This document shows positions 1 through 64,000 of a DNA stretch of 64,000 nucleotides, piece by piece (the first letter of the stretch is position 1; every line of letters starts with the position of its first letter). The translations under genes were made by a program, and so were the position numbers. The notes under the pieces were generated by a model. It was not told the DNA's origin. It searched no databases and saw nothing but the letters and a program-made list of their open reading frames with translations. Source of the stretch: Thermomicrobiales bacterium (lineage in GTDB: Bacteria > Chloroflexota > Chloroflexia > Thermomicrobiales > UBA6265); contig DASZAY010000026.1 in NCBI GenBank assembly GCA_035944555.1, positions 117,799-181,798 of the forward strand. Reading direction: 5' to 3'.

Positions 1-469
1 CGATGATCAGGCCGATACCGGCTGTCGCGATCGCGATCGCCCCCCAGGACCGGCCCGACAGCCGCTCCCGGAACACCAGGAACCCGAAGATGCCGACCAG
101 CAGCGGTGTCGTGCTGGTGACGATCCCGGCTTCGACGACCGAGGTGTAGCGCAGCCCGTAGAGCAGCCCCGTGTTGAAGATCAGCGTGCCGCAGAGCGAA
201 ACACTGATCACCAGCCCCCACGCCGCCCGATCCAGCCTCGGCAGGCCATCCTTCCGGAGCATGAACGGCAGCAACAGGAGCGCCCCGAGGGCATAGCGGA
301 CGACCGACGCCGTCATCGGCGGCAATGCCTCGGTCACGACCTTGGTCGCGAGGATGCCGGAAGCGATCGTCGCCATCGCCAGCGTCAGCTCGATCACCCC
401 GAACCAGAGCGGCGACATCCAGGCGAATAGCTGCGGCATCGGGATCGGCCGGGCGGCTGAGGCGCGCAT
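1..469 (-). CDS. EamA/DMT-family transporter, N-terminal part only (gene runs off the left edge)
   Basis: Reverse-strand reading from ATG at 469 (in-frame alternative ATG at 439) gives MRASAARPIPMPQLFAWMSPLWFGVIELTLAMATIASGILATKVV...LRYTSVVEAGIVTSTTPLLVGIFGFLVFRERLS. This is a multi-TM pattern typical of EamA repeats. It is absent from the ORF track because it is truncated by the window edge. Confidence 0.65.
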   Translation of the reverse strand, partial: MRASAARPIPMPQLFAWMSPLWFGVIELTLAMATIASGILATKVVTEALPPMTASVVRYALGALLLLPFMLRKDGLPRLDRAAWGLVISVSLCGTLIFNTGLLYGLRYTSVVEAGIVTSTTPLLVGIFGFLVFRERLSGRSWGAIAIATAGIGLII

Positions 470-528
470 CAGGTCCCCGGCCGGAGCCGTGTCACCGTCG
501 ACAGCCCACGGTCCGGGGGCGTTGGCCG

Positions 529-1266
529 TCACGGCCGGCGGTCCGGCAGGTCCTGGTAAGCGGCCTCGGAGCCGATCCAGACGGCGCCGTCGGCGTAGTG
601 TTCTTCCTTCCAGATCGGGACGATCTGCTTGATGCGCTCGATCATGTGGCGGCTGGCCTCGTACCCTTCGTCGCGGTGTGCGGAGGCGACGCAGATGACG
701 ACCGATGCCACGCCCGGTCCGAGGCGCCCGATCCGGTGGTGGACGGCGACCTGCTCGACGGGGATCGCCCAGCGCTCGGCGATCTCGTCGGCGATCACCG
801 CCAGCTGCCGCTCGGCCGCCGGCTCGTAGGCCTCGTAGACCAGTTCACTCACCCCGGCGCCACGAGCGTTGTCCCGGACGGTTCCGGTGAAGGTGATGAT
901 CGCGCCAGCCGCCGGCGTCGCGACCAGTGCCTCGACGACGCGGGGATCCAGCTCGTCGGCAGTGACGAGAAAGCGCTTCGCCTCCCCACCATTGCCCCCA
1001 CTGACCGGCGGCACGAACACGACCTCGTCGCCGTCGCGCAGCTCATGGCCGGGATCGGCATAGTCCTGGTTGACCATCAGCATCGTCGCGGCGCGCAACG
1101 CCGGCACCGCCAGGGCCGGCTGCTCCCCGGTGATGTCGTCGAACAGCTGGCCGACGGTCGTCCCGGCCGGGATGGCGCGATCTTCCTGACCACGACCAAG
1201 CCGCTGGCGGAAGATGGCGAAGTAGCGGAGGTGGACGGTGATTGTGGCGTCCGGCGACTGTGGCAA
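529..1266 (-). CDS. Fused molybdopterin synthase: MoaD-like sulfur-carrier domain plus MoaE catalytic domain
   Basis: 245-aa ORF. The N-terminal ~90 aa is a ThiS/MoaD-like beta-grasp ending ...DGDEVVFVPPVSGG (Gly-Gly at about 994-999). It is followed by GNGGEAKRF and a MoaE-like region (FTGTVRDN...VYEAYEPAAE...HRIGRLGPGVASVVICVASAHRDEGYEASRHMIERIKQIVPIWKEE). Confidence 0.85.
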   Translation of the reverse strand: MPQSPDATITVHLRYFAIFRQRLGRGQEDRAIPAGTTVGQLFDDITGEQPALAVPALRAATMLMVNQDYADPGHELRDGDEVVFVPPVSGGNGGEAKRFLVTADELDPRVVEALVATPAAGAIITFTGTVRDNARGAGVSELVYEAYEPAAERQLAVIADEIAERWAIPVEQVAVHHRIGRLGPGVASVVICVASAHRDEGYEASRHMIERIKQIVPIWKEEHYADGAVWIGSEAAYQDLPDRRP

Positions 1267-1370
1267 CGGTCTCTCCTCGGGTGGAATGGTCTCCGGACAG
1301 ACGAAGACGGGAGCCGGCGGGTAGCGTACCCCAGCCGGCTCCCGTCTTCTGGCCGTTCGATGATGCCGAA

Positions 1371-1589
1371 CTACTTCGCGAGGCGGGCCAGCTCGTCGCG
1401 GAGCTTGACGGCGCCTTCGCGGTAGCTGTCATGGATCGCGCCGAAGGTCTGGGCGAGCTGCTCGTCGCCGTTCTTCGTGGCGTCCTGCTGGTACTTCGCC
1501 AGCGATTCCATTCCCTGGAGCAGGTTGCTCAGGGTGGTGATGACGTTGTACTGCAGGTCACTGACGGGGAAGTTTCCACCGGTGGTCAT
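1371..1589 (-). CDS. Small hypothetical protein (72 aa, helical)
   Basis: Internal ATG at 1589 is preceded by GGAGGAACAGCG. Sequence MTTGGNFPVSDLQYNVITTLSNLLQGMESLAKYQQDA...; no family recognised. Confidence 0.5.
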   Translation of the reverse strand: MTTGGNFPVSDLQYNVITTLSNLLQGMESLAKYQQDATKNGDEQLAQTFGAIHDSYREGAVKLRDELARLAK

Positions 1590-1688
1590 CGCTGTTCCTC
1601 CGTGTGCGTCGGGTGTCCCCTCGTCACATGACGGGGACGACCCAACGTGCATACGGGGTGCCAGCGAGCAGACGTGACCGTGCGGAGG

Positions 1689-2657
1689 TCAGCGCCGTCC
1701 GCGTGGGTCGAACGCGTCACGCAGTCCCTCGCCGAGCAGGTTGAAGGCAAGGACCGTCACCGTGATGAAGATCCCCGGCGCGATCATGATGTGCGGGTAC
1801 TCGCGGATATAGTCGCGCCCGTCGGCCAGCATCCGGCCCCAGGAGGGATTGGGTGGCTGGACACCGAGACCGAGGAAGCTCAGCGCCGACTCGTAGATGA
1901 TCACGCCGCCGACGGCCAGCGACCAGAGGACGATCACCACACCGACCACGTTCGGGATGATGTGGCGGACGATGATCCGCCACGACGTCGCGCCCGACGC
2001 CTCCGCCGCCAGCACGAAGTCGCGCTGTTTCAGGCTCAGGACCTCGGCCCGGACGACCCGGGCGTAGCTGGCCCAGACGCTGAAGCCGATGATCAGGACC
2101 ACCAGGGGAATGCTCGGCGAGAGCACCGCCGCCAGCACCAGGAGCAGCGCGATCGTCGGAAAGGCCATCAGGGAGTCGACGAGCCGCGAGAGCACGAGGT
2201 CCACCCAGCCGCCGAAGTAGCCGGACGACGCCCCGACCAGTACCCCGATCGTAACCGCGATCGTGGTCGCGCCGATCCCGACCAGCAGGGCGATCCGGGT
2301 GCCGTAGAGCAACCGGCTGAGCATGTCGCGCCCGTTGGCGTCATTGCCCAACCAGTAGCCACTGGACGGCCCGTCGCCACGTAACCGGAGGTTGTTGTCC
2401 AGTGGCTCGTGCGGGGCGATGACCGGCGCGAGGATCGCCGTGATGACCAGGAGGATGATGAACGCCAGTGCCGGGACGGCCGGCGGGTAGGCCCGGAACC
2501 GTCGCCAGCGGCGCTTCCATTCCGACTGGTGGCCGTCGACGCCCCGGGCAAGGCGCCCGGCGTCGCCAGCCGACGGCGCGGCGTCGGCCAGCATCGGGTC
2601 GGACGCGACGGCCCCGGACGCTGCGGGCCGCTGGTCGGATGAGGTCGGGAACGTCAT
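1689..2657 (-). CDS. ABC transporter permease (DppC/OppC type)
   Basis: 322-aa ORF with multiple TM segments and the binding-protein-dependent permease signature (LAAEASGATSWRIIVRHIIPN). Confidence 0.9.
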   Translation of the reverse strand: MTFPTSSDQRPAASGAVASDPMLADAAPSAGDAGRLARGVDGHQSEWKRRWRRFRAYPPAVPALAFIILLVITAILAPVIAPHEPLDNNLRLRGDGPSSGYWLGNDANGRDMLSRLLYGTRIALLVGIGATTIAVTIGVLVGASSGYFGGWVDLVLSRLVDSLMAFPTIALLLVLAAVLSPSIPLVVLIIGFSVWASYARVVRAEVLSLKQRDFVLAAEASGATSWRIIVRHIIPNVVGVVIVLWSLAVGGVIIYESALSFLGLGVQPPNPSWGRMLADGRDYIREYPHIMIAPGIFITVTVLAFNLLGEGLRDAFDPRGRR

Positions 2658-2715
2658 GGTCTGCTTCCTGGTCGGCTCGACAGGCGGCGGGAAACGGCAG
2701 GCGTGGGGAACCGGG

Positions 2716-3645
2716 TCACGAGATCCGGATCCGCGGGTCGATCAACGCATAGGTCAGATCCGTCAGCAGGTTGCCGATGACGACGATCGTGGCCAACAGC
2801 AGGACCAGCGCCTGGACGACCTGATAATCCAGGCTGAACAGCGAGTTCGAGAACAGCCGCCCAATACCTGGGAAGCTGAACACCGTTTCGATCACGATCG
2901 TCCCGGACAGGATGAAGGCGATCCGGTAGCCCAGCACGGTCACGATTGGCAGCATCGCATTCCGGACGACATGGCGCGTCATGACGACCTTCTCGCGCAG
3001 GCCCTTGGCCCGGGCGGTCTGGACGTGATCGCTGGACAGCGCCTCCAGCGTCGCGCCGCGGGTGACGCGGATAAGGGCGGCCATCTCCTCGAACGCCAGC
3101 ACCGCGACCGGCAGCACGTACGACCGCCATCCATTGGAGGCGCCATACGTCGGGAGCCAGCCGAGGATCGAGGCGAACAGGATGATGCCGAGAATGCCGA
3201 TCCAGTAGTTCGGCACCGCGACGCCCAGCGTCGACGTCGCGGTCGTCACATAATCGAGGACGGAGTTGCGCCGGTACGCCGCGAGGATGCCGAGCGGGAT
3301 CGCGATCGCGATCGCGAGCGTGATCGCCATCACGTTCAGGGCCAGCGTGTACGGGATCGCCTCCGCGATTACCTGCGTTACGGGAGTGCCGCTCCGGCTG
3401 ATGGATTCGCCGAAGTCACCCTGGAGGACATTGCCGATCCAGGTGAGGTACTGCTCGTGGACCGGGCGATCCAGCCCCCACTTCGCGGTGAGATTGTCCC
3501 GGGCTTCCTGGGTCACTCGGGCCGTACCGACGAGCAGATCGACGGGAGAGCCCGGCGCCGCCTTGAGGAGCCCGAAGGTCAGGATGCTGATGAGGAACAG
3601 GACCAGGATGCCCTGCAGCAGTCGGATGACGAGATAGCGCAGCAT
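2716..3645 (-). CDS. ABC transporter permease (DppB/OppB type)
   Basis: 309-aa ORF beginning MLRYLVIRLLQGILVLFLISILTF. It carries TARAKGLREKVVMTRHVVRNAMLP, the EAA-loop type motif of peptide/nickel permeases. Confidence 0.9.
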   Translation of the reverse strand: MLRYLVIRLLQGILVLFLISILTFGLLKAAPGSPVDLLVGTARVTQEARDNLTAKWGLDRPVHEQYLTWIGNVLQGDFGESISRSGTPVTQVIAEAIPYTLALNVMAITLAIAIAIPLGILAAYRRNSVLDYVTTATSTLGVAVPNYWIGILGIILFASILGWLPTYGASNGWRSYVLPVAVLAFEEMAALIRVTRGATLEALSSDHVQTARAKGLREKVVMTRHVVRNAMLPIVTVLGYRIAFILSGTIVIETVFSFPGIGRLFSNSLFSLDYQVVQALVLLLATIVVIGNLLTDLTYALIDPRIRIS

Positions 3646-3782
3646 GGCTCACCAGCGGGGAATGAGGGTTGAACGACGCGGGATGGAAGAGCGACTGAAG
3701 GCAGCCTCGCCATCATGCACGCGGGAGGAACGCGACGGCCCCGCCCGGTCGTCTGGTGGCGACCCGACGAGGCCGTCATGTA

Positions 3783-3825
3783 CAGCCCGACCGGACCGGC
3801 AGTGTGAGCCGGCCCGGTCGGGCTG
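3783..3825 (-). terminator. Intercistronic stem-loop between the SBP gene and the first permease gene (possible attenuator or mRNA stabiliser)
   Basis: CAGCCCGACCGG (3783-3794) pairs with CCGGTCGGGCTG (3814-3825). An inner CCGGC/GCCGG stem closes a 7-nt loop. Confidence 0.45.
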
Positions 3826-3840
3826 CGATGGGCCAGGCGA

Positions 3841-5523
3841 CTAGGCGGGTGCGCTGACGCCCCAGGTGTACGCCTTCTTGTACAGCTCGTCGACGCTGTT
3901 CACGGTGCCAGCCTCGGGCAGGTTGGTGACCCGGTTGGAGAAGATCGACCGGCTCTCGAGGTAGGCGATGTACAGGAAGGGCACCTCGTCCGCGACGATC
4001 TGCTGGATCTCGTGGTAGATGGGGATCCGCTCCTCCTGCGTCAGGGCGGCGATGCCGGCCTGGAGCAGTTCGTCGACGCGCGGGTTGCTGTAGCGGGAGA
4101 AGTTGGTCGAGCCGTTCGTTCCCAGGACCTCGGTCGCGTCGGGATCGCCGCCATCGCCGTAGGTCCAGCCGAACAGCCCGGCATCGACTTCGCCGGCCGG
4201 CAGCTGCTCGAGGATCTGGGCGACCGGGATCTCCCGGAGCTCGGCCTGGATTCCCACGTCACTGAGCAGCTGCTGCGCGAACTCGGCCACCGAGCGCCGG
4301 GTGGAGTCACCGGCCGGGATGGCGACGGTGAAGGTCAGCGGCTGACCATCCTTCTCACGCACATCGCCGTTCAGCACCCAACCAGACTCGTCGAGGAGGG
4401 CGGCGGCCTGCTCGGGATCGTAGGGATACTGCGTGACCTGGTCGGTGTAGTAGGTCTCGACGGCCGGCGAGAGGTTGCTCGTCGCGATCTGAGCGGTGCC
4501 CAGGTAGATCTCGTCGATGATCAGCTGCCGGTCGATGGCGTACATCATCGCCTTGCGGACGTTGACGTCGCTGAGGATCGGATGCTGGTTGTTGAGCGGG
4601 AAGTGGGTGACAGCGAAGTTCAGCGTCGTGTACGTGGTGAAGTTCGGATCCTGCTCCAGCCGGTTGGCATCCTCCGGCGTCAGCGTCCAGACGCTGTGAT
4701 CGGACTCGCCGTTCTCCAGCGCCTCGGCCCGGATGGCCGCCTCGGGGACGACGTCGAGCTGGAACTGATCGACCAGCGCACGACCGCGGAAGTGGTCGGG
4801 GTAGGCATCGAGCAGCACCCGGGCGGCCGGGTCGAAGCTGTTGACCATGAACGGGCCGGTGCCCATCGGCTTCTGGGCGTAGGCCGCCTGGCCGACCTCG
4901 GCGTGGTAGGCGCTCGGGAGGATCAGCGTGGATCCGATCAGGGCGTTGAAGGCCGCGTTCGGTGCCGAGAGGGTGATGACCACCGTCGTCGGATCCGGCG
5001 CCTCGACGCTGGTCACGTTCTCGAACGACCCGGCGGAGATGGAGGCATTGGCCGGATCCTTGATCCAGTCCATCGTGTACTTGACGTCCGCGGAGCTGAA
5101 GGCGTCGCCGTTCTGGAACGTGATGCCCTCACGCAGCTTGACGGTGTAGGTCAGGCCGTCATCGGAGACGCTCGGCAGCTCGGCGGCGAGAACGGGCTGG
5201 AAGGTCAGCGTCTCGTCCAGCTCGACCATACCGTTGTGGATCTGGACGATCGCGACGAATGGCACCGTCGCGCCGGCATCCTCGGGGCTGAGGCCGGGGA
5301 TGTCCTGGTGGCCGGTGAGCCGCAGGATGCCGCCAGTGGCCGGGGTGCCATCCTGGAACCGGGCGCCGACCTGGGCACCGGAGACGATCTCGGCCGAGGC
5401 GATGCCGCCGCCCAGCGACGCGGCAGCGACACCGGCGCCGGCGACGCCCGCTCCGCGGAGAAGATCACGACGGCTGACGGCCGTGTGCAGGAGTCGCTGG
5501 CCTTCCTGGTTCAGATCACGCAT
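3841..5523 (-). CDS. ABC transporter substrate-binding protein, family 5 (peptide/nickel type), Tat signal
   Basis: 560-aa ORF. The N-terminus has a twin-arginine motif (SRRDLLRGAGVAGAGVAAASLGG). The body resembles family-5 SBPs (TFQNGDAFSSADVKYT..., LNFAVTHFPLNN). Confidence 0.9.
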   Translation of the reverse strand: MRDLNQEGQRLLHTAVSRRDLLRGAGVAGAGVAAASLGGGIASAEIVSGAQVGARFQDGTPATGGILRLTGHQDIPGLSPEDAGATVPFVAIVQIHNGMVELDETLTFQPVLAAELPSVSDDGLTYTVKLREGITFQNGDAFSSADVKYTMDWIKDPANASISAGSFENVTSVEAPDPTTVVITLSAPNAAFNALIGSTLILPSAYHAEVGQAAYAQKPMGTGPFMVNSFDPAARVLLDAYPDHFRGRALVDQFQLDVVPEAAIRAEALENGESDHSVWTLTPEDANRLEQDPNFTTYTTLNFAVTHFPLNNQHPILSDVNVRKAMMYAIDRQLIIDEIYLGTAQIATSNLSPAVETYYTDQVTQYPYDPEQAAALLDESGWVLNGDVREKDGQPLTFTVAIPAGDSTRRSVAEFAQQLLSDVGIQAELREIPVAQILEQLPAGEVDAGLFGWTYGDGGDPDATEVLGTNGSTNFSRYSNPRVDELLQAGIAALTQEERIPIYHEIQQIVADEVPFLYIAYLESRSIFSNRVTNLPEAGTVNSVDELYKKAYTWGVSAPA

Positions 5524-5677
5524 CGTCTGGCTCCCTCATGGTCTGTTGCCGGAAACCCGGCGACATCAGGCGGTGACGGGCCGTGGTGAAAAACGTCGGG
5601 ACGGACACCGGTTCGCGGTAAAACCGCCCCGATCGTTGAAACCCGTCGCGCGTCGATGCGGGCGATTGTGGCACAGG

Positions 5678-5756
5678 CTCCGGTCAATCGCTACGACCTG
5701 GCGATGCAATCTGCCTGATTCTGGCGTCGGGGGGTCGATTCCCCGACCGTATCCCA
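5678..5756 (+). pseudogene. Degenerate tRNA-like element ending in ...ACCGTAT-C-CCA
   Basis: T-arm-like CGGGG-GGTCGATT-CCCCG (5728-5745). Acceptor 3' strand, discriminator and CCA lie at 5746-5756. D-arm ATCG/CGAT at 5687-5705. However, the acceptor stem pairs at only 5 of 7 positions, the T-loop is 8 nt, and the anticodon arm is aberrant (4-bp stem, 5-nt loop). Confidence 0.3.
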
Positions 5757-5954
5757 GTGCAGAACTCGCCACCGGAACCTTCGATTAGCGCTGGACGTTC
5801 CCCTATCAGACCGGTGGACGGAAAGCGCCCGGTGTCGCCGGTCCCGTCCAGCCCCGTGCTAGACTCGGGGACCGTCACACAACCGTCCCTCCCCGAGCCG
5901 CACCTCGTTCGGGCCGCACCGTGGCCGCCTCACGCCGTTCCCGGGGAGCCTCCC

Positions 5955-7667
5955 GTGACCACGCTCGTCCAGATCTCGCACATCCACCTCGCCCATGGCG
6001 GCAATCGCCTGTTCGAGGGTGTCACCCTGTCCATCCGGCAGGGCGACCGGATCGCCATCGTCGGAGAGAACGGCGCCGGCAAATCGACCCTGCTGCGGAT
6101 CGCCGCCCGCCAGCTGGAACCCGACCGCGGGACGGTCATCTATCACCCTGGGACGACGACCGGCGTGCTGGACCAGCACGCCTCGCTGGACTCCGACCTG
6201 ACGGTCCGCGAGGTGGTCGCCGAGGCGCTGGGCAACAGCGACGCCCTCGAAGCCCGGCTGGATGCAATCGCCCTCGCGATGGCCGACGCCGACGACGAGA
6301 CGCTGACGGCGCTGCTGGACGAGCAGGGCGCAATCCTCGCCCGGCTGGATTCCTCCGCCGTCGACCAGGAGAGCACCCGCGCCGACGAGATCCTCGCCGG
6401 CCTGCGCCTGTCCGAATCCCGTTGGGACACCCGACTGGGCACGCTGTCGGGCGGGGAGCGGCGGCTGGTCGCGCTGGCCCGGCTGCTGGCCGCCTCGCCG
6501 ACGATGCTGTTCCTGGACGAGCCGGACAACCACCTCGACGACGAGGCCCGCTCGTGGCTGGAGCGCGAGATCATCCGCCACGACGGCGCCGTCGCCCTCG
6601 TCACCCACGACCGCTACCTCGTCGACCGGGTCGCGACCGGCATCCTGGAGGTCGAGGACGGCAAGCTGTCGTCGTGGCCGGGCAACTACACCGCCTACCG
6701 GACCGAGAAGCGCGCCCGGATCCTGCGTCAGCACCAGCTCCGGGTCAACGAGCTCCGCGAGTTCCAGAAGCTCAAGGAAAGCTCCGAGGCCCTGACCCAG
6801 TGGGCCCGGCAGAACCCGAAGTTCGCCACCCGGGCCGAGAACCAGCGCCGGAAGGTCCAGGAGGAGGCAGCCCGTCTGGAGGCGACGGCCCCACCACCGG
6901 TCGACCGGAAGCGGATCGACGTCGCCTTCGACGCGACCCGGGGGTCGGACAAGGTGCTGGAGATCGCCGGGCTCCGGAAGGCGTTCGGCGACCGGACGAT
7001 CTATCGCCCCTTCGACTTCACGATTCGTCACGGCGAGCGGGTGGGGCTGGTCGGACCGAATGGCGCCGGCAAGACGACGCTGCTCAGGATCCTGATGGGA
7101 CGCGAGACGCCGGACGCCGGCACGGTCCGGTTCGGCCCGAGTATCACCACGGGCTACTTCTCGCAGGAACAGGAGACGCTGGACCTCGGCCAGACCCCTC
7201 TCGACTTGGTCCGGCGCTCAGCGGCCCTCGACGAAGGGCGGGCACGGGGATTCCTCGGGTCGATCGGCTTCGACGCTCACACGGCCGAGAGCCGGGTTGG
7301 CGACCTGAGCGGCGGCGAGCGGAGCCGGCTGCTGTTCGGCACGCTGGTGCTGCAGGGCGCCAACCTGCTGATCCTGGACGAGCCGACCAACAACCTCGAC
7401 ATCGCGTCGATCGAGGTGCTCGAGGAGGCGCTGGCCGACTATGCCGGCACCCTCCTGACGGTGTCGCACGATCGCTACTTCCTCGACCGGACCTGTACCC
7501 GGATCATCGAGGTCCGTGGTGGGCTGGTCCACGACTACCCCGGCTCCTACGCCGACTACGATCGTGACCGGGGGACGGGCAGAGGCACCCGCCTGACGCA
7601 CACCGAGCCGGCCCCACCGCCATCCCCGGTTCGGAAGAAGGAGCGGAAACGGGCCGGCGTGGCGTAG
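5955..7667 (+). CDS. ABC-F family ATPase (two tandem ABC domains, no TM domain)
   Basis: Two Walker A motifs (GENGAGKST, GPNGAGKTT) and two signatures (LSGGERRLVALARLL, LSGGERSRLL), with a charged inter-domain linker and a basic tail. Start chosen at GTG 5955 after GGGGAG; the 66 upstream in-frame codons are Pro-rich and look non-coding. Confidence 0.85.
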   Translation: MTTLVQISHIHLAHGGNRLFEGVTLSIRQGDRIAIVGENGAGKSTLLRIAARQLEPDRGTVIYHPGTTTGVLDQHASLDSDLTVREVVAEALGNSDALEARLDAIALAMADADDETLTALLDEQGAILARLDSSAVDQESTRADEILAGLRLSESRWDTRLGTLSGGERRLVALARLLAASPTMLFLDEPDNHLDDEARSWLEREIIRHDGAVALVTHDRYLVDRVATGILEVEDGKLSSWPGNYTAYRTEKRARILRQHQLRVNELREFQKLKESSEALTQWARQNPKFATRAENQRRKVQEEAARLEATAPPPVDRKRIDVAFDATRGSDKVLEIAGLRKAFGDRTIYRPFDFTIRHGERVGLVGPNGAGKTTLLRILMGRETPDAGTVRFGPSITTGYFSQEQETLDLGQTPLDLVRRSAALDEGRARGFLGSIGFDAHTAESRVGDLSGGERSRLLFGTLVLQGANLLILDEPTNNLDIASIEVLEEALADYAGTLLTVSHDRYFLDRTCTRIIEVRGGLVHDYPGSYADYDRDRGTGRGTRLTHTEPAPPPSPVRKKERKRAGVA

Positions 7668-7797
7668 CCGTTCCCTGACCGGAACCAGAACCGGCAGCAG
7701 CCGGTCGCCCTGACCTGCACATCCCCTGGACGCTTTCCCGGAATCCGATGAGTCACCGACGGCCATGCCCGGCGCCGATTCCTATCGAGGAAGCTCT

Positions 7798-8316
7798 GTG
7801 AGCCGCAGACGCCAGATCCCCAGGATCGCGGCCCTCGTCGCGATCGGCTGGGGTATCGGAACGGGCCTGCTGTCGGTCGCCTGGGCGATGGGCAGCGACC
7901 TGGGAGTCAACACCCTCGGCACCCGGATCCAGGAACAGGCCCGGGAACGCGAGCCTGCGTTCATCGCGACGGTCGGGGCATCGGCCGTTGCCCGGCTGCT
8001 GGTCGCCGTCCTGGGCGCCGCACTGCTCGCGGGTCTGACCGGACGGCACCTGGTCCCGCGCCGTGTCCTGTTGGCCCTCGGGTACGCTGGTGGAGCCGGC
8101 CTGACACTGTATGGCGCGGCCGGAATCACCCAGGCTGCCCTCGCACTGGCCGGGGTGATCGACATCCCACCGTCGATGGGCGAGCACGCCGTACGCTGGT
8201 ACCTCCTGCTCTGGGAGCCACTCTGGCTGGTCGCCGGATTCGCACTCCTGGCCGCCGCCGATGGGTACCGGCGTGTCACCCGTGACCGACAGGACGACGC
8301 GCGCGCGACGCGATGA
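7798..8316 (+). CDS. Hypothetical integral membrane protein
   Basis: Four predicted hydrophobic helices. GTG 7798 is preceded by GAGGAAG; the in-frame ATG at 7765 is an alternative. No confident family call. Confidence 0.5.
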   Translation: MSRRRQIPRIAALVAIGWGIGTGLLSVAWAMGSDLGVNTLGTRIQEQAREREPAFIATVGASAVARLLVAVLGAALLAGLTGRHLVPRRVLLALGYAGGAGLTLYGAAGITQAALALAGVIDIPPSMGEHAVRWYLLLWEPLWLVAGFALLAAADGYRRVTRDRQDDARATR

Positions 8317-8326
8317 CAGGAACCCC

Positions 8327-9292
8327 ATGCCCACCGACGACGTGATACTCCAGACGGTCCGCGGCCCGGTTTCCGGGCGGGATATCCACCGGGCGCTTGC
8401 TCACGAGCACCTGTTCGTCGACTTCCAGCCCGCCAACGCACCTGGCTATATGGACGTCGACTGGGGCGTGGTCCGGGGGGCGGCGGTCAACCGGGCGCGG
8501 GAGCTCCGGGCGCAGGGCGTCGATCTGCTGATCGAGTGGACGACGCTGGGCGTCGGACGGAACGTCGCGCTGCTGCGGGACGTCTCGGGCGCAACCGGGC
8601 TGCATATCGTCTGCCCGACCGGCATCTACCTCGCCAAGCGCCCGCCCGGCTGGCAGACGCTGTCCGTCGCCCAGCTGGCCCAGCGGTTCTCCCTGGAGCT
8701 GACCGGCGGGATCGACGGCAGCGGCGTGCGGGCTGGCTTCGTCAAGATCGCGACCAGCGACGACGGCCCGACCCCGGACGAGACGACGATCCATCGCGCC
8801 GCTGCGATCGCCGCCGGCGAGACCGGCGCGACGATCGGCCTGCACAGCCCGCTGGCGGGGCCGCTGGGGCGGGTGCTCGAAACGTTGCAGGCGGAGGGCT
8901 TCCCCCCGGAGCGCCTGGTCTGGGCCCACGCCCAGCGGTCGACCCAGGAGGACCACGCCCGGTTCGCGGCGATGGGTATCGCAGTCCAGTTCGACTCGTT
9001 CAGCAGCCGCTCCGGTGCCGACGCCGGGCCGCCGTCACTGGCCGATCGATCACTGGATGCGATCGCCGCGCTGATCGACGCCGATCACCTCAGCCAGATC
9101 CTGGTCTCGGACGACGCGACGGTCGTCTGCAACCCGCCCACGACGCAGTACGGCTACGACGCGACCAGCGTGATGCGCACCCTCAAGCCAGGACTCCGTG
9201 AGCGATTCGGCGATGGGGCCACCCGGGCCATCCTGCGGGACAACGTCCTGCGGGCGTTCCGGGCGCCGGACAGCACCGGGGCGGCACGGTGA
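8327..9292 (+). CDS. Phosphotriesterase-family (PTE/Php-like) metal hydrolase
   Basis: N-terminal ALAHEHLFVDF (HxH metal motif), then ...HIVCPTGIY..., GFVKIATS, GLHSP, typical of the amidohydrolase-fold PTE family. ATG 8327 lies just after the stop of the upstream gene. Confidence 0.75.
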   Translation: MPTDDVILQTVRGPVSGRDIHRALAHEHLFVDFQPANAPGYMDVDWGVVRGAAVNRARELRAQGVDLLIEWTTLGVGRNVALLRDVSGATGLHIVCPTGIYLAKRPPGWQTLSVAQLAQRFSLELTGGIDGSGVRAGFVKIATSDDGPTPDETTIHRAAAIAAGETGATIGLHSPLAGPLGRVLETLQAEGFPPERLVWAHAQRSTQEDHARFAAMGIAVQFDSFSSRSGADAGPPSLADRSLDAIAALIDADHLSQILVSDDATVVCNPPTTQYGYDATSVMRTLKPGLRERFGDGATRAILRDNVLRAFRAPDSTGAAR

Positions 9293-9597
9293 TGCGCCAC
9301 GACAAGCTGGTCCGTGACCGGATCCCGGAGATCATCCGCGCGGCTGGCGAGACGCCCATCACCCGCACGCTGTCCATCGATGAGCACGTCCCGGCGCTGC
9401 GAACCAAGCTGACCGAAGAGGTCGCCGAGTACCTGGCGGACGCCGATGTCCGGGAACTGGCCGACGTGCTGGAGGTCATGCGGGCGCTGGTCGCCGCACA
9501 CGGTCTGACCTGGGACGAACTCGAATCGATCCGGGCGGCGAAGCGGGCCGAGCGGGGCGGGTTCGACGACGGCGTATTCCTCACCGGGACGCGCTGA
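9289..9597 (+). CDS. MazG-like / phosphoribosyl-ATP pyrophosphohydrolase-like nucleotide pyrophosphohydrolase
   Basis: KLVRDRIPEII...LTEEVAEYL...ELADVLEVMRAL pattern of small all-alpha NTP pyrophosphohydrolases. The start overlaps the PTE stop (GTGATG). Confidence 0.6.
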   Translation: MMRHDKLVRDRIPEIIRAAGETPITRTLSIDEHVPALRTKLTEEVAEYLADADVRELADVLEVMRALVAAHGLTWDELESIRAAKRAERGGFDDGVFLTGTR

Positions 9598-9602
9598 CGC
9601 GG

Positions 9603-9635
9603 CCCGGGGGCGGCTCACCCTGAAACGCCCCCGGG
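9603..9635. terminator. Stem-loop between convergent genes
   Basis: CCCGGGGGCG (9603-9612) pairs with CGCCCCCGGG (9626-9635), with a 13-nt loop. Confidence 0.5.
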
Positions 9636-9668
9636 TTACTGACTCTCCGGTGCGGGAACGGACACCAA

Positions 9669-10100
9669 CTAGGCGCCGGGCGTGGACCGCACGGCGGCGG
9701 CGACTCCCATCGACACCGGATCGCCGGTCGCCATCAGCGAGGCGGTGATCTCGCCACCCAGCTCATCGTCGGCGACCCGGATGGCGGCCAGCACGTGGTC
9801 AGGGACGACGGCCCGCCAGGCGGCCTCGACCTCGTCTGGTGACGCGCCGTCCTCCGGCTCGTCCTCGATCGCGACGAACACCTGTCGCGGACCGGGCCAG
9901 CCGCTGAGGTACAGCGTCCAGGTCTCCCCAGCGACGGCGATATCGTCCTCGGTATCACCCTGGTCGGGCAGGATCTCGACGTCATTCTCGTCGGCATCAA
10001 GGTAGTCAGCGAAGGCCGACTGGAGCGCGACCAGCGCCGTGCCGTGATCGATCACCGGCGCCTCGCCGGGGACGCCGTCGTCCGTGATGGGATCGCTCAT
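9669..10100 (-). CDS. Hypothetical acidic protein
   Basis: 143-aa ORF. Its ATG overlaps the stop of the upstream SMP-30 gene (ATGA), suggesting translational coupling. No family recognised. Confidence 0.45.
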   Translation of the reverse strand: MSDPITDDGVPGEAPVIDHGTALVALQSAFADYLDADENDVEILPDQGDTEDDIAVAGETWTLYLSGWPGPRQVFVAIEDEPEDGASPDEVEAAWRAVVPDHVLAAIRVADDELGGEITASLMATGDPVSMGVAAAVRSTPGA

Positions 10101-11017
10101 CGGGCGGCCACCGCGGCAGGACCCGGGACCACTCCGGTCACACTGGTCTGGATGGCGTAGATACCGGTCTCGGCGGTGACGAACAGGGTCCGCAGGTCGG
10201 CGCCGCCAAAGGTCAGGTTGGCGGGCTGGTGCGGGATCGGTAGGACACCCAGGACCTCACCATTCTGCTCGACCACCCAGATCCCGCCCGGGCCGGTGGC
10301 CCAGAGCCGGCCGTCGGTATCGATCGTCATCCCGTCCGGGCTGCCGGGCATTCCCGTCTTCCGCATGTCGACGAAGACAGCGCCACCGGTCAGTGACCCG
10401 TCATCGTGGACATCGAAGCGGCGGACGACCTGCTGCTGGGTGTCGCTGACGATCAACTGGCGCTGGTCCGGCGTGAAGACCAGGCCGTTGGGCTGGTGGA
10501 AGCGGTCGTCGACGAGCGCGATCCCGCCATCGGGGTCGACGCGATAGACCCCGCTGTGCGGCTGTTCCTTGCCCTCGCCCCCCGGACCGAGCCCGTAGAT
10601 CGGGTCAGTGAAATAGATCCGGCCGGACTCATGGACCACGACGTCGTTGGGACTGTTCAGCCGCTTGCCGTTCCACTCGGACGCGATCACCTCGATGGTG
10701 TCCGGGTCGTCCAGCGAGAAGCGGACGAGCTGGCGGCTGTTCTGCTCACAGCAGAGGATGCGGCCCTGGGCGTCCATGGTCATACCGTTGCCGTTCCGGG
10801 TATTCGTCCGGAAGACCGGCGACGGCCTGTCGACCGGGTCGCCCGGTCGCCAGCGGTGCGCTGTGCTGGTCGGGATGTCACTGAAGATCAGGCTGCCATC
10901 CTCGCCGTCTCCCGCGACCCAGACCGGGCCCTCGGTGAAGGTGTAGGCATCGGACAGCACCTCCGGGGAGGCACCGTCCAGCAGACGGGATACCCCTCGG
11001 TCGTTCTCGATCTCCAC
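10097..11017 (-). CDS. SMP-30/gluconolactonase/LRE-family beta-propeller protein
   Basis: Repeated propeller-like motifs (FTEGPVW, PNGMT/PDGMTID, SPNDVVVH, GRIYFTDP, PNGLVFTPD). Start set at GTG 11017 after AGGAAAGGAAAC; the longer ORF to 11215 adds non-protein-like sequence. Confidence 0.75.
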   Translation of the reverse strand: MEIENDRGVSRLLDGASPEVLSDAYTFTEGPVWVAGDGEDGSLIFSDIPTSTAHRWRPGDPVDRPSPVFRTNTRNGNGMTMDAQGRILCCEQNSRQLVRFSLDDPDTIEVIASEWNGKRLNSPNDVVVHESGRIYFTDPIYGLGPGGEGKEQPHSGVYRVDPDGGIALVDDRFHQPNGLVFTPDQRQLIVSDTQQQVVRRFDVHDDGSLTGGAVFVDMRKTGMPGSPDGMTIDTDGRLWATGPGGIWVVEQNGEVLGVLPIPHQPANLTFGGADLRTLFVTAETGIYAIQTSVTGVVPGPAAVAAR

Positions 11018-11366
11018 GGCGACGTTTCCTTTCCTATGCGATGAGCGGGACGTGCAGGTATCTGGCGGGACAAATGGGAAGGTCCGGTCGAGCTGCGGTC
11101 CGGGTACTGGATCAGCGGTACAGTGTAATGGTCCACCATGCCGGTCCGCACGGCAGCCCGACCGTAACCGTTGCAGCGCCGCCAGCCACGGCGCAGTCGC
11201 CAGCCACGATGTCACCGGATGATCATGTTCCCGCCACGGCCGGACAACATGGAGGCCCGACCATGACCAGTGTCCGGGTTCCTGAGCAGCCCGGACCGGC
11301 CGTGGTGTCGGGTGCCCGGGCCGCGTCGTTCCGCCTGTCCCGCATCACCCGGCTCGAGGTCGCTCC

Positions 11367-12392
11367 ATGCCCATCGCCGTACGCCTGCTCGCCAGCCTGA
11401 TCGCGCTCCTGATCGTCCTGGGCGGAATCGCCGTCGCCATGACATGGGGGCTGACCCGGGTCGGCACCAGCGGGTCCGCCCACCAGTCCTGGGAACAATC
11501 GCTGGACGGGGCGACGAGGCTCTCCGCGCAGGTCCGGGTGGACACGGGCCGGGTGGAACTCGGTCCGACGCTGCCGGCGGGCCCGCCCTTGCCGCCCGGC
11601 ACGGCCATGATGGCTGAGTCTCTGACCCCGCAGACGGCCCCCGCGATGGTCGACGGGTACGCGATGAGCGATGAGGCCCTCCACATCGACTTCGGCGCGA
11701 CGGCTACCAATTTCCCGGAGACGGTCCTGCGCTGGGCCCGGGAACCCGATGCGACCGAATGGGACATCGCGCTGACGCCCGACGTTCCGGTCAACCTGCT
11801 GGTCGAGGTCGGCCGCGGTTCAGCCCGGGTCGACCTGAGCGGGATGACGCTGACCGACCTGCTCATCCAGGTCGGGGTGGGTTCGGTCGACGTCATGCTC
11901 GACCAGTCCAGCGGGTCCGGACAGATCCGGGTCGGGGTGGGCAACGCGACCCTCCGGGTGCCCGACGACGTGCCGGTCCGGGTCGACATTGGAGGGTCAT
12001 CCTCGTTCGACCTCGGCGACGGGTTCGCCTGGGACGGCGCCAGTATCGTCAACGCGGCCTGGCAGGCGCGCGACGACCCGTCGACCGGCCTGTCCCTGAT
12101 CGTCGAAGCGGGAGCCGGGCGGGTCAACCTCGTCACCCTTCACCACACGGGGACTTCCGGGACAACAGAGCCGGCAGGTCGCTCCACCCCCGGAGACACC
12201 TCGGTCCCGGCCAGTCCCGCGCCACCCGGCGCTCAATCCAGCGGGCCTCCCCGGCTGGCGTTGACAGCCACTCGGCCCATCGGCGACGGTACCGCCCGCA
12301 CCGCCGTCCGCCGCTCCACCGGCCGCCTCGGAACTGGATACGGCGCGGCTGGACGGTTCCGCCTCCTCCCGGACAGAAAGGTTCTCCCTTGA
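11367..12392 (+). CDS. Membrane-anchored protein with beta-rich LiaF/DUF4097-like ('toastrack') region and low-complexity tail
   Basis: N-terminal TM segment (LLASLIALLIVLGGIAVAM), then repeated short beta-strand motifs (VGRGSARVDLSG, VGVGSVDVML, VGVGNATLRVP). The family call is tentative. Confidence 0.45.
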   Translation: MPIAVRLLASLIALLIVLGGIAVAMTWGLTRVGTSGSAHQSWEQSLDGATRLSAQVRVDTGRVELGPTLPAGPPLPPGTAMMAESLTPQTAPAMVDGYAMSDEALHIDFGATATNFPETVLRWAREPDATEWDIALTPDVPVNLLVEVGRGSARVDLSGMTLTDLLIQVGVGSVDVMLDQSSGSGQIRVGVGNATLRVPDDVPVRVDIGGSSSFDLGDGFAWDGASIVNAAWQARDDPSTGLSLIVEAGAGRVNLVTLHHTGTSGTTEPAGRSTPGDTSVPASPAPPGAQSSGPPRLALTATRPIGDGTARTAVRRSTGRLGTGYGAAGRFRLLPDRKVLP

Positions 12393-13231
12393 CGACCTCG
12401 CGTGCCAATCCGATCTCCTGCCACCTGATCACCTGGCGCGACGACCTGGAGACCGGCATGCGCGAGGCGTCTGGCCTGGGTTTCCAGGCGTGTGAGACCT
12501 TCACCCATCTCGCCCTGGCCCATGCCGATGACCCGGACGCGTTCCGCGCACTGCTCGCCGGCGAGGGACTGCGCCTGAGCGCCCTCTATGCCGGCGCCCG
12601 GTTCTCGGATGCCGTGACGGCGGGGGAAACGATCGCCGAGATCGAACGGATCGCCCGGTTCCTCGCCGCCCTCGGCGTCGATCGCATCGTGCTCGGTCCG
12701 GGCGGCCCAAGGACCGGTCCCTCCACGCCGGAGATGCTCAAGCAGGCCTGCCAGACGATCGAGGAAGCCGCCCGGCGGACCGCCGCACTCGGCGTCCACG
12801 CCTGCGTTCATCCCCATCTCGGCACCGAGATTCAGGACCGGGCCGAGATCGACGCGATCATGGCCGGGACCGACCCGGAGCTTGTCGGGTTCTGCCCCGA
12901 CACTGCCCACCTGACCGGCGCCGGGATGGATCCCGTCGACCTGATCCGCGTCTATGGCAGGCGGATCGGGTATGTCCACCTCAAGGACATCGGCGACGAC
13001 GCCCCGGTCGGGCCGGACCTCAACTCGTCGGGGACCGACGCGATGACATTCTTCTGCGAGCTGGGCCGGGGCAGCGTCGACTTCCCGGCCGTTCTCGCCG
13101 CACTGCGCGACGTCGGCTACACAGGCTGGATGACCGTCGAGATCGACTCGACGACGACGACCCCGCTCGAGAGCCTGACCATCTGCCGCGACTACCTCGT
13201 CGAGCAGCTGGGCACCACGCTCCAGGCATGA
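12389..13231 (+). CDS. Sugar phosphate isomerase/epimerase (xylose-isomerase-like TIM barrel)
   Basis: ISCHLITW...GFQACE...VHPHLGTEI...FCPDTAHL...YVHLKD...GWMTVE, the metal-ligand pattern of this family. TTG 12389 is the only start upstream of the first beta-strand, so the start is uncertain. Confidence 0.7.
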   Translation: MTTSRANPISCHLITWRDDLETGMREASGLGFQACETFTHLALAHADDPDAFRALLAGEGLRLSALYAGARFSDAVTAGETIAEIERIARFLAALGVDRIVLGPGGPRTGPSTPEMLKQACQTIEEAARRTAALGVHACVHPHLGTEIQDRAEIDAIMAGTDPELVGFCPDTAHLTGAGMDPVDLIRVYGRRIGYVHLKDIGDDAPVGPDLNSSGTDAMTFFCELGRGSVDFPAVLAALRDVGYTGWMTVEIDSTTTTPLESLTICRDYLVEQLGTTLQA

Positions 13232-13298
13232 CGCCGCGACAGGACCGGGCGGCGCTGCGGGCGCCCCGCTCTGACACTCCCGGAAAGGAGGCGCCGGT

Positions 13299-13496
13299 AT
13301 GAGCGATTCCGTCGAGCCCGTCCCGGTCAGCCGCTGGTCCCTTCGCCGGGTCATCATCATGGCGGGGCTGGTTATCGCCGGGGCGGCGCTGGTCGTCATG
13401 CTCCTGGTCGTGATCTCAGACCAAGGTGGCAGCGGCGCGACCGGCACGCAGACCCCGGCCCCGATCGTCTTTCCCACCACGACGATCAACCGTTAG
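13299..13496 (+). CDS. Small single-pass membrane protein, hypothetical
   Basis: Strong RBS GGAAAGGAGG 7 nt upstream of the ATG; one TM helix (VIIMAGLVIAGAALVVMLLVVI). Confidence 0.5.
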   Translation: MSDSVEPVPVSRWSLRRVIIMAGLVIAGAALVVMLLVVISDQGGSGATGTQTPAPIVFPTTTINR

Positions 13497-13677
13497 TCCC
13501 GGCTTCCACTGGCGATGGCCGGGGTCGACAGGGCTGCTGCTATACTCGGATGACGCAACGCCCCATCCCATCCATCACGCTGCCCTACCGTTGCGGACTG
13601 CTGCCCGCCGGCGCCGGTCGTTCCGGCATCCCGTTCGGGTGCACGTCGCCCTGTCCAACTGCGGAGGTATCACCCCG

Positions 13678-14736
13678 GTGTTTCGCCCCCTCTCGGCCTT
13701 CTTCGGCCTGTTCAGCCGTGACCTCGGAATCGATCTCGGGACGGCGAACACCCTGGTCTACGTCCGCGGCAAGGGGATCGTGATCTCCGAGCCGTCGGTG
13801 GTCGCCATCGACACCAAGACCCGGCGGGCGATCACGGTCGGCATCGAGGCCAAGGAGATGATCGGCAAAACGCCGAACTCCGTCATCGCCGTCCGGCCGC
13901 TCAAGGACGGGGTGATCGCCGACTTCGACACCGTCGAGATGATGCTCCACTACTTCATCAAGAAGGTGCACATGCAGCGCCTGATGGCGCCGCATCCTCG
14001 CGTCGTGATCGGGATCCCTTCCGGCGTCACGGAAGTCGAGAAGCGGGCCGCCAAGGATGCGGCGCTGTCGGCCGGCGCCCGTGAGGCCTACACGATCGAG
14101 GAGCCGATGGCCGCCGCGATCGGCGCCGGGCTGCCCATCAACGAGCCGATCGGGTCGATGATCGTCGACATCGGCGGTGGCACCACCGAGGTCGCCGTGA
14201 TTTCGCTGGGCGGCATCGTCGTCAATCACTCGCTCCGGGTGGCCGGCGACGAGATCGACGAAGCGATCGTCCAGTACGCCCGCCGCGACCACAACCTCGT
14301 CATCGGCGAGCGGACAGCCGAGAACGCCAAGATGGCGGCCGGCTCCGCCTACCCGCTGGAGGAAGAGGTTCGCGTTACCCTGCGCGGCCGTGACCTGCTG
14401 ACGGGTCTGCCCAAGTCGGTCGAAATCTCGTCCGTCGAGCTGCGTGAGGCGATCAGCCAGCCGATCAACACCATCATCGAGGTGGTCAAGACGGCGATCG
14501 AGGAGACCCCGCCCGAATTGGTCGCCGACATCATGGAGCACGGCGTGACGCTGGCCGGCGGCGGGGCCCTGCTGCTCGGTTTGGACCGTCGCCTCCAGGC
14601 CGAACTCCGGATGCCCGTCTTCCGCGCCGAGGACCCGCTGACCTGCGTCGCCCGCGGGACGGGCCGCGTCGCCGAATCGCTCCAGCTCTACGAGCGCGCC
14701 CTCGCGGGTGGCCAGGAGATCCGGCGCGCATCCTGA
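13678..14736 (+). CDS. mreB: Rod-shape-determining actin homologue MreB
   Basis: FSRDLGIDLGTANTLVYVRGKGIVISEPSVVA...DIGGGTTEVAVISLGGIV...GGGALL. GTG 13678 lies 10 nt after GGAGG. Confidence 0.95.
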   Translation: MFRPLSAFFGLFSRDLGIDLGTANTLVYVRGKGIVISEPSVVAIDTKTRRAITVGIEAKEMIGKTPNSVIAVRPLKDGVIADFDTVEMMLHYFIKKVHMQRLMAPHPRVVIGIPSGVTEVEKRAAKDAALSAGAREAYTIEEPMAAAIGAGLPINEPIGSMIVDIGGGTTEVAVISLGGIVVNHSLRVAGDEIDEAIVQYARRDHNLVIGERTAENAKMAAGSAYPLEEEVRVTLRGRDLLTGLPKSVEISSVELREAISQPINTIIEVVKTAIEETPPELVADIMEHGVTLAGGGALLLGLDRRLQAELRMPVFRAEDPLTCVARGTGRVAESLQLYERALAGGQEIRRAS

Positions 14737-14765
14737 TCGAAGCCGTCGCCCTCGCCCGCTCCTTT

Positions 14766-14800
14766 ACGAAGCCCGCCGGAACATCTCCGGTGGGCTTCGT
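14766..14800 (+). terminator. Stem-loop after mreB (possible partial terminator/attenuator)
   Basis: 15-bp stem ACGAAGCCCGCCGGA / TCCGGTGGGCTTCGT (one G-U pair) with loop ACATC. There is no clear U-tract. Confidence 0.45.
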
Positions 14801-15027
14801 CGTATCCGGTCCGTTGGCTCCGGACGCCACTGGTATCAGGTGCACCGACGTTGAGGCTGACGGGCCGCCAGGTGATGCCGGATTTGTCCGGACCGCGTGA
14901 AGGCCCGTGCTACCCTTGCCGGACTGTTCTCCGCTGACCCGACGCCCCCGGCCCTCCCGTGTGGGCCGGACGGCGATCGTGCGTCCCGGCCTGACCATCC
15001 CTGCCCCTATCCGTCCGCGAGGCGTGC

Positions 15028-16071
15028 GTGCTCAGACCCCACACCGGCAAGGTCCTCGTCCTGCTCGCCATCTTCGTCGTGCTCAGCGGCGCCACGATCC
15101 TGCTGGATCGCCAGGGGCTGCTCGATCCGATCAAGCGCCCGGCCGAGCGGCTGATCGCGCCGGTGACCAGCACGTTCGGGTCGATGGCTCGGGGGCGGGA
15201 GTCGGACAGCGAAGCCGAGATGGCCGCGATCATCGCCGAGCGGGACTATTACCGGTCCGAGGCGATGCGCCTCCAGAATGCCGAGAGCGAGAACACGCAG
15301 CTCCGCCAGCAGCTCGGCATCGAGCAGAAGTACACCGACTTCGAGGTCATCCCGGCCGGTGTGCTGGCCCGCGACCCGAGCAACAGCCAGAAGTTCATCA
15401 CGATCGACAAGGGATCGGACGACGGCGTCATGGTCGGACAGGCGGTCGTCGACCCGAACAACTACGTCGGACAGATCACCGAGGTCGGCCCGACCCAGTC
15501 CCGGGTCACCCTGCTGATCGATACCCAGGCCAGTCCGCTCAGCGTCGAGATCGTCGACGGGGGCGACGGGATGCTCTACGGGATGTGGCAGGCCGGCGGC
15601 CGGGCGGAGATGCGATACGTCGACCTCGACGCCAACCCGCAACCCGGCGACGCCGTTCTGACCAGTAGCGACGGCGTGACACAATCCCGCGGCGTCCCGG
15701 GCGGCCTGCTGATCGGGACCGTCGGGCCTGGCATCCAGAGCGATCCGCTCAGCGACGAGATCACCGTTCCGGTCATCCCGAACGCGGACTTCGAGAACCT
15801 CGAGGTCGTGACGGTGATCCTGGGTCCCCGGGAAGGCACCGGCGCTACCTCCGTCACGCCGAACGAGCCCGTCCCGTCCGGTGATGAAGCAGGCGACGCC
15901 ACCGGAACCGATGCCGATGCGACAGAGCCGGCATCGAGTACCGAACCCGCCACCGGCGACGGGACGGGCGGCGCCCCGGCCAGTGATCCGAACCGGGACG
16001 AGACGCCATCCGGCGACGCCGATCCGTCAGACGAGGGCAGCGGCGGGACCGACCCGCCACTCGCCGGCTGA
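15028..16071 (+). CDS. mreC: Rod-shape protein MreC with long acidic/Pro/Gly/Thr-rich C-terminal tail
   Basis: N-terminal TM segment, coiled coil (AENTQLRQQLG), and beta-barrel region (VMVGQAVVDPNNYVGQITEVGPTQSRVTLLID; GGLLIGTV). The last ~80 aa are low-complexity. Confidence 0.85.
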   Translation: MLRPHTGKVLVLLAIFVVLSGATILLDRQGLLDPIKRPAERLIAPVTSTFGSMARGRESDSEAEMAAIIAERDYYRSEAMRLQNAESENTQLRQQLGIEQKYTDFEVIPAGVLARDPSNSQKFITIDKGSDDGVMVGQAVVDPNNYVGQITEVGPTQSRVTLLIDTQASPLSVEIVDGGDGMLYGMWQAGGRAEMRYVDLDANPQPGDAVLTSSDGVTQSRGVPGGLLIGTVGPGIQSDPLSDEITVPVIPNADFENLEVVTVILGPREGTGATSVTPNEPVPSGDEAGDATGTDADATEPASSTEPATGDGTGGAPASDPNRDETPSGDADPSDEGSGGTDPPLAG

Positions 16072-16153
16072 TCGCCCCGTCATCCCTTGCCACCCACCCT
16101 TTCAGCACCTGACCCGAGTGTCCCAGCCATCACCTGAGGAAGGACCACCCGAC

Positions 16154-17581
16154 GTGAGCAAGCTCCCCGTCCCCGACCTCCGGCTGGCTACGGCCGTGAC
16201 CGCCGCCCGCCTGACCTTGCTCGGTCTCCGCCGCGCCCGCCGGGGCGGGACGGCCGCGCCTGGCCTCGTCGCCGACCGGATCGACCCGGGCATGCTTGGC
16301 AAGCTTAGCCGCCAGTTGCCCCGCGGCGTCGCGCTGGTCGCCGGCACCAACGGCAAGACCACCGTCAGCCGGATGCTCGCCGACATCCTGATCGCCGACG
16401 GCGCAGACGTCGTCCACAACCGCTCCGGCTCCAACCTCGTTCGCGGGGTAACAGCATCCTTCGCGGAACGGACGGGCCCGACGGGCCGCCTCCGGGGCGA
16501 CGTCGGCGTGATCGAGGCCGACGAGGCCGCCTTCCCGGAACTGCTCCGCCGCATCCGGCCGAAGGTGGTGCTGCTCAACAACCTGTTCCGCGACCAGCTG
16601 GACCGCTACGGTGAGCTGGCCTCGATCGCCCGGAACTGGGAAGCGGCCCTGGCCGAGCTCCCGTCCGACGCCATCGTCGTCGCCAATGTGGACGATCCGC
16701 AGATCGCCCAGATCGTCTCCGGCGTGCGGGCAAGGGTCCTGCCGTTCGGCATCAAGGACAGCAACCCGGCCATCCAGCTCAAGGAGCTGCCGCACGCCGC
16801 CGACACGATCCGTAGCCAGCGGACCGGCCAGCCGCTCGTCTACGACGCGCTCTATGTCGGTCACCTCGGCGCGTGGCGGACGGCGGATGGGACGCATCGC
16901 CGCCCGATACTCGCCTTCGCCGGCGACCATATCCGCCTGGACGGCGTCGACTCGCTGTCGATGTACGTCGATGTCGCCGGTCCGCCGGCCATGACGATCC
17001 CGGTCCAGGTCGGCGTGCCGGGGCTGTACAACGCCTACAACGCGCTGGCCGCCACGGCCGCTGCCCGGGCGCTCGGGGTGGGCAGCACCACCATCCAGGA
17101 CGCGCTCCGGGCCTTCCGGTCGGCGTTCGGCCGGATCGAGCGGGTCCAGGTCGACGGGCGGACGCTGACGCTGGCGCTGGTCAAGAACCCGACGGGCTTC
17201 AACGAGGTTCTCCGGATGCTGACGATGGCCGACGGCCAGCTCGAACAGCCGACGATGATCGCGATCAACGACCTCGACGCCGATGGCCGCGATGTCTCGT
17301 GGCTGTGGGACGTCGACTTCGAGTTGCTCGCCGCCGGCGATACCCCGCTGACGACGGCCGGACTCCGGGCGCCGGCCATGGCTAACCGGCTGAAGTACGC
17401 CGGCGTCGGGACTGACCGGATCACCTCAATTTCCGGCGATCTTCCCGCCGCCCTGACCGCGTTCATCCGGTCGCTGCCCGAAGGCGGCAGTGGCTACATC
17501 CTCCCAACCTACACGGCGATGCTTAACATCCGGGCGGCATTGGCCGAGCGCGGCGTCGTCGAGGCGTTCTGGCGCCAGTAG
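16154..17581 (+). CDS. murT: MurT, Mur-ligase-family subunit of lipid II isoglutaminyl synthase
   Basis: GTNGKTT P-loop and a Mur-ligase central domain. The C-terminal DGRDVSWLWDVDFE motif is characteristic of MurT (DUF1727). GTG 16154 follows GAGGAAGGA. Confidence 0.85.
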   Translation: MSKLPVPDLRLATAVTAARLTLLGLRRARRGGTAAPGLVADRIDPGMLGKLSRQLPRGVALVAGTNGKTTVSRMLADILIADGADVVHNRSGSNLVRGVTASFAERTGPTGRLRGDVGVIEADEAAFPELLRRIRPKVVLLNNLFRDQLDRYGELASIARNWEAALAELPSDAIVVANVDDPQIAQIVSGVRARVLPFGIKDSNPAIQLKELPHAADTIRSQRTGQPLVYDALYVGHLGAWRTADGTHRRPILAFAGDHIRLDGVDSLSMYVDVAGPPAMTIPVQVGVPGLYNAYNALAATAAARALGVGSTTIQDALRAFRSAFGRIERVQVDGRTLTLALVKNPTGFNEVLRMLTMADGQLEQPTMIAINDLDADGRDVSWLWDVDFELLAAGDTPLTTAGLRAPAMANRLKYAGVGTDRITSISGDLPAALTAFIRSLPEGGSGYILPTYTAMLNIRAALAERGVVEAFWRQ

Positions 17582-17653
17582 CGTCCCCGGCTTGCACACA
17601 AACCGTCCCACTCACCAACCCATCACCCGGCACCCCGACGGAGGACACGTCAC

Positions 17654-18376
17654 ATGGATCATGATCTGACCATTGCCTGGCTCTACGGTCGCGAGATGAA
17701 CATCTATGGCGACCGCGGCAACGTCGCCGCCCTGGAACAGCGATCCCGGTGGCGCGGGATCACGGTCACGACTGTCCTGTCCGGGCTGGGCGACCCCATG
17801 CCGGACGCCGACCTCTATTTCTGGGGCGGAGGGCAGGACCAGGAGCAGGTCAACGTCGCCCACGACCTGCAGGGCACCAAGGGCGACGCCCTCAGGGCCG
17901 CGGTTGAGGACGGCGCGGCACTGCTGGCCGTTTGCGGCGGCTATCAGCTCCTCGGCCACGGCTACCATCCACACGATGGCGAGGTCCTGCCGGGGATCAG
18001 CCTGTTCGACGCGACGACGGTCGCCGGGCCGGAGCGGTTCATCGGCAACATCGTGATCGACTCGCCGATCGGCGAACTGGTCGGGTTCGAGAACCACAGC
18101 GGCCTGACGACCCTTGGGCCCGGCTGCCAGCCGCTCGGGCGGGTGCGGGCCGGACGTGGCAACAACGGGCGGGACGGGACCGAGGGGGCGATGTACCGCA
18201 ACGCCATCGGCTGTTACATGCATGGCTCGCTGCTTCCCAAGAACCCGGTACTTGCCGACTGGCTGATCGAGCGGGCGCTGAACCGCCGCCACGGCAGCGT
18301 CACCCTGCCCCCGCTGGACGACACCTTCGAGATCGCGGCCCACCAGAATGCCGTGGGGCGCGCCCTCCACGGGTAG
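17654..18376 (+). CDS. gatD: GatD, glutamine amidotransferase subunit of lipid II isoglutaminyl synthase (CobB/CobQ-like GATase)
   Basis: MNIYGDRGN..., nucleophile motif LLAVCGGYQLLG, and C-terminal YMHGSLLPKNP. It lies directly downstream of murT. Confidence 0.85.
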   Translation: MDHDLTIAWLYGREMNIYGDRGNVAALEQRSRWRGITVTTVLSGLGDPMPDADLYFWGGGQDQEQVNVAHDLQGTKGDALRAAVEDGAALLAVCGGYQLLGHGYHPHDGEVLPGISLFDATTVAGPERFIGNIVIDSPIGELVGFENHSGLTTLGPGCQPLGRVRAGRGNNGRDGTEGAMYRNAIGCYMHGSLLPKNPVLADWLIERALNRRHGSVTLPPLDDTFEIAAHQNAVGRALHG

Positions 18377-18670
18377 CCCGGTGCCGGTCCGACACCGCAG
18401 CGCCGAGGCAAACCTTCGCTACGGGTCAGAGCTGTACGGACAGTCTGGCCCAGCCTGCATGGTAGACTCCGGGACATAACCCGCAGGCCGCAGCACCCCT
18501 TTTACGCACCGCCGAAGGTGGCCCGCGGGATCGTTCCGATCTGTCGATTCGCGGTCCGTCGCGGCCGTCATTCTCCTGTCCGAGGTCGCCGTGTCGCGCC
18601 GAACCTGTCCAGCCGGCGCACCTCGAACCGGTGTCGCGATCTCTCTCCCGACCATGTCCGACCGGCCCCG

Positions 18671-19168
18671 ATGATCGGCCGGGTGCTGTTCGCGGCGCTT
18701 CTGATCGCCGCGACCTTTATCCAGGCCACCGTCCTGCCGGTCTGGTGGCCGCTGGAAGTTCAGCCCAACGTCGCTCTGGTCCTGCTCGTCGTCTGGACGG
18801 GCCTGAACGGGATTCCGGCCGGGATCGTGCTGGCGGCAATCCTCGGCGTCACCCTGGATCTGCTGACGCTGGCGCCGCTGGGGATGAACGGCCTGGCGCT
18901 GCTCTCGGCCGTGCTCATCGCCGGGCTGGCCCGGCAGCGGGTCCTGCGTTCGACGCTGATGATCCCGCTGATCCTGACCGTGATCGCCGCGATCGTGCAG
19001 CCTTTCGTCCTGGCGGTTCTCGCGGGGCTGCTGGGAACCGGTGAAGTACCCGGACGCGCCACGTTGCCAGTCCTCGTCACGCAGGCGTTCCTCTGCGCGG
19101 TCTTCGTTCCCCCGCTCTTCCTCATCGCGAGCTGGTTCGCTCGCCGCTTCCCGGAGGTCAGTCGCTGA
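18671..19168 (+). CDS. mreD: Rod-shape protein MreD
   Basis: 165-aa polytopic membrane protein located between the mre genes and mrdA. Its stop overlaps the mrdA ATG (TGATG). An upstream in-frame start at 18518 is possible but adds Arg-rich non-membrane sequence. Confidence 0.7.
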   Translation: MIGRVLFAALLIAATFIQATVLPVWWPLEVQPNVALVLLVVWTGLNGIPAGIVLAAILGVTLDLLTLAPLGMNGLALLSAVLIAGLARQRVLRSTLMIPLILTVIAAIVQPFVLAVLAGLLGTGEVPGRATLPVLVTQAFLCAVFVPPLFLIASWFARRFPEVSR

Positions 19169-21792
19169 TGGCTCGTCGCAGACGCATGCAGTTCCAGGAG
19201 ACGGGACGCGGTCGCCGGTCGATGCCGGAATCGTTCGAGCGCGTCTTCATCACCCGGCGGATGCTTATCGCGAAGACGGCGATCGTCGGCGGCTTCGCGG
19301 CGCTGGCCGGGCGGCTGGGCTACCTCCAGATCGTCGACCACGAGCAGGCCGTGTCTGCGGCCCGGGGGAACACCCAGTACCGGAAGACGCTGCCCGCAGC
19401 CCGCGGCCTGATCTACGACCGCAAGGGCCGGTTGCTGGCCAAGAACGAGACAGCATTCCAGGTCGAGGTGATCCCCGAACTGCTTCCCAGCCAGGACGAC
19501 CAGCCCGCGGAGCGCCGCCGGGTGCTCGACCAGCTGATCTCCGAACTCCAGTTGCCGGACGTGCTGGTCGTCAACCCGCGGGCGATCCCCGCCGACCAGA
19601 AGGACGCCGTCTACACGCTGATCCAGCAGAAGCGGAACCGGACCGGCCAGGCGCTGACGGAGGCCGTCGATGCCATCTACAAGGCCGAGGAGCTGAACTA
19701 CGTCATCCAGCTTGGCGGGCCGCTGTCCATCGACGAAGCCGCTCGCTGGCGATCCGAGAGCCGCCACATCCCGGGGCTGAGCGTGATGAACCAGCTGGAC
19801 TACCAGCTGGAGAACACGTTCTCCGACTCCAGCAACCCGATCATCGTCAAGACCGGCGTCGAGCGCGAGACGGCGATGCTGATCGAGGCCAACAAGTTGT
19901 TCCTCCCCGGCGTGCGGGTGGACGGCACGGTCCTCGTCCGGCGCTACCCCGGAGGCGCGTCGATGTCGCACATCCTCGGCTTCGTCGGTCCGGTCAGCGA
20001 AGAGGACATCAACGAGAACCTTACTGACGGCGGCGCGAAGATCTACGCCGACAACGACCGGATCGGCAAGGACGGCCTGGAGAAGGCGCTGGAGAAAACC
20101 CTGAGGGGCCAGAAGGGCGTCCAGATGGTCCTCCGCGACGCGCTCGGCAACGAGATCGGCATCGCGCCCGGCTCCGAGAACTTCAACCAGGAGGCGTCGT
20201 CCGGCGAGAGCGTCTCGCTGACGATCGACCTGGAGCTCCAGTCCGCCGCGACGCGGGCACTGAAGAGCTACATCGAGTACAGCAACGAGGACCGCAGGTC
20301 CAAGGACAACATGGAGGGCAAGCAGCGGGCGAACTCCGGGGCCGTGGTCGCGATCGACCCACGGAACGGAGACGTGTTGGCGATGGTCAGCTACCCGCAG
20401 TTCGACAACGAGTTGCTGTCGCAGGGCATCTCCTCCGCGCTGTTCGATGAGCTGACGGACCCCGCCAGTGGCGCTCCATACTTCAACCGGGCCATCGCGT
20501 CCGCACAGCCACCGGGATCGACCTTCAAGAGTTTCCTCGCCGCCGCCGCGCTCAAGGAAGGCACACTTACCCCGGAGACGACCTACGTCTGTACGGGTGG
20601 ACTTGGTCTGCCCAAGAGCAACAACAACCTAGTAGACCCTAATCCGCACCCATGCTGGAACTTCTGGGATGGGCATGGTGCGATGAATCTCGATGAAGCT
20701 CTGCGCACCTCCTGTGATGTCTTCTTCTACAATACCGGAACAAAAGATGTTGAGGGACTTTTCTACATGGATCTCGACTTCGATCCTGACGGGAACCTCA
20801 TCAACGTTGGCATCGAAGATCCTAAGGAATTCAACGGACTGGGAATTGACCTGTTCCACAAGAATATGGTCGACCAGTTCTGGTTCAGCCGGCGAACCGA
20901 AATCATTCTGGGTGGCGAACCGACAGGACTCATGCCCAGTCAGGAATATCTGAAAGATACGTTCGGCGGGGCTGGTTGGACAGCAGGTGACACGATCCTG
21001 TCCTCGATCGGCCAAGGCATGGTCCAGGTCACCCCGCTTCAGATGGCGGTCAACACGGCTGCCCTCGCCAACCACGGCACGATCTACCGACCGAACCTGA
21101 TCCACGAGACGATCCGCGGAGCGTCGGAATCCGTCGCGACTGACGGCACGCCGGAACCGCTGTCCGGCGAGGCCGAGCGGATTCCGTACGAGCGGCCGGA
21201 GCCACTGCGCAAGACGGATTTCAAGCCGGAGCATCTCGAGCCGGTGCGGAAAGCGATGTACAACGTCGTCAACTACTATGAGAATCCTAATTCCCAACTC
21301 AACGGCTCAGTGAGTTCGGTGCAACTCGCCGATATGACGCGATCGACCGAACTTGCCTGGCCGCGGACCAACCCACCCGGCACTGAGGAGAAGGACATCA
21401 TCCGGATCGCCGGCAAGACCGGGACAGCGGAGGTTGCCCCCTCGGAAGAGGGCTTGGAAGAGCTGGACGAGAATAACAAGTACCTGAACCAGCACGCCTG
21501 GTTCACGTGCTGGGCTCCGTACGAGGAGCCGGAGATCGTCGTCTCGGTCCTGCTCGAGTATGGCGGCGAAGGCGGAACCTACGCCGCTCCCTGCGCCGAC
21601 ACCGTCCTCCGGGCGTACTTCGAGACGACCGGCAAGCGATCACGCGGGCAGAAGATCACGGTCAATGGCGAGGACCGGTTGGTCTCGGTCCTTGATGAGA
21701 ACGGCGAGCCGGTTACCGACATCGCTAACGCCCCGAGCCTCGCCTTCTGGAAGCTGGGCGAGACGGCGAATGCGGCCGGCAACAGCGACTAG
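19168..21792 (+). CDS. mrdA: Penicillin-binding protein 2 (elongasome transpeptidase), unusually long (874 aa)
   Basis: PBP dimerisation domain (RGLIYDRKGRLLA). Transpeptidase motifs: SGAVVAIDPRNGDVLAMVSYP, STFK (about 20518), CW..GHG...SCDVFFY (about 20650-20725), KTGTAE (about 21415). Confidence 0.9.
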   Translation: MARRRRMQFQETGRGRRSMPESFERVFITRRMLIAKTAIVGGFAALAGRLGYLQIVDHEQAVSAARGNTQYRKTLPAARGLIYDRKGRLLAKNETAFQVEVIPELLPSQDDQPAERRRVLDQLISELQLPDVLVVNPRAIPADQKDAVYTLIQQKRNRTGQALTEAVDAIYKAEELNYVIQLGGPLSIDEAARWRSESRHIPGLSVMNQLDYQLENTFSDSSNPIIVKTGVERETAMLIEANKLFLPGVRVDGTVLVRRYPGGASMSHILGFVGPVSEEDINENLTDGGAKIYADNDRIGKDGLEKALEKTLRGQKGVQMVLRDALGNEIGIAPGSENFNQEASSGESVSLTIDLELQSAATRALKSYIEYSNEDRRSKDNMEGKQRANSGAVVAIDPRNGDVLAMVSYPQFDNELLSQGISSALFDELTDPASGAPYFNRAIASAQPPGSTFKSFLAAAALKEGTLTPETTYVCTGGLGLPKSNNNLVDPNPHPCWNFWDGHGAMNLDEALRTSCDVFFYNTGTKDVEGLFYMDLDFDPDGNLINVGIEDPKEFNGLGIDLFHKNMVDQFWFSRRTEIILGGEPTGLMPSQEYLKDTFGGAGWTAGDTILSSIGQGMVQVTPLQMAVNTAALANHGTIYRPNLIHETIRGASESVATDGTPEPLSGEAERIPYERPEPLRKTDFKPEHLEPVRKAMYNVVNYYENPNSQLNGSVSSVQLADMTRSTELAWPRTNPPGTEEKDIIRIAGKTGTAEVAPSEEGLEELDENNKYLNQHAWFTCWAPYEEPEIVVSVLLEYGGEGGTYAAPCADTVLRAYFETTGKRSRGQKITVNGEDRLVSVLDENGEPVTDIANAPSLAFWKLGETANAAGNSD

Positions 21793-21820
21793 CGTTTCGG
21801 GTAGTGATCTGATCGCGCGG

Positions 21821-21843
21821 CGCCCGCCCCTCCGGGGCGGGCG
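21821..21843 (+). terminator. Rho-independent terminator after mrdA
   Basis: CGCCCGCCCC-TCC-GGGGCGGGCG followed by TTTCC. Confidence 0.7.
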
Positions 21844-21870
21844 TTTCCGTGTCCCATCTCTAGGAGATCG

Positions 21871-22314
21871 ATGATGGCCAACGATTCCTTCCCCCACGAC
21901 GCCTCGCCGATCACCGGCCCGGGTATGACGCTGCACCATGTCGGCATCGTCGTGGGGGACCTGGCGGCGGCGGTTGTCCGGTACGAGGCGCTGGGGTTCG
22001 CCCCGGCCGGGCGAGAGGTCGTGACAGACCAGGGAGTCGAGGTGGCGGCATTCCACGCCCCGCCGGGCTACGTCGAGCTGATCAGCCCGCTCGACCCCAA
22101 TGGCGCCATCGCCCGGTTCCACGCGAAGCGCGGTGACGGCATGCACCACGCCGCCTACCGCGTCGATGACCTCGCCGCCGAGCTAAACCGCCTCGTCGCG
22201 GCCGGCGTCCGCCTCATCGACCGCACCCCACGGATTGGGCTGCACGGCTGGCGGGTCGCCTTCATTCACCCCGAGGCCTGCGCCGGCGTCCTGACCGAAC
22301 TCGTCGAGGTCTGA
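21871..22314 (+). CDS. Methylmalonyl-CoA epimerase / VOC (glyoxalase-fold) family
   Basis: LHHVGIVVGDLAAAV..YE.LGF...VELISP......IARF....G.GMHHAAYRVDDL, which matches the epimerase subfamily. RBS AGGAGA precedes the ATG. Confidence 0.75.
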   Translation: MMANDSFPHDASPITGPGMTLHHVGIVVGDLAAAVVRYEALGFAPAGREVVTDQGVEVAAFHAPPGYVELISPLDPNGAIARFHAKRGDGMHHAAYRVDDLAAELNRLVAAGVRLIDRTPRIGLHGWRVAFIHPEACAGVLTELVEV

Positions 22315-22377
22315 TCGGCCGGTTTCGGGCTAGGCCCCGGGATACCATCGCGACCCCGTGCCCGGCCCCCTTGATCG

Positions 22378-22809
22378 TCAGGATGGCAGGCGCCAGGTGA
22401 TGGTGACGCGGGCACCCTGCGCGTCGTGCTCGAACAGGCAGTCGCCCTGCAGCCCGGCCAGGTCTCCGGTGGCGCTGCCGGGGACGACGGCGCCGAACTG
22501 TCGCGGGCCCGGACCGTCGCCGACGATCCCGGCATGCTGCATGACGAACGTGCCCGTCCGTCCGGCCAGCGTTCCGGTGAAGGCCTCGGTCGCGACGTAG
22601 CCAGCACCCTCCCGTCCCTCCGCCGAGCAGGTCACCAGGTGCGCGAGGCTGGTCCCGGCCAGGTCCCCGGAGAACGCCTTGCCGACCATCACGCTCGCGA
22701 CATCAGCCGGGATGCCCGGATCGATGGCGGCGACCGGGTCCCACCGCGTGATCTCGAACGTCGCGTGCGCGGTGCCAGAGAGCTGCATGGTGTTCGTCGT
22801 GTCGGTCAT
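22378..22809 (-). CDS. DUF3224-like protein
   Basis: ATG 22809 follows GGAGAAACGG. The pattern GTAHATFEITRWD...FSGDLAGTS...GYVATEAFTGTLAGRTGTFVMQHAG recalls DUF3224. Confidence 0.55.
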   Translation of the reverse strand: MTDTTNTMQLSGTAHATFEITRWDPVAAIDPGIPADVASVMVGKAFSGDLAGTSLAHLVTCSAEGREGAGYVATEAFTGTLAGRTGTFVMQHAGIVGDGPGPRQFGAVVPGSATGDLAGLQGDCLFEHDAQGARVTITWRLPS

Positions 22810-22925
22810 CGTCTGTCCGTTTCTCCGTTGACGTTCGAGCCGGAAGTCCCGGCCCTCCAGCGCAGGAGCATACGGCCCCAACCTGACAACCGATGACAGG
22901 TACGTCCGGGATCACCGCACAACCG

Positions 22926-23447
22926 CTACTCCGGTGGCTCGGACGGAGCCGGGATGATCGCCGGGCCAGCTCCATTCAGCCAGCGGATATAGATCAGTTC
23001 CGGGTCGCCGTCGTCGAGGTTCTCGATGTACCCACTGGCGACGAAGCCGAGTCGACCGGCCAGCATCCGCATCGGGACGTTGGACTCATTGGTCGACGTG
23101 AATAGCCGGTCGCCCCTGGTTTCCGCGATGACCTGTTGCAACAGTGCCGACCCGACACCCTGCCGGCGGGCGTCCGCCGCGACGATGAGCAACGACAGGA
23201 ACGGCCGCTCAAACAGGGAATGGTCGGTAATGGCGAAGCCGCTCAGCGGAGCTCCAGCTACCCCTGCCTCCCGCGCGACCAGGCAACGCCCGTCCGCGAT
23301 CGCGGCCGCGATCCGGCCCGCCCGATCTGTGGCTCCTGCTACGACCGTCCTATCGATCTCGAGGATGCCTGCGGTGTCCTCGACCGTTGCTGTCGAGACC
23401 GCCCACCGGGCCACTGCCTGCTGATACCGTTCTGTCGCCGTCGCCAT
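22926..23447 (-). CDS. GNAT-family N-acetyltransferase
   Basis: Acetyl-CoA-binding motif IVAADARRQGVGSALLQ and the usual GNAT length. Confidence 0.8.
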   Translation of the reverse strand: MATATERYQQAVARWAVSTATVEDTAGILEIDRTVVAGATDRAGRIAAAIADGRCLVAREAGVAGAPLSGFAITDHSLFERPFLSLLIVAADARRQGVGSALLQQVIAETRGDRLFTSTNESNVPMRMLAGRLGFVASGYIENLDDGDPELIYIRWLNGAGPAIIPAPSEPPE

Positions 23448-23507
23448 CGTCCCCGCGCTCCCGGTCCCATCCCAATCAGGTCACGTCCGGATTGGCCGCT
23501 GAGACTA

Positions 23508-23536
23508 TTGAGGTTCCCAACTGTCAGCGGTACGAT
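23508..23536 (+). promoter_or_regulatory. Sigma-70-like promoter for the LuxR-family regulator
   Basis: TTGAGG (23508-23513), 17-bp spacer, TACGAT (23531-23536). Confidence 0.4.
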
Positions 23537-23613
23537 AGGCCAACGATCCACCTTCCGCATACCCGTATACCCGTAGTTCCTGTTCCGTAGGGACTTCGGT
23601 TGGATGGTGCCAG

Positions 23614-26109
23614 GTGGCAACCACCTACTCCAGATCGGGCGCGTCGGCTCCGGAACCCGTCCATGGTGACCCGTCACGTGGTGATGCCCACGATGGTGAA
23701 TCCTCGTGCGATCTGATCGGACGGGATGCCGAGCTCAGCACGCTGTCCGGCTGGTTGAAGGAGCCCGACGTCCGCCTCGTCACGATCACCGGACCCGGTG
23801 GCGTAGGCAAGACGACCCTGGCCAACGCGGTCGCCGACGCAATGCAGGACGCTGCCCGGGTCGTTCCCATCCCACTGGCCGGGATCCCTACCCCTTCCCT
23901 GCTCGCCCCGACGATCGGCCGGGCACTCGACGGCAGCGCTCCGACCAGCGAGGCACTGGTCGATCTCGTCAACCAGCAGATCACCTCGGGGCCGCTGTTG
24001 CTCGTGCTGGACAACCTCGAACATCTGCTTCCCGGCACCGAGGTGATCGAGGCCCTGGTAGCCGAATGTCCCGGCACTCGGCTGCTCATCACATCTCGCG
24101 AGCCGCTCCACCTTGCCGGTGAGCGTGAGTTCCCACTCATGCCCCTCGCGGCACCTCCCGATGACGGTACGCCCTCTGGCGTCCGCGTCATCGCCCGTTC
24201 TCCCGCGGTCCGCCTGTTCGTACGGCGGATGCGGGCCGTGCGGCCCGGCTTCACGCTGGACGATGACAGCGCCGACGATGTCGCCCGGCTCTGCCGGCGG
24301 CTTGACGGATTGCCCCTGGCGATTGAACTCGCCGCTGCCCGGACCCGGTCCATTCCCCTGCCGTTCCTCGTCGCCCGGCTGGAGCACGACCCGTCACTGC
24401 TGGATCGCCCGGACCGGTCATTCGCGGAAATGGACGCCCGGACCGATCGCCACCGGGGGCTCCGAGCCGTCGCCGCATGGTCCTATGATCTGCTCTCGCC
24501 TACCGAGCAGCGCATGTTCCGCCATCTCGCGCTCCTTCCCGGCCCGTTCCCCCTGTCCGCGGCCGAGGCCTGCGACCAGGACGCCGAAGGCGTTATCGCC
24601 TCACTGGTCGACAAGAGCCTGGTGGAGCAGATCCCCTCGCCGGTGGCCGGGGAGACCAAGTCATGGTTTCGCATGCTGGAAACGCTCCGGCAGTACGGGT
24701 TGGAGCGTCTCCGGAGCGCTGGCGAGGAGCCGTTCGCCCGGGTCCGGTTGGCGCGCTGGGCTCTGGACGAGGTCGAAGCCCACACCGTCCCGTTTCCATC
24801 CGACCGGTACCACCCGGCAAGCTTCGCCTGGTGCGCGGCGCTCCTGCCCGCTATCCGGTCGGCCCTGACCTGGCTGGAGGAATCCAACGACGCGCCCCGC
24901 CTGATCCGCTTCGCCATCCGCCTCGGGCCGTTCTGGACGCTCCAGTCGTTCCGGACCGAAGGGCTGACGTGGTGCAATCACATCCTGACTCAGGTGGACT
25001 TCGATGCGGTCTCACCGGATGACATGGCGCGCTTCTGGTTGACGATCGCCGCTATCGCCCGGACCCAGGCCCGTATCCAGCCGGCCATCGCCGCAGCCGA
25101 GCGTGCTCGCGACTACTACGATCAGACGGGCGACGTCCTGCTCGCCGCCGTGTCGGAGAAACTGCTGGGATCGATCTACCGGACCGCTGGCGATATCGAG
25201 GCCGCCCTGGGGCCGTGCCAGCGCGCCGTCGACCTGTTCTCCCGGCTCGGCGAGCGCCAATGGATGGCCCTGGCTCGCTGTGATCTCGGCGATGTCCTGC
25301 TCCTGCGGGGTGAGACGGCCGCCGCTGCCGCCCACCTCCGCGTCGCCGAGCGCGAACACCGGGTCAACGGCGATGCGTGGGGCACGACCTTCGCGCTTGT
25401 CGGCCTGGCGACGGTCGCCGTGACGGAACGCAACTGGGCCGCCGCGCTTCCCCCGCTCCGGGAAGCGCTCCAGATCGCGACGAACCTCTCGGCCCGTGAG
25501 AGTGTGTTGGACGCTACCAACCTGATCGCCGCGATCGCCGCCGCAACCGGACACCCTCATGCCGCCCTACGCCTTGCGGCTGCCAACCGAGCGCTGAGAA
25601 CCAGCATCGCCTACTGCCTGGAAGCATCCGACGATGCGCTCGCCTACGAGACGCTCGCCCGGACTACCGCTGCCCTCGAACGCCACGCCGCTGATCAGTG
25701 CCAGCAGGAGGGGTCCGGCATGTCGTTCCCGACCATGACCCGTGCCGCCTTCGACCTCCTGGATACCCTCTCCGCGGGTGGCCCACTGGCCGACACCGAT
25801 CCCGGGACGTTGTCCGCCCATTCCCACTCCGGAACGACGAACGGGAAACCGCGAGATGGCCGGGAGCCACTCACCAGCAGGGAACGTGAGGTCCTCGCAC
25901 TCCTCGCCGAGGGTATCACCGACCGCGAGATCGGCGACCGGCTGTTCATCAGCCCGCGAACGGCCATGCGCCACGTCGCCAATATCCTGCTCAAGCTCCA
26001 GGTCCACAGCCGGACAGCGGCTGCCGTGATCTATCATCGCGAGCGTGCTGGCGAAGGACCTGGCAGCGCGACCGCGGCCAGAACCCGGAGTCGCCCTCCA
26101 GCCCTCTGA
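23614..26109 (+). CDS. Large ATP-binding LuxR-family regulator (LAL/STAND type: P-loop NTPase + TPR-like repeats + C-terminal LuxR HTH)
   Basis: Walker A ITGPGGVGKTTLA and an NB-ARC-like core (LLVLDNLEHL). A long helical repeat region follows. The C-terminus is LTSREREVLALLAEGITDREIGDRLFISPRTAMRHVANILLKL. GTG start. Confidence 0.85.
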   Translation: MATTYSRSGASAPEPVHGDPSRGDAHDGESSCDLIGRDAELSTLSGWLKEPDVRLVTITGPGGVGKTTLANAVADAMQDAARVVPIPLAGIPTPSLLAPTIGRALDGSAPTSEALVDLVNQQITSGPLLLVLDNLEHLLPGTEVIEALVAECPGTRLLITSREPLHLAGEREFPLMPLAAPPDDGTPSGVRVIARSPAVRLFVRRMRAVRPGFTLDDDSADDVARLCRRLDGLPLAIELAAARTRSIPLPFLVARLEHDPSLLDRPDRSFAEMDARTDRHRGLRAVAAWSYDLLSPTEQRMFRHLALLPGPFPLSAAEACDQDAEGVIASLVDKSLVEQIPSPVAGETKSWFRMLETLRQYGLERLRSAGEEPFARVRLARWALDEVEAHTVPFPSDRYHPASFAWCAALLPAIRSALTWLEESNDAPRLIRFAIRLGPFWTLQSFRTEGLTWCNHILTQVDFDAVSPDDMARFWLTIAAIARTQARIQPAIAAAERARDYYDQTGDVLLAAVSEKLLGSIYRTAGDIEAALGPCQRAVDLFSRLGERQWMALARCDLGDVLLLRGETAAAAAHLRVAEREHRVNGDAWGTTFALVGLATVAVTERNWAAALPPLREALQIATNLSARESVLDATNLIAAIAAATGHPHAALRLAAANRALRTSIAYCLEASDDALAYETLARTTAALERHAADQCQQEGSGMSFPTMTRAAFDLLDTLSAGGPLADTDPGTLSAHSHSGTTNGKPRDGREPLTSREREVLALLAEGITDREIGDRLFISPRTAMRHVANILLKLQVHSRTAAAVIYHRERAGEGPGSATAARTRSRPPAL

Positions 26110-26180
26110 GCCGCGCCCCCGGGGTGGTCCGACTCCTTCCCCGCTTTCGTACCCTTCGCATCACGCGATCTGGTCACTTC

Positions 26181-26225
26181 ACTCATTCAGGGTCGAATGA
26201 GTAGATCTACCCATTCGCGCATAAT
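26181..26225 (+). promoter_or_regulatory. Perfect inverted repeat overlapping the -35 position of a candidate promoter for the giant repeat/sortase gene
   Basis: ACTCATTC (26181-26188), N6, GAATGAGT (26195-26202). CATAAT at 26220-26225 lies 17 bp downstream of the right arm. Confidence 0.35.
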
Positions 26226-26438
26226 CCGCCCTCCCCATACTCGGTCCTTAGAGGCGTCCTGCGAGCGCGACCACTCCATGCCCATCGATTCCGCTCGGGG
26301 AATCGTCCGGGGCATGGACCGACTCCGCGTTCTCTGGACCCTGCCGGTATCGGTGACCGGCGCAAATGGACGACGACGTCGCCCCGGCTGATCGCGGGTC
26401 GCGTCGCCCGGGTTACTGGTTAATTGGAGGTCGCGCGC

Positions 26439-29400
26439 ATGTCTTCGAAGTCACCTATGTGGATCCGGACCATCCCACGCCTGGTCCAGTTGGCCATGGC
26501 CCTCAGCCTGTTGTTGGCCCTGGCCGTTCCCCTCATCGATGCAGGCGGTCGAGGCGCGCTGGCCGCGTCGAACGGCACAGCCGGAACCGTCAATGGGACC
26601 ACCGACCCGTCGGCGTCCGACCCGGCCGAGCTCCCACCGGTCAACCAGGAAGGGGAACCACCGGTCGAGCCGGAGCCCTCGCTGGACGAGGAGCCGTCCC
26701 TGGAGGAAGTGCCGTCCCTGGACGCTGGCGAGCCGTCATTCGAGCCATCAGAAGACCCGTCGCCATCCGCCGAGCCGAGCGGGAATGGCGCCATCGAGCT
26801 GGCGGTCTGGGGTTGTCCCGCGTCGGTCCTGGACGCGACCAGCTCCGACGACCTGTCACAGCTCTGCACGGACCCGGTCAACGGGGTCAGCGTCACGCTC
26901 GATCCGCCTGGCACCACCGGCCAGACCGGTCCGCCTGAGCCGGACGGGATTGTCCGGTTCACCGGCCTCATGGCTGGCGACTACGAATTGCAGTCCACGC
27001 TCCCGACGGGATACCAGTCCGCATTCTCGGTGACCTGCGAGGGGGCGGGTCTGCCTGCCACCGACGTGGCTCGTCTGGTGGAAGTGGTCGTCAACCCGGT
27101 CACGGTCGGGATGGACGAGACCGTCTCCTGCGATTGGTACCTGGTCGAGGAAGGAACCGATCCGGCCATCACCATCTCCAAGTGGGAGTGCCCGGCCGGC
27201 TACGACTTCCGGGATCCGGACTCCGACCCCGAGATGGACTGCACCACGCCGCTGGAGGAGATCGACTTCCTGCTGCAGCGGACTGAACCGACCGCTGACA
27301 GCCAGACGATCACTACGGATCCCGGTGGCCTCGTGGTCGTCGATCAGCTCGAGCCAGGCTCATGGGAACTGAGCGAGGTCGCCTCTGAGGAGTACCCGGC
27401 CGGCGCCACCGGCTTCCGGTACTGCACCGACTTCGGCTTCGGCCAGCCCGGCTACGAGGAGACGGCGGTCGAGGACGTCTTCAGCTTCGAGGTCGAGGAA
27501 GGCGAAACGTTCGAGGGCGTCTGCCGCTGGTACAACGTCCCCGGCCAGGACGCGTCAGGATCCCCGTCAGGCAGCGGATCGCCGTCCGGCGACCCGTCGG
27601 CCAGCACGACTGATCCGGCCATCAGCATCACCAAGTGGGAGTGCCCGGCCGGGTATGACTACACGGACCCGGACAGCGACCCGGAGATGGATTGCACCAC
27701 GCCGCTTGAAGGGGTGGATTTCCTCGTCGAGCGTTCCGCCCCGACGGCCGAGAGCATCACCATCACGACGGACGCGAACGGCGCCGCGACCCTGGACTCG
27801 ATCGAGTCAGGCACCTGGAATCTTTCGGAGGTCCCGTCCACGGATTACCCGGCCGGTGTCGACGGGTTCCGCTACTGCACGGACTTCGGCTTCGGCCAGC
27901 CGGGATATGAAGCCGCCCCGGTCGGCGAGCCATTCACCTTCGAGGTCGAGGAAGGCGAGACGTTCGAAGGGGTTTGCCGCTGGTACAACATCCCCGATCA
28001 GGTCGGGTCGGCCGACACCGACAACAGCGTCACCATCCGGAAGTGGACGTGCCCGCCGCTGCCCTCGGACGCGCCGAACACGACGAACCTCGAGCTGACC
28101 TGCACCGAGGAACTCGGTGGCATCACGTTCGACCTGAACCAGACCGACCCGATGCCAACCGGGCAGGTCGCGACGACGGCGGATGACGGGATTGCGACCT
28201 TCACCGGGGTCGGCCCCGGATCCTGGACCCTGACGGAACGCCCGACCGCGAGATTCGCTGTCAGCGAGCAGGCCTGGTTCAGCTGTTCCGGCGCGGACGG
28301 CTTGCCTGCCGGCTACGTCTCCACCCCAGTGGGGTCCCCGTACGCGTTCGAGATCCCGGACGACACCACGTATGCCATCACGTGTGACGTGTACAACGTT
28401 TCCGTCGGCACGGCGATCAACGTCTTCAAATGGGTCTGCCCGGTGGGTTACGACTACACCGCTGCAGGAGCCAACCCGGTCCTAGATTGCTCCGGCGCGG
28501 TCGACGGGATCGCGTTCCGTCTCGCCCAGACTGCGCCGACCACCAGCGAGACGACCCTCGTGACCGGCACCTTCCAGCCAGGAGCGGCACGGTTCGAAGA
28601 GCTCCAGTCCGGGAGTTACGACCTCACCGAGCTCGCCTCGCCGTACCAGCCCGAGGGGTTCTACCGCTGCTACGACTACCTCGAGGAGCCGGGCGACTTC
28701 GCGCCGATCACCGTGGGCCAGCCCTACCAGTTCTCCATCGACGAAGCCGTGTTCCAGGGTGTCTGCCACTTCTACAACATCCCGTGGGACAACGGGATCA
28801 CCGTCCACAAGTGGTCCTGCCCGGTCGGCTACGAGGTGACGCAGGAGACCGATCCCTATGCCGACTGCACCGAGGTGGCCAACGGGGTCCAGTTCACCGT
28901 CTCCCAGGCGGAGGTCAGCCTGACCGGCGCGTCGGGCAATGACGGTCCGGGCCGCGTGGACTTCGACGGTCTGGGGCCGGGCGAATGGACTATCACGGAG
29001 ACACCGCCCGCGGGCTACATGGGCGTCCTGATCGGTACCTGCTACCCGGAGGGCGGCACGCCTGACGGCACATTCGTCACCTATGGGATGGACGAGACGT
29101 GGTCCGTTCCGGTCCAGATCGCCGAAGGTGAGTCTTCCCGCTGGGTCTGCCACTTCTTCAACATCTACAGCGACGACCCCGGCACGGTCTACATCTACAA
29201 GTGGACCTGCCCGGCGGGATACGACTACGCCGCCTGGGGCGCTGACCCGGAGATGGACTGCACCGAGGTGGCCAACGGCGTCCAGTTCAACGCCGAAGGG
29301 CCGGATGGCTACGCCTCCCAGACCGACACCGGCGACTCCATCGACGGTGCGGTGATGTTCGGCGGGATCCAGCCCGGTGAGTACGTCTTCACCGAGACCC

Positions 29401-30755
29401 TCCCGCCGGATACGGCCTACGTCTTCATCACGAGGTGCACCGGGACCAGCGTCGACGCGGTCCAGCCCTACCCGCTCCAGGTCGGCAACCCGCTGACCGT
29501 CCAGGTCAACCCGGGCGACGAGATCACTTGCCACTGGTACAACGTGCCCTACGACCCCTACGGCACGATCATCGTCACCAAGTACCTCTGCTCCACCTAC
29601 ACGTACACGGCGGCCGTAAACTGCGAGATCTACGAGGGCGGGGTCGTGTTCGACCTGCTCGTGGTCGAGGACGGCGACCTGGAGCCGCTCACCGACGGCT
29701 CCACCGGCCCGAACGGTCGGCTGACCTTTGCAGACATCGACCCCGGGACCTACCTCGTCCATGAGCAGGACGGCAAGCCGTGCTACATCAGCTCGACGAT
29801 CGTCGAGGACGGGTACATCGGCGTGGTCGAGGGGCAGACCACCTACGTCAACGTCTACAACTGCAAGCAGCCGCCGGCGTCCGGCAGCCCCTCCGGCAGC
29901 CCCTCCGGCAAGCCGAAGCCGAGCAACCAGCCGCCGGGCAAGTACCCCAACACCGGCGTCGATCCCGGGACCATCGCCCAGGGACCGGGCATGGTGGCAG
30001 GCTCGGAGGAGAGCCCGGAGCCGGACAACAGCGACGGCCCCGGACCGGGTGACGGTTCCGGCGCCGGGGACGGCTCCGGTCCTGGCGACGGGAATGGTCG
30101 GTCCAGCGCCGCGGCGGAGGCCGGCTGCCCCGTCGCAACTTCCCCCAACGACCAGATCGACCCTTCGCCGAGCCCGGACAGCGACGAGCCGTCATTCGAG
30201 AGCCCATCGCCGAGCGCCCAGGAGGTGACCGCGGCCTCCTTGGCGCCGACGCCCGACCCGGCGGATGCCCCTGAATGTGAGCGTGGCGAACTCCCGGTCC
30301 ATATCGCCATCGAGGACGCGGACGTCGACCATGACCTCGAGTACCTGGAGACGGTCAACGGCGAGATGCAGGAGCCGACGGGCCCGGACGACGCCTCCTG
30401 GTACCTGGAAACCAGCCGGCTCGGCGAAGACGGTCCGATGGTGATCTCCGGCCACCTGAACTGGTGGAACGTCCCTGAGGGTCCGTTCTACGCGATCGCC
30501 GAACTGGAGCCGGGCGCGATCATCGAGGTGACCGGCGAGGACGGCGGCCTGTACCGCTACGAGGTCCGGTCTGTCTCTCAGGCGGCATCCGACTCGTCAC
30601 CGTCCGACGTCTTCAATAGTGTCCAGGACCAGCTCGGCGGAGAGACCCTGGTCCTGATCACCTGCGGTGGAGAGTGGGATACGTCGACCGCCGAGTACAA
30701 CCAGCGGACCGTCGTTGTCGCGGTCCGTATCCCGGCCGACGCGGACGCGGGTTGA
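26439..30755 (+). CDS. Secreted multi-domain protein: signal peptide, acidic Pro/Ser linker, 8 Cys-rich CnaB/SpaA-like repeats, YPNTG motif, Gly/Asp/Pro/Ser linker, C-terminal class-F-like sortase domain
   Basis: Uninterrupted ORF. ATG 26439 lies 8 nt after TGGAGG. Signal-like N-terminus: RLVQLAMALSLLLALAVPLIDAGGRGALAAS. Repeats and the sortase motifs are listed as separate features. Confidence 0.85.
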   Translation: MSSKSPMWIRTIPRLVQLAMALSLLLALAVPLIDAGGRGALAASNGTAGTVNGTTDPSASDPAELPPVNQEGEPPVEPEPSLDEEPSLEEVPSLDAGEPSFEPSEDPSPSAEPSGNGAIELAVWGCPASVLDATSSDDLSQLCTDPVNGVSVTLDPPGTTGQTGPPEPDGIVRFTGLMAGDYELQSTLPTGYQSAFSVTCEGAGLPATDVARLVEVVVNPVTVGMDETVSCDWYLVEEGTDPAITISKWECPAGYDFRDPDSDPEMDCTTPLEEIDFLLQRTEPTADSQTITTDPGGLVVVDQLEPGSWELSEVASEEYPAGATGFRYCTDFGFGQPGYEETAVEDVFSFEVEEGETFEGVCRWYNVPGQDASGSPSGSGSPSGDPSASTTDPAISITKWECPAGYDYTDPDSDPEMDCTTPLEGVDFLVERSAPTAESITITTDANGAATLDSIESGTWNLSEVPSTDYPAGVDGFRYCTDFGFGQPGYEAAPVGEPFTFEVEEGETFEGVCRWYNIPDQVGSADTDNSVTIRKWTCPPLPSDAPNTTNLELTCTEELGGITFDLNQTDPMPTGQVATTADDGIATFTGVGPGSWTLTERPTARFAVSEQAWFSCSGADGLPAGYVSTPVGSPYAFEIPDDTTYAITCDVYNVSVGTAINVFKWVCPVGYDYTAAGANPVLDCSGAVDGIAFRLAQTAPTTSETTLVTGTFQPGAARFEELQSGSYDLTELASPYQPEGFYRCYDYLEEPGDFAPITVGQPYQFSIDEAVFQGVCHFYNIPWDNGITVHKWSCPVGYEVTQETDPYADCTEVANGVQFTVSQAEVSLTGASGNDGPGRVDFDGLGPGEWTITETPPAGYMGVLIGTCYPEGGTPDGTFVTYGMDETWSVPVQIAEGESSRWVCHFFNIYSDDPGTVYIYKWTCPAGYDYAAWGADPEMDCTEVANGVQFNAEGPDGYASQTDTGDSIDGAVMFGGIQPGEYVFTETLPPDTAYVFITRCTGTSVDAVQPYPLQVGNPLTVQVNPGDEITCHWYNVPYDPYGTIIVTKYLCSTYTYTAAVNCEIYEGGVVFDLLVVEDGDLEPLTDGSTGPNGRLTFADIDPGTYLVHEQDGKPCYISSTIVEDGYIGVVEGQTTYVNVYNCKQPPASGSPSGSPSGKPKPSNQPPGKYPNTGVDPGTIAQGPGMVAGSEESPEPDNSDGPGPGDGSGAGDGSGPGDGNGRSSAAAEAGCPVATSPNDQIDPSPSPDSDEPSFESPSPSAQEVTAASLAPTPDPADAPECERGELPVHIAIEDADVDHDLEYLETVNGEMQEPTGPDDASWYLETSRLGEDGPMVISGHLNWWNVPEGPFYAIAELEPGAIIEVTGEDGGLYRYEVRSVSQAASDSSPSDVFNSVQDQLGGETLVLITCGGEWDTSTAEYNQRTVVVAVRIPADADAG
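26790..29867 (+). repeat. Eight tandem ~120-130-aa Cys-rich prealbumin/CnaB-like domains (coding repeats R1-R8)
   Basis: Repeat starts are approximately 26790, 27165, 27618, 28026, 28413, 28794, 29184 and 29565. Recurrent pattern: x-I-x-K-W-x-C-P ... D/T-C-T ... G-x-W/Y-x-L/I-x-E ... C ... C-x-W/F-Y/F-N. R2 and R3 are the most similar pair. Confidence 0.85.
29943..29957 (+). other. LPXTG-like motif YPNTG
   Basis: Codons TAC CCC AAC ACC GGC follow a Pro/Ser/Gly/Lys linker (PASGSPSGSPSGKPKPSNQPPGK). The motif is followed by VDPGTIAQGPGMVAGSEESPEPD..., with no hydrophobic anchor or basic tail. Confidence 0.5.
30291..30752 (+). other. Sortase (class-F-like) catalytic domain at the C-terminus of the giant protein
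   Basis: LPVHIAIEDADVD...EPTGPDDASWY...GPMVISGHLNWW (His codon 30453-30455) ...ETLVLITCGG (Cys codon 30663-30665) ...NQRTVVVAV (Arg codon 30705-30707). The order and spacing of the His/Cys/Arg triad match sortases. Confidence 0.8.
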
Positions 30756-30794
30756 CCGCCCCCGTCCTCTAACCAACCTCGCATCAGACGTAAC

Positions 30795-30822
30795 GACGGC
30801 CGACCCAATCGGGTCGGCCGTC
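30795..30822. terminator. Bidirectional stem-loop between convergent genes
   Basis: GACGGCCGACCC-AATC-GGGTCGGCCGTC, a perfect 12-bp stem. Confidence 0.6.
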
Positions 30823-30852
30823 ATCATGTCGTGTGTCTGCCAAGTAGTCGGG

Positions 30853-31305
30853 TCAGGAGACCTCGCCGCGCCAGGCGCCGGTCTCGGTCCCGCGCTTCTC
30901 GATGAATTCCTTGAACCGCTTGAGGTCGCCCTCGACCCGTCGGGACATCACTCCCAGATGGCTGCCGACGTTCTCGACCAGGCCCTCCGGCTCGTATTCG
31001 ATCTCCAGCGTCAGGCGCGTTGCACCGTCGTGGATCTTGTCGAACCGGATCATGCCGGTGTTCGGGGCGCCGTCCGTGCTCCGCCAGGCGATCCGGTCAT
31101 CGGGGGACTGCTGGGTGATCTCGGCGTTCCACTCCTTGGTCTGGCCAGCGACGAACGTCGCTTTCCAGTGCATGTGGGTGTCGTCGATCTGGCGGACCTC
31201 GTCGACGCCCTCCATGAAGACCGGGAACATCTCGAACTGAGTCCACTGGTCGTAAGCGGTCCGAACGGGGACGTCGACGTCGATCGTCTTCTCGACACTG
31301 GCCAT
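30853..31305 (-). CDS. SRPBCC-family (cyclase/dehydrase-like) protein
   Basis: ATG 31305 follows GAAAGGAACAACACCC. Sequence VEKTIDVDVPVRTAYDQWTQFEMFPVFMEGV...W.AEI... is typical of the SRPBCC/polyketide-cyclase fold. Confidence 0.75.
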   Translation of the reverse strand: MASVEKTIDVDVPVRTAYDQWTQFEMFPVFMEGVDEVRQIDDTHMHWKATFVAGQTKEWNAEITQQSPDDRIAWRSTDGAPNTGMIRFDKIHDGATRLTLEIEYEPEGLVENVGSHLGVMSRRVEGDLKRFKEFIEKRGTETGAWRGEVS

Positions 31306-31406
31306 GGGTGTTGTTCCTTTCGGAAGACCTTCCCTTGAGGGGATGGTCGCGGGTTCCATCTACCAGATGCGAGGCAGGAGGGGTGCCATCGCTCCCCTTC
31401 CACCCG

Positions 31407-32438
31407 TCATCCCGCCCGGAGTGCCGGCAGGACCCGGTCGCCCAGCAACGCGATCCCACCCTCGTCAGTGAGGCCATGGGGGGTTCCGAACTCCACGCGG
31501 GTTGCCCCGGCATCGAACAGGCGCCGGGCCTGAGCGGCAACCTGCTCCGGGGTCCCGCTGAAGGCGAAACGGTCCTGAAGGTCGTCCGGGACGAGCAGTG
31601 CTGCGTCATCCAGGCGCCCGGCGTCGACCAGGTCGGCCATGCGGCGCAACTCTCCCGCGCCGATCTCGACCGTCGGGTCAAGCGGCGCGACGACGGGCAG
31701 GTAACGCGCGACCTCCCGTTGGACCCAGGCCCGGGCCCGGTCCCCGTCCTCGTCGACGACCGTCACGGCACCGAAGCAGACCCCAACCGTCCCTTCCGAC
31801 CGACCGGCCCGGCGCTCCCCGACCGCCACGCGGCGACGGATCTCCGGGACGAGGTCCGGGTTGGTCGAGCCGCCGATCTTGACCTCGCCGGCCAGCTCTC
31901 CTGCGATGGCCAGCATCTTCGGCCCCCACGATCCGACGAGCAGCGGGACCTCCGCCCGCCGGACCGGATACTGGAACAGGCGACCGACCGGCAACTGGTA
32001 GATCTCGCCGCGGTACCCGTCCTCCCGGCCGGACAGCAGGTGCCGGACGACGGCGATGGTCTCACGCAGCCGTGCCAACGGCCGGTCGTCTCCGATTCCC
32101 ACCCCATCCAGCCACGCCCCACGGACCAGCCCCAGGTAGGCCCGCCCCTGCGAGGCATCATCCAGCGCCGCGATCTGCCCGGCGATCTCGATCGGATGGA
32201 GCAGGTACGGGTTCAAGCCGGCCGGCCCGACCCGAAGCCGCTCCGTCGCCCGCGCGACTTCCAGCAGCGGGGCGATCGTCGGCTGGAACCCGAGGTCGGC
32301 GTAGACGCTGATCCCGTCGAACCCGTACCCCTCGACCAGCCGGGCCAGTTCCCCGTAACGACTGATCGACTTGTCGCCCTGCAGCGCGATCGTGACCTGG
32401 CGGGCGACGGGTGACGGTGTGGACGCGGTCATGGTCAT
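31407..32438 (-). CDS. LLM-class (luciferase-like) flavin/F420-dependent oxidoreductase, Mer-like
   Basis: ATG 32438 follows GGGAG. Sequence GFDGISVYADLGF...LRVGPAGLNPYLLHP...GEVKIGGSTNPDL... resembles methylene-H4MPT-reductase-like LLM proteins. Confidence 0.8.
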   Translation of the reverse strand: MTMTASTPSPVARQVTIALQGDKSISRYGELARLVEGYGFDGISVYADLGFQPTIAPLLEVARATERLRVGPAGLNPYLLHPIEIAGQIAALDDASQGRAYLGLVRGAWLDGVGIGDDRPLARLRETIAVVRHLLSGREDGYRGEIYQLPVGRLFQYPVRRAEVPLLVGSWGPKMLAIAGELAGEVKIGGSTNPDLVPEIRRRVAVGERRAGRSEGTVGVCFGAVTVVDEDGDRARAWVQREVARYLPVVAPLDPTVEIGAGELRRMADLVDAGRLDDAALLVPDDLQDRFAFSGTPEQVAAQARRLFDAGATRVEFGTPHGLTDEGGIALLGDRVLPALRAG

Positions 32439-32520
32439 CGAGAGCTCCCGGTCTGAGGTCGAGCGGTTGGCGGCGTGCTCCCGGCAGCGTACGATCCCGG
32501 GCGACCGGAGAGGAGCGCGC

Positions 32521-32862
32521 ATGGCGGAGACAGTCGAACCGGACGGGACGGGACGCTTCGAGCTGGCGAACCTGCGGGTCGAGGTGGTCGCGATCGAGGG
32601 ACGGTCGGTCTGCGGGCTGGCGGTGGGCGACTGGTTCGAGGTGACCGACAGCTCGCAGGTCCGGATCCCGCCGGGGCGGCACTTCTGCCTGTACGCGCTG
32701 GCGGCGGTGATCCCGCTGCTCCCGGCCAAGATGCGCGCCCTGGACCCGGACGACTGGATGGCCCGGGACAGCCTCGTCGTCTGTCCGGACCCGGATGAGC
32801 GGCTGACAATGCGGATCAGCCGGACGGGAACGGCAACGCTGCGGACCGAGGACCTGACCTAG
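32521..32862 (+). CDS. TIGR04076-like small Cys-containing protein
   Basis: ATG 32521 follows GGAGAGGAG. Pattern V.V..I.G.S.CGL.VGDWFEV.......IP.G.HFCLYAL.AV.P.LPA......VVCPD... is as I recall for TIGR04076. It is divergent from the LLM gene. Confidence 0.6.
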   Translation: MAETVEPDGTGRFELANLRVEVVAIEGRSVCGLAVGDWFEVTDSSQVRIPPGRHFCLYALAAVIPLLPAKMRALDPDDWMARDSLVVCPDPDERLTMRISRTGTATLRTEDLT

Positions 32863-33065
32863 TACCCCGAGCACTCGTTCCGGTATCGCTCGTACTGGCC
32901 ACCCCGGGTGGGCGCCAGGAAGGAGATGGCTCCCCACTCCGGCCAGGTGGCGCTGAAGCCATGCTCGCAACCGAAGCGACAACCCGGAGCCGGGGATGCG
33001 CTGGGGGAGGGGGCTGTTCGCGACCGCAGCGTTCCGGAGACCAGGCGGGACGACGCAAGGCAGCG

Positions 33066-34319
33066 TTACCCGGCAACTGGCGGCGCGAGCAGATACCCTC
33101 TGACCACCGTGCCCGCGGGCAGCGTCACCTCGCCGGGCGGGATGACGAGCAGCCCATTGGCCCCCACCCACGACGCCAGCCGCGACGACGCCTGCACGCC
33201 GGTGTTCGCCGCGACCAGCGCCCCGTCCTCCCCTACCCGGACCACCGCACGCTGGTACTCCGGCCGGTCGCCGGGCGTGACATCGGCCGCCAGGCGGACC
33301 GGGACGACCGGACGGTCGATCTGGCGGCGACCGAGCATCGTCAGCAGCGCCGGGCGGACGAACAACTCGAAGCAGGCCAGCGCCGACACCGGGTTGCCGG
33401 GTAGCCCGAAGAACAGCGTCCGGTCGTCGTCGCCAGCGGTGGCGACGTTGAGCGGCTTGCCCGGCTTCATGAACACGCGGCGGGAATGGACCGTGGCCAG
33501 CTCCGGCAGCAGCGCCTTGACCAGGTCCAGCTCACCCATCGACACGCCGCCGGACGTGATCACGACATCGCTGTCGGCCAGGCGCTCCCCGAGCAGGGCG
33601 CGCAGCGGTGCTCGCTCATCCGGCGCCTTGCTGCTCCAGACGACTTCGCCCCCGGCCAGCTCGATCGCCGAGACGAGGCTGAACCGGTTGGCGTCGCGGA
33701 TCTGACCGGGCCCCGGCGTCTGCTCCGGCTCGACCAGTTCATCGCCCGTGGACAGAACGCTGACCCGTGGTCGCCGCGTGACGGTGACCGGCAACTGGCC
33801 CTCGGCGGCGAGGATGCCCACCTCCGGCGCCCCGAGCGGCGTCCCCGCCCCGAGCAGCACATCCCCGGCCCGGACGTCGAAGCCGATCGGCCGGACGTTC
33901 TGCCCGACACCGATTTCGTCCTCGTGGATGATGACGTGCCCGTCGTCGCTGAGTTCGGTCGATTCCACCTGGACCACGGCGTCCGCGCCCGGCGGCATCG
34001 GGGCGCCAGTCGTGATCCGGACGGCCGTGCCTTCGGTAACCTCCGGCGCGGAGACCTGCCCGGCCATCTGCTCACCGATGATCTCCCGCCACGGCGACCC
34101 ATCGTCAGCGACGACGGCGAACCCATCCATGGTCGCGGCGGCGAAGGGTGGCTGGTCGGTGACGGCGACCAGGTCAGCGGCAAGCGTCCGGCCCAGCGCT
34201 TCCCCAAGCCCGACCGTTTCCGTCGCGAGCGGCCGGGCGTAGCGGAGGACGATCTCCCGGACCTCCTCGACGGGTCGCATGCGGTCGAGGTCGCGATCGT
34301 CGGACAGGGGCTGAGACAT
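33066..34319 (-). CDS. moeA: Molybdopterin molybdenumtransferase MoeA
   Basis: PPFAAATMDGFAV..., ...ISTGDELV..., GQIRDAN..., VITSGGVSMGELD..., PGNPVSA..., the full four-domain MoeA pattern. Confidence 0.9.
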   Translation of the reverse strand: MSQPLSDDRDLDRMRPVEEVREIVLRYARPLATETVGLGEALGRTLAADLVAVTDQPPFAAATMDGFAVVADDGSPWREIIGEQMAGQVSAPEVTEGTAVRITTGAPMPPGADAVVQVESTELSDDGHVIIHEDEIGVGQNVRPIGFDVRAGDVLLGAGTPLGAPEVGILAAEGQLPVTVTRRPRVSVLSTGDELVEPEQTPGPGQIRDANRFSLVSAIELAGGEVVWSSKAPDERAPLRALLGERLADSDVVITSGGVSMGELDLVKALLPELATVHSRRVFMKPGKPLNVATAGDDDRTLFFGLPGNPVSALACFELFVRPALLTMLGRRQIDRPVVPVRLAADVTPGDRPEYQRAVVRVGEDGALVAANTGVQASSRLASWVGANGLLVIPPGEVTLPAGTVVRGYLLAPPVAG

Positions 34320-34534
34320 GGGGACGGGTCCTCCGGGGGCTGACTCCGCGGAGCCAGCGGGCGGCGTGGGATCGATGGGTCAAGGATCAGCGAAGGCGCT
34401 CCGACCGGCAGTCTACACGCCGCTCGCAGCCCGGCCGTGCCGCCCGCTCCACCCTCACCAGGACGCCTTCTCCAGGGAAGGCGTGGAAGATTCGGTGATA
34501 AAATAGAGGAAGAAAGTGAGCACATCCTCCCATC

Positions 34535-35695
34535 ATGAGAATACGTATCGGCAAGCCGGTTCAAGGAAGCGGTCAACCGGCCTGCACATCCGGGACCGCG
34601 TCGTCGCCGACCGTGCGAATCGGCTGCGACGGGCATGCCCATGGCAACAGCCCCACCGCTTCCCCCCATCACCACGATCATGACCACCAGCACGCGGACG
34701 GCGACGCCGACTGCGGGCACACCCACGGGATGCCGGCCGCGGCGACCCGGGACGCGGTCCGTCCGCTGTCGATCGCGCTCGTCATCGCCATCGTCATCCT
34801 GATCGTCCAGGGCGTCGGTGGGGTGCTGACCAATTCCCTCGCGCTGCTGGCCGACGCCGGACACATCGCGACCGATGCTGCCGCGCTCGTCCTGGCGCTG
34901 ATCGCGGGCTGGCTGGGCCGCAAACCGGTCACGGGGCGACGGACGTTCGGGTTGCGGCGCGCCGGGGTGCTGGCCGCGTTCGTCAATGCGACCGCGCTGT
35001 TCGTCATCGCCGGATTCATCACCTGGGAGGCGATCGGCCGGATCGGCGAGCCGCCGGAGATCGCCTCCGGGTTGATGCTGACCATCGCCGTCATCGGGCT
35101 GCTCGCCAACGCGCTGATGCTCAAGGTCCTCTCCGGCGGACCCGGTGGCCACAGCCACGACCTCAACACCCGCGCTGCCCGCCTGCATGTGCTGGGTGAC
35201 TTCCTCGGCTCGATCGGCGCCATCGCTGCCGGGTTGATCATGCTGCTGACGGGCTGGTACCTGGCCGACCCGATCCTCTCGATCGTCGTATCCCTCCTGA
35301 TCCTGCGCAGCGCGTGGGCGATTTTCCGCGACGCCGCCGACATCCTCCTGGAGGCGGCGCCGGCCGAGATGGACGCCGACCAGATCGGTGGGGAGCTGGT
35401 CGCCGTACCGGGCGTGGCCGGGATCCACGACTTGCATGTCTGGACCGTCGCGCCGGGACAGGTTTCACTGACGGGGCATGTCGAGCTGGATGGCACCCGC
35501 CGCTGGGCGACCGTGCTGGGCGACGTCACCCGCCTGCTCCAGTCCCGCTTCGGGATCGAGCACCTGACGCTCCAACCGGAAGGCGCCGACCTTGGTGAGC
35601 CGACGCCGATCGACGGCGTCCGACTGGTCGGCTGCTGCCTGGACGACTACCGCACCGCCACCCCTCCGGGCGCCGCTCCGGCCCATGCGCACTGA
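34535..35695 (+). CDS. Cation diffusion facilitator (CzcD/ZitB-type) metal exporter with His-rich N-terminus
   Basis: HHHDHDHQH...; TM motifs NSLALLADAGHIATD and HVLGDFLGSIG; C-terminal HDLHVW domain. The start is uncertain (ATG 34535 uses rare codons AGA ATA; GTG 34613 is an alternative). Confidence 0.85.
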   Translation: MRIRIGKPVQGSGQPACTSGTASSPTVRIGCDGHAHGNSPTASPHHHDHDHQHADGDADCGHTHGMPAAATRDAVRPLSIALVIAIVILIVQGVGGVLTNSLALLADAGHIATDAAALVLALIAGWLGRKPVTGRRTFGLRRAGVLAAFVNATALFVIAGFITWEAIGRIGEPPEIASGLMLTIAVIGLLANALMLKVLSGGPGGHSHDLNTRAARLHVLGDFLGSIGAIAAGLIMLLTGWYLADPILSIVVSLLILRSAWAIFRDAADILLEAAPAEMDADQIGGELVAVPGVAGIHDLHVWTVAPGQVSLTGHVELDGTRRWATVLGDVTRLLQSRFGIEHLTLQPEGADLGEPTPIDGVRLVGCCLDDYRTATPPGAAPAHAH

Positions 35696-35800
35696 GTGCC
35701 TGTTCCACGTCGATAGGCCAACTCCAGGCATGAGGCAGGTCCCGCCATCGACGCGCTGACGATCATCCTGCTGGGTCTGCTCGCGATCAGCGCCGCCTCC

Positions 35801-37450
35801 ATGATCGGCTCGCGGGTAGGTGTCGCCGCGCCGCTTTTACTGGTCACAGGCGGGATGATCGTCGGTCTGCTGCCGTGGGTCCCGCCGATCGAGATCGAGC
35901 CGGAATGGATCCTGGCCGGCGTCCTGCCGCCCTTGTTGTACTCGACGGCGGTCTCGATGCCGGCTATGTCGTTCCGCCGTGACTTCGGTGCGATCGGCGC
36001 CCTCTCGGTCGTTCTCGTCGTCCTCAGCGCGGTCCTTCTTGGCCTGTTCTTCAACTGGGTGATCCCCGAACTCGGACTGGCCTGGGGGATCGCCCTCGGT
36101 GCCATCGTGTCTCCCACCGACGCGGTCGCCACGTCGATCGTGCGGCGACTGGGTGTGTCCCCCCGGGTCGTCACGATCCTCGAGGGCGAGGGGCTGCTCA
36201 ATGACGCGACGGCACTGACGCTGCTGCGGACAGCGATCGCCGGCGCCGCCGCGTCGGTTTCCCTGTGGGGTGTCGCCAGCGAATTCGTCCTGGTCGTCCT
36301 GATCGCCGTCGTCGTCGGGTTCGTCGTCGGTCACGTCGCGATCCGGGTCCGGGCGCGGATCACGGAGACGACCGTCAACACGGCGCTGTCCTTCACGGTC
36401 CCGTTCCTGGCCGCCATCCCGGCCGAGCACCTCGGTGGCTCCGGGCTGGTCGCGGCAGTCGTCGCCGGTGTGGTCACGGGGCACCACGCCCCACGCGACC
36501 TTTCCCCACGCCACCGCCTGTCCGACCGCCAGAACTGGCGAACGGTGGAGTTCCTGCTGGAAGGCGCGATCTTCCTCGTCATGGGCCTCCAGCTCTACGG
36601 CATCGTGGAGGATGTCCGTGACGAGCACGCCGCCCTCGGCCAGGCGATCCTCGTGGCCGCCCTCGCGCTGCTCCTGACGGTGCTGATCCGGGCGGCGTAC
36701 CTGGCGCCGCTGCTGGTGGCCCTCCGGCTCCGGGCGCGACGCGGGGCGCGGGTCCGTGACTGGATCCATCGCGAGCGCGAATCCATCGAGGCGCGGCTGG
36801 CGGCGGGACAGTCGTCGCGCGACCACCGATTCGACCCGACACACTGGCTGCCTGACCGGTCGCAGGCGATCCGCACCCGGATCCGGCGCGGTCTGGCCGA
36901 TATCGAGTATCTGCTCGCCACGCCGCTGGGCTGGCGCGAGGGGACGGTCCTGGTCTGGGCGGGGATGCGCGGCGCCGTGACGCTGGCCGCCGCCCAGACG
37001 CTGCCCACCGACACGCCCCAGCGTCCGGTGCTGATCCTGATCGCGTTTCTCGTCGCGACCGCCTCGTTGCTGCTACAGGGTGGGTCGCTGGCCTGGGTGA
37101 TCGGATGGGTTCGGCCAGCACGACCGGACCCGTCGGCCGACGCGGAGGAGCGAGAGCGACTCCTGACCCTTCTGCGGGCGACGGCAGAGCGGGTCCAGGT
37201 ATCCCAGTCGACTCCTCCGGTGGATGGCGATCAACCTACGGATGACGCACCGGACGCGGTGCCGAACCCATCGCTGGACGCCGGACGCCTGCGCGGACAG
37301 ACATGGCTGGCGATCATCGCCGCCCAGCGCCGGGTCGTCCTCGACGCGCGTGACGAAGGGACCTTCTCGGCTGACCTGCTGGAAGGCGCGCTCCGGAGTC
37401 TCGACGCGGACGAGATCGCGATCCGACTACGGGGCAATCGTGACACCTGA
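35801..37450 (+). CDS. Na+/H+ antiporter (CPA1/NhaP type); annotated start probably too short
   Basis: LPPLLYSTA..., SPTDAVA, EGEGLLNDATAL, WAGMRGAVTLAAA; long cytoplasmic tail. See the finding about the missing start for TM1. Confidence 0.8.
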   Translation: MIGSRVGVAAPLLLVTGGMIVGLLPWVPPIEIEPEWILAGVLPPLLYSTAVSMPAMSFRRDFGAIGALSVVLVVLSAVLLGLFFNWVIPELGLAWGIALGAIVSPTDAVATSIVRRLGVSPRVVTILEGEGLLNDATALTLLRTAIAGAAASVSLWGVASEFVLVVLIAVVVGFVVGHVAIRVRARITETTVNTALSFTVPFLAAIPAEHLGGSGLVAAVVAGVVTGHHAPRDLSPRHRLSDRQNWRTVEFLLEGAIFLVMGLQLYGIVEDVRDEHAALGQAILVAALALLLTVLIRAAYLAPLLVALRLRARRGARVRDWIHRERESIEARLAAGQSSRDHRFDPTHWLPDRSQAIRTRIRRGLADIEYLLATPLGWREGTVLVWAGMRGAVTLAAAQTLPTDTPQRPVLILIAFLVATASLLLQGGSLAWVIGWVRPARPDPSADAEERERLLTLLRATAERVQVSQSTPPVDGDQPTDDAPDAVPNPSLDAGRLRGQTWLAIIAAQRRVVLDARDEGTFSADLLEGALRSLDADEIAIRLRGNRDT

Positions 37451-37544
37451 TCGACCGTCCATGTTGCCGGTTCATTATGTATACTTCTGATACCAGATCA
37501 ATCCGCTAACCCTGAGGTAGACACCCCTGTGGTGACGGCAATTG

Positions 37545-37573
37545 TTGACGACTCGTTGACTGGTGCCTACACT
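37545..37573 (+). promoter_or_regulatory. Sigma-70-like promoter upstream of rel
   Basis: TTGACG (37545-37550), 17-bp spacer, TACACT (37568-37573), within a locally AT-richer intergenic region. Confidence 0.45.
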
Positions 37574-37711
37574 CGCCGTCCACAGCATAAGGAACTGGCT
37601 TAACCGCCAGCAATTATCGGCAGAAACGCGCCATGGGGCGCACGACGTGGGCAGCGCCGCCCGTGGGTCGTGTCGGGCACCGGATCCTACCGGTCGAGGA
37701 CACGCAGGGAG

Positions 37712-40081
37712 ATGGCAGGCACGATGGTCCACGCGCAGGTACAAGGTGCAGTCCAACCCGTCGTCCCGATCCCGCTGCGGGAGGCTGACGACCGTCCGGG
37801 CGGCGAGGCCGAGCAGATCCACGTCCCACCCGTATCGTGGGACGAGGTCGAGGCCGCCCTCGCCGACCAGCCGTCGTTCCAGCATCCAGCGGTCCAGGAC
37901 GCCCTGCGCGAGTTCAAAACTGCTCTCAACGCCCAGCCCCACTTCGGCCTCGACACCAGCGGACTGATCCGGCGGGCAACGGAGCTCGCCGTCCGCGCGC
38001 ACGAAGGCCAGAACCGCAAGTCCGGTGAGCCCTACGTCATCCACCCGATCCTCGTCGGCTCCATCCTCGCCACGATGCAACTCGACCCGGAGACCGTCGC
38101 CGCCGGCGTCCTGCACGACGTCGTCGAGGATACCGACGTCGAGCTGGATCAGATCCACGACCATTTTGGCGAGCGGGTCGCGATGCTGGTCGACGGGGTC
38201 ACCAAGCTGGGCCAGATTCCCTGGCAGCCGGGTCCGGAGGGTTCGCCGCGACGCGAGCACTGGGAGCAGGCCCAGCTCGCCGAGAACCTCCGCAAGATGT
38301 TCCTCGCGATGGTGGACGACATCGGCGTCGTCCTGATCAAGCTGGCCGACCGGCTCCACAACATGCGGACACTCGACGCGGTCCCGCCCCACAAGCAGGT
38401 TTCCAAGGCCCAGCAGACCATGGAGATCTACGCGCCGCTGGCCAACCGTCTCGGTATCTGGCATCTGAAGTCGGAGCTCGAGGATCTCGCGTTCAAGTAT
38501 CTCCAGCCGGACGCCTACCAGGAGATCTCGGCCAAGCTGGCCGCGACGGGGCGGGACCGTGAGGCCTTCATCGACCGCTTCATCCGCGAGCTGCACCTCG
38601 CGCTGGACCAGGCCGGGATCACCGCCGAGATCAACGGTCGCGGCAAGCACCTCTACAGCATCCACGGCAAGATGCAGCGCAAGGGGCGCTCGTTCGACCA
38701 GATCTACGATGTGGTCGGTGTCCGGGTGATCGTCGAGAACCACCGCGACTGCTACGGCGCGCTCGGCGTGATCCACCAGCTGTACCACCCGATCCCCGGC
38801 GAGTTCGACGACTACATCGCCACCCCCAAGGAGAGCCTGTACCAGAGCCTCCACACCGCCGTGATCGGGCCGGACGGGCAGCCGCTCGAGATCCAGATCC
38901 GGACGCTCGACATGCACCGGATCGCCGAATACGGCGTCGCGGCGCACTGGCGGTACAAGGAAGGTGGCCGGGGCGACAGCCGGCTGGAGCAGAAGATCGC
39001 CTGGCTGCGGCAGCTGATGGACTGGCGCGACGAGATCGCCGACGCCGAGGAGTTCGTCGAGTCGCTGAAGTCCGACGTGTTCCAGGACATGATCTACGTC
39101 TTCACGCCGGCCGGGGACATCGTCGAACTTCCCAAGGGCGCGACGCCCGTCGACTTCGCCTACCGGATCCACACGGAGGTCGGCCACCGCTGCGTCGGCG
39201 CGCGGGTCAACGAGCAGATCGTCTCGCTGGATACGCAGCTCCGCAACGGTCAGGTTGTCCGGATCCAGACGAGCAAGACGCGCGAGCCGAGCCGCGACTG
39301 GCTGCTGGCCGGCAACGGCTATGTCACGACCGCCTCAGCCCGGGAGAAGATCCGGCAGTGGTTCCGCCGCCGCCAGCGGGACGAGAACGTCGTCCAGGGC
39401 CGGGAGATGCTCGAGCGCGAGTTGCGCCGGCTGAACATCGACCTGCGCCCGGACGACATCCTGAAGCACTTCCCGCGCTACCAGAAGTTCGATGACCTGG
39501 TGGCGGCGATCGGGTACGGCGGCATGTCGGCCCAGAGCGTGACGGTCAAGCTGGCCGAGAACCGGCAGGAGGAGTTCTCCCTCGAGCCGATCGTGCCGCG
39601 GCCGCGCTCCCCGGCGCAGGTCGAGGTGATGGGCGCCGGCGGGCTGCTGACGTCGCTGGCCAACTGCTGCAAGCCGGTCGCTGGGGACGCGATCCTGGGC
39701 TACGTCACCCGGGGCCGAGGCATCTCGATTCACCGCACCGACTGCAGCAACATGCAGAACCTGCCCGACCCGGAGCGCCTGATCGAGGTGAGCTGGGGGG
39801 CGAATACCTGCGCCACGTTCGCCGTCAGTATCCGACTGGAGGCGCTGGACCGCGTCGGGCTGCTCAAGGACGTCAGCATCATGCTGGCCGACGCCAAGGT
39901 GAACATCATCGGCGTCCACACAACGACCCATGATGACCGGGCCGTGACCATGATGCTGACCCTGGAAGTCGAGGACATCAACCAGCTCAGCAAGATCCTC
40001 CGCAAGCTGGAGGACCTGCGCGACGTGATCAGCGCCCGGCGGGAGTCGGCCAGCGGGGCGGCGGCGCCACGGGCGGTCTAG
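37712..40081 (+). CDS. rel: Bifunctional (p)ppGpp synthetase/hydrolase Rel (RelA/SpoT homologue)
   Basis: HD hydrolase motif (HPILVGSILA...GVLHDVVEDT), synthetase motif (YSIHGKMQRKGRSFDQIYDVVGVRVIV; YQSLHTAV), and TGS (VFTPAGDIVELPKGATPVDFAY) and ACT-like C-terminal domains. The exact start is uncertain (ATG 37712 or 37724). Confidence 0.9.
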   Translation: MAGTMVHAQVQGAVQPVVPIPLREADDRPGGEAEQIHVPPVSWDEVEAALADQPSFQHPAVQDALREFKTALNAQPHFGLDTSGLIRRATELAVRAHEGQNRKSGEPYVIHPILVGSILATMQLDPETVAAGVLHDVVEDTDVELDQIHDHFGERVAMLVDGVTKLGQIPWQPGPEGSPRREHWEQAQLAENLRKMFLAMVDDIGVVLIKLADRLHNMRTLDAVPPHKQVSKAQQTMEIYAPLANRLGIWHLKSELEDLAFKYLQPDAYQEISAKLAATGRDREAFIDRFIRELHLALDQAGITAEINGRGKHLYSIHGKMQRKGRSFDQIYDVVGVRVIVENHRDCYGALGVIHQLYHPIPGEFDDYIATPKESLYQSLHTAVIGPDGQPLEIQIRTLDMHRIAEYGVAAHWRYKEGGRGDSRLEQKIAWLRQLMDWRDEIADAEEFVESLKSDVFQDMIYVFTPAGDIVELPKGATPVDFAYRIHTEVGHRCVGARVNEQIVSLDTQLRNGQVVRIQTSKTREPSRDWLLAGNGYVTTASAREKIRQWFRRRQRDENVVQGREMLERELRRLNIDLRPDDILKHFPRYQKFDDLVAAIGYGGMSAQSVTVKLAENRQEEFSLEPIVPRPRSPAQVEVMGAGGLLTSLANCCKPVAGDAILGYVTRGRGISIHRTDCSNMQNLPDPERLIEVSWGANTCATFAVSIRLEALDRVGLLKDVSIMLADAKVNIIGVHTTTHDDRAVTMMLTLEVEDINQLSKILRKLEDLRDVISARRESASGAAAPRAV

Positions 40082-40555
40082 CCGACGGCCCAGACCCGCT
40101 TCAGGCGCTCCACGGCGGGCGTCTTCCTGGACACGTACCACACGGTCGCCTTTAGTCTAGCTGAGCCCGTTGGCTCGTATTCCCCACGCCAACGACCGAC
40201 GAGGCCCGGGTGCCGGTGGGGACAATCAGCACCGTCACGGCCCAGTCGGTCAGTGTCGCCCGGAATAACCCGATAGGGATACGCCGGGCAACCGATGCCA
40301 TCGGGACGGTTCAGATCCCGGTTTCAATCATGGTCGAGAGACGATACGGGGCCAACTCAACCGCCAAGTCCTTCTGATGGAAGGCCGGATCCGTCGGGCA
40401 ACCCTGGTCGGTGAGCGACACCACGATCACCGCTCCCTTGGATAGGCTCGAACCGGGCTCAGTCCGTCCTCTCCCTACTCACCACTCCCGCTTTCCCGCA
40501 CAATGCATGGCGACGATGCCGTTGACCCTGCCGGTCCCACCGGGCGGAGATCCCC

Positions 40556-41587
40556 GTGACGAGTGAAGCCGAGACGACCCCGAACCCGACCCGGACCAAG
40601 CGTGTCCTCGCGATCGGCGAGATGCTGATCGACCTGATCGTCGACGATGGAGCAGCGGACCTGCGGACGACCAACCGCCTGGCGGTACGGCCCGGCGGTG
40701 CGCTGGCCAACGGCGCGGTCGCGCTGGCCCGGCTCGGGGTGCCGTCCGGGTTCTGCGGCGTCGTCGGAGCCGACCCGTTCGGCGACCGCCTGCGGCAGGT
40801 ACTGCGGGACAACGGCGTCGACGACGCGGCTCTCCGCTCCACACCGGACGCCGGGACGACCCTCGCGTTCGCCTGGAAGGACACCCGCGGCGACGGCAGT
40901 TTCACCTTTCTCCGGCTGGCCGACGGGCTGCTCTCGGTCGACGATGTGGAGCGGGCCGGCATCCCGGACTGCGCCGCGATCCTCGTCGGCTCGGTCGTGC
41001 TGCCAGCAGAAGGGGCACGGGCAGCGATCTACCGCGCCGTCGAGATCGCCGCCTCGGCGAACGTCCCGGTCGTCTTCGATGTGAACTTCCGCCCGGCGCT
41101 CTGGGACGATCCGGCCGAGGCCCTCACCATCTGCCAGCCCATCCTCGACCGGGCGACGGCCCTGAAGCTCAGCCTGGACGATGCCCAGGCCCTGTTCGGC
41201 ACTGGCGGCGATCCGGTCGACGCGCTGCGTGAGGCGGCCGCGTTGCCGCCGACCATCACCGTGCTGACCGACGGCGCCCGCGGATGCTGGTCGTTCGCGA
41301 CCGAGGGCGACTCCGGCGAGCGGGGTGAGAACGGCGACATCATCCACCTGCCGGTGTTCCCGGTCGAAGCGGTCGAGCCGACCGGCGCCGGGGACGCCTT
41401 CACCGCCGGGCTGATCACCCGCCTGATCGCCAACGGCTGGAGCCAGCCGACCGAGGCGGATCTGCGCTTCGCCGCCGCCGCCGGCGCGCTCGCCACGACC
41501 CGACCCGGCGCGATGGACGGACTCCCCACCCGCCAGGAACTGGACACCTTCCTCGCCGCCCACCCGGCGCAGGCGCACATCGACTGA
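40556..41587 (+). CDS. PfkB-family carbohydrate kinase (fructokinase-like)
   Basis: IGEMLIDLI...GGALANGAVALARLG...; C-terminal TGAGDAFTAGL motif. GTG start after GGAG. Confidence 0.8.
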   Translation: MTSEAETTPNPTRTKRVLAIGEMLIDLIVDDGAADLRTTNRLAVRPGGALANGAVALARLGVPSGFCGVVGADPFGDRLRQVLRDNGVDDAALRSTPDAGTTLAFAWKDTRGDGSFTFLRLADGLLSVDDVERAGIPDCAAILVGSVVLPAEGARAAIYRAVEIAASANVPVVFDVNFRPALWDDPAEALTICQPILDRATALKLSLDDAQALFGTGGDPVDALREAAALPPTITVLTDGARGCWSFATEGDSGERGENGDIIHLPVFPVEAVEPTGAGDAFTAGLITRLIANGWSQPTEADLRFAAAAGALATTRPGAMDGLPTRQELDTFLAAHPAQAHID

Positions 41588-41646
41588 CATCGGCTTGACG
41601 GTTGAACCGCGACCGAGCGGATGACGCCTGATCAGGAGGCAACGTT

Positions 41647-42228
41647 GTGAAGGAACCGGGCGATGTGCGCTACGCGGAGTTCCGGCCACCTGACGATGTC
41701 CGGATCTTCCCCAATCCAGCGGCCGGTGTCCTGCTCGACTCCCCCGATGTTCTCGTTCTCCAGGTCCATGACGGGCAGCGGCTGGTCCGCCACCACGCAT
41801 TCGCCCGGCAATGGCTGAGCGCGACGGTCCTCCTGGATGAAGACGGTACTCCGGTCCCGCAGCCCGCCGCGGCCGGAGGCGCCTTCCTGGTGAAGTGCCA
41901 CGTCGCCACGCCTCTGCGCCGCGAAGACGACCTGTGCTGGCAGGTCGACCTGTGGCTGGATGTCCTGCTGGCCGAGGATGGTCGTACGCCGATCCTCGAG
42001 GACGAGGACGAGTTCGCGGCTGCCCGGACAGCAGGGCTGCTTTCCAAGCATGAAGCCGCGAAGGCGATCGAGAGCCGGGACGCCATCGCCCGTCTCATCC
42101 GCTCAGGGGGTCTCCTGCCCTACCTGGGTGCGATCCTGCCGTTCGACGCGACGGTTCGTCCGGCCGCAGGCCCCATGATCTGGGCCTCGATCGGTGACTA
42201 TCCGATGATCAACACCGGACGATCCTGA
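41647..42228 (+). CDS. DUF402-like protein
   Basis: WQVDLWLDVLL..DG...LEDEDEF..A...G.L pattern recalls DUF402 (FomD-like nucleotide phosphatase) domains. Tentative call. Confidence 0.5.
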   Translation: MKEPGDVRYAEFRPPDDVRIFPNPAAGVLLDSPDVLVLQVHDGQRLVRHHAFARQWLSATVLLDEDGTPVPQPAAAGGAFLVKCHVATPLRREDDLCWQVDLWLDVLLAEDGRTPILEDEDEFAAARTAGLLSKHEAAKAIESRDAIARLIRSGGLLPYLGAILPFDATVRPAAGPMIWASIGDYPMINTGRS

Positions 42229-42261
42229 CCATAGCGACTCGATCCGCTTGGTTGGTCGCAT

Positions 42262-43014
42262 CTACGTCGTCGCGGCCCGCACGACCGTCGTGACCTGCCC
42301 GTCGTCACCGATCTCGTGGAAGGCGACCATCGGGGCTGAGATGTGGTCGAACCGCTCGGCCTGCTCCTCCCAGTCCATCCGGGCGGCGAACCCGACCGCC
42401 GGCGCCACCCTCACCGGGATCCTGCCGGCCATCGTCGTCATCGCGACGTGGTAGTGCCCGGCGAGCAAGGCCCGGACATTGCCGGCCGCGCCGAGGACGC
42501 CGAGCAGGTCGGCCCGGTCGCGCAGTTCCGGCCCGTCGCCTGGCTGACCCCAGACGAGGACCGGCGGGTGATGCGTGACCACGACGACCGGGCGGTCACC
42601 CGCCGCCATCAGCTCGTCCCGGAGCCAATCGAGCGTCTCCTGGCCAAGGTGCCCGCCCGGCTCGCCGGGAATGGTCGAGTCACAGAGCAGGTAGGACGTC
42701 GTCGCGGTCCGGTGGACGATGCTGATCGGCGCGGTGCTCCCGGAGGTGTCTTTGAGCAGACCGGCCCGGAACGCCGCCCGGTCGTCGCGGTTGCCGGGGC
42801 AGCAGAGGACGGGGACGGCACGAAGCGGCGCAAGGATCTCCCGGGCCTGTGCGTATTGTTCTGGAGTGCCGTCGTGGGCAAGGTCCCCGGAGACCACGAC
42901 GGCATCGAGATGCGGCAGCGTGGGCGCGACCAGGGCGACGGCGGCACGGAATCGGTCGGCGCGACCGGCGGAGCCGTCGAGGTGCGGGTCACTAAGGTGG
43001 GCGATCAGCGGCAT
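42262..43014 (-). CDS. Metallophosphoesterase (CpdA-like)
   Basis: ATG 43014 follows GGGAGA. Motifs IAHLSDPHL, VVSGDLAHDG, CPGNRDD, VVTHHPP, LAGHYH. Confidence 0.8.
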   Translation of the reverse strand: MPLIAHLSDPHLDGSAGRADRFRAAVALVAPTLPHLDAVVVSGDLAHDGTPEQYAQAREILAPLRAVPVLCCPGNRDDRAAFRAGLLKDTSGSTAPISIVHRTATTSYLLCDSTIPGEPGGHLGQETLDWLRDELMAAGDRPVVVVTHHPPVLVWGQPGDGPELRDRADLLGVLGAAGNVRALLAGHYHVAMTTMAGRIPVRVAPAVGFAARMDWEEQAERFDHISAPMVAFHEIGDDGQVTTVVRAATT

Positions 43015-43805
43015 TGGTGAGTTCTCCCGGGTGGTGAACCGACGGCCCGGCACGATCAGCAAGGACCGGGCCGGACGGCACAGGTTTGTCGCTACCGCCG
43101 ATGATCGCACCGGTAGTCCGGGTTGGCAGGATCCCCAGCTGATCCAATCTATCCCCGCCGTGCACCTGCCGACCGTCCCTCTGGGGAGTCGTGTGCCGCT
43201 CCCCTGCTCAGGTGAAGGGGACGGCGGCTGATCCACGTCCAGGGACTGAAGACACCGCACACCGAATCCCGTCAACGGTCCAGTGATCACCGCGGAGGTC
43301 GAGCCGAGGCGCCCTCACGGCACCCACGCGACACGGATGAGCGTCTCCCGGCGCTATCAGGGGCACGGGACCATTGACGGGGTCGAGTTGACCCGAAAAT
43401 CCCGGCAGGTCAGGTATATCGACCGGGTGGACCATGAACCACCCGGGAGATAACCGACCCGCGCCGTCGGCATTTAGGACAGTCAATGGCACCAATTGTG
43501 TATCACTTCATCCAGCGCCATGGTCGTGGAAACCTCAGCATCGGGGTCCCGCCATGCGAGATGAATCGATGAGAATCAAGGAGATGCACCAGGGGAAGCA
43601 GCAGGACAAGCAGGTAGCCCGGGACGCCAGTATCGCCACTCCACCGGCCCTGACCAGGGTCTGGGCTGGTGGAGTGGCGATGCGATCAGGGGCGACATCA
43701 TGGCCAGTCCACTGGCCTGACATGCGCCCGGGCGTCGTTCCGCAACGGCCAGGTCCCGATCAATCGACCTTCATCTTCCTTCATTCATTCGAGGAGTTTC
43801 ATCCA

Positions 43806-44066
43806 ATGACGACCGGTATTCTCGTAACCCTGCGCGCCGCCGCGATCGCACTCGTCCTGGCATTTGGGATGGTCACCGTTGGCCACGTCTCGGCGCAGGA
43901 CGCCTCCCCCGCCACCAACGCGGTTTCCGAGGCCACCAACGAGGACGAGGGCTTCGACGACTGGGGCCTCCTTGGCCTCCTGGGTCTGGCCGGTCTGGCC
44001 GGGCTGCTTCGCCGCCCGCAGCCGGTGGTCCACACGACTGACCGCACCACCGAGCCGCGCCGCTAA
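43806..44066 (+). CDS. Small secreted protein with C-terminal W-G-x-x-G-x-x-G glycine-zipper segment and basic patch
   Basis: GAGGAG lies 8 nt upstream of ATG 43806. Signal peptide MTTGILVTLRAAAIALVLAFGMVTVGHVSAQD, acidic low-complexity middle, then DDWGLLGLLGLAGLAGLLRR (43962-44015). Confidence 0.55.
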   Translation: MTTGILVTLRAAAIALVLAFGMVTVGHVSAQDASPATNAVSEATNEDEGFDDWGLLGLLGLAGLAGLLRRPQPVVHTTDRTTEPRR

Positions 44067-44247
44067 TCCAGCACGCTGTCTGGCTTCTGAGAGGAGCTGA
44101 TACGTTCGTGACGGACGTAGCTCCGCCCGTTCTCCAGTGACACGGTGTGGCGAGTTTCACAACCGACCCGACACACCGTACGCTGCTGGAGCTGTTGCAG
44201 GACACCTTGGATCCGCGGCTCGGCCGTGATCTCGACCGGTCTCAGCG

Positions 44248-44300
44248 CAGGACCCAGAATGGCCCCGGCGATTTGTTCGCCGGGGCCATTCTGGGTCCTG
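44248..44300. terminator. Perfect 24-bp-stem hairpin (53-nt palindrome) between convergent genes
   Basis: CAGGACCCAGAATGGCCCCGGCGA (44248-44271), loop TTTGT, TCGCCGGGGCCATTCTGGGTCCTG (44277-44300). It lies 10 nt beyond the stop of the minus-strand regulator gene. Confidence 0.5.
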
Positions 44301-44310
44301 TTGCAGGTAA

Positions 44311-45123
44311 CTATCGTCTCGATCCGGCAGCCGCACGTAGCGCATCGGTCGTCCGCTCGTCAGCCGGGTAGAACGCCTCGATTGACAACTCCGCGGCCGT
44401 GATGTCGATCGCGGTCCCGAACGTGGTGATGGTGCTGATCAGCGCCAGCTCGCCGTCGCCGTGGCGAAGCCGAAGCGGGACGGCAATCCCGACCTCGTGC
44501 CCGACGGCTTCCCCGTCCGGCTCGGGGTAGGCGGTGAGTTCGGCGTAGAGCGCGACCAGGCGCTCGTCGGCCGTCAGATCGACCTGCTGCCGGAGCCGGC
44601 CGAGCAGGTGTGCCCGCCACTCCGCCAGGTTGACGATGCGTGGTGCGAGACCGTCCGGGTGGAGCGAGGCACGGAGGACGTTGGCCGGCGTCGCGAGTAG
44701 TTCACGCGGCAGTCCTACCGTCAGCACCCCCAGCGCGGCGTTGGCCTCGACGATCTCCCAGTGGCGGTTGACGACGACCGCAGGGTACGGCTCGTGGCCG
44801 CGCAGGATCTGCCGGATCGCTGCCCGGACCGGCCCGAGCGGCGGCGCGTCGAGCTCCGTCTCGGTGTAGGCGGGGGCAAACCCGCCGGCCAGGCAGAGTC
44901 TGTTGCGCTCACGCAGGGGCACGTCCATCTCCTCGGCCAGGCGGATGATCATCTCCCGCGATGGCTGCGACCGCCCTGTCTCGATGAACGACAGGTGGCG
45001 GGTCGAGACGTCTCCCCGGCCAGCAAGCTCCAGTTGGCTGAGGCGGCGCGCCTCCCGCCACTGACGAAGCAACTGCCCTACAGGCTGTCCAGCCAGTGCG
45101 GCGGCCATGCCCGTCCCTTCCAC
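44311..45123 (-). CDS. XRE-family HTH regulator with MmyB-like ligand-binding domain
   Basis: LSQLELAGRGDVSTRHLSFIETGRSQPSREMIIRLAEEMDVPLRERNRL followed by an MmyB-type C-terminal region (PYPAVVVNRHWEIV..AN). Confidence 0.8.
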   Translation of the reverse strand: MEGTGMAAALAGQPVGQLLRQWREARRLSQLELAGRGDVSTRHLSFIETGRSQPSREMIIRLAEEMDVPLRERNRLCLAGGFAPAYTETELDAPPLGPVRAAIRQILRGHEPYPAVVVNRHWEIVEANAALGVLTVGLPRELLATPANVLRASLHPDGLAPRIVNLAEWRAHLLGRLRQQVDLTADERLVALYAELTAYPEPDGEAVGHEVGIAVPLRLRHGDGELALISTITTFGTAIDITAAELSIEAFYPADERTTDALRAAAGSRR

Positions 45124-45183
45124 TGGGCGGCCCGAAACCGGACCGGCCCAGCTAGCCCGATCCGATCCCTTACCGCGCGCTGA

Positions 45184-45621
45184 TTACCTGGCCACCGGCT
45201 GGCGTCCAACCCGGCGTAGCTGCAGGAGTTGCCACTCGGTCAGCCCGAGCAGGACGACGGCCTGCAGGACGATGAACGCGCTACCCAGCCCATTCGGCCC
45301 GGGCCATGGTGTGAACAGGAGGATGACGCTCTCCGCGATCCAGAACATGTTCAGCGCGATGATCGCCCGGATGGCTGGTCTCGCGATGACCGGCCGGCTG
45401 GCGACCAGAGCGACGGCCGCGACGAAGAGCAGCAGAAACGCCCCCGCCCCGGCCAGCAGTCCGGCTGGCAACCCGAGCAGATCGTCCAGCAGCGTCGCTC
45501 CGGCCAGCATCAGACCACCTGTCGCGCCGGTCAGGATACCGTCGGCCATCAGCGCCCGGCGAAGCCCGGTGGTCATTGGTAGCCGTGTTTCACCAGGCTG
45601 CTTCATCATCAGAGTGGTCAT
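45184..45621 (-). CDS. Hypothetical membrane protein (4 TM)
   Basis: ATG 45621 follows GGGGAGGGATAGCC; the preceding gene's TAG stop (45624-45626) lies within this RBS stretch, 2 nt upstream of the ATG. Hydrophobic throughout. Confidence 0.5.
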   Translation of the reverse strand: MTTLMMKQPGETRLPMTTGLRRALMADGILTGATGGLMLAGATLLDDLLGLPAGLLAGAGAFLLLFVAAVALVASRPVIARPAIRAIIALNMFWIAESVILLFTPWPGPNGLGSAFIVLQAVVLLGLTEWQLLQLRRVGRQPVAR

Positions 45622-45623
45622 GG

Positions 45624-46004
45624 CTATCCCTCCCCGCCCGGCATCCGGTCGATGAAGCCGACGACCGCACGCAGCCGCCCGTCCTCGGCGAGTTCGCAGA
45701 CGTCGGTGCCGGCGATGACCGTCTGGTCCGTGCCGACGGGGCCGAGCTCCCACGAAAATCGGACCCGGTCGGCGAAGCCGTCGACACCCGGCGCGAGCCG
45801 GAACGCGAAGCCGGGGAACTGCCCCTGCGCCGCGCCGATCATCGCCTCGATCCCGTCGTGGCCCGTCCCCGTCATCATGGGATCGACATAGGTCGCGCCG
45901 TCCGCGAATGCCGCGGCGACTGCGGTCCGTCGTGCCGCCGGGTCACCCGCGTTCCAGGCGGCGATGTACCGCTCGGCGACGGCTGCGTAATTGATGGAGG
46001 TCAT
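45624..46004 (-). CDS. NTF2-like / SnoaL-like protein
   Basis: AERYIAAWNAGD...ATYVDP...G..GIEAMIG... pattern; 126 aa; RBS GGGAG. Confidence 0.7.
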   Translation of the reverse strand: MTSINYAAVAERYIAAWNAGDPAARRTAVAAAFADGATYVDPMMTGTGHDGIEAMIGAAQGQFPGFAFRLAPGVDGFADRVRFSWELGPVGTDQTVIAGTDVCELAEDGRLRAVVGFIDRMPGGEG

Positions 46005-46130
46005 GGGTCGTACTCCCGTCTCGTCCTCGTGCCAGCCGGGTCCGGTGACCTCGGCTCTGCGACGAGGATGCGACGGGATCGACGGCCGGACGATTACCCG
46101 GCAGGTAATGACCGGGGGTTCACCGGAAGT

Positions 46131-46937
46131 TCACCGCGGGGCGTCCAGCGCCGTCAGCCCTGTCTGGCGGGACCACCTGACGAAGCGGCGGGCGGTCCGG
46201 GCGCGGCCGAGCCGGGCGAGCGGTCCGAGCGGCTCCGTGTGGCCACGCTGGATCGCGGCGACCGATTCCAGGAGCGGATGCCACTGGTCCGGGGCGTTTG
46301 TCCGGAGCCGATCGACGGCGGCGCGTTTGGTGACGATCTCGCCGTCCCGGACCGTTACGAGGATGCGGCAGAGTGTGGCCACAGTCCAGACCAGTTCCTC
46401 CTGCCGCAGCAGGCGAGGCAGGGCAAGGACCGACTGCCACGGTGCCCAGTAGTCGGCCAGGTTGTAGCGCATCGCCCCCAGCACGTCGTCCCACGTCACC
46501 GGCAGTCCCAGTGCGGCTGGCGGGGGACCGAGCAGCCTGATGCCGCGCTCCCGGACCACCCAGCGGGTGACGGCGTTGAGGTCGGCGCCTCCGTCCGGCC
46601 GGTACAGGGCATCGCGGAACGTCGGGCGCGGGATCGCCTCATCGCCATCGCCCCGCAGAGCGCGGAGCGTCACGTAGCCCACGTCCAGCCGCCGCGCAAG
46701 CTGGTGTCGCCGAGCCAGCCCCTTGTGCAGGTCCCTGATGGCGTTCACCTGCGCGGCGTCGGGCGCGGTTGGTAGCGCGACGACGACATCGATATCACTC
46801 GTGGGTGGGTCGAACCCGTCCAGGAGGACGAGGGACCCGAACACGTACGCCCCGACCGGTTCCATCGGCAGCCCGCCCAGCCCGGTGGCCAGGTCATCGA
46901 GCAGCGCGGCGACGTCCGGCGGCACCGCCGCGGTCAT
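46131..46937 (-). CDS. Nucleotidyltransferase-domain protein (ANT(3'')/AadA-like with DUF4111-like C-terminal half)
   Basis: GAYVFGSLVLLDGFDPPTSDIDVVVAL (G-S...D-x-D NTase motif) followed by a helical domain. The ATG overlaps the stop of the upstream FGGY kinase (ATGA). Confidence 0.6.
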   Translation of the reverse strand: MTAAVPPDVAALLDDLATGLGGLPMEPVGAYVFGSLVLLDGFDPPTSDIDVVVALPTAPDAAQVNAIRDLHKGLARRHQLARRLDVGYVTLRALRGDGDEAIPRPTFRDALYRPDGGADLNAVTRWVVRERGIRLLGPPPAALGLPVTWDDVLGAMRYNLADYWAPWQSVLALPRLLRQEELVWTVATLCRILVTVRDGEIVTKRAAVDRLRTNAPDQWHPLLESVAAIQRGHTEPLGPLARLGRARTARRFVRWSRQTGLTALDAPR

Positions 46938-48478
46938 GCGGTGCCCATGCCAGCCGTGACCTGGATGGCGGCGAGCGCGTGGAGCTGGTCCCGGGTGTTC
47001 TCGTAGAGGTCGCGGTAGATCGGATAGAGCGTGTCGTAGATCTCCCGGCTGGCGGGGTCCGGACGCAACTCCTCGGCGATCGTCACCCACTGTCCCCGGA
47101 GCGCCTTTAGGTCCGGAATCAGCCCGGTCGCGAGCCCGGCGAGGAAGGCATCACCGAAGGCCGCGCCGGTCGTCCGCTCCGGCACATCCTGCGGTACGCC
47201 CGTGACATCTGAGACGACCTGCAGCCAGGTCCGGTTGCGGGCACCACCGCCGACCGCGACCAGTCGCTTCGGCGCCGAGCCCATCGCCGCCATCGTCTCG
47301 AGATTGTGCCTGACCCCGTAGGCCGTCCCCTCCAGCGCGGCGCGGTAGAGATGGGCGCGGGAGTGGTTTAGCGACAGTCCGGCGTACATGCCGCGAGCGT
47401 CGGGGTCGTTGATCGGCGTGCGCTCGCCGGCGAAGAACGGCAGGCAGACCAGCCCGCCGGACCCGGCTGGCACCGACGCGGCGAGGTCGCCAAGCGCGGC
47501 GTAGGCATTCGGCCCACCCGCCCGCTCGGCCGCCAGCTCCGGCCCACCGAGCGTGTCGCGGCCCCAGCGCGTCAGCGCGCCGGCGGCCGAGAGCCCGCCA
47601 GAAATCCCGAATGTCCCGGGCAGCACGTAATGGGCACTCCACATCCGGCGGTCGGCGTAGGGAGCGGCCGTCTGCTGGATAAAGAACAGCGTCGTGCCGT
47701 ACATCACCACCATGTCGCCCGGCTCGGTGACCCCGACGCTGATCGCCTCGGCGGCCGCGTCGATCGTCCCGATGGTCACGGGCGTCCCGACCGGCAGTCC
47801 GGTCTCCTCCGAGGCGGCGGCGGTGACCGTGCCGGCGAGTTCGGAGGCCGGCGCGATCCGGGGCAGCCGGTCGAGGTCGGTGATCGGGCCGGCGAAGCGC
47901 TCGTCCCACCGCCCAGCCCGCAGGTCGATCAGCGGGTTGTAGTAGGACGCCGTGTGGGTGTCCATCACCCGCTCGCCGGTCAGCCGGAGCACGACGTACG
48001 ACGACGCCGTCAGGAAGGTCGCCGTCCGCTCGTAGATCTCCGGCTCGTGGTTGCGGATCCAGAGGATCTTGGGACCCATCGCCTGCGACGTCAGCGTCAT
48101 CGAGGCGAGGTCGTACATCGCGTCCTCCCCGAAGTGGTCGTTGAGCCAGTCGATCTCGGCGCCGGCACGGGCGTCGATCCCGTAGAGGATGCCCTTGCGC
48201 AGCGGCCGCCCGTCGGCGTCGACCGGCAGCAGGCACGGCCCGATCGCGCTGATCGCGACGCCCTTCACTTCTCCGTCGGCGCCGGACAGAAGCTGCTGGC
48301 AGGCCCGGACGACATCCCCCCACCAGACGGCATCGGCGTCCTGCTCCCACCAGCCGGGTCGCGGGTTGTCGACGCCGTGCTCGATCACGGTTTCCCCCAC
48401 GACCTGTCCGTCCGGCGTGCAGAGCACGCCTTTGGTGCTGGACGTACCGATATCAATTCCGAGCAACAGTTCCGTCAC
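46934..48478 (-). CDS. FGGY-family carbohydrate kinase (xylulokinase-like)
   Basis: LLGIDIGTSSTKGVL..., ...GWWEQDADAVW..., ...VAVGGGARNRTWLQVVSDVTG... Confidence 0.85.
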   Translation of the reverse strand: MTELLLGIDIGTSSTKGVLCTPDGQVVGETVIEHGVDNPRPGWWEQDADAVWWGDVVRACQQLLSGADGEVKGVAISAIGPCLLPVDADGRPLRKGILYGIDARAGAEIDWLNDHFGEDAMYDLASMTLTSQAMGPKILWIRNHEPEIYERTATFLTASSYVVLRLTGERVMDTHTASYYNPLIDLRAGRWDERFAGPITDLDRLPRIAPASELAGTVTAAASEETGLPVGTPVTIGTIDAAAEAISVGVTEPGDMVVMYGTTLFFIQQTAAPYADRRMWSAHYVLPGTFGISGGLSAAGALTRWGRDTLGGPELAAERAGGPNAYAALGDLAASVPAGSGGLVCLPFFAGERTPINDPDARGMYAGLSLNHSRAHLYRAALEGTAYGVRHNLETMAAMGSAPKRLVAVGGGARNRTWLQVVSDVTGVPQDVPERTTGAAFGDAFLAGLATGLIPDLKALRGQWVTIAEELRPDPASREIYDTLYPIYRDLYENTRDQLHALAAIQVTAGMGTA

Positions 48479-48683
48479 GGTCGCCTATCCTCTCGCCTCA
48501 TCGCGTAACTGAAATCGATTCCACCCCGTCATTATGCCCTGACGGCCCGTCGTGTCACGCATCCGCCCCCAGCGGGTTGCCCATAGGACGGCGGGGAGCG
48601 CCTGCTATCCTTCGCGGGCTTCGTCGCCCCCGATCCGATTCCGTCCCCAAACCCCGACGCCCCACCCCGGAGAGCCGGCCAGC

Positions 48684-50048
48684 ATGACCCCATCCACCGC
48701 TGCCAAGGCCGAACCCCGCCGCGCGACCGGCTCTGATCGCTTCACCTTCCCGCTGCTGGTTGGCGCCGTCCACTTCATCGTCGTCCAGCTCGCGGCCGCA
48801 CTGGCGTCGCTCTACGGGACGGTCCGGGATGATCCGCGGAATGACGTCCCCGGCGCACTGGAATCTGCCCCGCAGTTCTACAAGGGTGACCCGTACGGCC
48901 CGGCCGACCTCGGCGGCCTGATCCAGCGCCTGGTGGAACCGCTCCGGTCATGGGACGGGCTCTGGTACACCTACATCGCCGACCGGGGCTACGCCGATTT
49001 TTCCAATGCCAATCCAGCCTACTGGCCGCTCTATCCATGGATGATGGAGCTCGGTAACCGGATCACCGGCTGGCCGATCGAGGTCGTCGGCTGGCTGATC
49101 GCCAACGTCGCCTTCATCGTGGCGCTGCTGTTCGTCTACTGGATCGTCCAGCTGGATTTCGACCGTCAGATCGCCCGGATCGCCCTCTGGGTGCTGGCGC
49201 TGTTCCCGATGGCCGTGTTCTTCTCGGCGGTCTATACCGAGTCGTTGTTCCTCGCCCTGGCTGCGGGCGCGCTCTACTTCGCCCGGACCAACTCATGGGC
49301 GCTGGCTGGCATTCTCGGGTTGCTGGCCGCCCTGAGCCGCTCGAACGGCGTGATGCTACTCCTGCCGTTCGCCGTGCTGTTCATCCAGCAGTACGGCTGG
49401 TCGCCCCGCCGCTGGGTGACGACCGGTCTGGCGTCGGCTGCCTTCGCCATCCTCCCGATCCTCGGCCCGTTGCTGTTCTACCTCTACCTCGACGGCGAGG
49501 GGATCGAGCAGACGCCGACCACCCCGGCCTTCGTCGAGGTCCAGGGACAGTGGTACCGGTACACCGCACCCCCATGGGAGACGTTCCGCTGCGCCGTCGC
49601 TGGCTGTACCGGCCCCGCCGATCACGAGTACATCCCGGAGAATTTCCAAGTCAATGGCGCTGACTGGCAATGGGCCAGCGACCTGATCGATGACCCGTCC
49701 TGGGACAACGTCACCTCCTACGCGTGGCGTGACACCTTCGCCAACAGCGATACGGTCGAACTGGTCGCCCTGTTGCTGTTCATCGGGCTGGCGATACTCG
49801 GGCTCCGGACGACGCCGCTCTACTACTCGGCCTACCTGCTGCCGCCCTTGCTGTTCCCGCTGTTCCAGCCGGGCGCTATTCACCCGCTGATGAGCATCCC
49901 GCGGTTCGGCATCGTGCTGTTCCCGCTGTTCGTCGTGCTGGCGCTGCTGCTTCAGCGCCGCGGCCCCCGAATCGCCTGGCTAGCCGTCTCGACCGCGCTG
50001 CTCGTCCTGTTCACCGTCCAGTTCGCCCACTGGTACTGGGTGTCCTAG
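48684..50048 (+). CDS. Polytopic membrane protein, GT-C-type glycosyl/mannosyltransferase-like (PIG-V-like)
   Basis: RSWDGLWYTYIADRGY motif plus about 9 further hydrophobic helices. Start ATG 48684 follows GGAGAG. The family call is tentative. Confidence 0.5.
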   Translation: MTPSTAAKAEPRRATGSDRFTFPLLVGAVHFIVVQLAAALASLYGTVRDDPRNDVPGALESAPQFYKGDPYGPADLGGLIQRLVEPLRSWDGLWYTYIADRGYADFSNANPAYWPLYPWMMELGNRITGWPIEVVGWLIANVAFIVALLFVYWIVQLDFDRQIARIALWVLALFPMAVFFSAVYTESLFLALAAGALYFARTNSWALAGILGLLAALSRSNGVMLLLPFAVLFIQQYGWSPRRWVTTGLASAAFAILPILGPLLFYLYLDGEGIEQTPTTPAFVEVQGQWYRYTAPPWETFRCAVAGCTGPADHEYIPENFQVNGADWQWASDLIDDPSWDNVTSYAWRDTFANSDTVELVALLLFIGLAILGLRTTPLYYSAYLLPPLLFPLFQPGAIHPLMSIPRFGIVLFPLFVVLALLLQRRGPRIAWLAVSTALLVLFTVQFAHWYWVS

Positions 50049-50121
50049 CCGACCCCGGTGGCTCCCGGCACCGACTGCCGGTCCCCGGTGACCAGCAAGA
50101 CCGGTCCGGTCGTCAGACCGG

Positions 50122-50170
50122 GCAGGAGGGTGACTGGCCAGCATCCAGCGCCATCCAGTCACCCTCCTGC
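50122..50170. terminator. Perfect 16-bp-stem hairpin between convergent genes
   Basis: GCAGGAGGGTGACTGG (50122-50137), 17-nt loop, CCAGTCACCCTCCTGC (50155-50170). Confidence 0.5.
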
Positions 50171-50241
50171 GTTACTCAGGCGGTGATCGTCTCCCGGCCG
50201 ATGTCGAGGATTCAGTTCGCCCCAACGTCCGCTCGGAACTG

Positions 50242-50808
50242 CTACTCGACGCTGGCGATGACGGCAGCGACGTCGACGGTAAACCCGGGCAACACCGTGC
50301 TGGCGTGGTGCCCCTGCTCATCCGGCTGGCGCTCCACGTACCGGTCACCCACCAGTGCCCAGACCGTCGCCGACCGCGCCTCAAGGTCGACCGTCCAGTA
50401 CTCGCGGACGCCCACGCTCCGGTAGAGATTCCGCTTGGTAGTCAGGTCATGCGTCCGGGTCGATGGCGACAGAATCTCAATGATGAGGTCCGGCGCGCCG
50501 ATGATGCGATTCGCCATCACGATATCGTCGTGCGCAGCGGCCACGTAGAACAGGTCGGGCTGGACGAGCATCCCGCCCAGGTAGACGTCCATCGGTGATA
50601 CGAAGACGCGCCCCAGCCTGCCCTGCATGACGACGGCGAAGAGCAGGGATGCCAGCGCCACCTGAACCGTCTGATGCAATGCGCTCGGAGACGGCATCTC
50701 GATCAACGCGCCATCGATCAGCTCATATCGCCGGCCGTCATCGGGCAGTGCATCGTAGTCCGCGATGGTATGGGGGCCAGTGGTCTGTGCGGTCTGCCTG
50801 GCAACCAT
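50242..50808 (-). CDS. Uma2-family (DUF820) endonuclease-fold protein
   Basis: ATG 50808 follows GGGAGGA. Sequence RYELIDGALIEMPSPS..H......L...., PDLIIEILSPSTRTHDLTTKRNLYRSVGVREYWTVD. Confidence 0.8.
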   Translation of the reverse strand: MVARQTAQTTGPHTIADYDALPDDGRRYELIDGALIEMPSPSALHQTVQVALASLLFAVVMQGRLGRVFVSPMDVYLGGMLVQPDLFYVAAAHDDIVMANRIIGAPDLIIEILSPSTRTHDLTTKRNLYRSVGVREYWTVDLEARSATVWALVGDRYVERQPDEQGHHASTVLPGFTVDVAAVIASVE

Positions 50809-51011
50809 AGGGTTGTCCTCCCATGACTCTCCACACGGGGGAGTTCCTGTTCGCTCGAGTGTGCCATACGATCCGGCGGCGCCAATCGCCGGATCAGCCA
50901 CGTACAATGCCCCGCACGACAGCCTGCTCTCGACACCTGCCGAGGACGGCCAGGGTCCGCGACGGCGGCCGCGATGGTGCGACCGGCCGATTCACAACAG
51001 AGGAGACACGG

Positions 51012-52682
51012 GTGACCGACGTGACTGACCGACCGATGACGGCCGCTGCCGCGACGCGCGAACTGACCGGTGGCCAGGCGGTGGTCGAACAGCTGAAGAT
51101 CGAGGGGATCGACACGCTGTTCGCGCTGCCGGGTATCCAGCTCGATGGGCTGTTCGACGCCATCTACGACGCCGTCAACGACGGGTCGCTCCGCGTCTTC
51201 CACTCCCGACACGAGCAGACCACCGCTTACATGGCCGATGGCTGGGCCCGCTCGACCGGGAAGATCGGCACCTGCGTCGTCGTCCCCGGCCCGGGGTTGA
51301 TGAACGCGCTCGCCGCCCTCTCCACCGCCTACGCCGCCAACTCTCCCGTGCTCTGCATCTCCGGCCAGATTCAATCGGACATGATCGAGTTCGGACGTGG
51401 TCTGCTCCACGAGATCCCGAACCAGCTCGGGATGGTCCGGTCCGCGACCAAGCACGCCGAGCGTGCCGTGCTGCCGGAGGAAGTCCCCGGCGTCCTGAAC
51501 CGCGCCATCCGCACGATGTGGGAGGGCCGGGTCCGCCCGGTCGAGATCGAGGTCCCGCAGGACACGCTCTTCCAGAAGGCGGACGTCCAGCTGATGCCGG
51601 CGGCCGGCCCACGCCCACGCCGTGAACCCAACCCGGACGAGGTCGAGGCTGCCGCGAAGCTGCTCGGCGGGGCGAAGAACCCGGTGATCTTTGCCGGCGG
51701 CGGCGTGATCGGTGGCGACGCGAGCGAGGAGCTCCGGCAGCTGGCCGAGCTGCTCCAGGCGCCGGTCGTGATGACCAACAACGGCAAGGGCGCCCTGTCT
51801 TCCCGCCATCCGCTGGCCCAGCACGGGCTGGCGGCGATCGACCTCGTACCCAGGGCCGATGTCCTGTTCGCCGTCGGCACCCGATTCGCCGACGCGGTCA
51901 CCCTGGCCTGGAAGCTGGAGCCGGGCAGAACCGTTGTCCAGCTCGACGTCGACCCGGAGGAAATCGGCCGGAACTATCCGGTCACCGCGCCCGTCCTCGG
52001 CGATGTCCGCGCCGGCCTCGCCGCACTGATCGACCGGATTCCCGCCCACAGTGGTGCCCGCCCGGACCGTACCGCCGAGTACGAGGAGCTGGACCGCAAG
52101 GTTCAGGAGAAGGTCGACTCCATCCAGCCGCAGGCCGGCTTCGCCCACGCCATCCGGAACGAGCTGCCCGACGAGGGGATCTGGGTGTCGGAGCAGACGC
52201 AGATCGGTTACTGGGCCAACCTCGGCCTGCCGGTCTACAACCCGCGGACGTTCATCGGTCCGACCTACCAGGGCACGCTCGGTTACGGCTTCCCGACGGC
52301 CCTGGGCGTCCAGGTCGCTCACTGGGATACGCCGGTCGTCTCGGTCAACGGCGATGGTGGCTTCGGCTTCGCGCTGGCCGAGCTGGCCACGCAGGCGCAG
52401 TTCGGCATCCCGCTGGTCTCTGTCGTCTTTGACGACGGCGCGTACGGCAACGTGCGCCGCATCCAGCAGGAGCAGATGAACGGCCGGACGATCGCATCCG
52501 ACCTGAAGAACCCGGATTTCCGCAAGCTGGCCGACGCTTTCGGAGTAACCGGCCGCCGGGCCGAGACGCCAGAGGAGCTCGCGACCCACCTCCGGGAGGG
52601 CTTCGCGTCCCGCGAGCCAACGTTGATCCATGTCCCGGTCAAGCCGATGCCGAACCCGTGGACGGCGATCGGGCTCCGGTAG
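51012..52682 (+). CDS. Thiamine-pyrophosphate-dependent enzyme (acetolactate-synthase-large-subunit-like)
   Basis: GIDTLFALPG..., SRHEQTTAYMADGWAR..., VVPGPGLMN..., and TPP motif VNGDGGFGFALAELAT...DDGAYGN. GTG 51012 follows AGGAGA. Confidence 0.85.
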   Translation: MTDVTDRPMTAAAATRELTGGQAVVEQLKIEGIDTLFALPGIQLDGLFDAIYDAVNDGSLRVFHSRHEQTTAYMADGWARSTGKIGTCVVVPGPGLMNALAALSTAYAANSPVLCISGQIQSDMIEFGRGLLHEIPNQLGMVRSATKHAERAVLPEEVPGVLNRAIRTMWEGRVRPVEIEVPQDTLFQKADVQLMPAAGPRPRREPNPDEVEAAAKLLGGAKNPVIFAGGGVIGGDASEELRQLAELLQAPVVMTNNGKGALSSRHPLAQHGLAAIDLVPRADVLFAVGTRFADAVTLAWKLEPGRTVVQLDVDPEEIGRNYPVTAPVLGDVRAGLAALIDRIPAHSGARPDRTAEYEELDRKVQEKVDSIQPQAGFAHAIRNELPDEGIWVSEQTQIGYWANLGLPVYNPRTFIGPTYQGTLGYGFPTALGVQVAHWDTPVVSVNGDGGFGFALAELATQAQFGIPLVSVVFDDGAYGNVRRIQQEQMNGRTIASDLKNPDFRKLADAFGVTGRRAETPEELATHLREGFASREPTLIHVPVKPMPNPWTAIGLR

Positions 52683-52707
52683 TCTGACCAGCATCCTTCC
52701 GCGTGAA

Positions 52708-52737
52708 GCGGCCCGGTCGGTTCGCCGACCGGGCCGC
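52708..52737 (+). terminator. Rho-independent-type terminator after the TPP-enzyme gene
   Basis: GCGGCCCGGTCGG-TTCG-CCGACCGGGCCGC followed by TCTGTGT. Confidence 0.65.
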
Positions 52738-52776
52738 TCTGTGTCCGCCGGGTACGGGATCGAGAGCGCAGGGCGG

Positions 52777-52805
52777 TTGACGGGGATTTTGGGTTTCCGT
52801 AGGAT
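52777..52805 (+). promoter_or_regulatory. Sigma-70-like promoter upstream of the periplasmic-binding-protein gene
   Basis: TTGACG (52777-52782), 17-bp spacer, TAGGAT (52800-52805). Confidence 0.45.
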
Positions 52806-52826
52806 CCGGAATACCGACTTGTATAG

Positions 52827-52843
52827 TCGGCATTCAATGCCGA
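52827..52843. promoter_or_regulatory. 17-bp perfect palindrome, candidate operator just downstream of the promoter
   Basis: TCGGCATT-C-AATGCCGA. An overlapping second hairpin, CCGACT(tgtat)AGTCGG, lies at 52814-52830. Confidence 0.35.
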
Positions 52844-52867
52844 CCCGCCACGAACGAAGGATCTTCG

Positions 52868-53905
52868 ATGGCTACGCAGTACGTTGCTTCGTCTCGTTCG
52901 CGCGCATACGACCGCCGCCGCCTCGTTGGCACCGCACTCAGTACGGCACTCGGATTCACCGTGGCCGGCCGTTCCATCGCGCAGACATCGGGCGGCGTGA
53001 CGCCTGCGGCATCCCGGGGCGGCTGGTCGTTCACCGACGACCGTGGCATGACCGTCGCCCTCCCGGCCGCTCCCCGGTCGGTCATCGCGCAGACCTCCTC
53101 AGCCGCCGCGCTCTGGGACTACGGCTACCAGGTCGCCGGGATCTACGGCCCATCCCGGATCGTGTCCGGCGAGATCGACGTGCAGACGGGAAACATCGAC
53201 CTCGATGCGGTGACCGTCCTCGGCGACTTCGGGGAGATCGACCTGGAAGCGGTCATTGCCCTCGAGGCCGAACTCTACGTCGACCTCGACCGCGGGACAG
53301 GGACCCTCTGGTATGATCCGGGCTCTGGCGCCCCTGAGTTCGACACCCTGGTCCAGAGTGTCGGATTTACGGCCTACGAGGTATCGGTCCTGCAGCCGAT
53401 CGACCGCTTCGGCGAACTGGCCGCGGCCCTCGGCGCCGATCCTATGGCACCTGACATCGTCGCGGCGCGGGAGGAAATGGACGCCGCCCTCACGGACCTC
53501 GCTACGGTCACCGCCCGAAAGCCCGAGCTGCGCGTGATGGCGATGGCTGGCGATCCCGCGACGGGAACCTATGTCTGCAATCCCGCCGTCATCCCCGACC
53601 TGTTCACCTATACCGAGCACGGCGTCGGAATCGTCGTACCCGAAGAGCCGGACCCTGCAGGTGGCGGCAACTTCGAGAACCGGAGCTGGGAGGAGATCGG
53701 CCGGTATCCGGCCGACGTCATCCTGGTTGACTCCCGCAGCGACCTGTCGGTTCTGGAAGCGGATGGCCTCTGGCAGAACCTGCCGGCAGTTCAGGCTGGG
53801 CAGGTCGGGCGCTGGGAAGGAACGTTCCCGCTATCCCCCACCGGTTTCGGCCCCGTCGTTCGCCGCCTGATCGAACTGCTCGAGCGGGCCCAGCCGCTGG
53901 GGTAG
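52868..53905 (+). CDS. Tat-signal solute-binding protein (periplasmic-binding-protein / siderophore-type ABC SBP-like)
   Basis: RRRLVGTALSTALGFTVAGRSIAQ twin-arginine signal. Two-lobe SBP-like length and pattern (PRSVIAQTSSAAALWDYG..., VILVDSR...). No partner permease or ATPase is nearby. Moderate confidence. Confidence 0.55.
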   Translation: MATQYVASSRSRAYDRRRLVGTALSTALGFTVAGRSIAQTSGGVTPAASRGGWSFTDDRGMTVALPAAPRSVIAQTSSAAALWDYGYQVAGIYGPSRIVSGEIDVQTGNIDLDAVTVLGDFGEIDLEAVIALEAELYVDLDRGTGTLWYDPGSGAPEFDTLVQSVGFTAYEVSVLQPIDRFGELAAALGADPMAPDIVAAREEMDAALTDLATVTARKPELRVMAMAGDPATGTYVCNPAVIPDLFTYTEHGVGIVVPEEPDPAGGGNFENRSWEEIGRYPADVILVDSRSDLSVLEADGLWQNLPAVQAGQVGRWEGTFPLSPTGFGPVVRRLIELLERAQPLG

Positions 53906-53928
53906 ACCCTCCTCCTGCCAGGAATAGC

Positions 53929-53959
53929 GACGGCCCGGCCCATTGAGGACCGGGCCGTC
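53929..53959. terminator. Stem-loop between convergent genes
   Basis: GACGGCCCGG (53929-53938), 11-nt loop, CCGGGCCGTC (53950-53959). Confidence 0.5.
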
Positions 53960-53990
53960 TCCGTCTACCTCATTCCGGGCGGACGCATGA

Positions 53991-55160
53991 TCATCCGTCT
54001 GCTTGTGGAGTTGCCTCGTCATCCGGCAGCCCCAGCGTCTCCGCGACACCGGGAATCAGGACCTCACGGATGATCGGACGCGGGCGGGCCTGGAGGCCGG
54101 GAGCGTCCAGCGGCGGGACGGTCTCGATCGCGCAGGCGATGACCATCTCGAGGTCGGGGATCACCCAGATGTCGCTCTCGCCGTAGCCCAGCGCGAAGTA
54201 GGCCGGGATGCCGAGCGTGTCGTCCAGCCACCAGTGGTAACCGTAGCCGGACCCACGGCCGAAGTTGTTGGTGTCGATGGGCTGGACCTGGAATGTCGTC
54301 GACTCCCGGACCCATTCCTCGGACACGATCTGCTTCTCGTCCCAGCGCCCGTTGTTCAGGAACAGGAACCCGAACTTCAGCATCTCGCGCGGGGTGATGT
54401 TGAGCCCGACCCCGCCGGCCGACTCGCCCTGCGGGGACTCCAGCCAGTCGGTGATCTCCGTCCCGATCGGCGTGAAGATCCGCTCCTGAGCGAAGTCGCG
54501 CAGCGTCTTGCCGGTCGCCGACTGGAGCATGACCGAGAGCAGATGCGACAGCCCGGAGTTGTAGGTGTGAGCCGTGCCGGGCTTCGCGACGAGCGGGAGC
54601 GACAGGGTCCGCTCGACCCAGTCCGGCGAGTTGGTGACATTGGCGAAGTCGACGGCGCCATCCCAGGCCAGGCCGGAACACATCCGGAGCAGATCCTCGA
54701 CGGTGATCGTGCCGACGGCCGGGTCCTGCCAGACCGGGATCCGCTCCGGGATCAGATCCGCGATGGTCGAATCGAGGCTCATCACGCCGTCGTCGATCGC
54801 AATCCCGATGGCCGCACTCGTGATGGATTTGGTCGACGACCAGATATCCGTCACGTCCCGGGCGGTGAAACCGTTGGCGTAGTGCTCGAAGACGAGGTCG
54901 CCGCGGTAGGCCACGACGAAGGCGGAAAGCGACGGGACCTCGGTCTCGATCCGCTCGCGGGCCAGGTCGAACATGTCCGGGTCGAGGCCGGCGTCTTCCG
55001 GTTGCGCTTGGCGCCATCCGCTGGTCGGCCAGTATCGGGGCTCGTCCCGGGCGGCGGCCCCGTGTGGCCGTACCAGGGACGGAGCGGCGGGGAGGGCGAG
55101 CACACCGGCGAAGGCCGCGAGCAGACGACGACGGTCGAAGGTCGTGGGGGGACGAACCAC
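53991..55160 (-). CDS. Serine hydrolase, beta-lactamase/PBP4* fold, Tat signal
   Basis: GTG 55160 follows GAGG. RRRLLAAFAGVLALPAAP signal, SxxK motif (WSSTKS), and YxN-like motif (HTYNSG). Confidence 0.8.
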   Translation of the reverse strand: MVRPPTTFDRRRLLAAFAGVLALPAAPSLVRPHGAAARDEPRYWPTSGWRQAQPEDAGLDPDMFDLARERIETEVPSLSAFVVAYRGDLVFEHYANGFTARDVTDIWSSTKSITSAAIGIAIDDGVMSLDSTIADLIPERIPVWQDPAVGTITVEDLLRMCSGLAWDGAVDFANVTNSPDWVERTLSLPLVAKPGTAHTYNSGLSHLLSVMLQSATGKTLRDFAQERIFTPIGTEITDWLESPQGESAGGVGLNITPREMLKFGFLFLNNGRWDEKQIVSEEWVRESTTFQVQPIDTNNFGRGSGYGYHWWLDDTLGIPAYFALGYGESDIWVIPDLEMVIACAIETVPPLDAPGLQARPRPIIREVLIPGVAETLGLPDDEATPQADG

Positions 55161-55407
55161 AGAGACAAACCTCGGGATGATGTGCGGGCAGGGTGCCGGT
55201 GAGACTGACGAGCGGTGGGCCGGACGTGGCCCACGGGATCGTCCGGGACAGTGTGCGCCGGTGCCGGCGGTCTCTGCCATGACATCCTGGCGGATGTGGC
55301 ATGTCCCTCCCAGACCGGGCACGTGGTCACGGTTGGGCAGCAGGCAAGCGGCCTGCCGCCAGACTGGTGATCGACGCCCCGGAGCGAGCGTCAAAGGCTC
55401 CGTGGCG

Positions 55408-56628
55408 TCAGACCATCTCCATCGTCGGCTGACCAGTGGGAAGGCCGCCGGCCGCATCGACGTCATAGCCCCAGCCCAGCAGCCCGTCGCGCATTGCCCG
55501 GAGAATGATCAGCCGATGGATCTCGCTGGTCCCCTCGACCAGCATCAGCTGGCGGGCATCGCGGTAGTAGCGCTCCGTCGGGTAATCCTTGAGGTAGCCG
55601 ATGCCACCCAGCGTCTGGAGCGCCCGGTCGGCAGCGCGGACGGCGACCTCGCTGGCCATCGCCTTGGCCATCGAGAGGTAGTGGGCGATATCGCGGTCGC
55701 TTCCGCCCTCGTCGACCAGCCAGGCGGCGCGATAGGTCAGCAGCCGGGCCGCCTCGATCTCGATCGCCAGCTCGGCCAGCGGGAACCCGATCGCCTGGTG
55801 CTCGACGATCGGCTGGCCGAACGTCCGGCGCTGCTCCGCGTAGGCCAGGGCGTACTCGACCGCCCCGGCGGCCAGCCCGACGCCTCGCGCCGCGACCAGC
55901 GGGCGCACGACGTTGAGGTGGCGCATGACCAGCTTGAATCCGCGGTTCTCCTCGCCCAGCATCGCGCTGGCCGGAACGCGCAGGTTATCCAGGCTGATCT
56001 CGACGACCGGCACGCCCAGCACGCCCATCTTCGGCAGGTGGCGGACGATCCCGAAGCCGGGGTTGGGGAGATCGACGAGGAAGATGCTGACGCCGCGCGA
56101 ACCGGCATCGGGGTCGGTCTTGGCCACGACGATCGCGAAGTCGGCCGCGGTCGCCTGTCCCGCCCAGAGCTTGGTCCCGTTGATGATGTACTCGTCGCCA
56201 TCGCGGACCGCCGTCGTGGTGATCGCGGCGGAGTCGGAGCCGGTGTTGGGCTCGGTCAGCGCGAAGCAGCCTCGCAGCCGCCCCTCGGCCACGCCACGGA
56301 CGTACCGCTCCTGCTGCTCAGGGGTGCCGCCGATCATGATCCCGGAGGTGGCCAGGCGCGTCGTCAGCAGGAGCAACCCGGAGGACGAGCAGTACTTCGC
56401 CACTTCCTCGACGGCAAGGCAGAGCCCGAACATCCCGTCGCCGGTCCCGCCCATCTCCACCGGGAAGGCCAGCTTCAGCAACCCGGCGTCGCGGAACGCC
56501 TTGAAGACGTCCTCGGGGTAAACGCCTTCCTGGTCGACGGCCGCGGCGCGCGGCCCGACGACGGTCTCGGCGATGTGCCGCGCCGTTGCCCGGATCTCCT
56601 CCTGGCGCTCACTCAGCCGAAAGTCCAT
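55408..56628 (-). CDS. Acyl-CoA dehydrogenase
   Basis: 406 aa. CFALTEPNTGSDSAA..., ...GGIGYLKDYPTERYYRDARQLMLVEGTSEI... Confidence 0.9.
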   Translation of the reverse strand: MDFRLSERQEEIRATARHIAETVVGPRAAAVDQEGVYPEDVFKAFRDAGLLKLAFPVEMGGTGDGMFGLCLAVEEVAKYCSSSGLLLLTTRLATSGIMIGGTPEQQERYVRGVAEGRLRGCFALTEPNTGSDSAAITTTAVRDGDEYIINGTKLWAGQATAADFAIVVAKTDPDAGSRGVSIFLVDLPNPGFGIVRHLPKMGVLGVPVVEISLDNLRVPASAMLGEENRGFKLVMRHLNVVRPLVAARGVGLAAGAVEYALAYAEQRRTFGQPIVEHQAIGFPLAELAIEIEAARLLTYRAAWLVDEGGSDRDIAHYLSMAKAMASEVAVRAADRALQTLGGIGYLKDYPTERYYRDARQLMLVEGTSEIHRLIILRAMRDGLLGWGYDVDAAGGLPTGQPTMEMV

Positions 56629-56735
56629 CGTCGATCCTCCTGGCCGCCCGTTCGGCGGTGCGTTCGGTGATCAGGTGTCGGGGCCGGCGCTGGCCCCGGT
56701 GAGGTCCGGCGCGTTCCGGACCATGCTTGGGCGCC

Positions 56736-57155
56736 CTACTCCGGCAACTCGTAGCGGCCGGAGCGGGCAGTGATTACCAGCCGGTAGACGACCGTCTGCT
56801 CACCCAGCTCGGGGATCGTCTTCGGCTCCGGGTAGATCACCCGCAAGCCCGCGGCACGGGCGTCCGGGTCGCTCAGCTCCTCGTACGTGACCTCGCAGAT
56901 CACGCTGCTCCAGCGGTCTTCGGCCTCGGCCGTGTCCACCTCGAACGAGGCCAGCGGGTTCTGCCGCATGGTCAGGAGCTTCCGGCCGGGCCCACTGTGG
57001 GCGTAGACGGCATCCCCGTCGTAGCCATAGGCCAGCGGGACGAGGAATGGCCGTCCGTTGTCGACCTCCGGCGACGCACAGGCGATCCGCCCGACCAGCG
57101 CCGTCCGCAGCAAGTGTTCGATCCGGTCGTCCGGCAGGACGCGAATGACGCCCAT
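56736..57155 (-). CDS. Pyridoxamine-5'-phosphate-oxidase-family (PPOX-class, possibly F420/FMN-binding) protein
   Basis: L....VGRIA......P.LVPL.Y.YDGDAVY.HS..G.K......NP.ASFEVD pattern; 139 aa from ATG 57155. Confidence 0.7.
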   Translation of the reverse strand: MGVIRVLPDDRIEHLLRTALVGRIACASPEVDNGRPFLVPLAYGYDGDAVYAHSGPGRKLLTMRQNPLASFEVDTAEAEDRWSSVICEVTYEELSDPDARAAGLRVIYPEPKTIPELGEQTVVYRLVITARSGRYELPE

Positions 57156-57405
57156 GGCTATCGGTAACCCTTCCCCAGGTGGTGATCCCGTGACAGATGC
57201 GGTGCCGTTCGCTCCCGGGCAAGCCCGCAGACACCGGGCATGGTACCGCGTGACCGGCCCGGTTTCCTGAACGCCTGCCCTGTGACGGGTATGTCCCATT
57301 GATCGAGTCCGTCTCGCGTATCGCCGCGGACGGAGCAGCGAGGGACCAGGGGTTGACTCCCGAAATTCATGTGATAGTTTTTTTTTGCAGGTGCAAGGAG
57401 AATTG

Positions 57406-57750
57406 ATGGATGACAACGGCGACCGGCTCCTCCGGGCACTTGATGCGCTGTCGAATCCGCACCGGCTGCGGGTCGTAGCGGCACTGGCCCGTGAGCGCTC
57501 CTATGTCAGTGGACTGGCTCGCCAGCTCGGGATGAGCCGACCACTGCTCCAGATCCACCTGAGGAAACTCGAAGGTGCGGGCCTGGTGACATCGAGCCTG
57601 GAGGTATCCGCTGACGGGAAGGCCCACAAGTTCTACGAGGTCGTGTCGTTCGCCCTCCACCTGACACCGGAGACCATCGCGGCCGCCGCCCCCTCACTGA
57701 CCGTTCCGGACTCGGCAAGCCGAGCAGCCAGGGAAGAACCCGCACCATGA
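57406..57750 (+). CDS. ArsR-family winged-helix transcriptional regulator
   Basis: LSNPHRLRVVAALARERSYVSGLARQLGMSRPLLQIHLRKLEGAGLV. AAGGAG lies 6 nt upstream of the ATG. Confidence 0.8.
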   Translation: MDDNGDRLLRALDALSNPHRLRVVAALARERSYVSGLARQLGMSRPLLQIHLRKLEGAGLVTSSLEVSADGKAHKFYEVVSFALHLTPETIAAAAPSLTVPDSASRAAREEPAP

Positions 57751-58016
57751 ATACTCGCGACTGGCAGGAGATCATCGGCGTCATCGGCGTCTTCCTTCTC
57801 CTCACGACCGTGATCACGGTCACCATCTGGCAACTGGCAGCGACGTGGCGGGCCAGGGCAGCCCTCGCCCGGGAGCAGGAATACCAGCGGCTCGCGGCGA
57901 CCGCTATCAGTGCCCAGACGAGCATGACCCTGCAGATCACCCAGCTCAACGATCACCTGGCCGAGGTCCGGGCGCGCCTGGATTCGGTTGAGCGCCTGCT
58001 CGCCGAGACGGAGTGA
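57747..58016 (+). CDS. Small single-TM protein with coiled-coil tail, hypothetical
   Basis: The ATG overlaps the ArsR stop (ATGA). TM segment IIGVIGVFLLLTTVITVTIW, then a helical heptad-like tail. Confidence 0.5.
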   Translation: MNTRDWQEIIGVIGVFLLLTTVITVTIWQLAATWRARAALAREQEYQRLAATAISAQTSMTLQITQLNDHLAEVRARLDSVERLLAETE

Positions 58017-58234
58017 CACCGGGAGCCGATTCCCGGGAGCGATCCCGCGACGGCCGGTGACCTCTGCCATCGCTGCGATCGCCCGGGTAGTCCTGGTCTC
58101 GGCGTCATGATCCCGTCACAGGTCCGGCAAGGACTCGTCGTACCAGGGTGTTGGCTCGTAGCCATACTGCCCCGGTGAGTGCCCACCAGTCGTCGCCGGA
58201 TGACGACCACCCGCCCACACGAGGGGACCCGCAG

Positions 58235-59101
58235 ATGAACGCCCGCTACGCCGGATCTCCGGCCATCGCAACGCCTCGCCCCGCTCGGGCGCAGGCTCCC
58301 GCCGGAGCGTCCTGTTTGGCAGTCGCCTCCCACCCCTCGCAGCGGACCGGGCCGGTTTTCCAGCGCACGGACCGGCACGCATCCTCCCCGCGCCTGGCCC
58401 GGCTGATGACCCGCCGGGCCCAGCTAGTGATCCTGGGGACCGCACTCGCGGTGATGCTGCTGGCCTGGCTGACGATCCCGGCGCTGCGAACCGAGGTAGC
58501 TCACGGGTTCTCGGTCGTAACCACCGGTGACCAGGACCAGATCGGGGCCTACCTGCGCTCGTTCGGTGTCTGGGGGCCGGTTATCTCCCTGGTCCTGATG
58601 ATCGCGCAGGCGATCATTGCCCCCATCCCCGGCGCCCTGATCGTCTTCGCCAACGGCATCGCCTTCGGGACTTTCCAGGGCACCGTCCTCTCGGTCGCCG
58701 GGCAGACGCTCGCCGCGGCGCTCTGCTTCGGGATCGCCCGGACGGTCGGGCGTGGCCCGGTCGAGCGCATGGTGGGCCGGTTCGGACTGGAGACACTGGA
58801 CCGCGGCGTCGGTCGCTGGGGCCCGCTGGCGATCGTCGCGTTGCGACTTGTCCCGGGCGTCGCCTTCGACGCGATTTCCTACGGCGCCGGGCTGCTCCGG
58901 ATGCGCTTCCGCGTGTTCCTGCTCGCGACGGTCGCCGGGATCATCCCCCAGACGCTGTTCTACACGTGGATGGTCCGTCATTACCCGCAGCTGACCTGGA
59001 TGTTCGTCCTGGTCGCGATCATCGTCTTCCTGGTCGTCGCACTTGGTGGGGCGGCGCTCAGCCTGCGCCGCCGCCGCGCGTCCCGGATCTCAGCTCCCTG
59101 A
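58235..59101 (+). CDS. TVP38/TMEM64 (DedA-related) family membrane protein
   Basis: WGPVISLVLMIAQAIIAPIPGALIVFANGIAFG..., LRLVPGVAFDAISYGAGL. ATG 58235 follows GAGGGGA, and third-codon positions from there are strongly G/C. ATG 58406 is a shorter alternative. Confidence 0.7.
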   Translation: MNARYAGSPAIATPRPARAQAPAGASCLAVASHPSQRTGPVFQRTDRHASSPRLARLMTRRAQLVILGTALAVMLLAWLTIPALRTEVAHGFSVVTTGDQDQIGAYLRSFGVWGPVISLVLMIAQAIIAPIPGALIVFANGIAFGTFQGTVLSVAGQTLAAALCFGIARTVGRGPVERMVGRFGLETLDRGVGRWGPLAIVALRLVPGVAFDAISYGAGLLRMRFRVFLLATVAGIIPQTLFYTWMVRHYPQLTWMFVLVAIIVFLVVALGGAALSLRRRRASRISAP

Positions 59102-59455
59102 CGCCGCTTCCCGTTCTTGAAGCCATGATTTGGCCAGCCGGGTCGGGGCGATATCGACCCACGCGTCCGTCAGGAGTTCGCGCAGGGCCTCGTCGTCGAT
59201 CTCCCGGAGCCGGACAAGGACGTACCGACTCCCCTCCCTGTCGTAGTGTGGTTCGGAGAAGACGGTCGGGTTCACCTCGGCCAGCAGCGCGGCCCGGGCC
59301 TGCCGCCCGACGCTGACGACCAGCGTCTCCTCGTCCTCTCGCAGCCGGGCCAGCAGACGGGTCCGGACCCGGAACGCCGGCGTTCCCCAAGACGTTCCTT
59401 CCTCTACCCCTGGCAACGAGGACACGATCTGCTGGATGGTCGTCCATGTGGCCAT
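59090..59455 (-). CDS. MmcQ/YjbR-family protein
   Basis: GGAAGGAGG RBS. LPGVEEGTSWGTPAFRVRTRLLARL... pattern; 121 aa. Confidence 0.65.
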   Translation of the reverse strand: MATWTTIQQIVSSLPGVEEGTSWGTPAFRVRTRLLARLREDEETLVVSVGRQARAALLAEVNPTVFSEPHYDREGSRYVLVRLREIDDEALRELLTDAWVDIAPTRLAKSWLQEREAASGS

Positions 59456-59522
59456 CGAACCTCCTTCCCGTTTCCCGTCGAGTCCATGCCGCAACCGCAC
59501 CTCACGTCACCCGTCGACACCA

Positions 59523-59552
59523 CAGCGCCCGGACGAATCCGTCCGGGCGCTG
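59523..59552 (-). terminator. Stem-loop downstream of the PhyH-family gene
   Basis: CAGCGCCCGGACG-AATC-CGTCCGGGCGCTG, a perfect 13-bp stem. Confidence 0.55.
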
Positions 59553-59593
59553 TCTGCTTCGGGTCCGTTGTCAGGGGCGACACGAACGGTCGG

Positions 59594-60421
59594 TCAGTGC
59601 GGGCCCATCGCCTGGACTTCGTCACCGCATGGCCCGCCGCCGGGGTTGTTGTCGATGAAGACCTCGTCGCCGTTGAAGGCCAGCGACGGGCGGTAGAAGC
59701 TCGACATCATCTCCGTGCTGGCGGGCACGTAGTGGCAGATGAACGACCGGCGGAAGCGGTCCTTGCTCCGGTTCGGACCGGAGCCATGGATCAGCGTGCC
59801 GTTGAAGAACAGCATGTCGCCCGGGTTCATGTCGACCGGGATCGCCTTGAGCCCCGGGGGCGGCGGGACGTACTGCTGGGTGAACGACAGCGCCGTGTCG
59901 GATTCCTCCGGGCAGAACAGGTCCATCTTGTGCGAGCCGGGAACGACCTCGAGCCCACCGTTCTCCTGGTCGACGACGTCCAGCGGGCACCACGCGGCGA
60001 TACAGGTTCCGGGGTCGACGTTCAGGAAGAAGTTGTCCTGGTGGAGCGCCTGGCCACGCCCGCCGGCCGGCTTGAAGTACAGCATGCTCTGCGCTGCCAG
60101 GGCCGGCTCGCCGAACAGGTCGTGGAGGACGGGCTCCAGCCGGGAGTCGAGCAGGTACTGGCGCGACAGGTCGTCGAACCGGTGCGGATGGAGGATGCGC
60201 GGGTACATCTTGAGCGGGTCGCCGCCGGCCTCCTCGGCCGTCTTCGCCTCGAAGAACCCGGGCACGCCGCCTTCCGCGTGCATTCGCATGAAGTTGTCGC
60301 GCAGGCGCTCGACCTCTTCCGTCCGGTAGAACCCCTCGATGACGAGATAGCCCTCGGTATGGAACTGGTCGAGCTGTTCGCGGGTGAGTCCCTTGAGCTG
60401 CGGCTCTGCCGTCGCTGTCAC
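59594..60421 (-). CDS. Phytanoyl-CoA-dioxygenase (PhyH) family Fe(II)/2-oxoglutarate oxygenase
   Basis: QFHTEGYLVIEGF..., ALHQDNFF (HxD), ...GTLIHGSGPNRS.... GTG 60421 follows GGAG. Confidence 0.8.
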   Translation of the reverse strand: MTATAEPQLKGLTREQLDQFHTEGYLVIEGFYRTEEVERLRDNFMRMHAEGGVPGFFEAKTAEEAGGDPLKMYPRILHPHRFDDLSRQYLLDSRLEPVLHDLFGEPALAAQSMLYFKPAGGRGQALHQDNFFLNVDPGTCIAAWCPLDVVDQENGGLEVVPGSHKMDLFCPEESDTALSFTQQYVPPPPGLKAIPVDMNPGDMLFFNGTLIHGSGPNRSKDRFRRSFICHYVPASTEMMSSFYRPSLAFNGDEVFIDNNPGGGPCGDEVQAMGPH

Positions 60422-60591
60422 GGGGAACGCTCCTTGTCGCCAACCGCGGCGCCACGCTCCTCGTGGTCGTTCTACCGGGTCGGTCTGGATTGGGAGCAAG
60501 CGTATGTCAGGGTGGGGGAACCTTGTCAGCCCCCTTTCTCCCAATTTCTGGGCGAATCTATCATCTGGCGGAAATCGACCTCACCTCAGGG

Positions 60592-61518
60592 TCAGGCGCG
60601 CCCCATCAGCCGCAGAACCCTGCCAAACCGATGAACGACGTCGACCGTCGTCTCCGGGCGGAAGTCGATGATGAGGTGATCGACGCCGGGAGCCTCAAAG
60701 GCCAGCAACTGATCGGCGATCTCCCTGTCGGCCCCGGTGATGACGTCGTCGTCCGGATCGTCGTCGCCCGGTAGCCGGACATGCGTGCCGACCGTGAGGC
60801 CGAGCGTTCCGGGGTCGCGTCCGACCTCATTGCAGATCTCGACCATGCGGCCCCAGCGCTCCCGGACCTCGTCGGCGTCATGCGGCCAGATTATGTTCCA
60901 GGCGTCGGCGTGTCGCGCGGCGTTGCGCATCATCCGCTCGCCCCGGGCGCCGACCCAGAGTGGCGGCCCGCCCGTCGAGGGGCCACCCGGCCGGACCCGG
61001 CACCGCTCGACGTCGACGTACTGACCGGCGAAGGTGACCTCCTCGCCCCGGAGCAGCGGCCCGATCACCTGGAGCGATTCCTCGAAGCGGCTCACCCGAT
61101 GATCGAACGGGATGCCATTGACCCGATGCTCCGCGGGCCAGTTGCCAGCCCCTGCGGCGAGGATGAAGCGCCCACCGGAGATCTCGTCCAGCGTGACGGC
61201 GGCGCGGGCCAGCACCGCCGGTGGCCGGAAGCCGGTCGCGGCGACCAGCGGCCCGACGGTGATGCGCTCGGTCGCGGCGGCCAGCCCGCCCAGCAGCGTC
61301 ATCGTCTCCCAGCAGCCAAGCTCGTCCGGATCGCCGGCGCGGAACCCGAGGTGGTCCGGCACCCAGTAGGAATCGAGCCCGACGGCTTCGGCGGCGCGGG
61401 CGATCGCGACCAGGTCGGCGAAGCGCGGTGTCTCCCCAGCCAGGCACTCCTCGGCCGTTCGGGAGAACGCGCCGATCCGCATGCGATCACCGGTGCGCCG
61501 GGGCATCGGGACCGACAT
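60592..61518 (-). CDS. LLM-class flavin/F420-dependent oxidoreductase
   Basis: GLDSYWVPDHL..., GGRFILAAGAGNW..., PPLWVGARGERMMR.... The start overlaps the upstream LLM stop (TAATG). Confidence 0.8.
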   Translation of the reverse strand: MSVPMPRRTGDRMRIGAFSRTAEECLAGETPRFADLVAIARAAEAVGLDSYWVPDHLGFRAGDPDELGCWETMTLLGGLAAATERITVGPLVAATGFRPPAVLARAAVTLDEISGGRFILAAGAGNWPAEHRVNGIPFDHRVSRFEESLQVIGPLLRGEEVTFAGQYVDVERCRVRPGGPSTGGPPLWVGARGERMMRNAARHADAWNIIWPHDADEVRERWGRMVEICNEVGRDPGTLGLTVGTHVRLPGDDDPDDDVITGADREIADQLLAFEAPGVDHLIIDFRPETTVDVVHRFGRVLRLMGRA

Positions 61519-62417
61519 TACCGCCCTGCCACGGCCAGATCGCGGGCGGGCTCGATGATCCGCCGGGCGACTCGCTCCAGCGCGCCGTCGTCATGGGCGT
61601 TCCCGAAGCTGATGATGGCGTGATCGACGCCGAGGTCCGCCTGCTCGACCAGGCGCCGGAGGAGGTCGTCCAGGGCGGCGTCGCCATCCGCCCCCTCGGC
61701 GAGCGGCGGGAGGATGTTCTGCGTCGTCTTCTCGATCAGGGCGTAGTCCCGTCCGACGTCCTCGGAATGGCGCCGGAGGACATCCAGCTTGTGCGGCAGC
61801 TCCGCCGATGCCGAGATGTTGCAGGCGTCGGCGTACTGCGCGACCAGCCGGAGCGTCTTGCGCTCACCCGAACCACCGACCATGATCGGCGGGTGCGGCT
61901 TCGAGACGGGCCGCGGGCGACACAGCGTCTCGGCCAGCTGGTAATGCGTGCCGGAGAAGGCGCCATCGTCGTCACTCCACATCTGGTGAATGATGCGGAG
62001 AGTCTCCTCAAGCCGTTCGAAGCGCTCGCGGGTGCCGGGGAACGGCACCCCGATCCCCTCATGCTCCCGCTCGAACCACGCCGCCCCGATTCCGCACCAC
62101 GCCCGCCCGCCGGACAGGACGTCCAGCGTCGTCACGGTCTTGGCCAGCACGCCCGGGTGCCGGTAGGTGATCCCGGTGACCAGCGTGCCGAGCGGGATGC
62201 GTTCCGTCGCACCGGCGATGAAGCCCAGCGCGGTGTACGCCTCCAGCATCGGGTCGTCGATCGGGCCGCGGTGGGGCAGCTGGAAGAAGTGATCCATCAG
62301 CCAGAACGAATCGAAGCCGGTGGCCTCAGCCGACCGGGCCAGCTTCGCCAGTCCCGGCCCGATGCCCGCGTCACCGCCGCCGTACGTGAAGTGTCCGACC
62401 TGCAAACCGACCTTCAT
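61518..62417 (-). CDS. LLM-class F420-dependent oxidoreductase
   Basis: MKVGLQVGHFTY...GFDSFWLMDHFFQLP..., SGGRAWCGIGAAWFEREH..., PPIMVGGSGERKTLRLVAQYAD. Confidence 0.85.
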   Translation of the reverse strand: MKVGLQVGHFTYGGGDAGIGPGLAKLARSAEATGFDSFWLMDHFFQLPHRGPIDDPMLEAYTALGFIAGATERIPLGTLVTGITYRHPGVLAKTVTTLDVLSGGRAWCGIGAAWFEREHEGIGVPFPGTRERFERLEETLRIIHQMWSDDDGAFSGTHYQLAETLCRPRPVSKPHPPIMVGGSGERKTLRLVAQYADACNISASAELPHKLDVLRRHSEDVGRDYALIEKTTQNILPPLAEGADGDAALDDLLRRLVEQADLGVDHAIISFGNAHDDGALERVARRIIEPARDLAVAGR

Positions 62418-62651
62418 GGGCGTGTCCTCTCGATCGATACGTCTCGGTCAAGTCCTGGTGTCGTCGGACAGCGGCCTGTATGGGGGGGCAACCAGGCTCT
62501 CATGGACCACCCCGCCAGCCACCACCCCTATCGCCTGACGGCGACGGCCGCTTCGGCGGCCGCGCGACCACAAGGGATTGCCCCTACGGTTGTCGCTGAC
62601 CGTGGAATCCGACTCCGCTGTCTGCCGTAAAGGTGAGCGGCAATGACGCCC

Positions 62652-63491
62652 CTACGCCACGCCGGCCAGCACCCCATTGCCGGGAATTGGCCGCAGCCCG
62701 GCCTCGGCCAGGATGTCGCGGACGCGGTCCGGGTAGTCCGTGATCACGCCACCAAGGCCCGCCCGGACCCGGTCGACGACCGTGTCCAGGTCGTGGATCA
62801 GCGCGACGGTTCCGACTCCGCGGGCGGTGGCCTCCGCCAGCACCTCGTCGGTCGCCGCCCACCACGGCAGGCTGACCGCCGCGGCCCGGGCGCCCGCCGC
62901 GTCGGCGATATGGGAGGCGAACTGGCGCCGGGTCCGCTGGAACCGGTTCTCGACCATCACGACCGTCGCCTCCGGCACCATCGACCGGGCCAGCAGGGCG
63001 GCCTCGGTGCCGTGCAGCCACAGCGCCGTCCGTGCGCCCAGCTCGCGGTGACGGATCTGGGACAGCGCTACCCGCACTGCCCGCTGGTCCTTGATGTGGA
63101 GGGCAGGACCGGGGAGGGCGGGGTCCGACGCGATCAGGTCCAGCGCGTCGGAGAGCTCCGGGAGGCGCTCCTCGTCGTCGCTGTCGTTCAGCACCATCCG
63201 GCGCAGCAGCTGACCGGGCGTCACCCGCACCGGCACCCGGTAGCGCGCCCCGGCCGGCCCGGCCGACCGCCCCAGATACCAGTCGTGATAGATGAACGGC
63301 GTTCCGCCAAGGCTGCGGCGAACGTCCAGCTCGACGAGGTCCGTGCCGAGCGCGCCGTTGGCCCGGATCCCGGCCAGGCTGTTCTCGACGACCCCCGGCG
63401 CGTTGGCACGGTGCGCGACGATGAACGGAACCGGCCAGGCCGCCCGGTCGAACGGGCTCCCGGTAACCGGTCGATCAGTCACAGTCGTCAT
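62652..63491 (-). CDS. Glycerophosphodiester-phosphodiesterase (GDPD) family protein
   Basis: FIVAHRANAPGVVENSLAGIRA....G.DLVELDVR.....P.IYHD pattern. Confidence 0.75.
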   Translation of the reverse strand: MTTVTDRPVTGSPFDRAAWPVPFIVAHRANAPGVVENSLAGIRANGALGTDLVELDVRRSLGGTPFIYHDWYLGRSAGPAGARYRVPVRVTPGQLLRRMVLNDSDDEERLPELSDALDLIASDPALPGPALHIKDQRAVRVALSQIRHRELGARTALWLHGTEAALLARSMVPEATVVMVENRFQRTRRQFASHIADAAGARAAAVSLPWWAATDEVLAEATARGVGTVALIHDLDTVVDRVRAGLGGVITDYPDRVRDILAEAGLRPIPGNGVLAGVA

Positions 63492-63657
63492 CTGTCGCTC
63501 GTTCCCTTCCAGTGAGCAGCCGGCCGATCACGTGGTACGCCAGGCATCTGCCGGTCCACGCGCAAGCATCGCACCCCGCCCTCGGGCACAAGGCCCGATC
63601 ACCCCGACACGGTATCGGGCGCCCATCATGAAGCGAACATAATCTCGCGGGGCACCA

Positions 63658-63666
63658 TGCTATAAT
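63658..63666 (+). promoter_or_regulatory. Extended -10 element (TGcTATAAT) upstream of typA
   Basis: TG at 63658-63659 and consensus TATAAT at 63661-63666, in a locally AT-richer stretch. No good -35 element. Confidence 0.4.
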
Positions 63667-63856
63667 CTGTTGGTTCCGTCGATCGGTCTTGCGTCCGTGC
63701 CTCTGTCACGGATCGCCCTTACGAGTGCCGGCGACCCCGGACCGGGATCGTCCCGGCCGTGCGGATTCTCCCGGATCCGCCACCCCTCCCCTGTCCCTTC
63801 CCCTGTCGGCCGCCGTTCACCCGGCCGGTCGATGCTCGTGTGGAGCACAACCGCCC

Positions 63857-64000
<144 letters not shown>

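Follow-up and report, generated by a model that had tools for sequence, protein, structure and literature searches.

A gene of a Thermomicrobiales bacterium whose product is probably a sortase substrate naturally fused to its own class-F-like sortase

In the window (the whole stretch of 64,000 nucleotides from a Thermomicrobiales bacterium that was analysed), we identified a gene whose product, judging from its sequence and that of its relatives, is probably a sortase substrate naturally fused to the sortase that serves it. The open reading frame spans 26424..30755 (+) and comprises 1443 aa. TTG 26424 is the start in the open reading frame listing, and residues are numbered from there, whereas ATG 26439, with GGAGG at 26426-26430, 8 nt before it, is likely to be the true start. 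The features of the gene are as follows:

26439..30755, + strand: whole gene, encoding signal peptide, eight SpaA-like repeats, predicted sorting motif, tether and sortase
26439..26564, + strand: Sec-type signal peptide (basic n-region, h-region LVQLAMALSLLLALAVPLI, putative cleavage between ALA and AS)
26601..26777, + strand: N-terminal acidic Pro/Glu/Ser linker, which holds EPSFE
26778..29867, + strand: eight tandem prealbumin-like (SpaA/SdrD-B type) domains of ~125-150 aa each (Pfam and DNA repeat families)
29868..29942, + strand: Pro/Ser/Gly/Lys linker before the motif, which holds the conserved K(-5), P(-3) and K(-1)
29943..29957, + strand: predicted YPNTG sorting motif (TAC CCC AAC ACC GGC; aa 1174-1178)
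29958..30125, + strand: acidic Gly/Asp/Ser/Pro low-complexity tether, located where relatives have a two-helix membrane hairpin
30126..30278, + strand: Cys-bounded segment, from C1235 (CPVATSP) to C1285 (CERG)
30279..30752, + strand: sortase catalytic domain, class-F-like (Pfam, NCBIfam, triad, AF2, Foldseek)
30453-30455, 30663-30665 and 30705-30707, + strand: predicted catalytic residues His1344, Cys1414 (in LVLITCGG) and Arg1428

An assembly or frameshift artefact is ruled out by the single frame of the gene, in which GC3 is 0.81-1.0 through linker, tether and enzyme, and by the occurrence of the same architecture in more than 50 divergent clusters. The protein has a single hydrophobic segment, at its N-terminus (aa 17-40; Kyte-Doolittle maximum 2.45 in 19-aa windows), which, together with an AxA-type site, forms a secretion signal that is presumably cleaved; AxA-type c-regions are present in most full-length relatives. 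The eight-repeat region (~1030 aa) is the passenger, or stalk. PF17802 matched it with 124.3 bits in 5 stretches and PF17210 with 63.8 bits, in both cases above the curated threshold and as tandem copies; the eight units were counted by motif spacing, and the DNA repeat families are D1-D7. Most repeats open with K-W-x-C-P and close with C-x-[WF]-[YF]-N, the last one closing with VYNC.

The first-pass annotation had placed the motif right after the last repeat and a Pro/Ser/Lys linker, and the sequence that it quoted for 29868-30290 (aa 1149-1289) matches exactly: an xPxTG pentapeptide, with T1177-G1178 as the predicted scissile bond, follows the eight SpaA-like repeats and a wall-spanning linker. 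It is internal, with 265 aa following it. The claim that the usual hydrophobic anchor and basic tail are missing was borne out as well. The Kyte-Doolittle maximum is 0.11 (19-aa windows starting at aa 1140-1300), and the 111 aa after the motif contain 2 K+R vs. 22 D+E; neither the hydrophobic segment (15-20 residues) nor the C-terminal positive tail of a tripartite sorting signal is present.

The fused sortase appears to be catalytically intact: Pfam PF04203 (sortase superfamily, MEROPS C60) matched aa 1320-1435 with 62.2 bits (cut-off 26.6), and the His, Cys and Arg of the triad are invariant in 53/53, 53/53 and 52/53 family members, respectively, the Cys lying in a TLxTC-type motif. The AF2 model of the domain is a confident barrel (pLDDT 93-98), and all 50 matches listed by Foldseek against the PDB are sortases of classes A, C, D or E (probability 1.00). 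A PDB search with the single sequence gave no match; the profile search returned sortases (best 4d70, E = 2.6 × 10−11). The class F model (NCBIfam NF033748) scored 75.7 bits with the full protein and 81.3 bits with the domain, whereas its curated cut-off is 166; every Chloroflexota relative tested against it gave 84-115 bits. No other class comes within 50 bits of class F (E = 5 × 10−23 vs. 1 × 10−5 for the second-best class), the model of which is covered over its full length, and NCBI names stand-alone relatives 'class F sortase [Thermomicrobiales]'. The short N-terminal membrane anchor of class F, retained in stand-alone and hairpin-bearing relatives, is missing from the window protein, which is free of hydrophobic segments from aa 41 to the domain. 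Class F sortases are described from Actinobacteria, and their physiological role is reported to be unknown (PMC13251363).

Relatives were gathered by an exhaustive representative search with the domain alone, followed by a profile search; an earlier homologue search with linker and domain returned only 8 matches, low-complexity words filling the candidate list, and a search with the last SpaA domain and the motif as query gave no matches. Metagenome loci were found by a scan with an alignment-derived pattern. Where relatives are named, they are MAGs of Thermomicrobiales/Chloroflexota; an exact search for the window protein itself in public assemblies gave no match. Among the relatives in which the sortase domain is preceded by 150 aa or more (n = 56), 50 have exactly one [YFW]P[ND]TG in the 300 aa before that domain, vs. 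0.145 relatives expected from shuffles preserving composition. Among 53 family members, the P4 residue is Y43/F8/W2, and P2 is almost always Asn. The extended consensus K-x-P-x-K-[YF]-P-N-T-G-[VAI]-x-P is conserved in the relatives, including positions that were not used in selecting them (P(-3) in 50/53, K(-1) in 39/53, K(-5) in 37/53 and P(+7) in 34/53), and a homologue from a Thermomicrobiales MAG, 45% identical, has GKQPGKYPNTGRQ at the same place.

The flanking linkers range from 14 to 108 aa and share no similarity among relatives. An alignment of orthologues had been proposed as a check on xPNTG, and its outcome favours the motif, [YFW]P[ND]TG being kept while these linkers diverge. Because the motif is conserved whereas the neighbouring linkers cannot be aligned, it is not coincidental, and YPNTG is very probably a real sortase recognition motif. 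The replacement of the canonical Leu by Tyr, on account of which the first-pass annotation had allowed for coincidence, turned out to be an instance of a family signature, namely an aromatic P4. This replacement and the absence of hydrophobic segment and basic tail are what would be expected of a motif that arose by chance or that survives without function from an old gene fusion; the motif is, however, invariant across relatives that are at most 50% identical, the catalytic triad is kept, and the observed number of motif-bearing relatives far exceeds the shuffled expectation, so that this explanation is highly improbable and effectively refuted by conservation.

Hairpin-bearing fusions make up 17/53 cluster representatives and ~15/30 metagenome loci; in these, the order is motif, hydrophobic segment, S-R-R-R-F/L basic stretch, second hydrophobic segment and sortase. 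The second half of the hairpin matches the N-termini of stand-alone sortases (e.g., P0058 and P0166), and the hairpin as a whole reads as a canonical sorting signal that continues into the signal anchor of a sortase. The stand-alone sortase P0166 is flanked by SpaA-repeat genes, the products of which carry TKYPNTG or SFPNTG near the C-terminus, one of them with the full hydrophobic segment and basic tail. The reading of YPNTG as a sorting-type motif is supported by its location in both settings: it precedes a hydrophobic segment and basic tail in the hairpin-bearing fusions (17/53), and it is found at the C-terminus of a separate SpaA-repeat protein beside a stand-alone sortase. A hydrophobic segment follows the motif in gene 936-3995 of locus L002. 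In loci L002 and L008, substrate and sortase are separated by in-frame stops, which may reflect sequencing error, a pseudogene or programmed readthrough. Some unfused substrates stop a few residues past the motif, without any anchor, which speaks against the mechanism proposed below. In a rough NJ tree, hairpin-less, hairpin-bearing and stand-alone forms are interleaved in one clade, which suggests repeated transitions between the forms. From the hairpin-bearing and unfused relatives, we infer that the window protein is such a fusion that has lost the two-helix membrane hairpin.

The first-pass annotation further held that the retention element is replaced by a flexible acidic tether. Replacement, acidity and flexibility agree with the comparative data, with the net-negative tether in 35/36 hairpin-less members and with the AF2 model of aa 1160-1443, in which the tether is disordered (pLDDT ~41-60), but its second half is not a free-form spacer: the Cys-bounded segment is homologous to the N-terminal linker of stand-alone sortases, in which the CLPATP...CxRG boxes are found too. 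The number of tether cysteines is 0 or 2 in 51/52 members, and the conserved pair, C1235 and C1285, probably forms a disulfide loop.

In canonical systems, the hydrophobic segment and basic tail keep the substrate in the membrane beside a membrane-anchored sortase. In the mechanism that we propose for the window protein, export would be mediated by the N-terminal signal peptide, which would then be cleaved off, and the fused enzyme would recognise YPNTG either in its own chain (in cis) or in a sister molecule (in trans). The T1177-G1178 bond would be cut, with the stalk held as a Cys1414 thioacyl intermediate, and the stalk would then be passed to the envelope, where the amine that acts as nucleophile would most likely belong to a stem peptide or cross-bridge of peptidoglycan; this acceptor is uncertain because an enzyme that is freely secreted lies at a greater distance from lipid II than one anchored in the membrane. 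The covalent tether would take over the membrane-holding job of hydrophobic segment and basic tail, and, because it holds the substrate, both helices (that of the sorting signal and the signal anchor of the sortase) could disappear together with the topology unchanged.

The same order of parts (passenger, sorting motif, flexible linker, sortase) is found in STEPL of Warden-Rothman et al. (2013), an engineered protein with LPXTG, a flexible linker and SrtA that reportedly works as a self-ligating construct, which indicates that a sortase tethered in cis is able to act on the motif that precedes it and to join the passenger to an amine. STEPL is a laboratory construct with class A SrtA and LPXTG, whereas the window family is natural and widespread and has another sortase class, motif and tether.

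Alternatively, YPNTG might be a genuine sorting signal on which a separate housekeeping sortase of the stand-alone type acts, with other proteins (e.g., the KYPNTG proteins that lack an anchor) left to the fused domain. The same clade does include stand-alone sortases, one of which serves a cluster of several KYPNTG-ending proteins. In addition, the AF2 models give no sign of cis docking, the motif being left undocked and disordered both in the window protein (pLDDT <50) and in a short-linker relative, P0037 (~46-55); the sortase barrel itself is modelled with confidence in both. No canonical sorting-signal substrate and no second sortase were found in the 64-kb window, and the real processing sortase could lie outside this visible part of the genome. 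We nevertheless consider this explanation unlikely, given that the motif always directly precedes the enzyme in the more than 50 clusters (at ≤50% identity) in which the fusion is found, and that a single contig can hold two distinct genes for hairpin-less fusions (L018 and L032), both of which include an enzyme of their own. Moreover, tethering raises the local substrate concentration, so that processing of the own chain or of a sister molecule would be hard to avoid.

In the absence of a nucleophile, sortases slowly hydrolyse their substrates, and in class C sortases an occluding lid regulates the enzyme. These two facts could be taken to mean that the motif is a tethered pseudo-substrate keeping the enzyme off pending a signal, or a site at which hydrolysis of the T-G bond sheds the enzyme or the stalk without transpeptidation to the wall, as could the lack of an obvious membrane hold on the hairpin-less protein once the signal peptide is cleaved. 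The chances of this alternative are slim: a disordered and unconserved tether of 14 to 108 aa is unlike a structural lid, and the complete canonical sorting signal in the hairpin-bearing relatives points to the behaviour of a true substrate.

Under processing by the fused enzyme, the hairpin-less form might, as a doubtful extension, be a membrane-independent, single-use sortase on the end of its own substrate, which would cleave itself, carry a charged thioacyl tip and ligate independently of lipid II. If so, the protein would be free in the wall zone after removal of the signal peptide, and the thioacyl tip on a stalk of 1100 aa would ligate to other copies, to foreign surfaces or to amines of the mature envelope; with the anchor-less KYPNTG proteins, this would amount to lipid-II-independent building of a covalently cross-linked protein layer. 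Such a layer could bear on the long-unexplained protein-dominated wall of Thermomicrobia, for which cross-links to peptidoglycan have been suspected (PMC2615216). The cultured members of the source lineage include extreme thermophiles, e.g., Thermomicrobium roseum.

Compared to canonical sorting (S. aureus SrtA with LPXTG, class E with LAXTG and P. acnes class F SrtF with LPXTG), the window protein has the same signal peptide, repeat passenger, Pro/Lys-rich linker, xPxTG pentapeptide and His-Cys-Arg sortase with TLxTC, and its relatives keep the hydrophobic segment and basic tail. The canonical P4 is Leu, whereas it is aromatic (Y/F/W) in the window family, with Asn almost always at P2; and the canonical enzyme is separate and anchored, whereas here it is part of the same polypeptide and its own membrane anchor is absent. 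Class F sortases have a short N-terminal anchor and use LPXTG, in contrast to the ~1170-aa passenger and the apparent [YF]PNTG motif of the window protein. Class C pili and SpaA-type pilins share the SpaA/prealbumin-like passenger, a conserved Lys near the motif and the class C structural neighbours; the enzyme in the window is, however, class-F-like, no YPK-type pilin motif was noticed in an unsystematic look at the translation, and the window contains no separate operon of pilin and sortase as in sortase-assembled pili.

A literature search, with subscription journals largely outside its reach, found no description of a substrate-sortase fusion that replaces membrane retention. Where the sortase rule is that a membrane-held substrate meets a membrane-anchored enzyme, the fusion family would be a natural alternative, with the substrate wired to the enzyme and neither membrane helix retained, and a natural counterpart of engineered self-ligating sortase tags, with a new specificity. 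As a 'Rosetta stone' pairing, it also assigns a candidate motif, K-[YF]-P-N-T-G, and SpaA-repeat stalk substrates to the class-F-like lineage.

Two other readings of the motif were dismissed: N-T-G does not fit the N-x-S/T of an N-glycosylation sequon, and an exosortase- or archaeosortase-type signal is at odds with the adjacent or fused enzyme, which is a sortase. Finally, the reuse in the tether of the EPSFE style of the N-terminal linker, as claimed in the first-pass annotation, is real but trivial, the DNA repeat in question (D8; 26711-26744 vs. 30167-30200) being only 34 nt long at 79% identity.

The fusion gene of the window joins a SpaA-repeat passenger, a YPNTG motif, an acidic tether and a sortase domain in one open reading frame.

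26424..30755, + strand, fusion ORF of 1443 aa from the ORF listing
29943-29957 (aa 1174-1178), + strand, YPNTG motif (TAC CCC AAC ACC GGC)
30126-30128 and 30276-30278, tether cysteine pair (C1235 and C1285)

ATG 26439 is the probable start and the listed TTG at 26424 is probably wrong, because GGAGG at 26426-26430 lies 8 nt ahead of this ATG and the start of P0009, the closest relative, is equivalent in position; residue numbers are nevertheless counted from the 26424 ORF. The sole hydrophobic segment of the protein is N-terminal (aa 17-40, Kyte-Doolittle 2.45), and an AxA-type c-region is present here as in the majority of full-length relatives, whether or not they carry the two-helix hairpin described below. 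Motif spacing and DNA repeats delimit eight tandem SpaA/prealbumin-like domains at aa ~119 to 1148 (Pfam PF17802, 124 bits; PF17210, 64 bits), and the C-terminus carries the sortase domain PF04203 (aa 1320-1435, 62.2 bits vs. a cut-off of 26.6). GC3 stays at 0.81-1.0 across linker, tether and enzyme, which indicates that the three form one coding frame and that antisense ORFs are high-GC shadows. The sequence quoted in the first-pass annotation for 29868-30290 matches the translation exactly, and its statement that YPNTG lacks a hydrophobic anchor and a basic tail was confirmed: past the motif the Kyte-Doolittle maximum is 0.11, with no hydrophobic segment, and the 111 residues from motif to enzyme hold 22 D+E vs. 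2 K+R.

The sortase domain, used as query in an exhaustive HMMER search, yielded 41 cluster representatives below 1e-30, the majority of them long proteins (400-2359 aa) with a C-terminal sortase. Among 56 matches in which 150 aa or more precede the domain, selected without reference to the motif, 50 contain a single [YFW]P[ND]TG within 300 aa upstream of it (0.145 expected from composition-preserving shuffles); the six exceptions are proteins of 307-367 aa with 151-215 aa upstream. Alignment of 53 members shows that P4 is Y in 43, F in 8 and W in 2, and that P2 is N in 48 and D in 5. Positions that played no part in the selection are conserved as well, namely P(-3) in 50, K(-1) in 39, K(-5) in 37, V/A/I(+5) in 48 and P(+7) in 34 of the 53, although the flanking linkers (14 to 108 aa) are unalignable. 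In the one-genome-per-species collection, the nearest match, from a Thermomicrobiales MAG with a 45% identical enzyme, has ...GKQPGKYPNTGRQ... at the equivalent site. Tyr at P4, initially taken as a hint of coincidence, is therefore the family rule, and the conservation speaks strongly against the motif being a chance occurrence or a relic, which we consider very improbable. The observation of YPNTG upstream of a sortase is real, and the interpretation first given to it is supported.

Family members take three forms: substrate and sortase as separate genes, fusions that carry a two-helix membrane hairpin between motif and sortase, and hairpin-less fusions, to which the window gene belongs. In 17 of the 53 fusions, the motif is followed by a short spacer, a hydrophobic segment of 12-17 aa, an S-R-R-R-F/L basic stretch, a second hydrophobic segment terminating in A-Q-D, conserved Q-x-I-E-P and C-L-P-A-T-P boxes, C-x-R-G and then the sortase. 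Of these elements, the first half is a textbook sorting signal, and the second half matches the N-termini of stand-alone sortases of 200-250 aa from the same clade (e.g., P0058: MSTAISRRRLATLLAVPLGAAALRRSGLVAQ...CLPATP...CLRGPVP), which NCBI names 'class F sortase [Thermomicrobiales / Chloroflexota]'. In some fusions (e.g., P0056, L007, L020, L027 and L031), a translated in-frame spacer precedes a sortase-type start, M-x-x-T-L-S/T-R-R-K-L-A-A-L-L. The stand-alone sortase P0166 is clustered with SpaA-repeat genes whose products bear the motif near the C-terminus, one of them terminating in TKYPNTGVGPNESGPVQELPAAAPLAGLLGLLVLRPYCLRKRTVTVRYDC, with the motif followed by a hydrophobic segment and a basic tail. 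Scanning metagenome contigs with the motif as anchor gave 30 confirmed loci, comprising about 12 hairpin-less fusions, about 15 hairpin-bearing fusions and 3 unfused genes with very short tails. In a rough neighbor-joining tree without support values, every fusion falls within one clade, where fusions with and without the hairpin are intermingled with stand-alone forms, which suggests repeated transitions. Joint loss of both helices keeps stalk and enzyme outside.

The occurrence of the same motif with and without the hairpin supports the original proposal that a flexible acidic tether replaces the retention element and leads into the enzyme. Hairpin-less tethers pooled contain 308 D+E vs. 38 K+R and are net negative in 35 of 36 cases; in the AF2 model, the window tether has a pLDDT of about 41-60. 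Of 52 members, 51 have either no tether cysteine (12) or two (36 with a C-x-R-G box and 3 lacking it), and the remaining member has three; the usual pair consists of one in a C-[LP]-x-A-T-P-like box and one in C-x-R-G immediately before the domain. Paired cysteines in an exported protein suggest a disulfide that closes a loop directly ahead of the sortase domain. By these boxes, the second half of the tether is the sortase's own N-terminal linker and no new spacer. Reuse of the N-terminal linker style in the tether, also proposed at first pass, holds as a resemblance around EPSFE (26711-26744 vs. 30167-30200, 34 nt, 79% identity), but not as a clear duplication; this and a second match (26608-26629 vs. 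30244-30265, 22 nt, 82%) are low-complexity resemblances.

His1344, Cys1414 (LVLITCGG) and Arg1428 are invariant in the family, and the sortase domain is modelled with a pLDDT of 93-98 (AF2). All 50 listed Foldseek matches in PDB are sortases of classes A, C, D or E (probability 1.00), and a PDB sequence profile search matched sortases weakly (best 4d70, 2.6e-11). Among NCBIfam models, class F gives the best match (81 bits, E 5e-23), followed by class GN (25 bits), but the cut-off for class F lies at 166, and the Chloroflexota relatives tested all score 84-115; the enzyme is of a divergent class-F-like lineage and, by this curated criterion, no member of class F. Family members, all from metagenomes or MAGs, are labelled just 'sortase' or 'hypothetical protein' in public databases. 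According to reviews, the physiological role of class F sortases is unknown (PMC13251363); P. acnes SrtF has LPXTG as its motif, and deletion of four class F sortases together in Actinoplanes caused no phenotype.

The window fusion passes the sortase superfamily tests and is predicted to work like a sortase/sorting-signal pair, but of the three features that define a tripartite sorting signal it lacks two, and in this the hairpin-less fusion departs from the usual retention rule. Its order of parts is identical to that of STEPL, an engineered self-ligating construct (protein, LPXTG, flexible linker, SrtA) that reportedly works in cis. Most likely, a cleavable signal peptide would export the protein, and the fused sortase would bind YPNTG of its own chain or of a sister molecule, cleave at T1177|G1178 to form a Cys1414 thioacyl intermediate and pass the SpaA stalk to an envelope amine. 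Being covalent, the tether would substitute for co-retention in the membrane, and the protein could on that account do without a hydrophobic segment and a basic tail. Two AF2 models, with the motif undocked in both, are uninformative for cis binding. A separate housekeeping sortase might instead cleave the motif while the fused domain acts on other substrates, which we regard as unlikely; contig Ga0209176_10000004 carries two different, independent hairpin-less fusion genes (L018 and L032, about 22 kb apart), each with its own enzyme, a circumstance that supports self- or sister processing and indicates that one genome can hold several passengers with dedicated enzymes. That the motif is a pseudo-substrate or a hydrolytic release site is less probable still. 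In the searchable literature, neither natural fusions of a sortase with its substrate, nor a sorting motif of the type [YF]PNTG, nor Thermomicrobia sortases were found described; the fusion links an enzyme of an uncharacterised lineage to its candidate motif.

Two neighbouring features bear on the setting of the gene.

13414-21789, + strand, cell-shape/wall cluster (mreB, mreC, MurT-like Mur ligase, PBP2)
23614-26109, + strand, large regulator (AAA/NACHT-like ATPase, TPR repeats, LuxR-type GerE HTH)

The wall cluster, less than 5 kb from the fusion gene, indicates that the organism makes peptidoglycan, a further circumstance in favour of the proposed mechanism; the MurT family is tied to stem-peptide amidation. 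The regulator is MalT/LAL-like, sits immediately 5' of the fusion gene in the same orientation and may control it. It is conceivable, though we doubt it, that the fusion is a secreted single-use sortase joining its own stalk to mature wall, sister proteins or foreign surfaces; if so, it may bear on the Thermomicrobium wall, reported to be protein-dominated (PMC2615216).

Several loci deviate from these forms. SpaA-repeat proteins of L011, L017 and L002:9213-13238 stop 9-13 residues past the motif (e.g., YPNTGVPMNEPTPVPERP, SFPNTGVPPARNDP) without hydrophobic segment or basic tail, and no sortase lies downstream in L011 and L017; these are apparently anchor-less substrates. At L002:7850-8010, an in-frame stop separates substrate and sortase (KYPNTGIPPVVQPDDRLQP), the frame staying open into MTPTLSRRKLAALL, and in L008, from nt 545, YPDTGVAPD is followed by a stop, past which the frame stays open through hydrophobic segment, RRR stretch and sortase; both stops could reflect sequencing error, pseudogenes or programmed readthrough. 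L003:2132-8630 encodes a SpaA protein of 1951 aa (KYPNTGVDP) adjoining a 'sortase gene' without signal peptide, and is a single hairpin-less fusion split by a frameshift, since the conserved YFKISCLDEP tether box carries on in another frame. Small stand-alone Chloroflexota sortases of a sister subfamily (P0217-P0269, 200-240 aa) share a strongly conserved box, I-x-S-T-x-x-G-E-[VM]-P-T-T-G-G-[LM]-R-P-G-P, between signal peptide and catalytic domain. They thus have an xPxTG-like motif in cis but no passenger; if it were cleaved, the enzyme would gain an N-terminal Gly-Gly. The sole example inspected, L034:6001-6666, is isolated among housekeeping genes.
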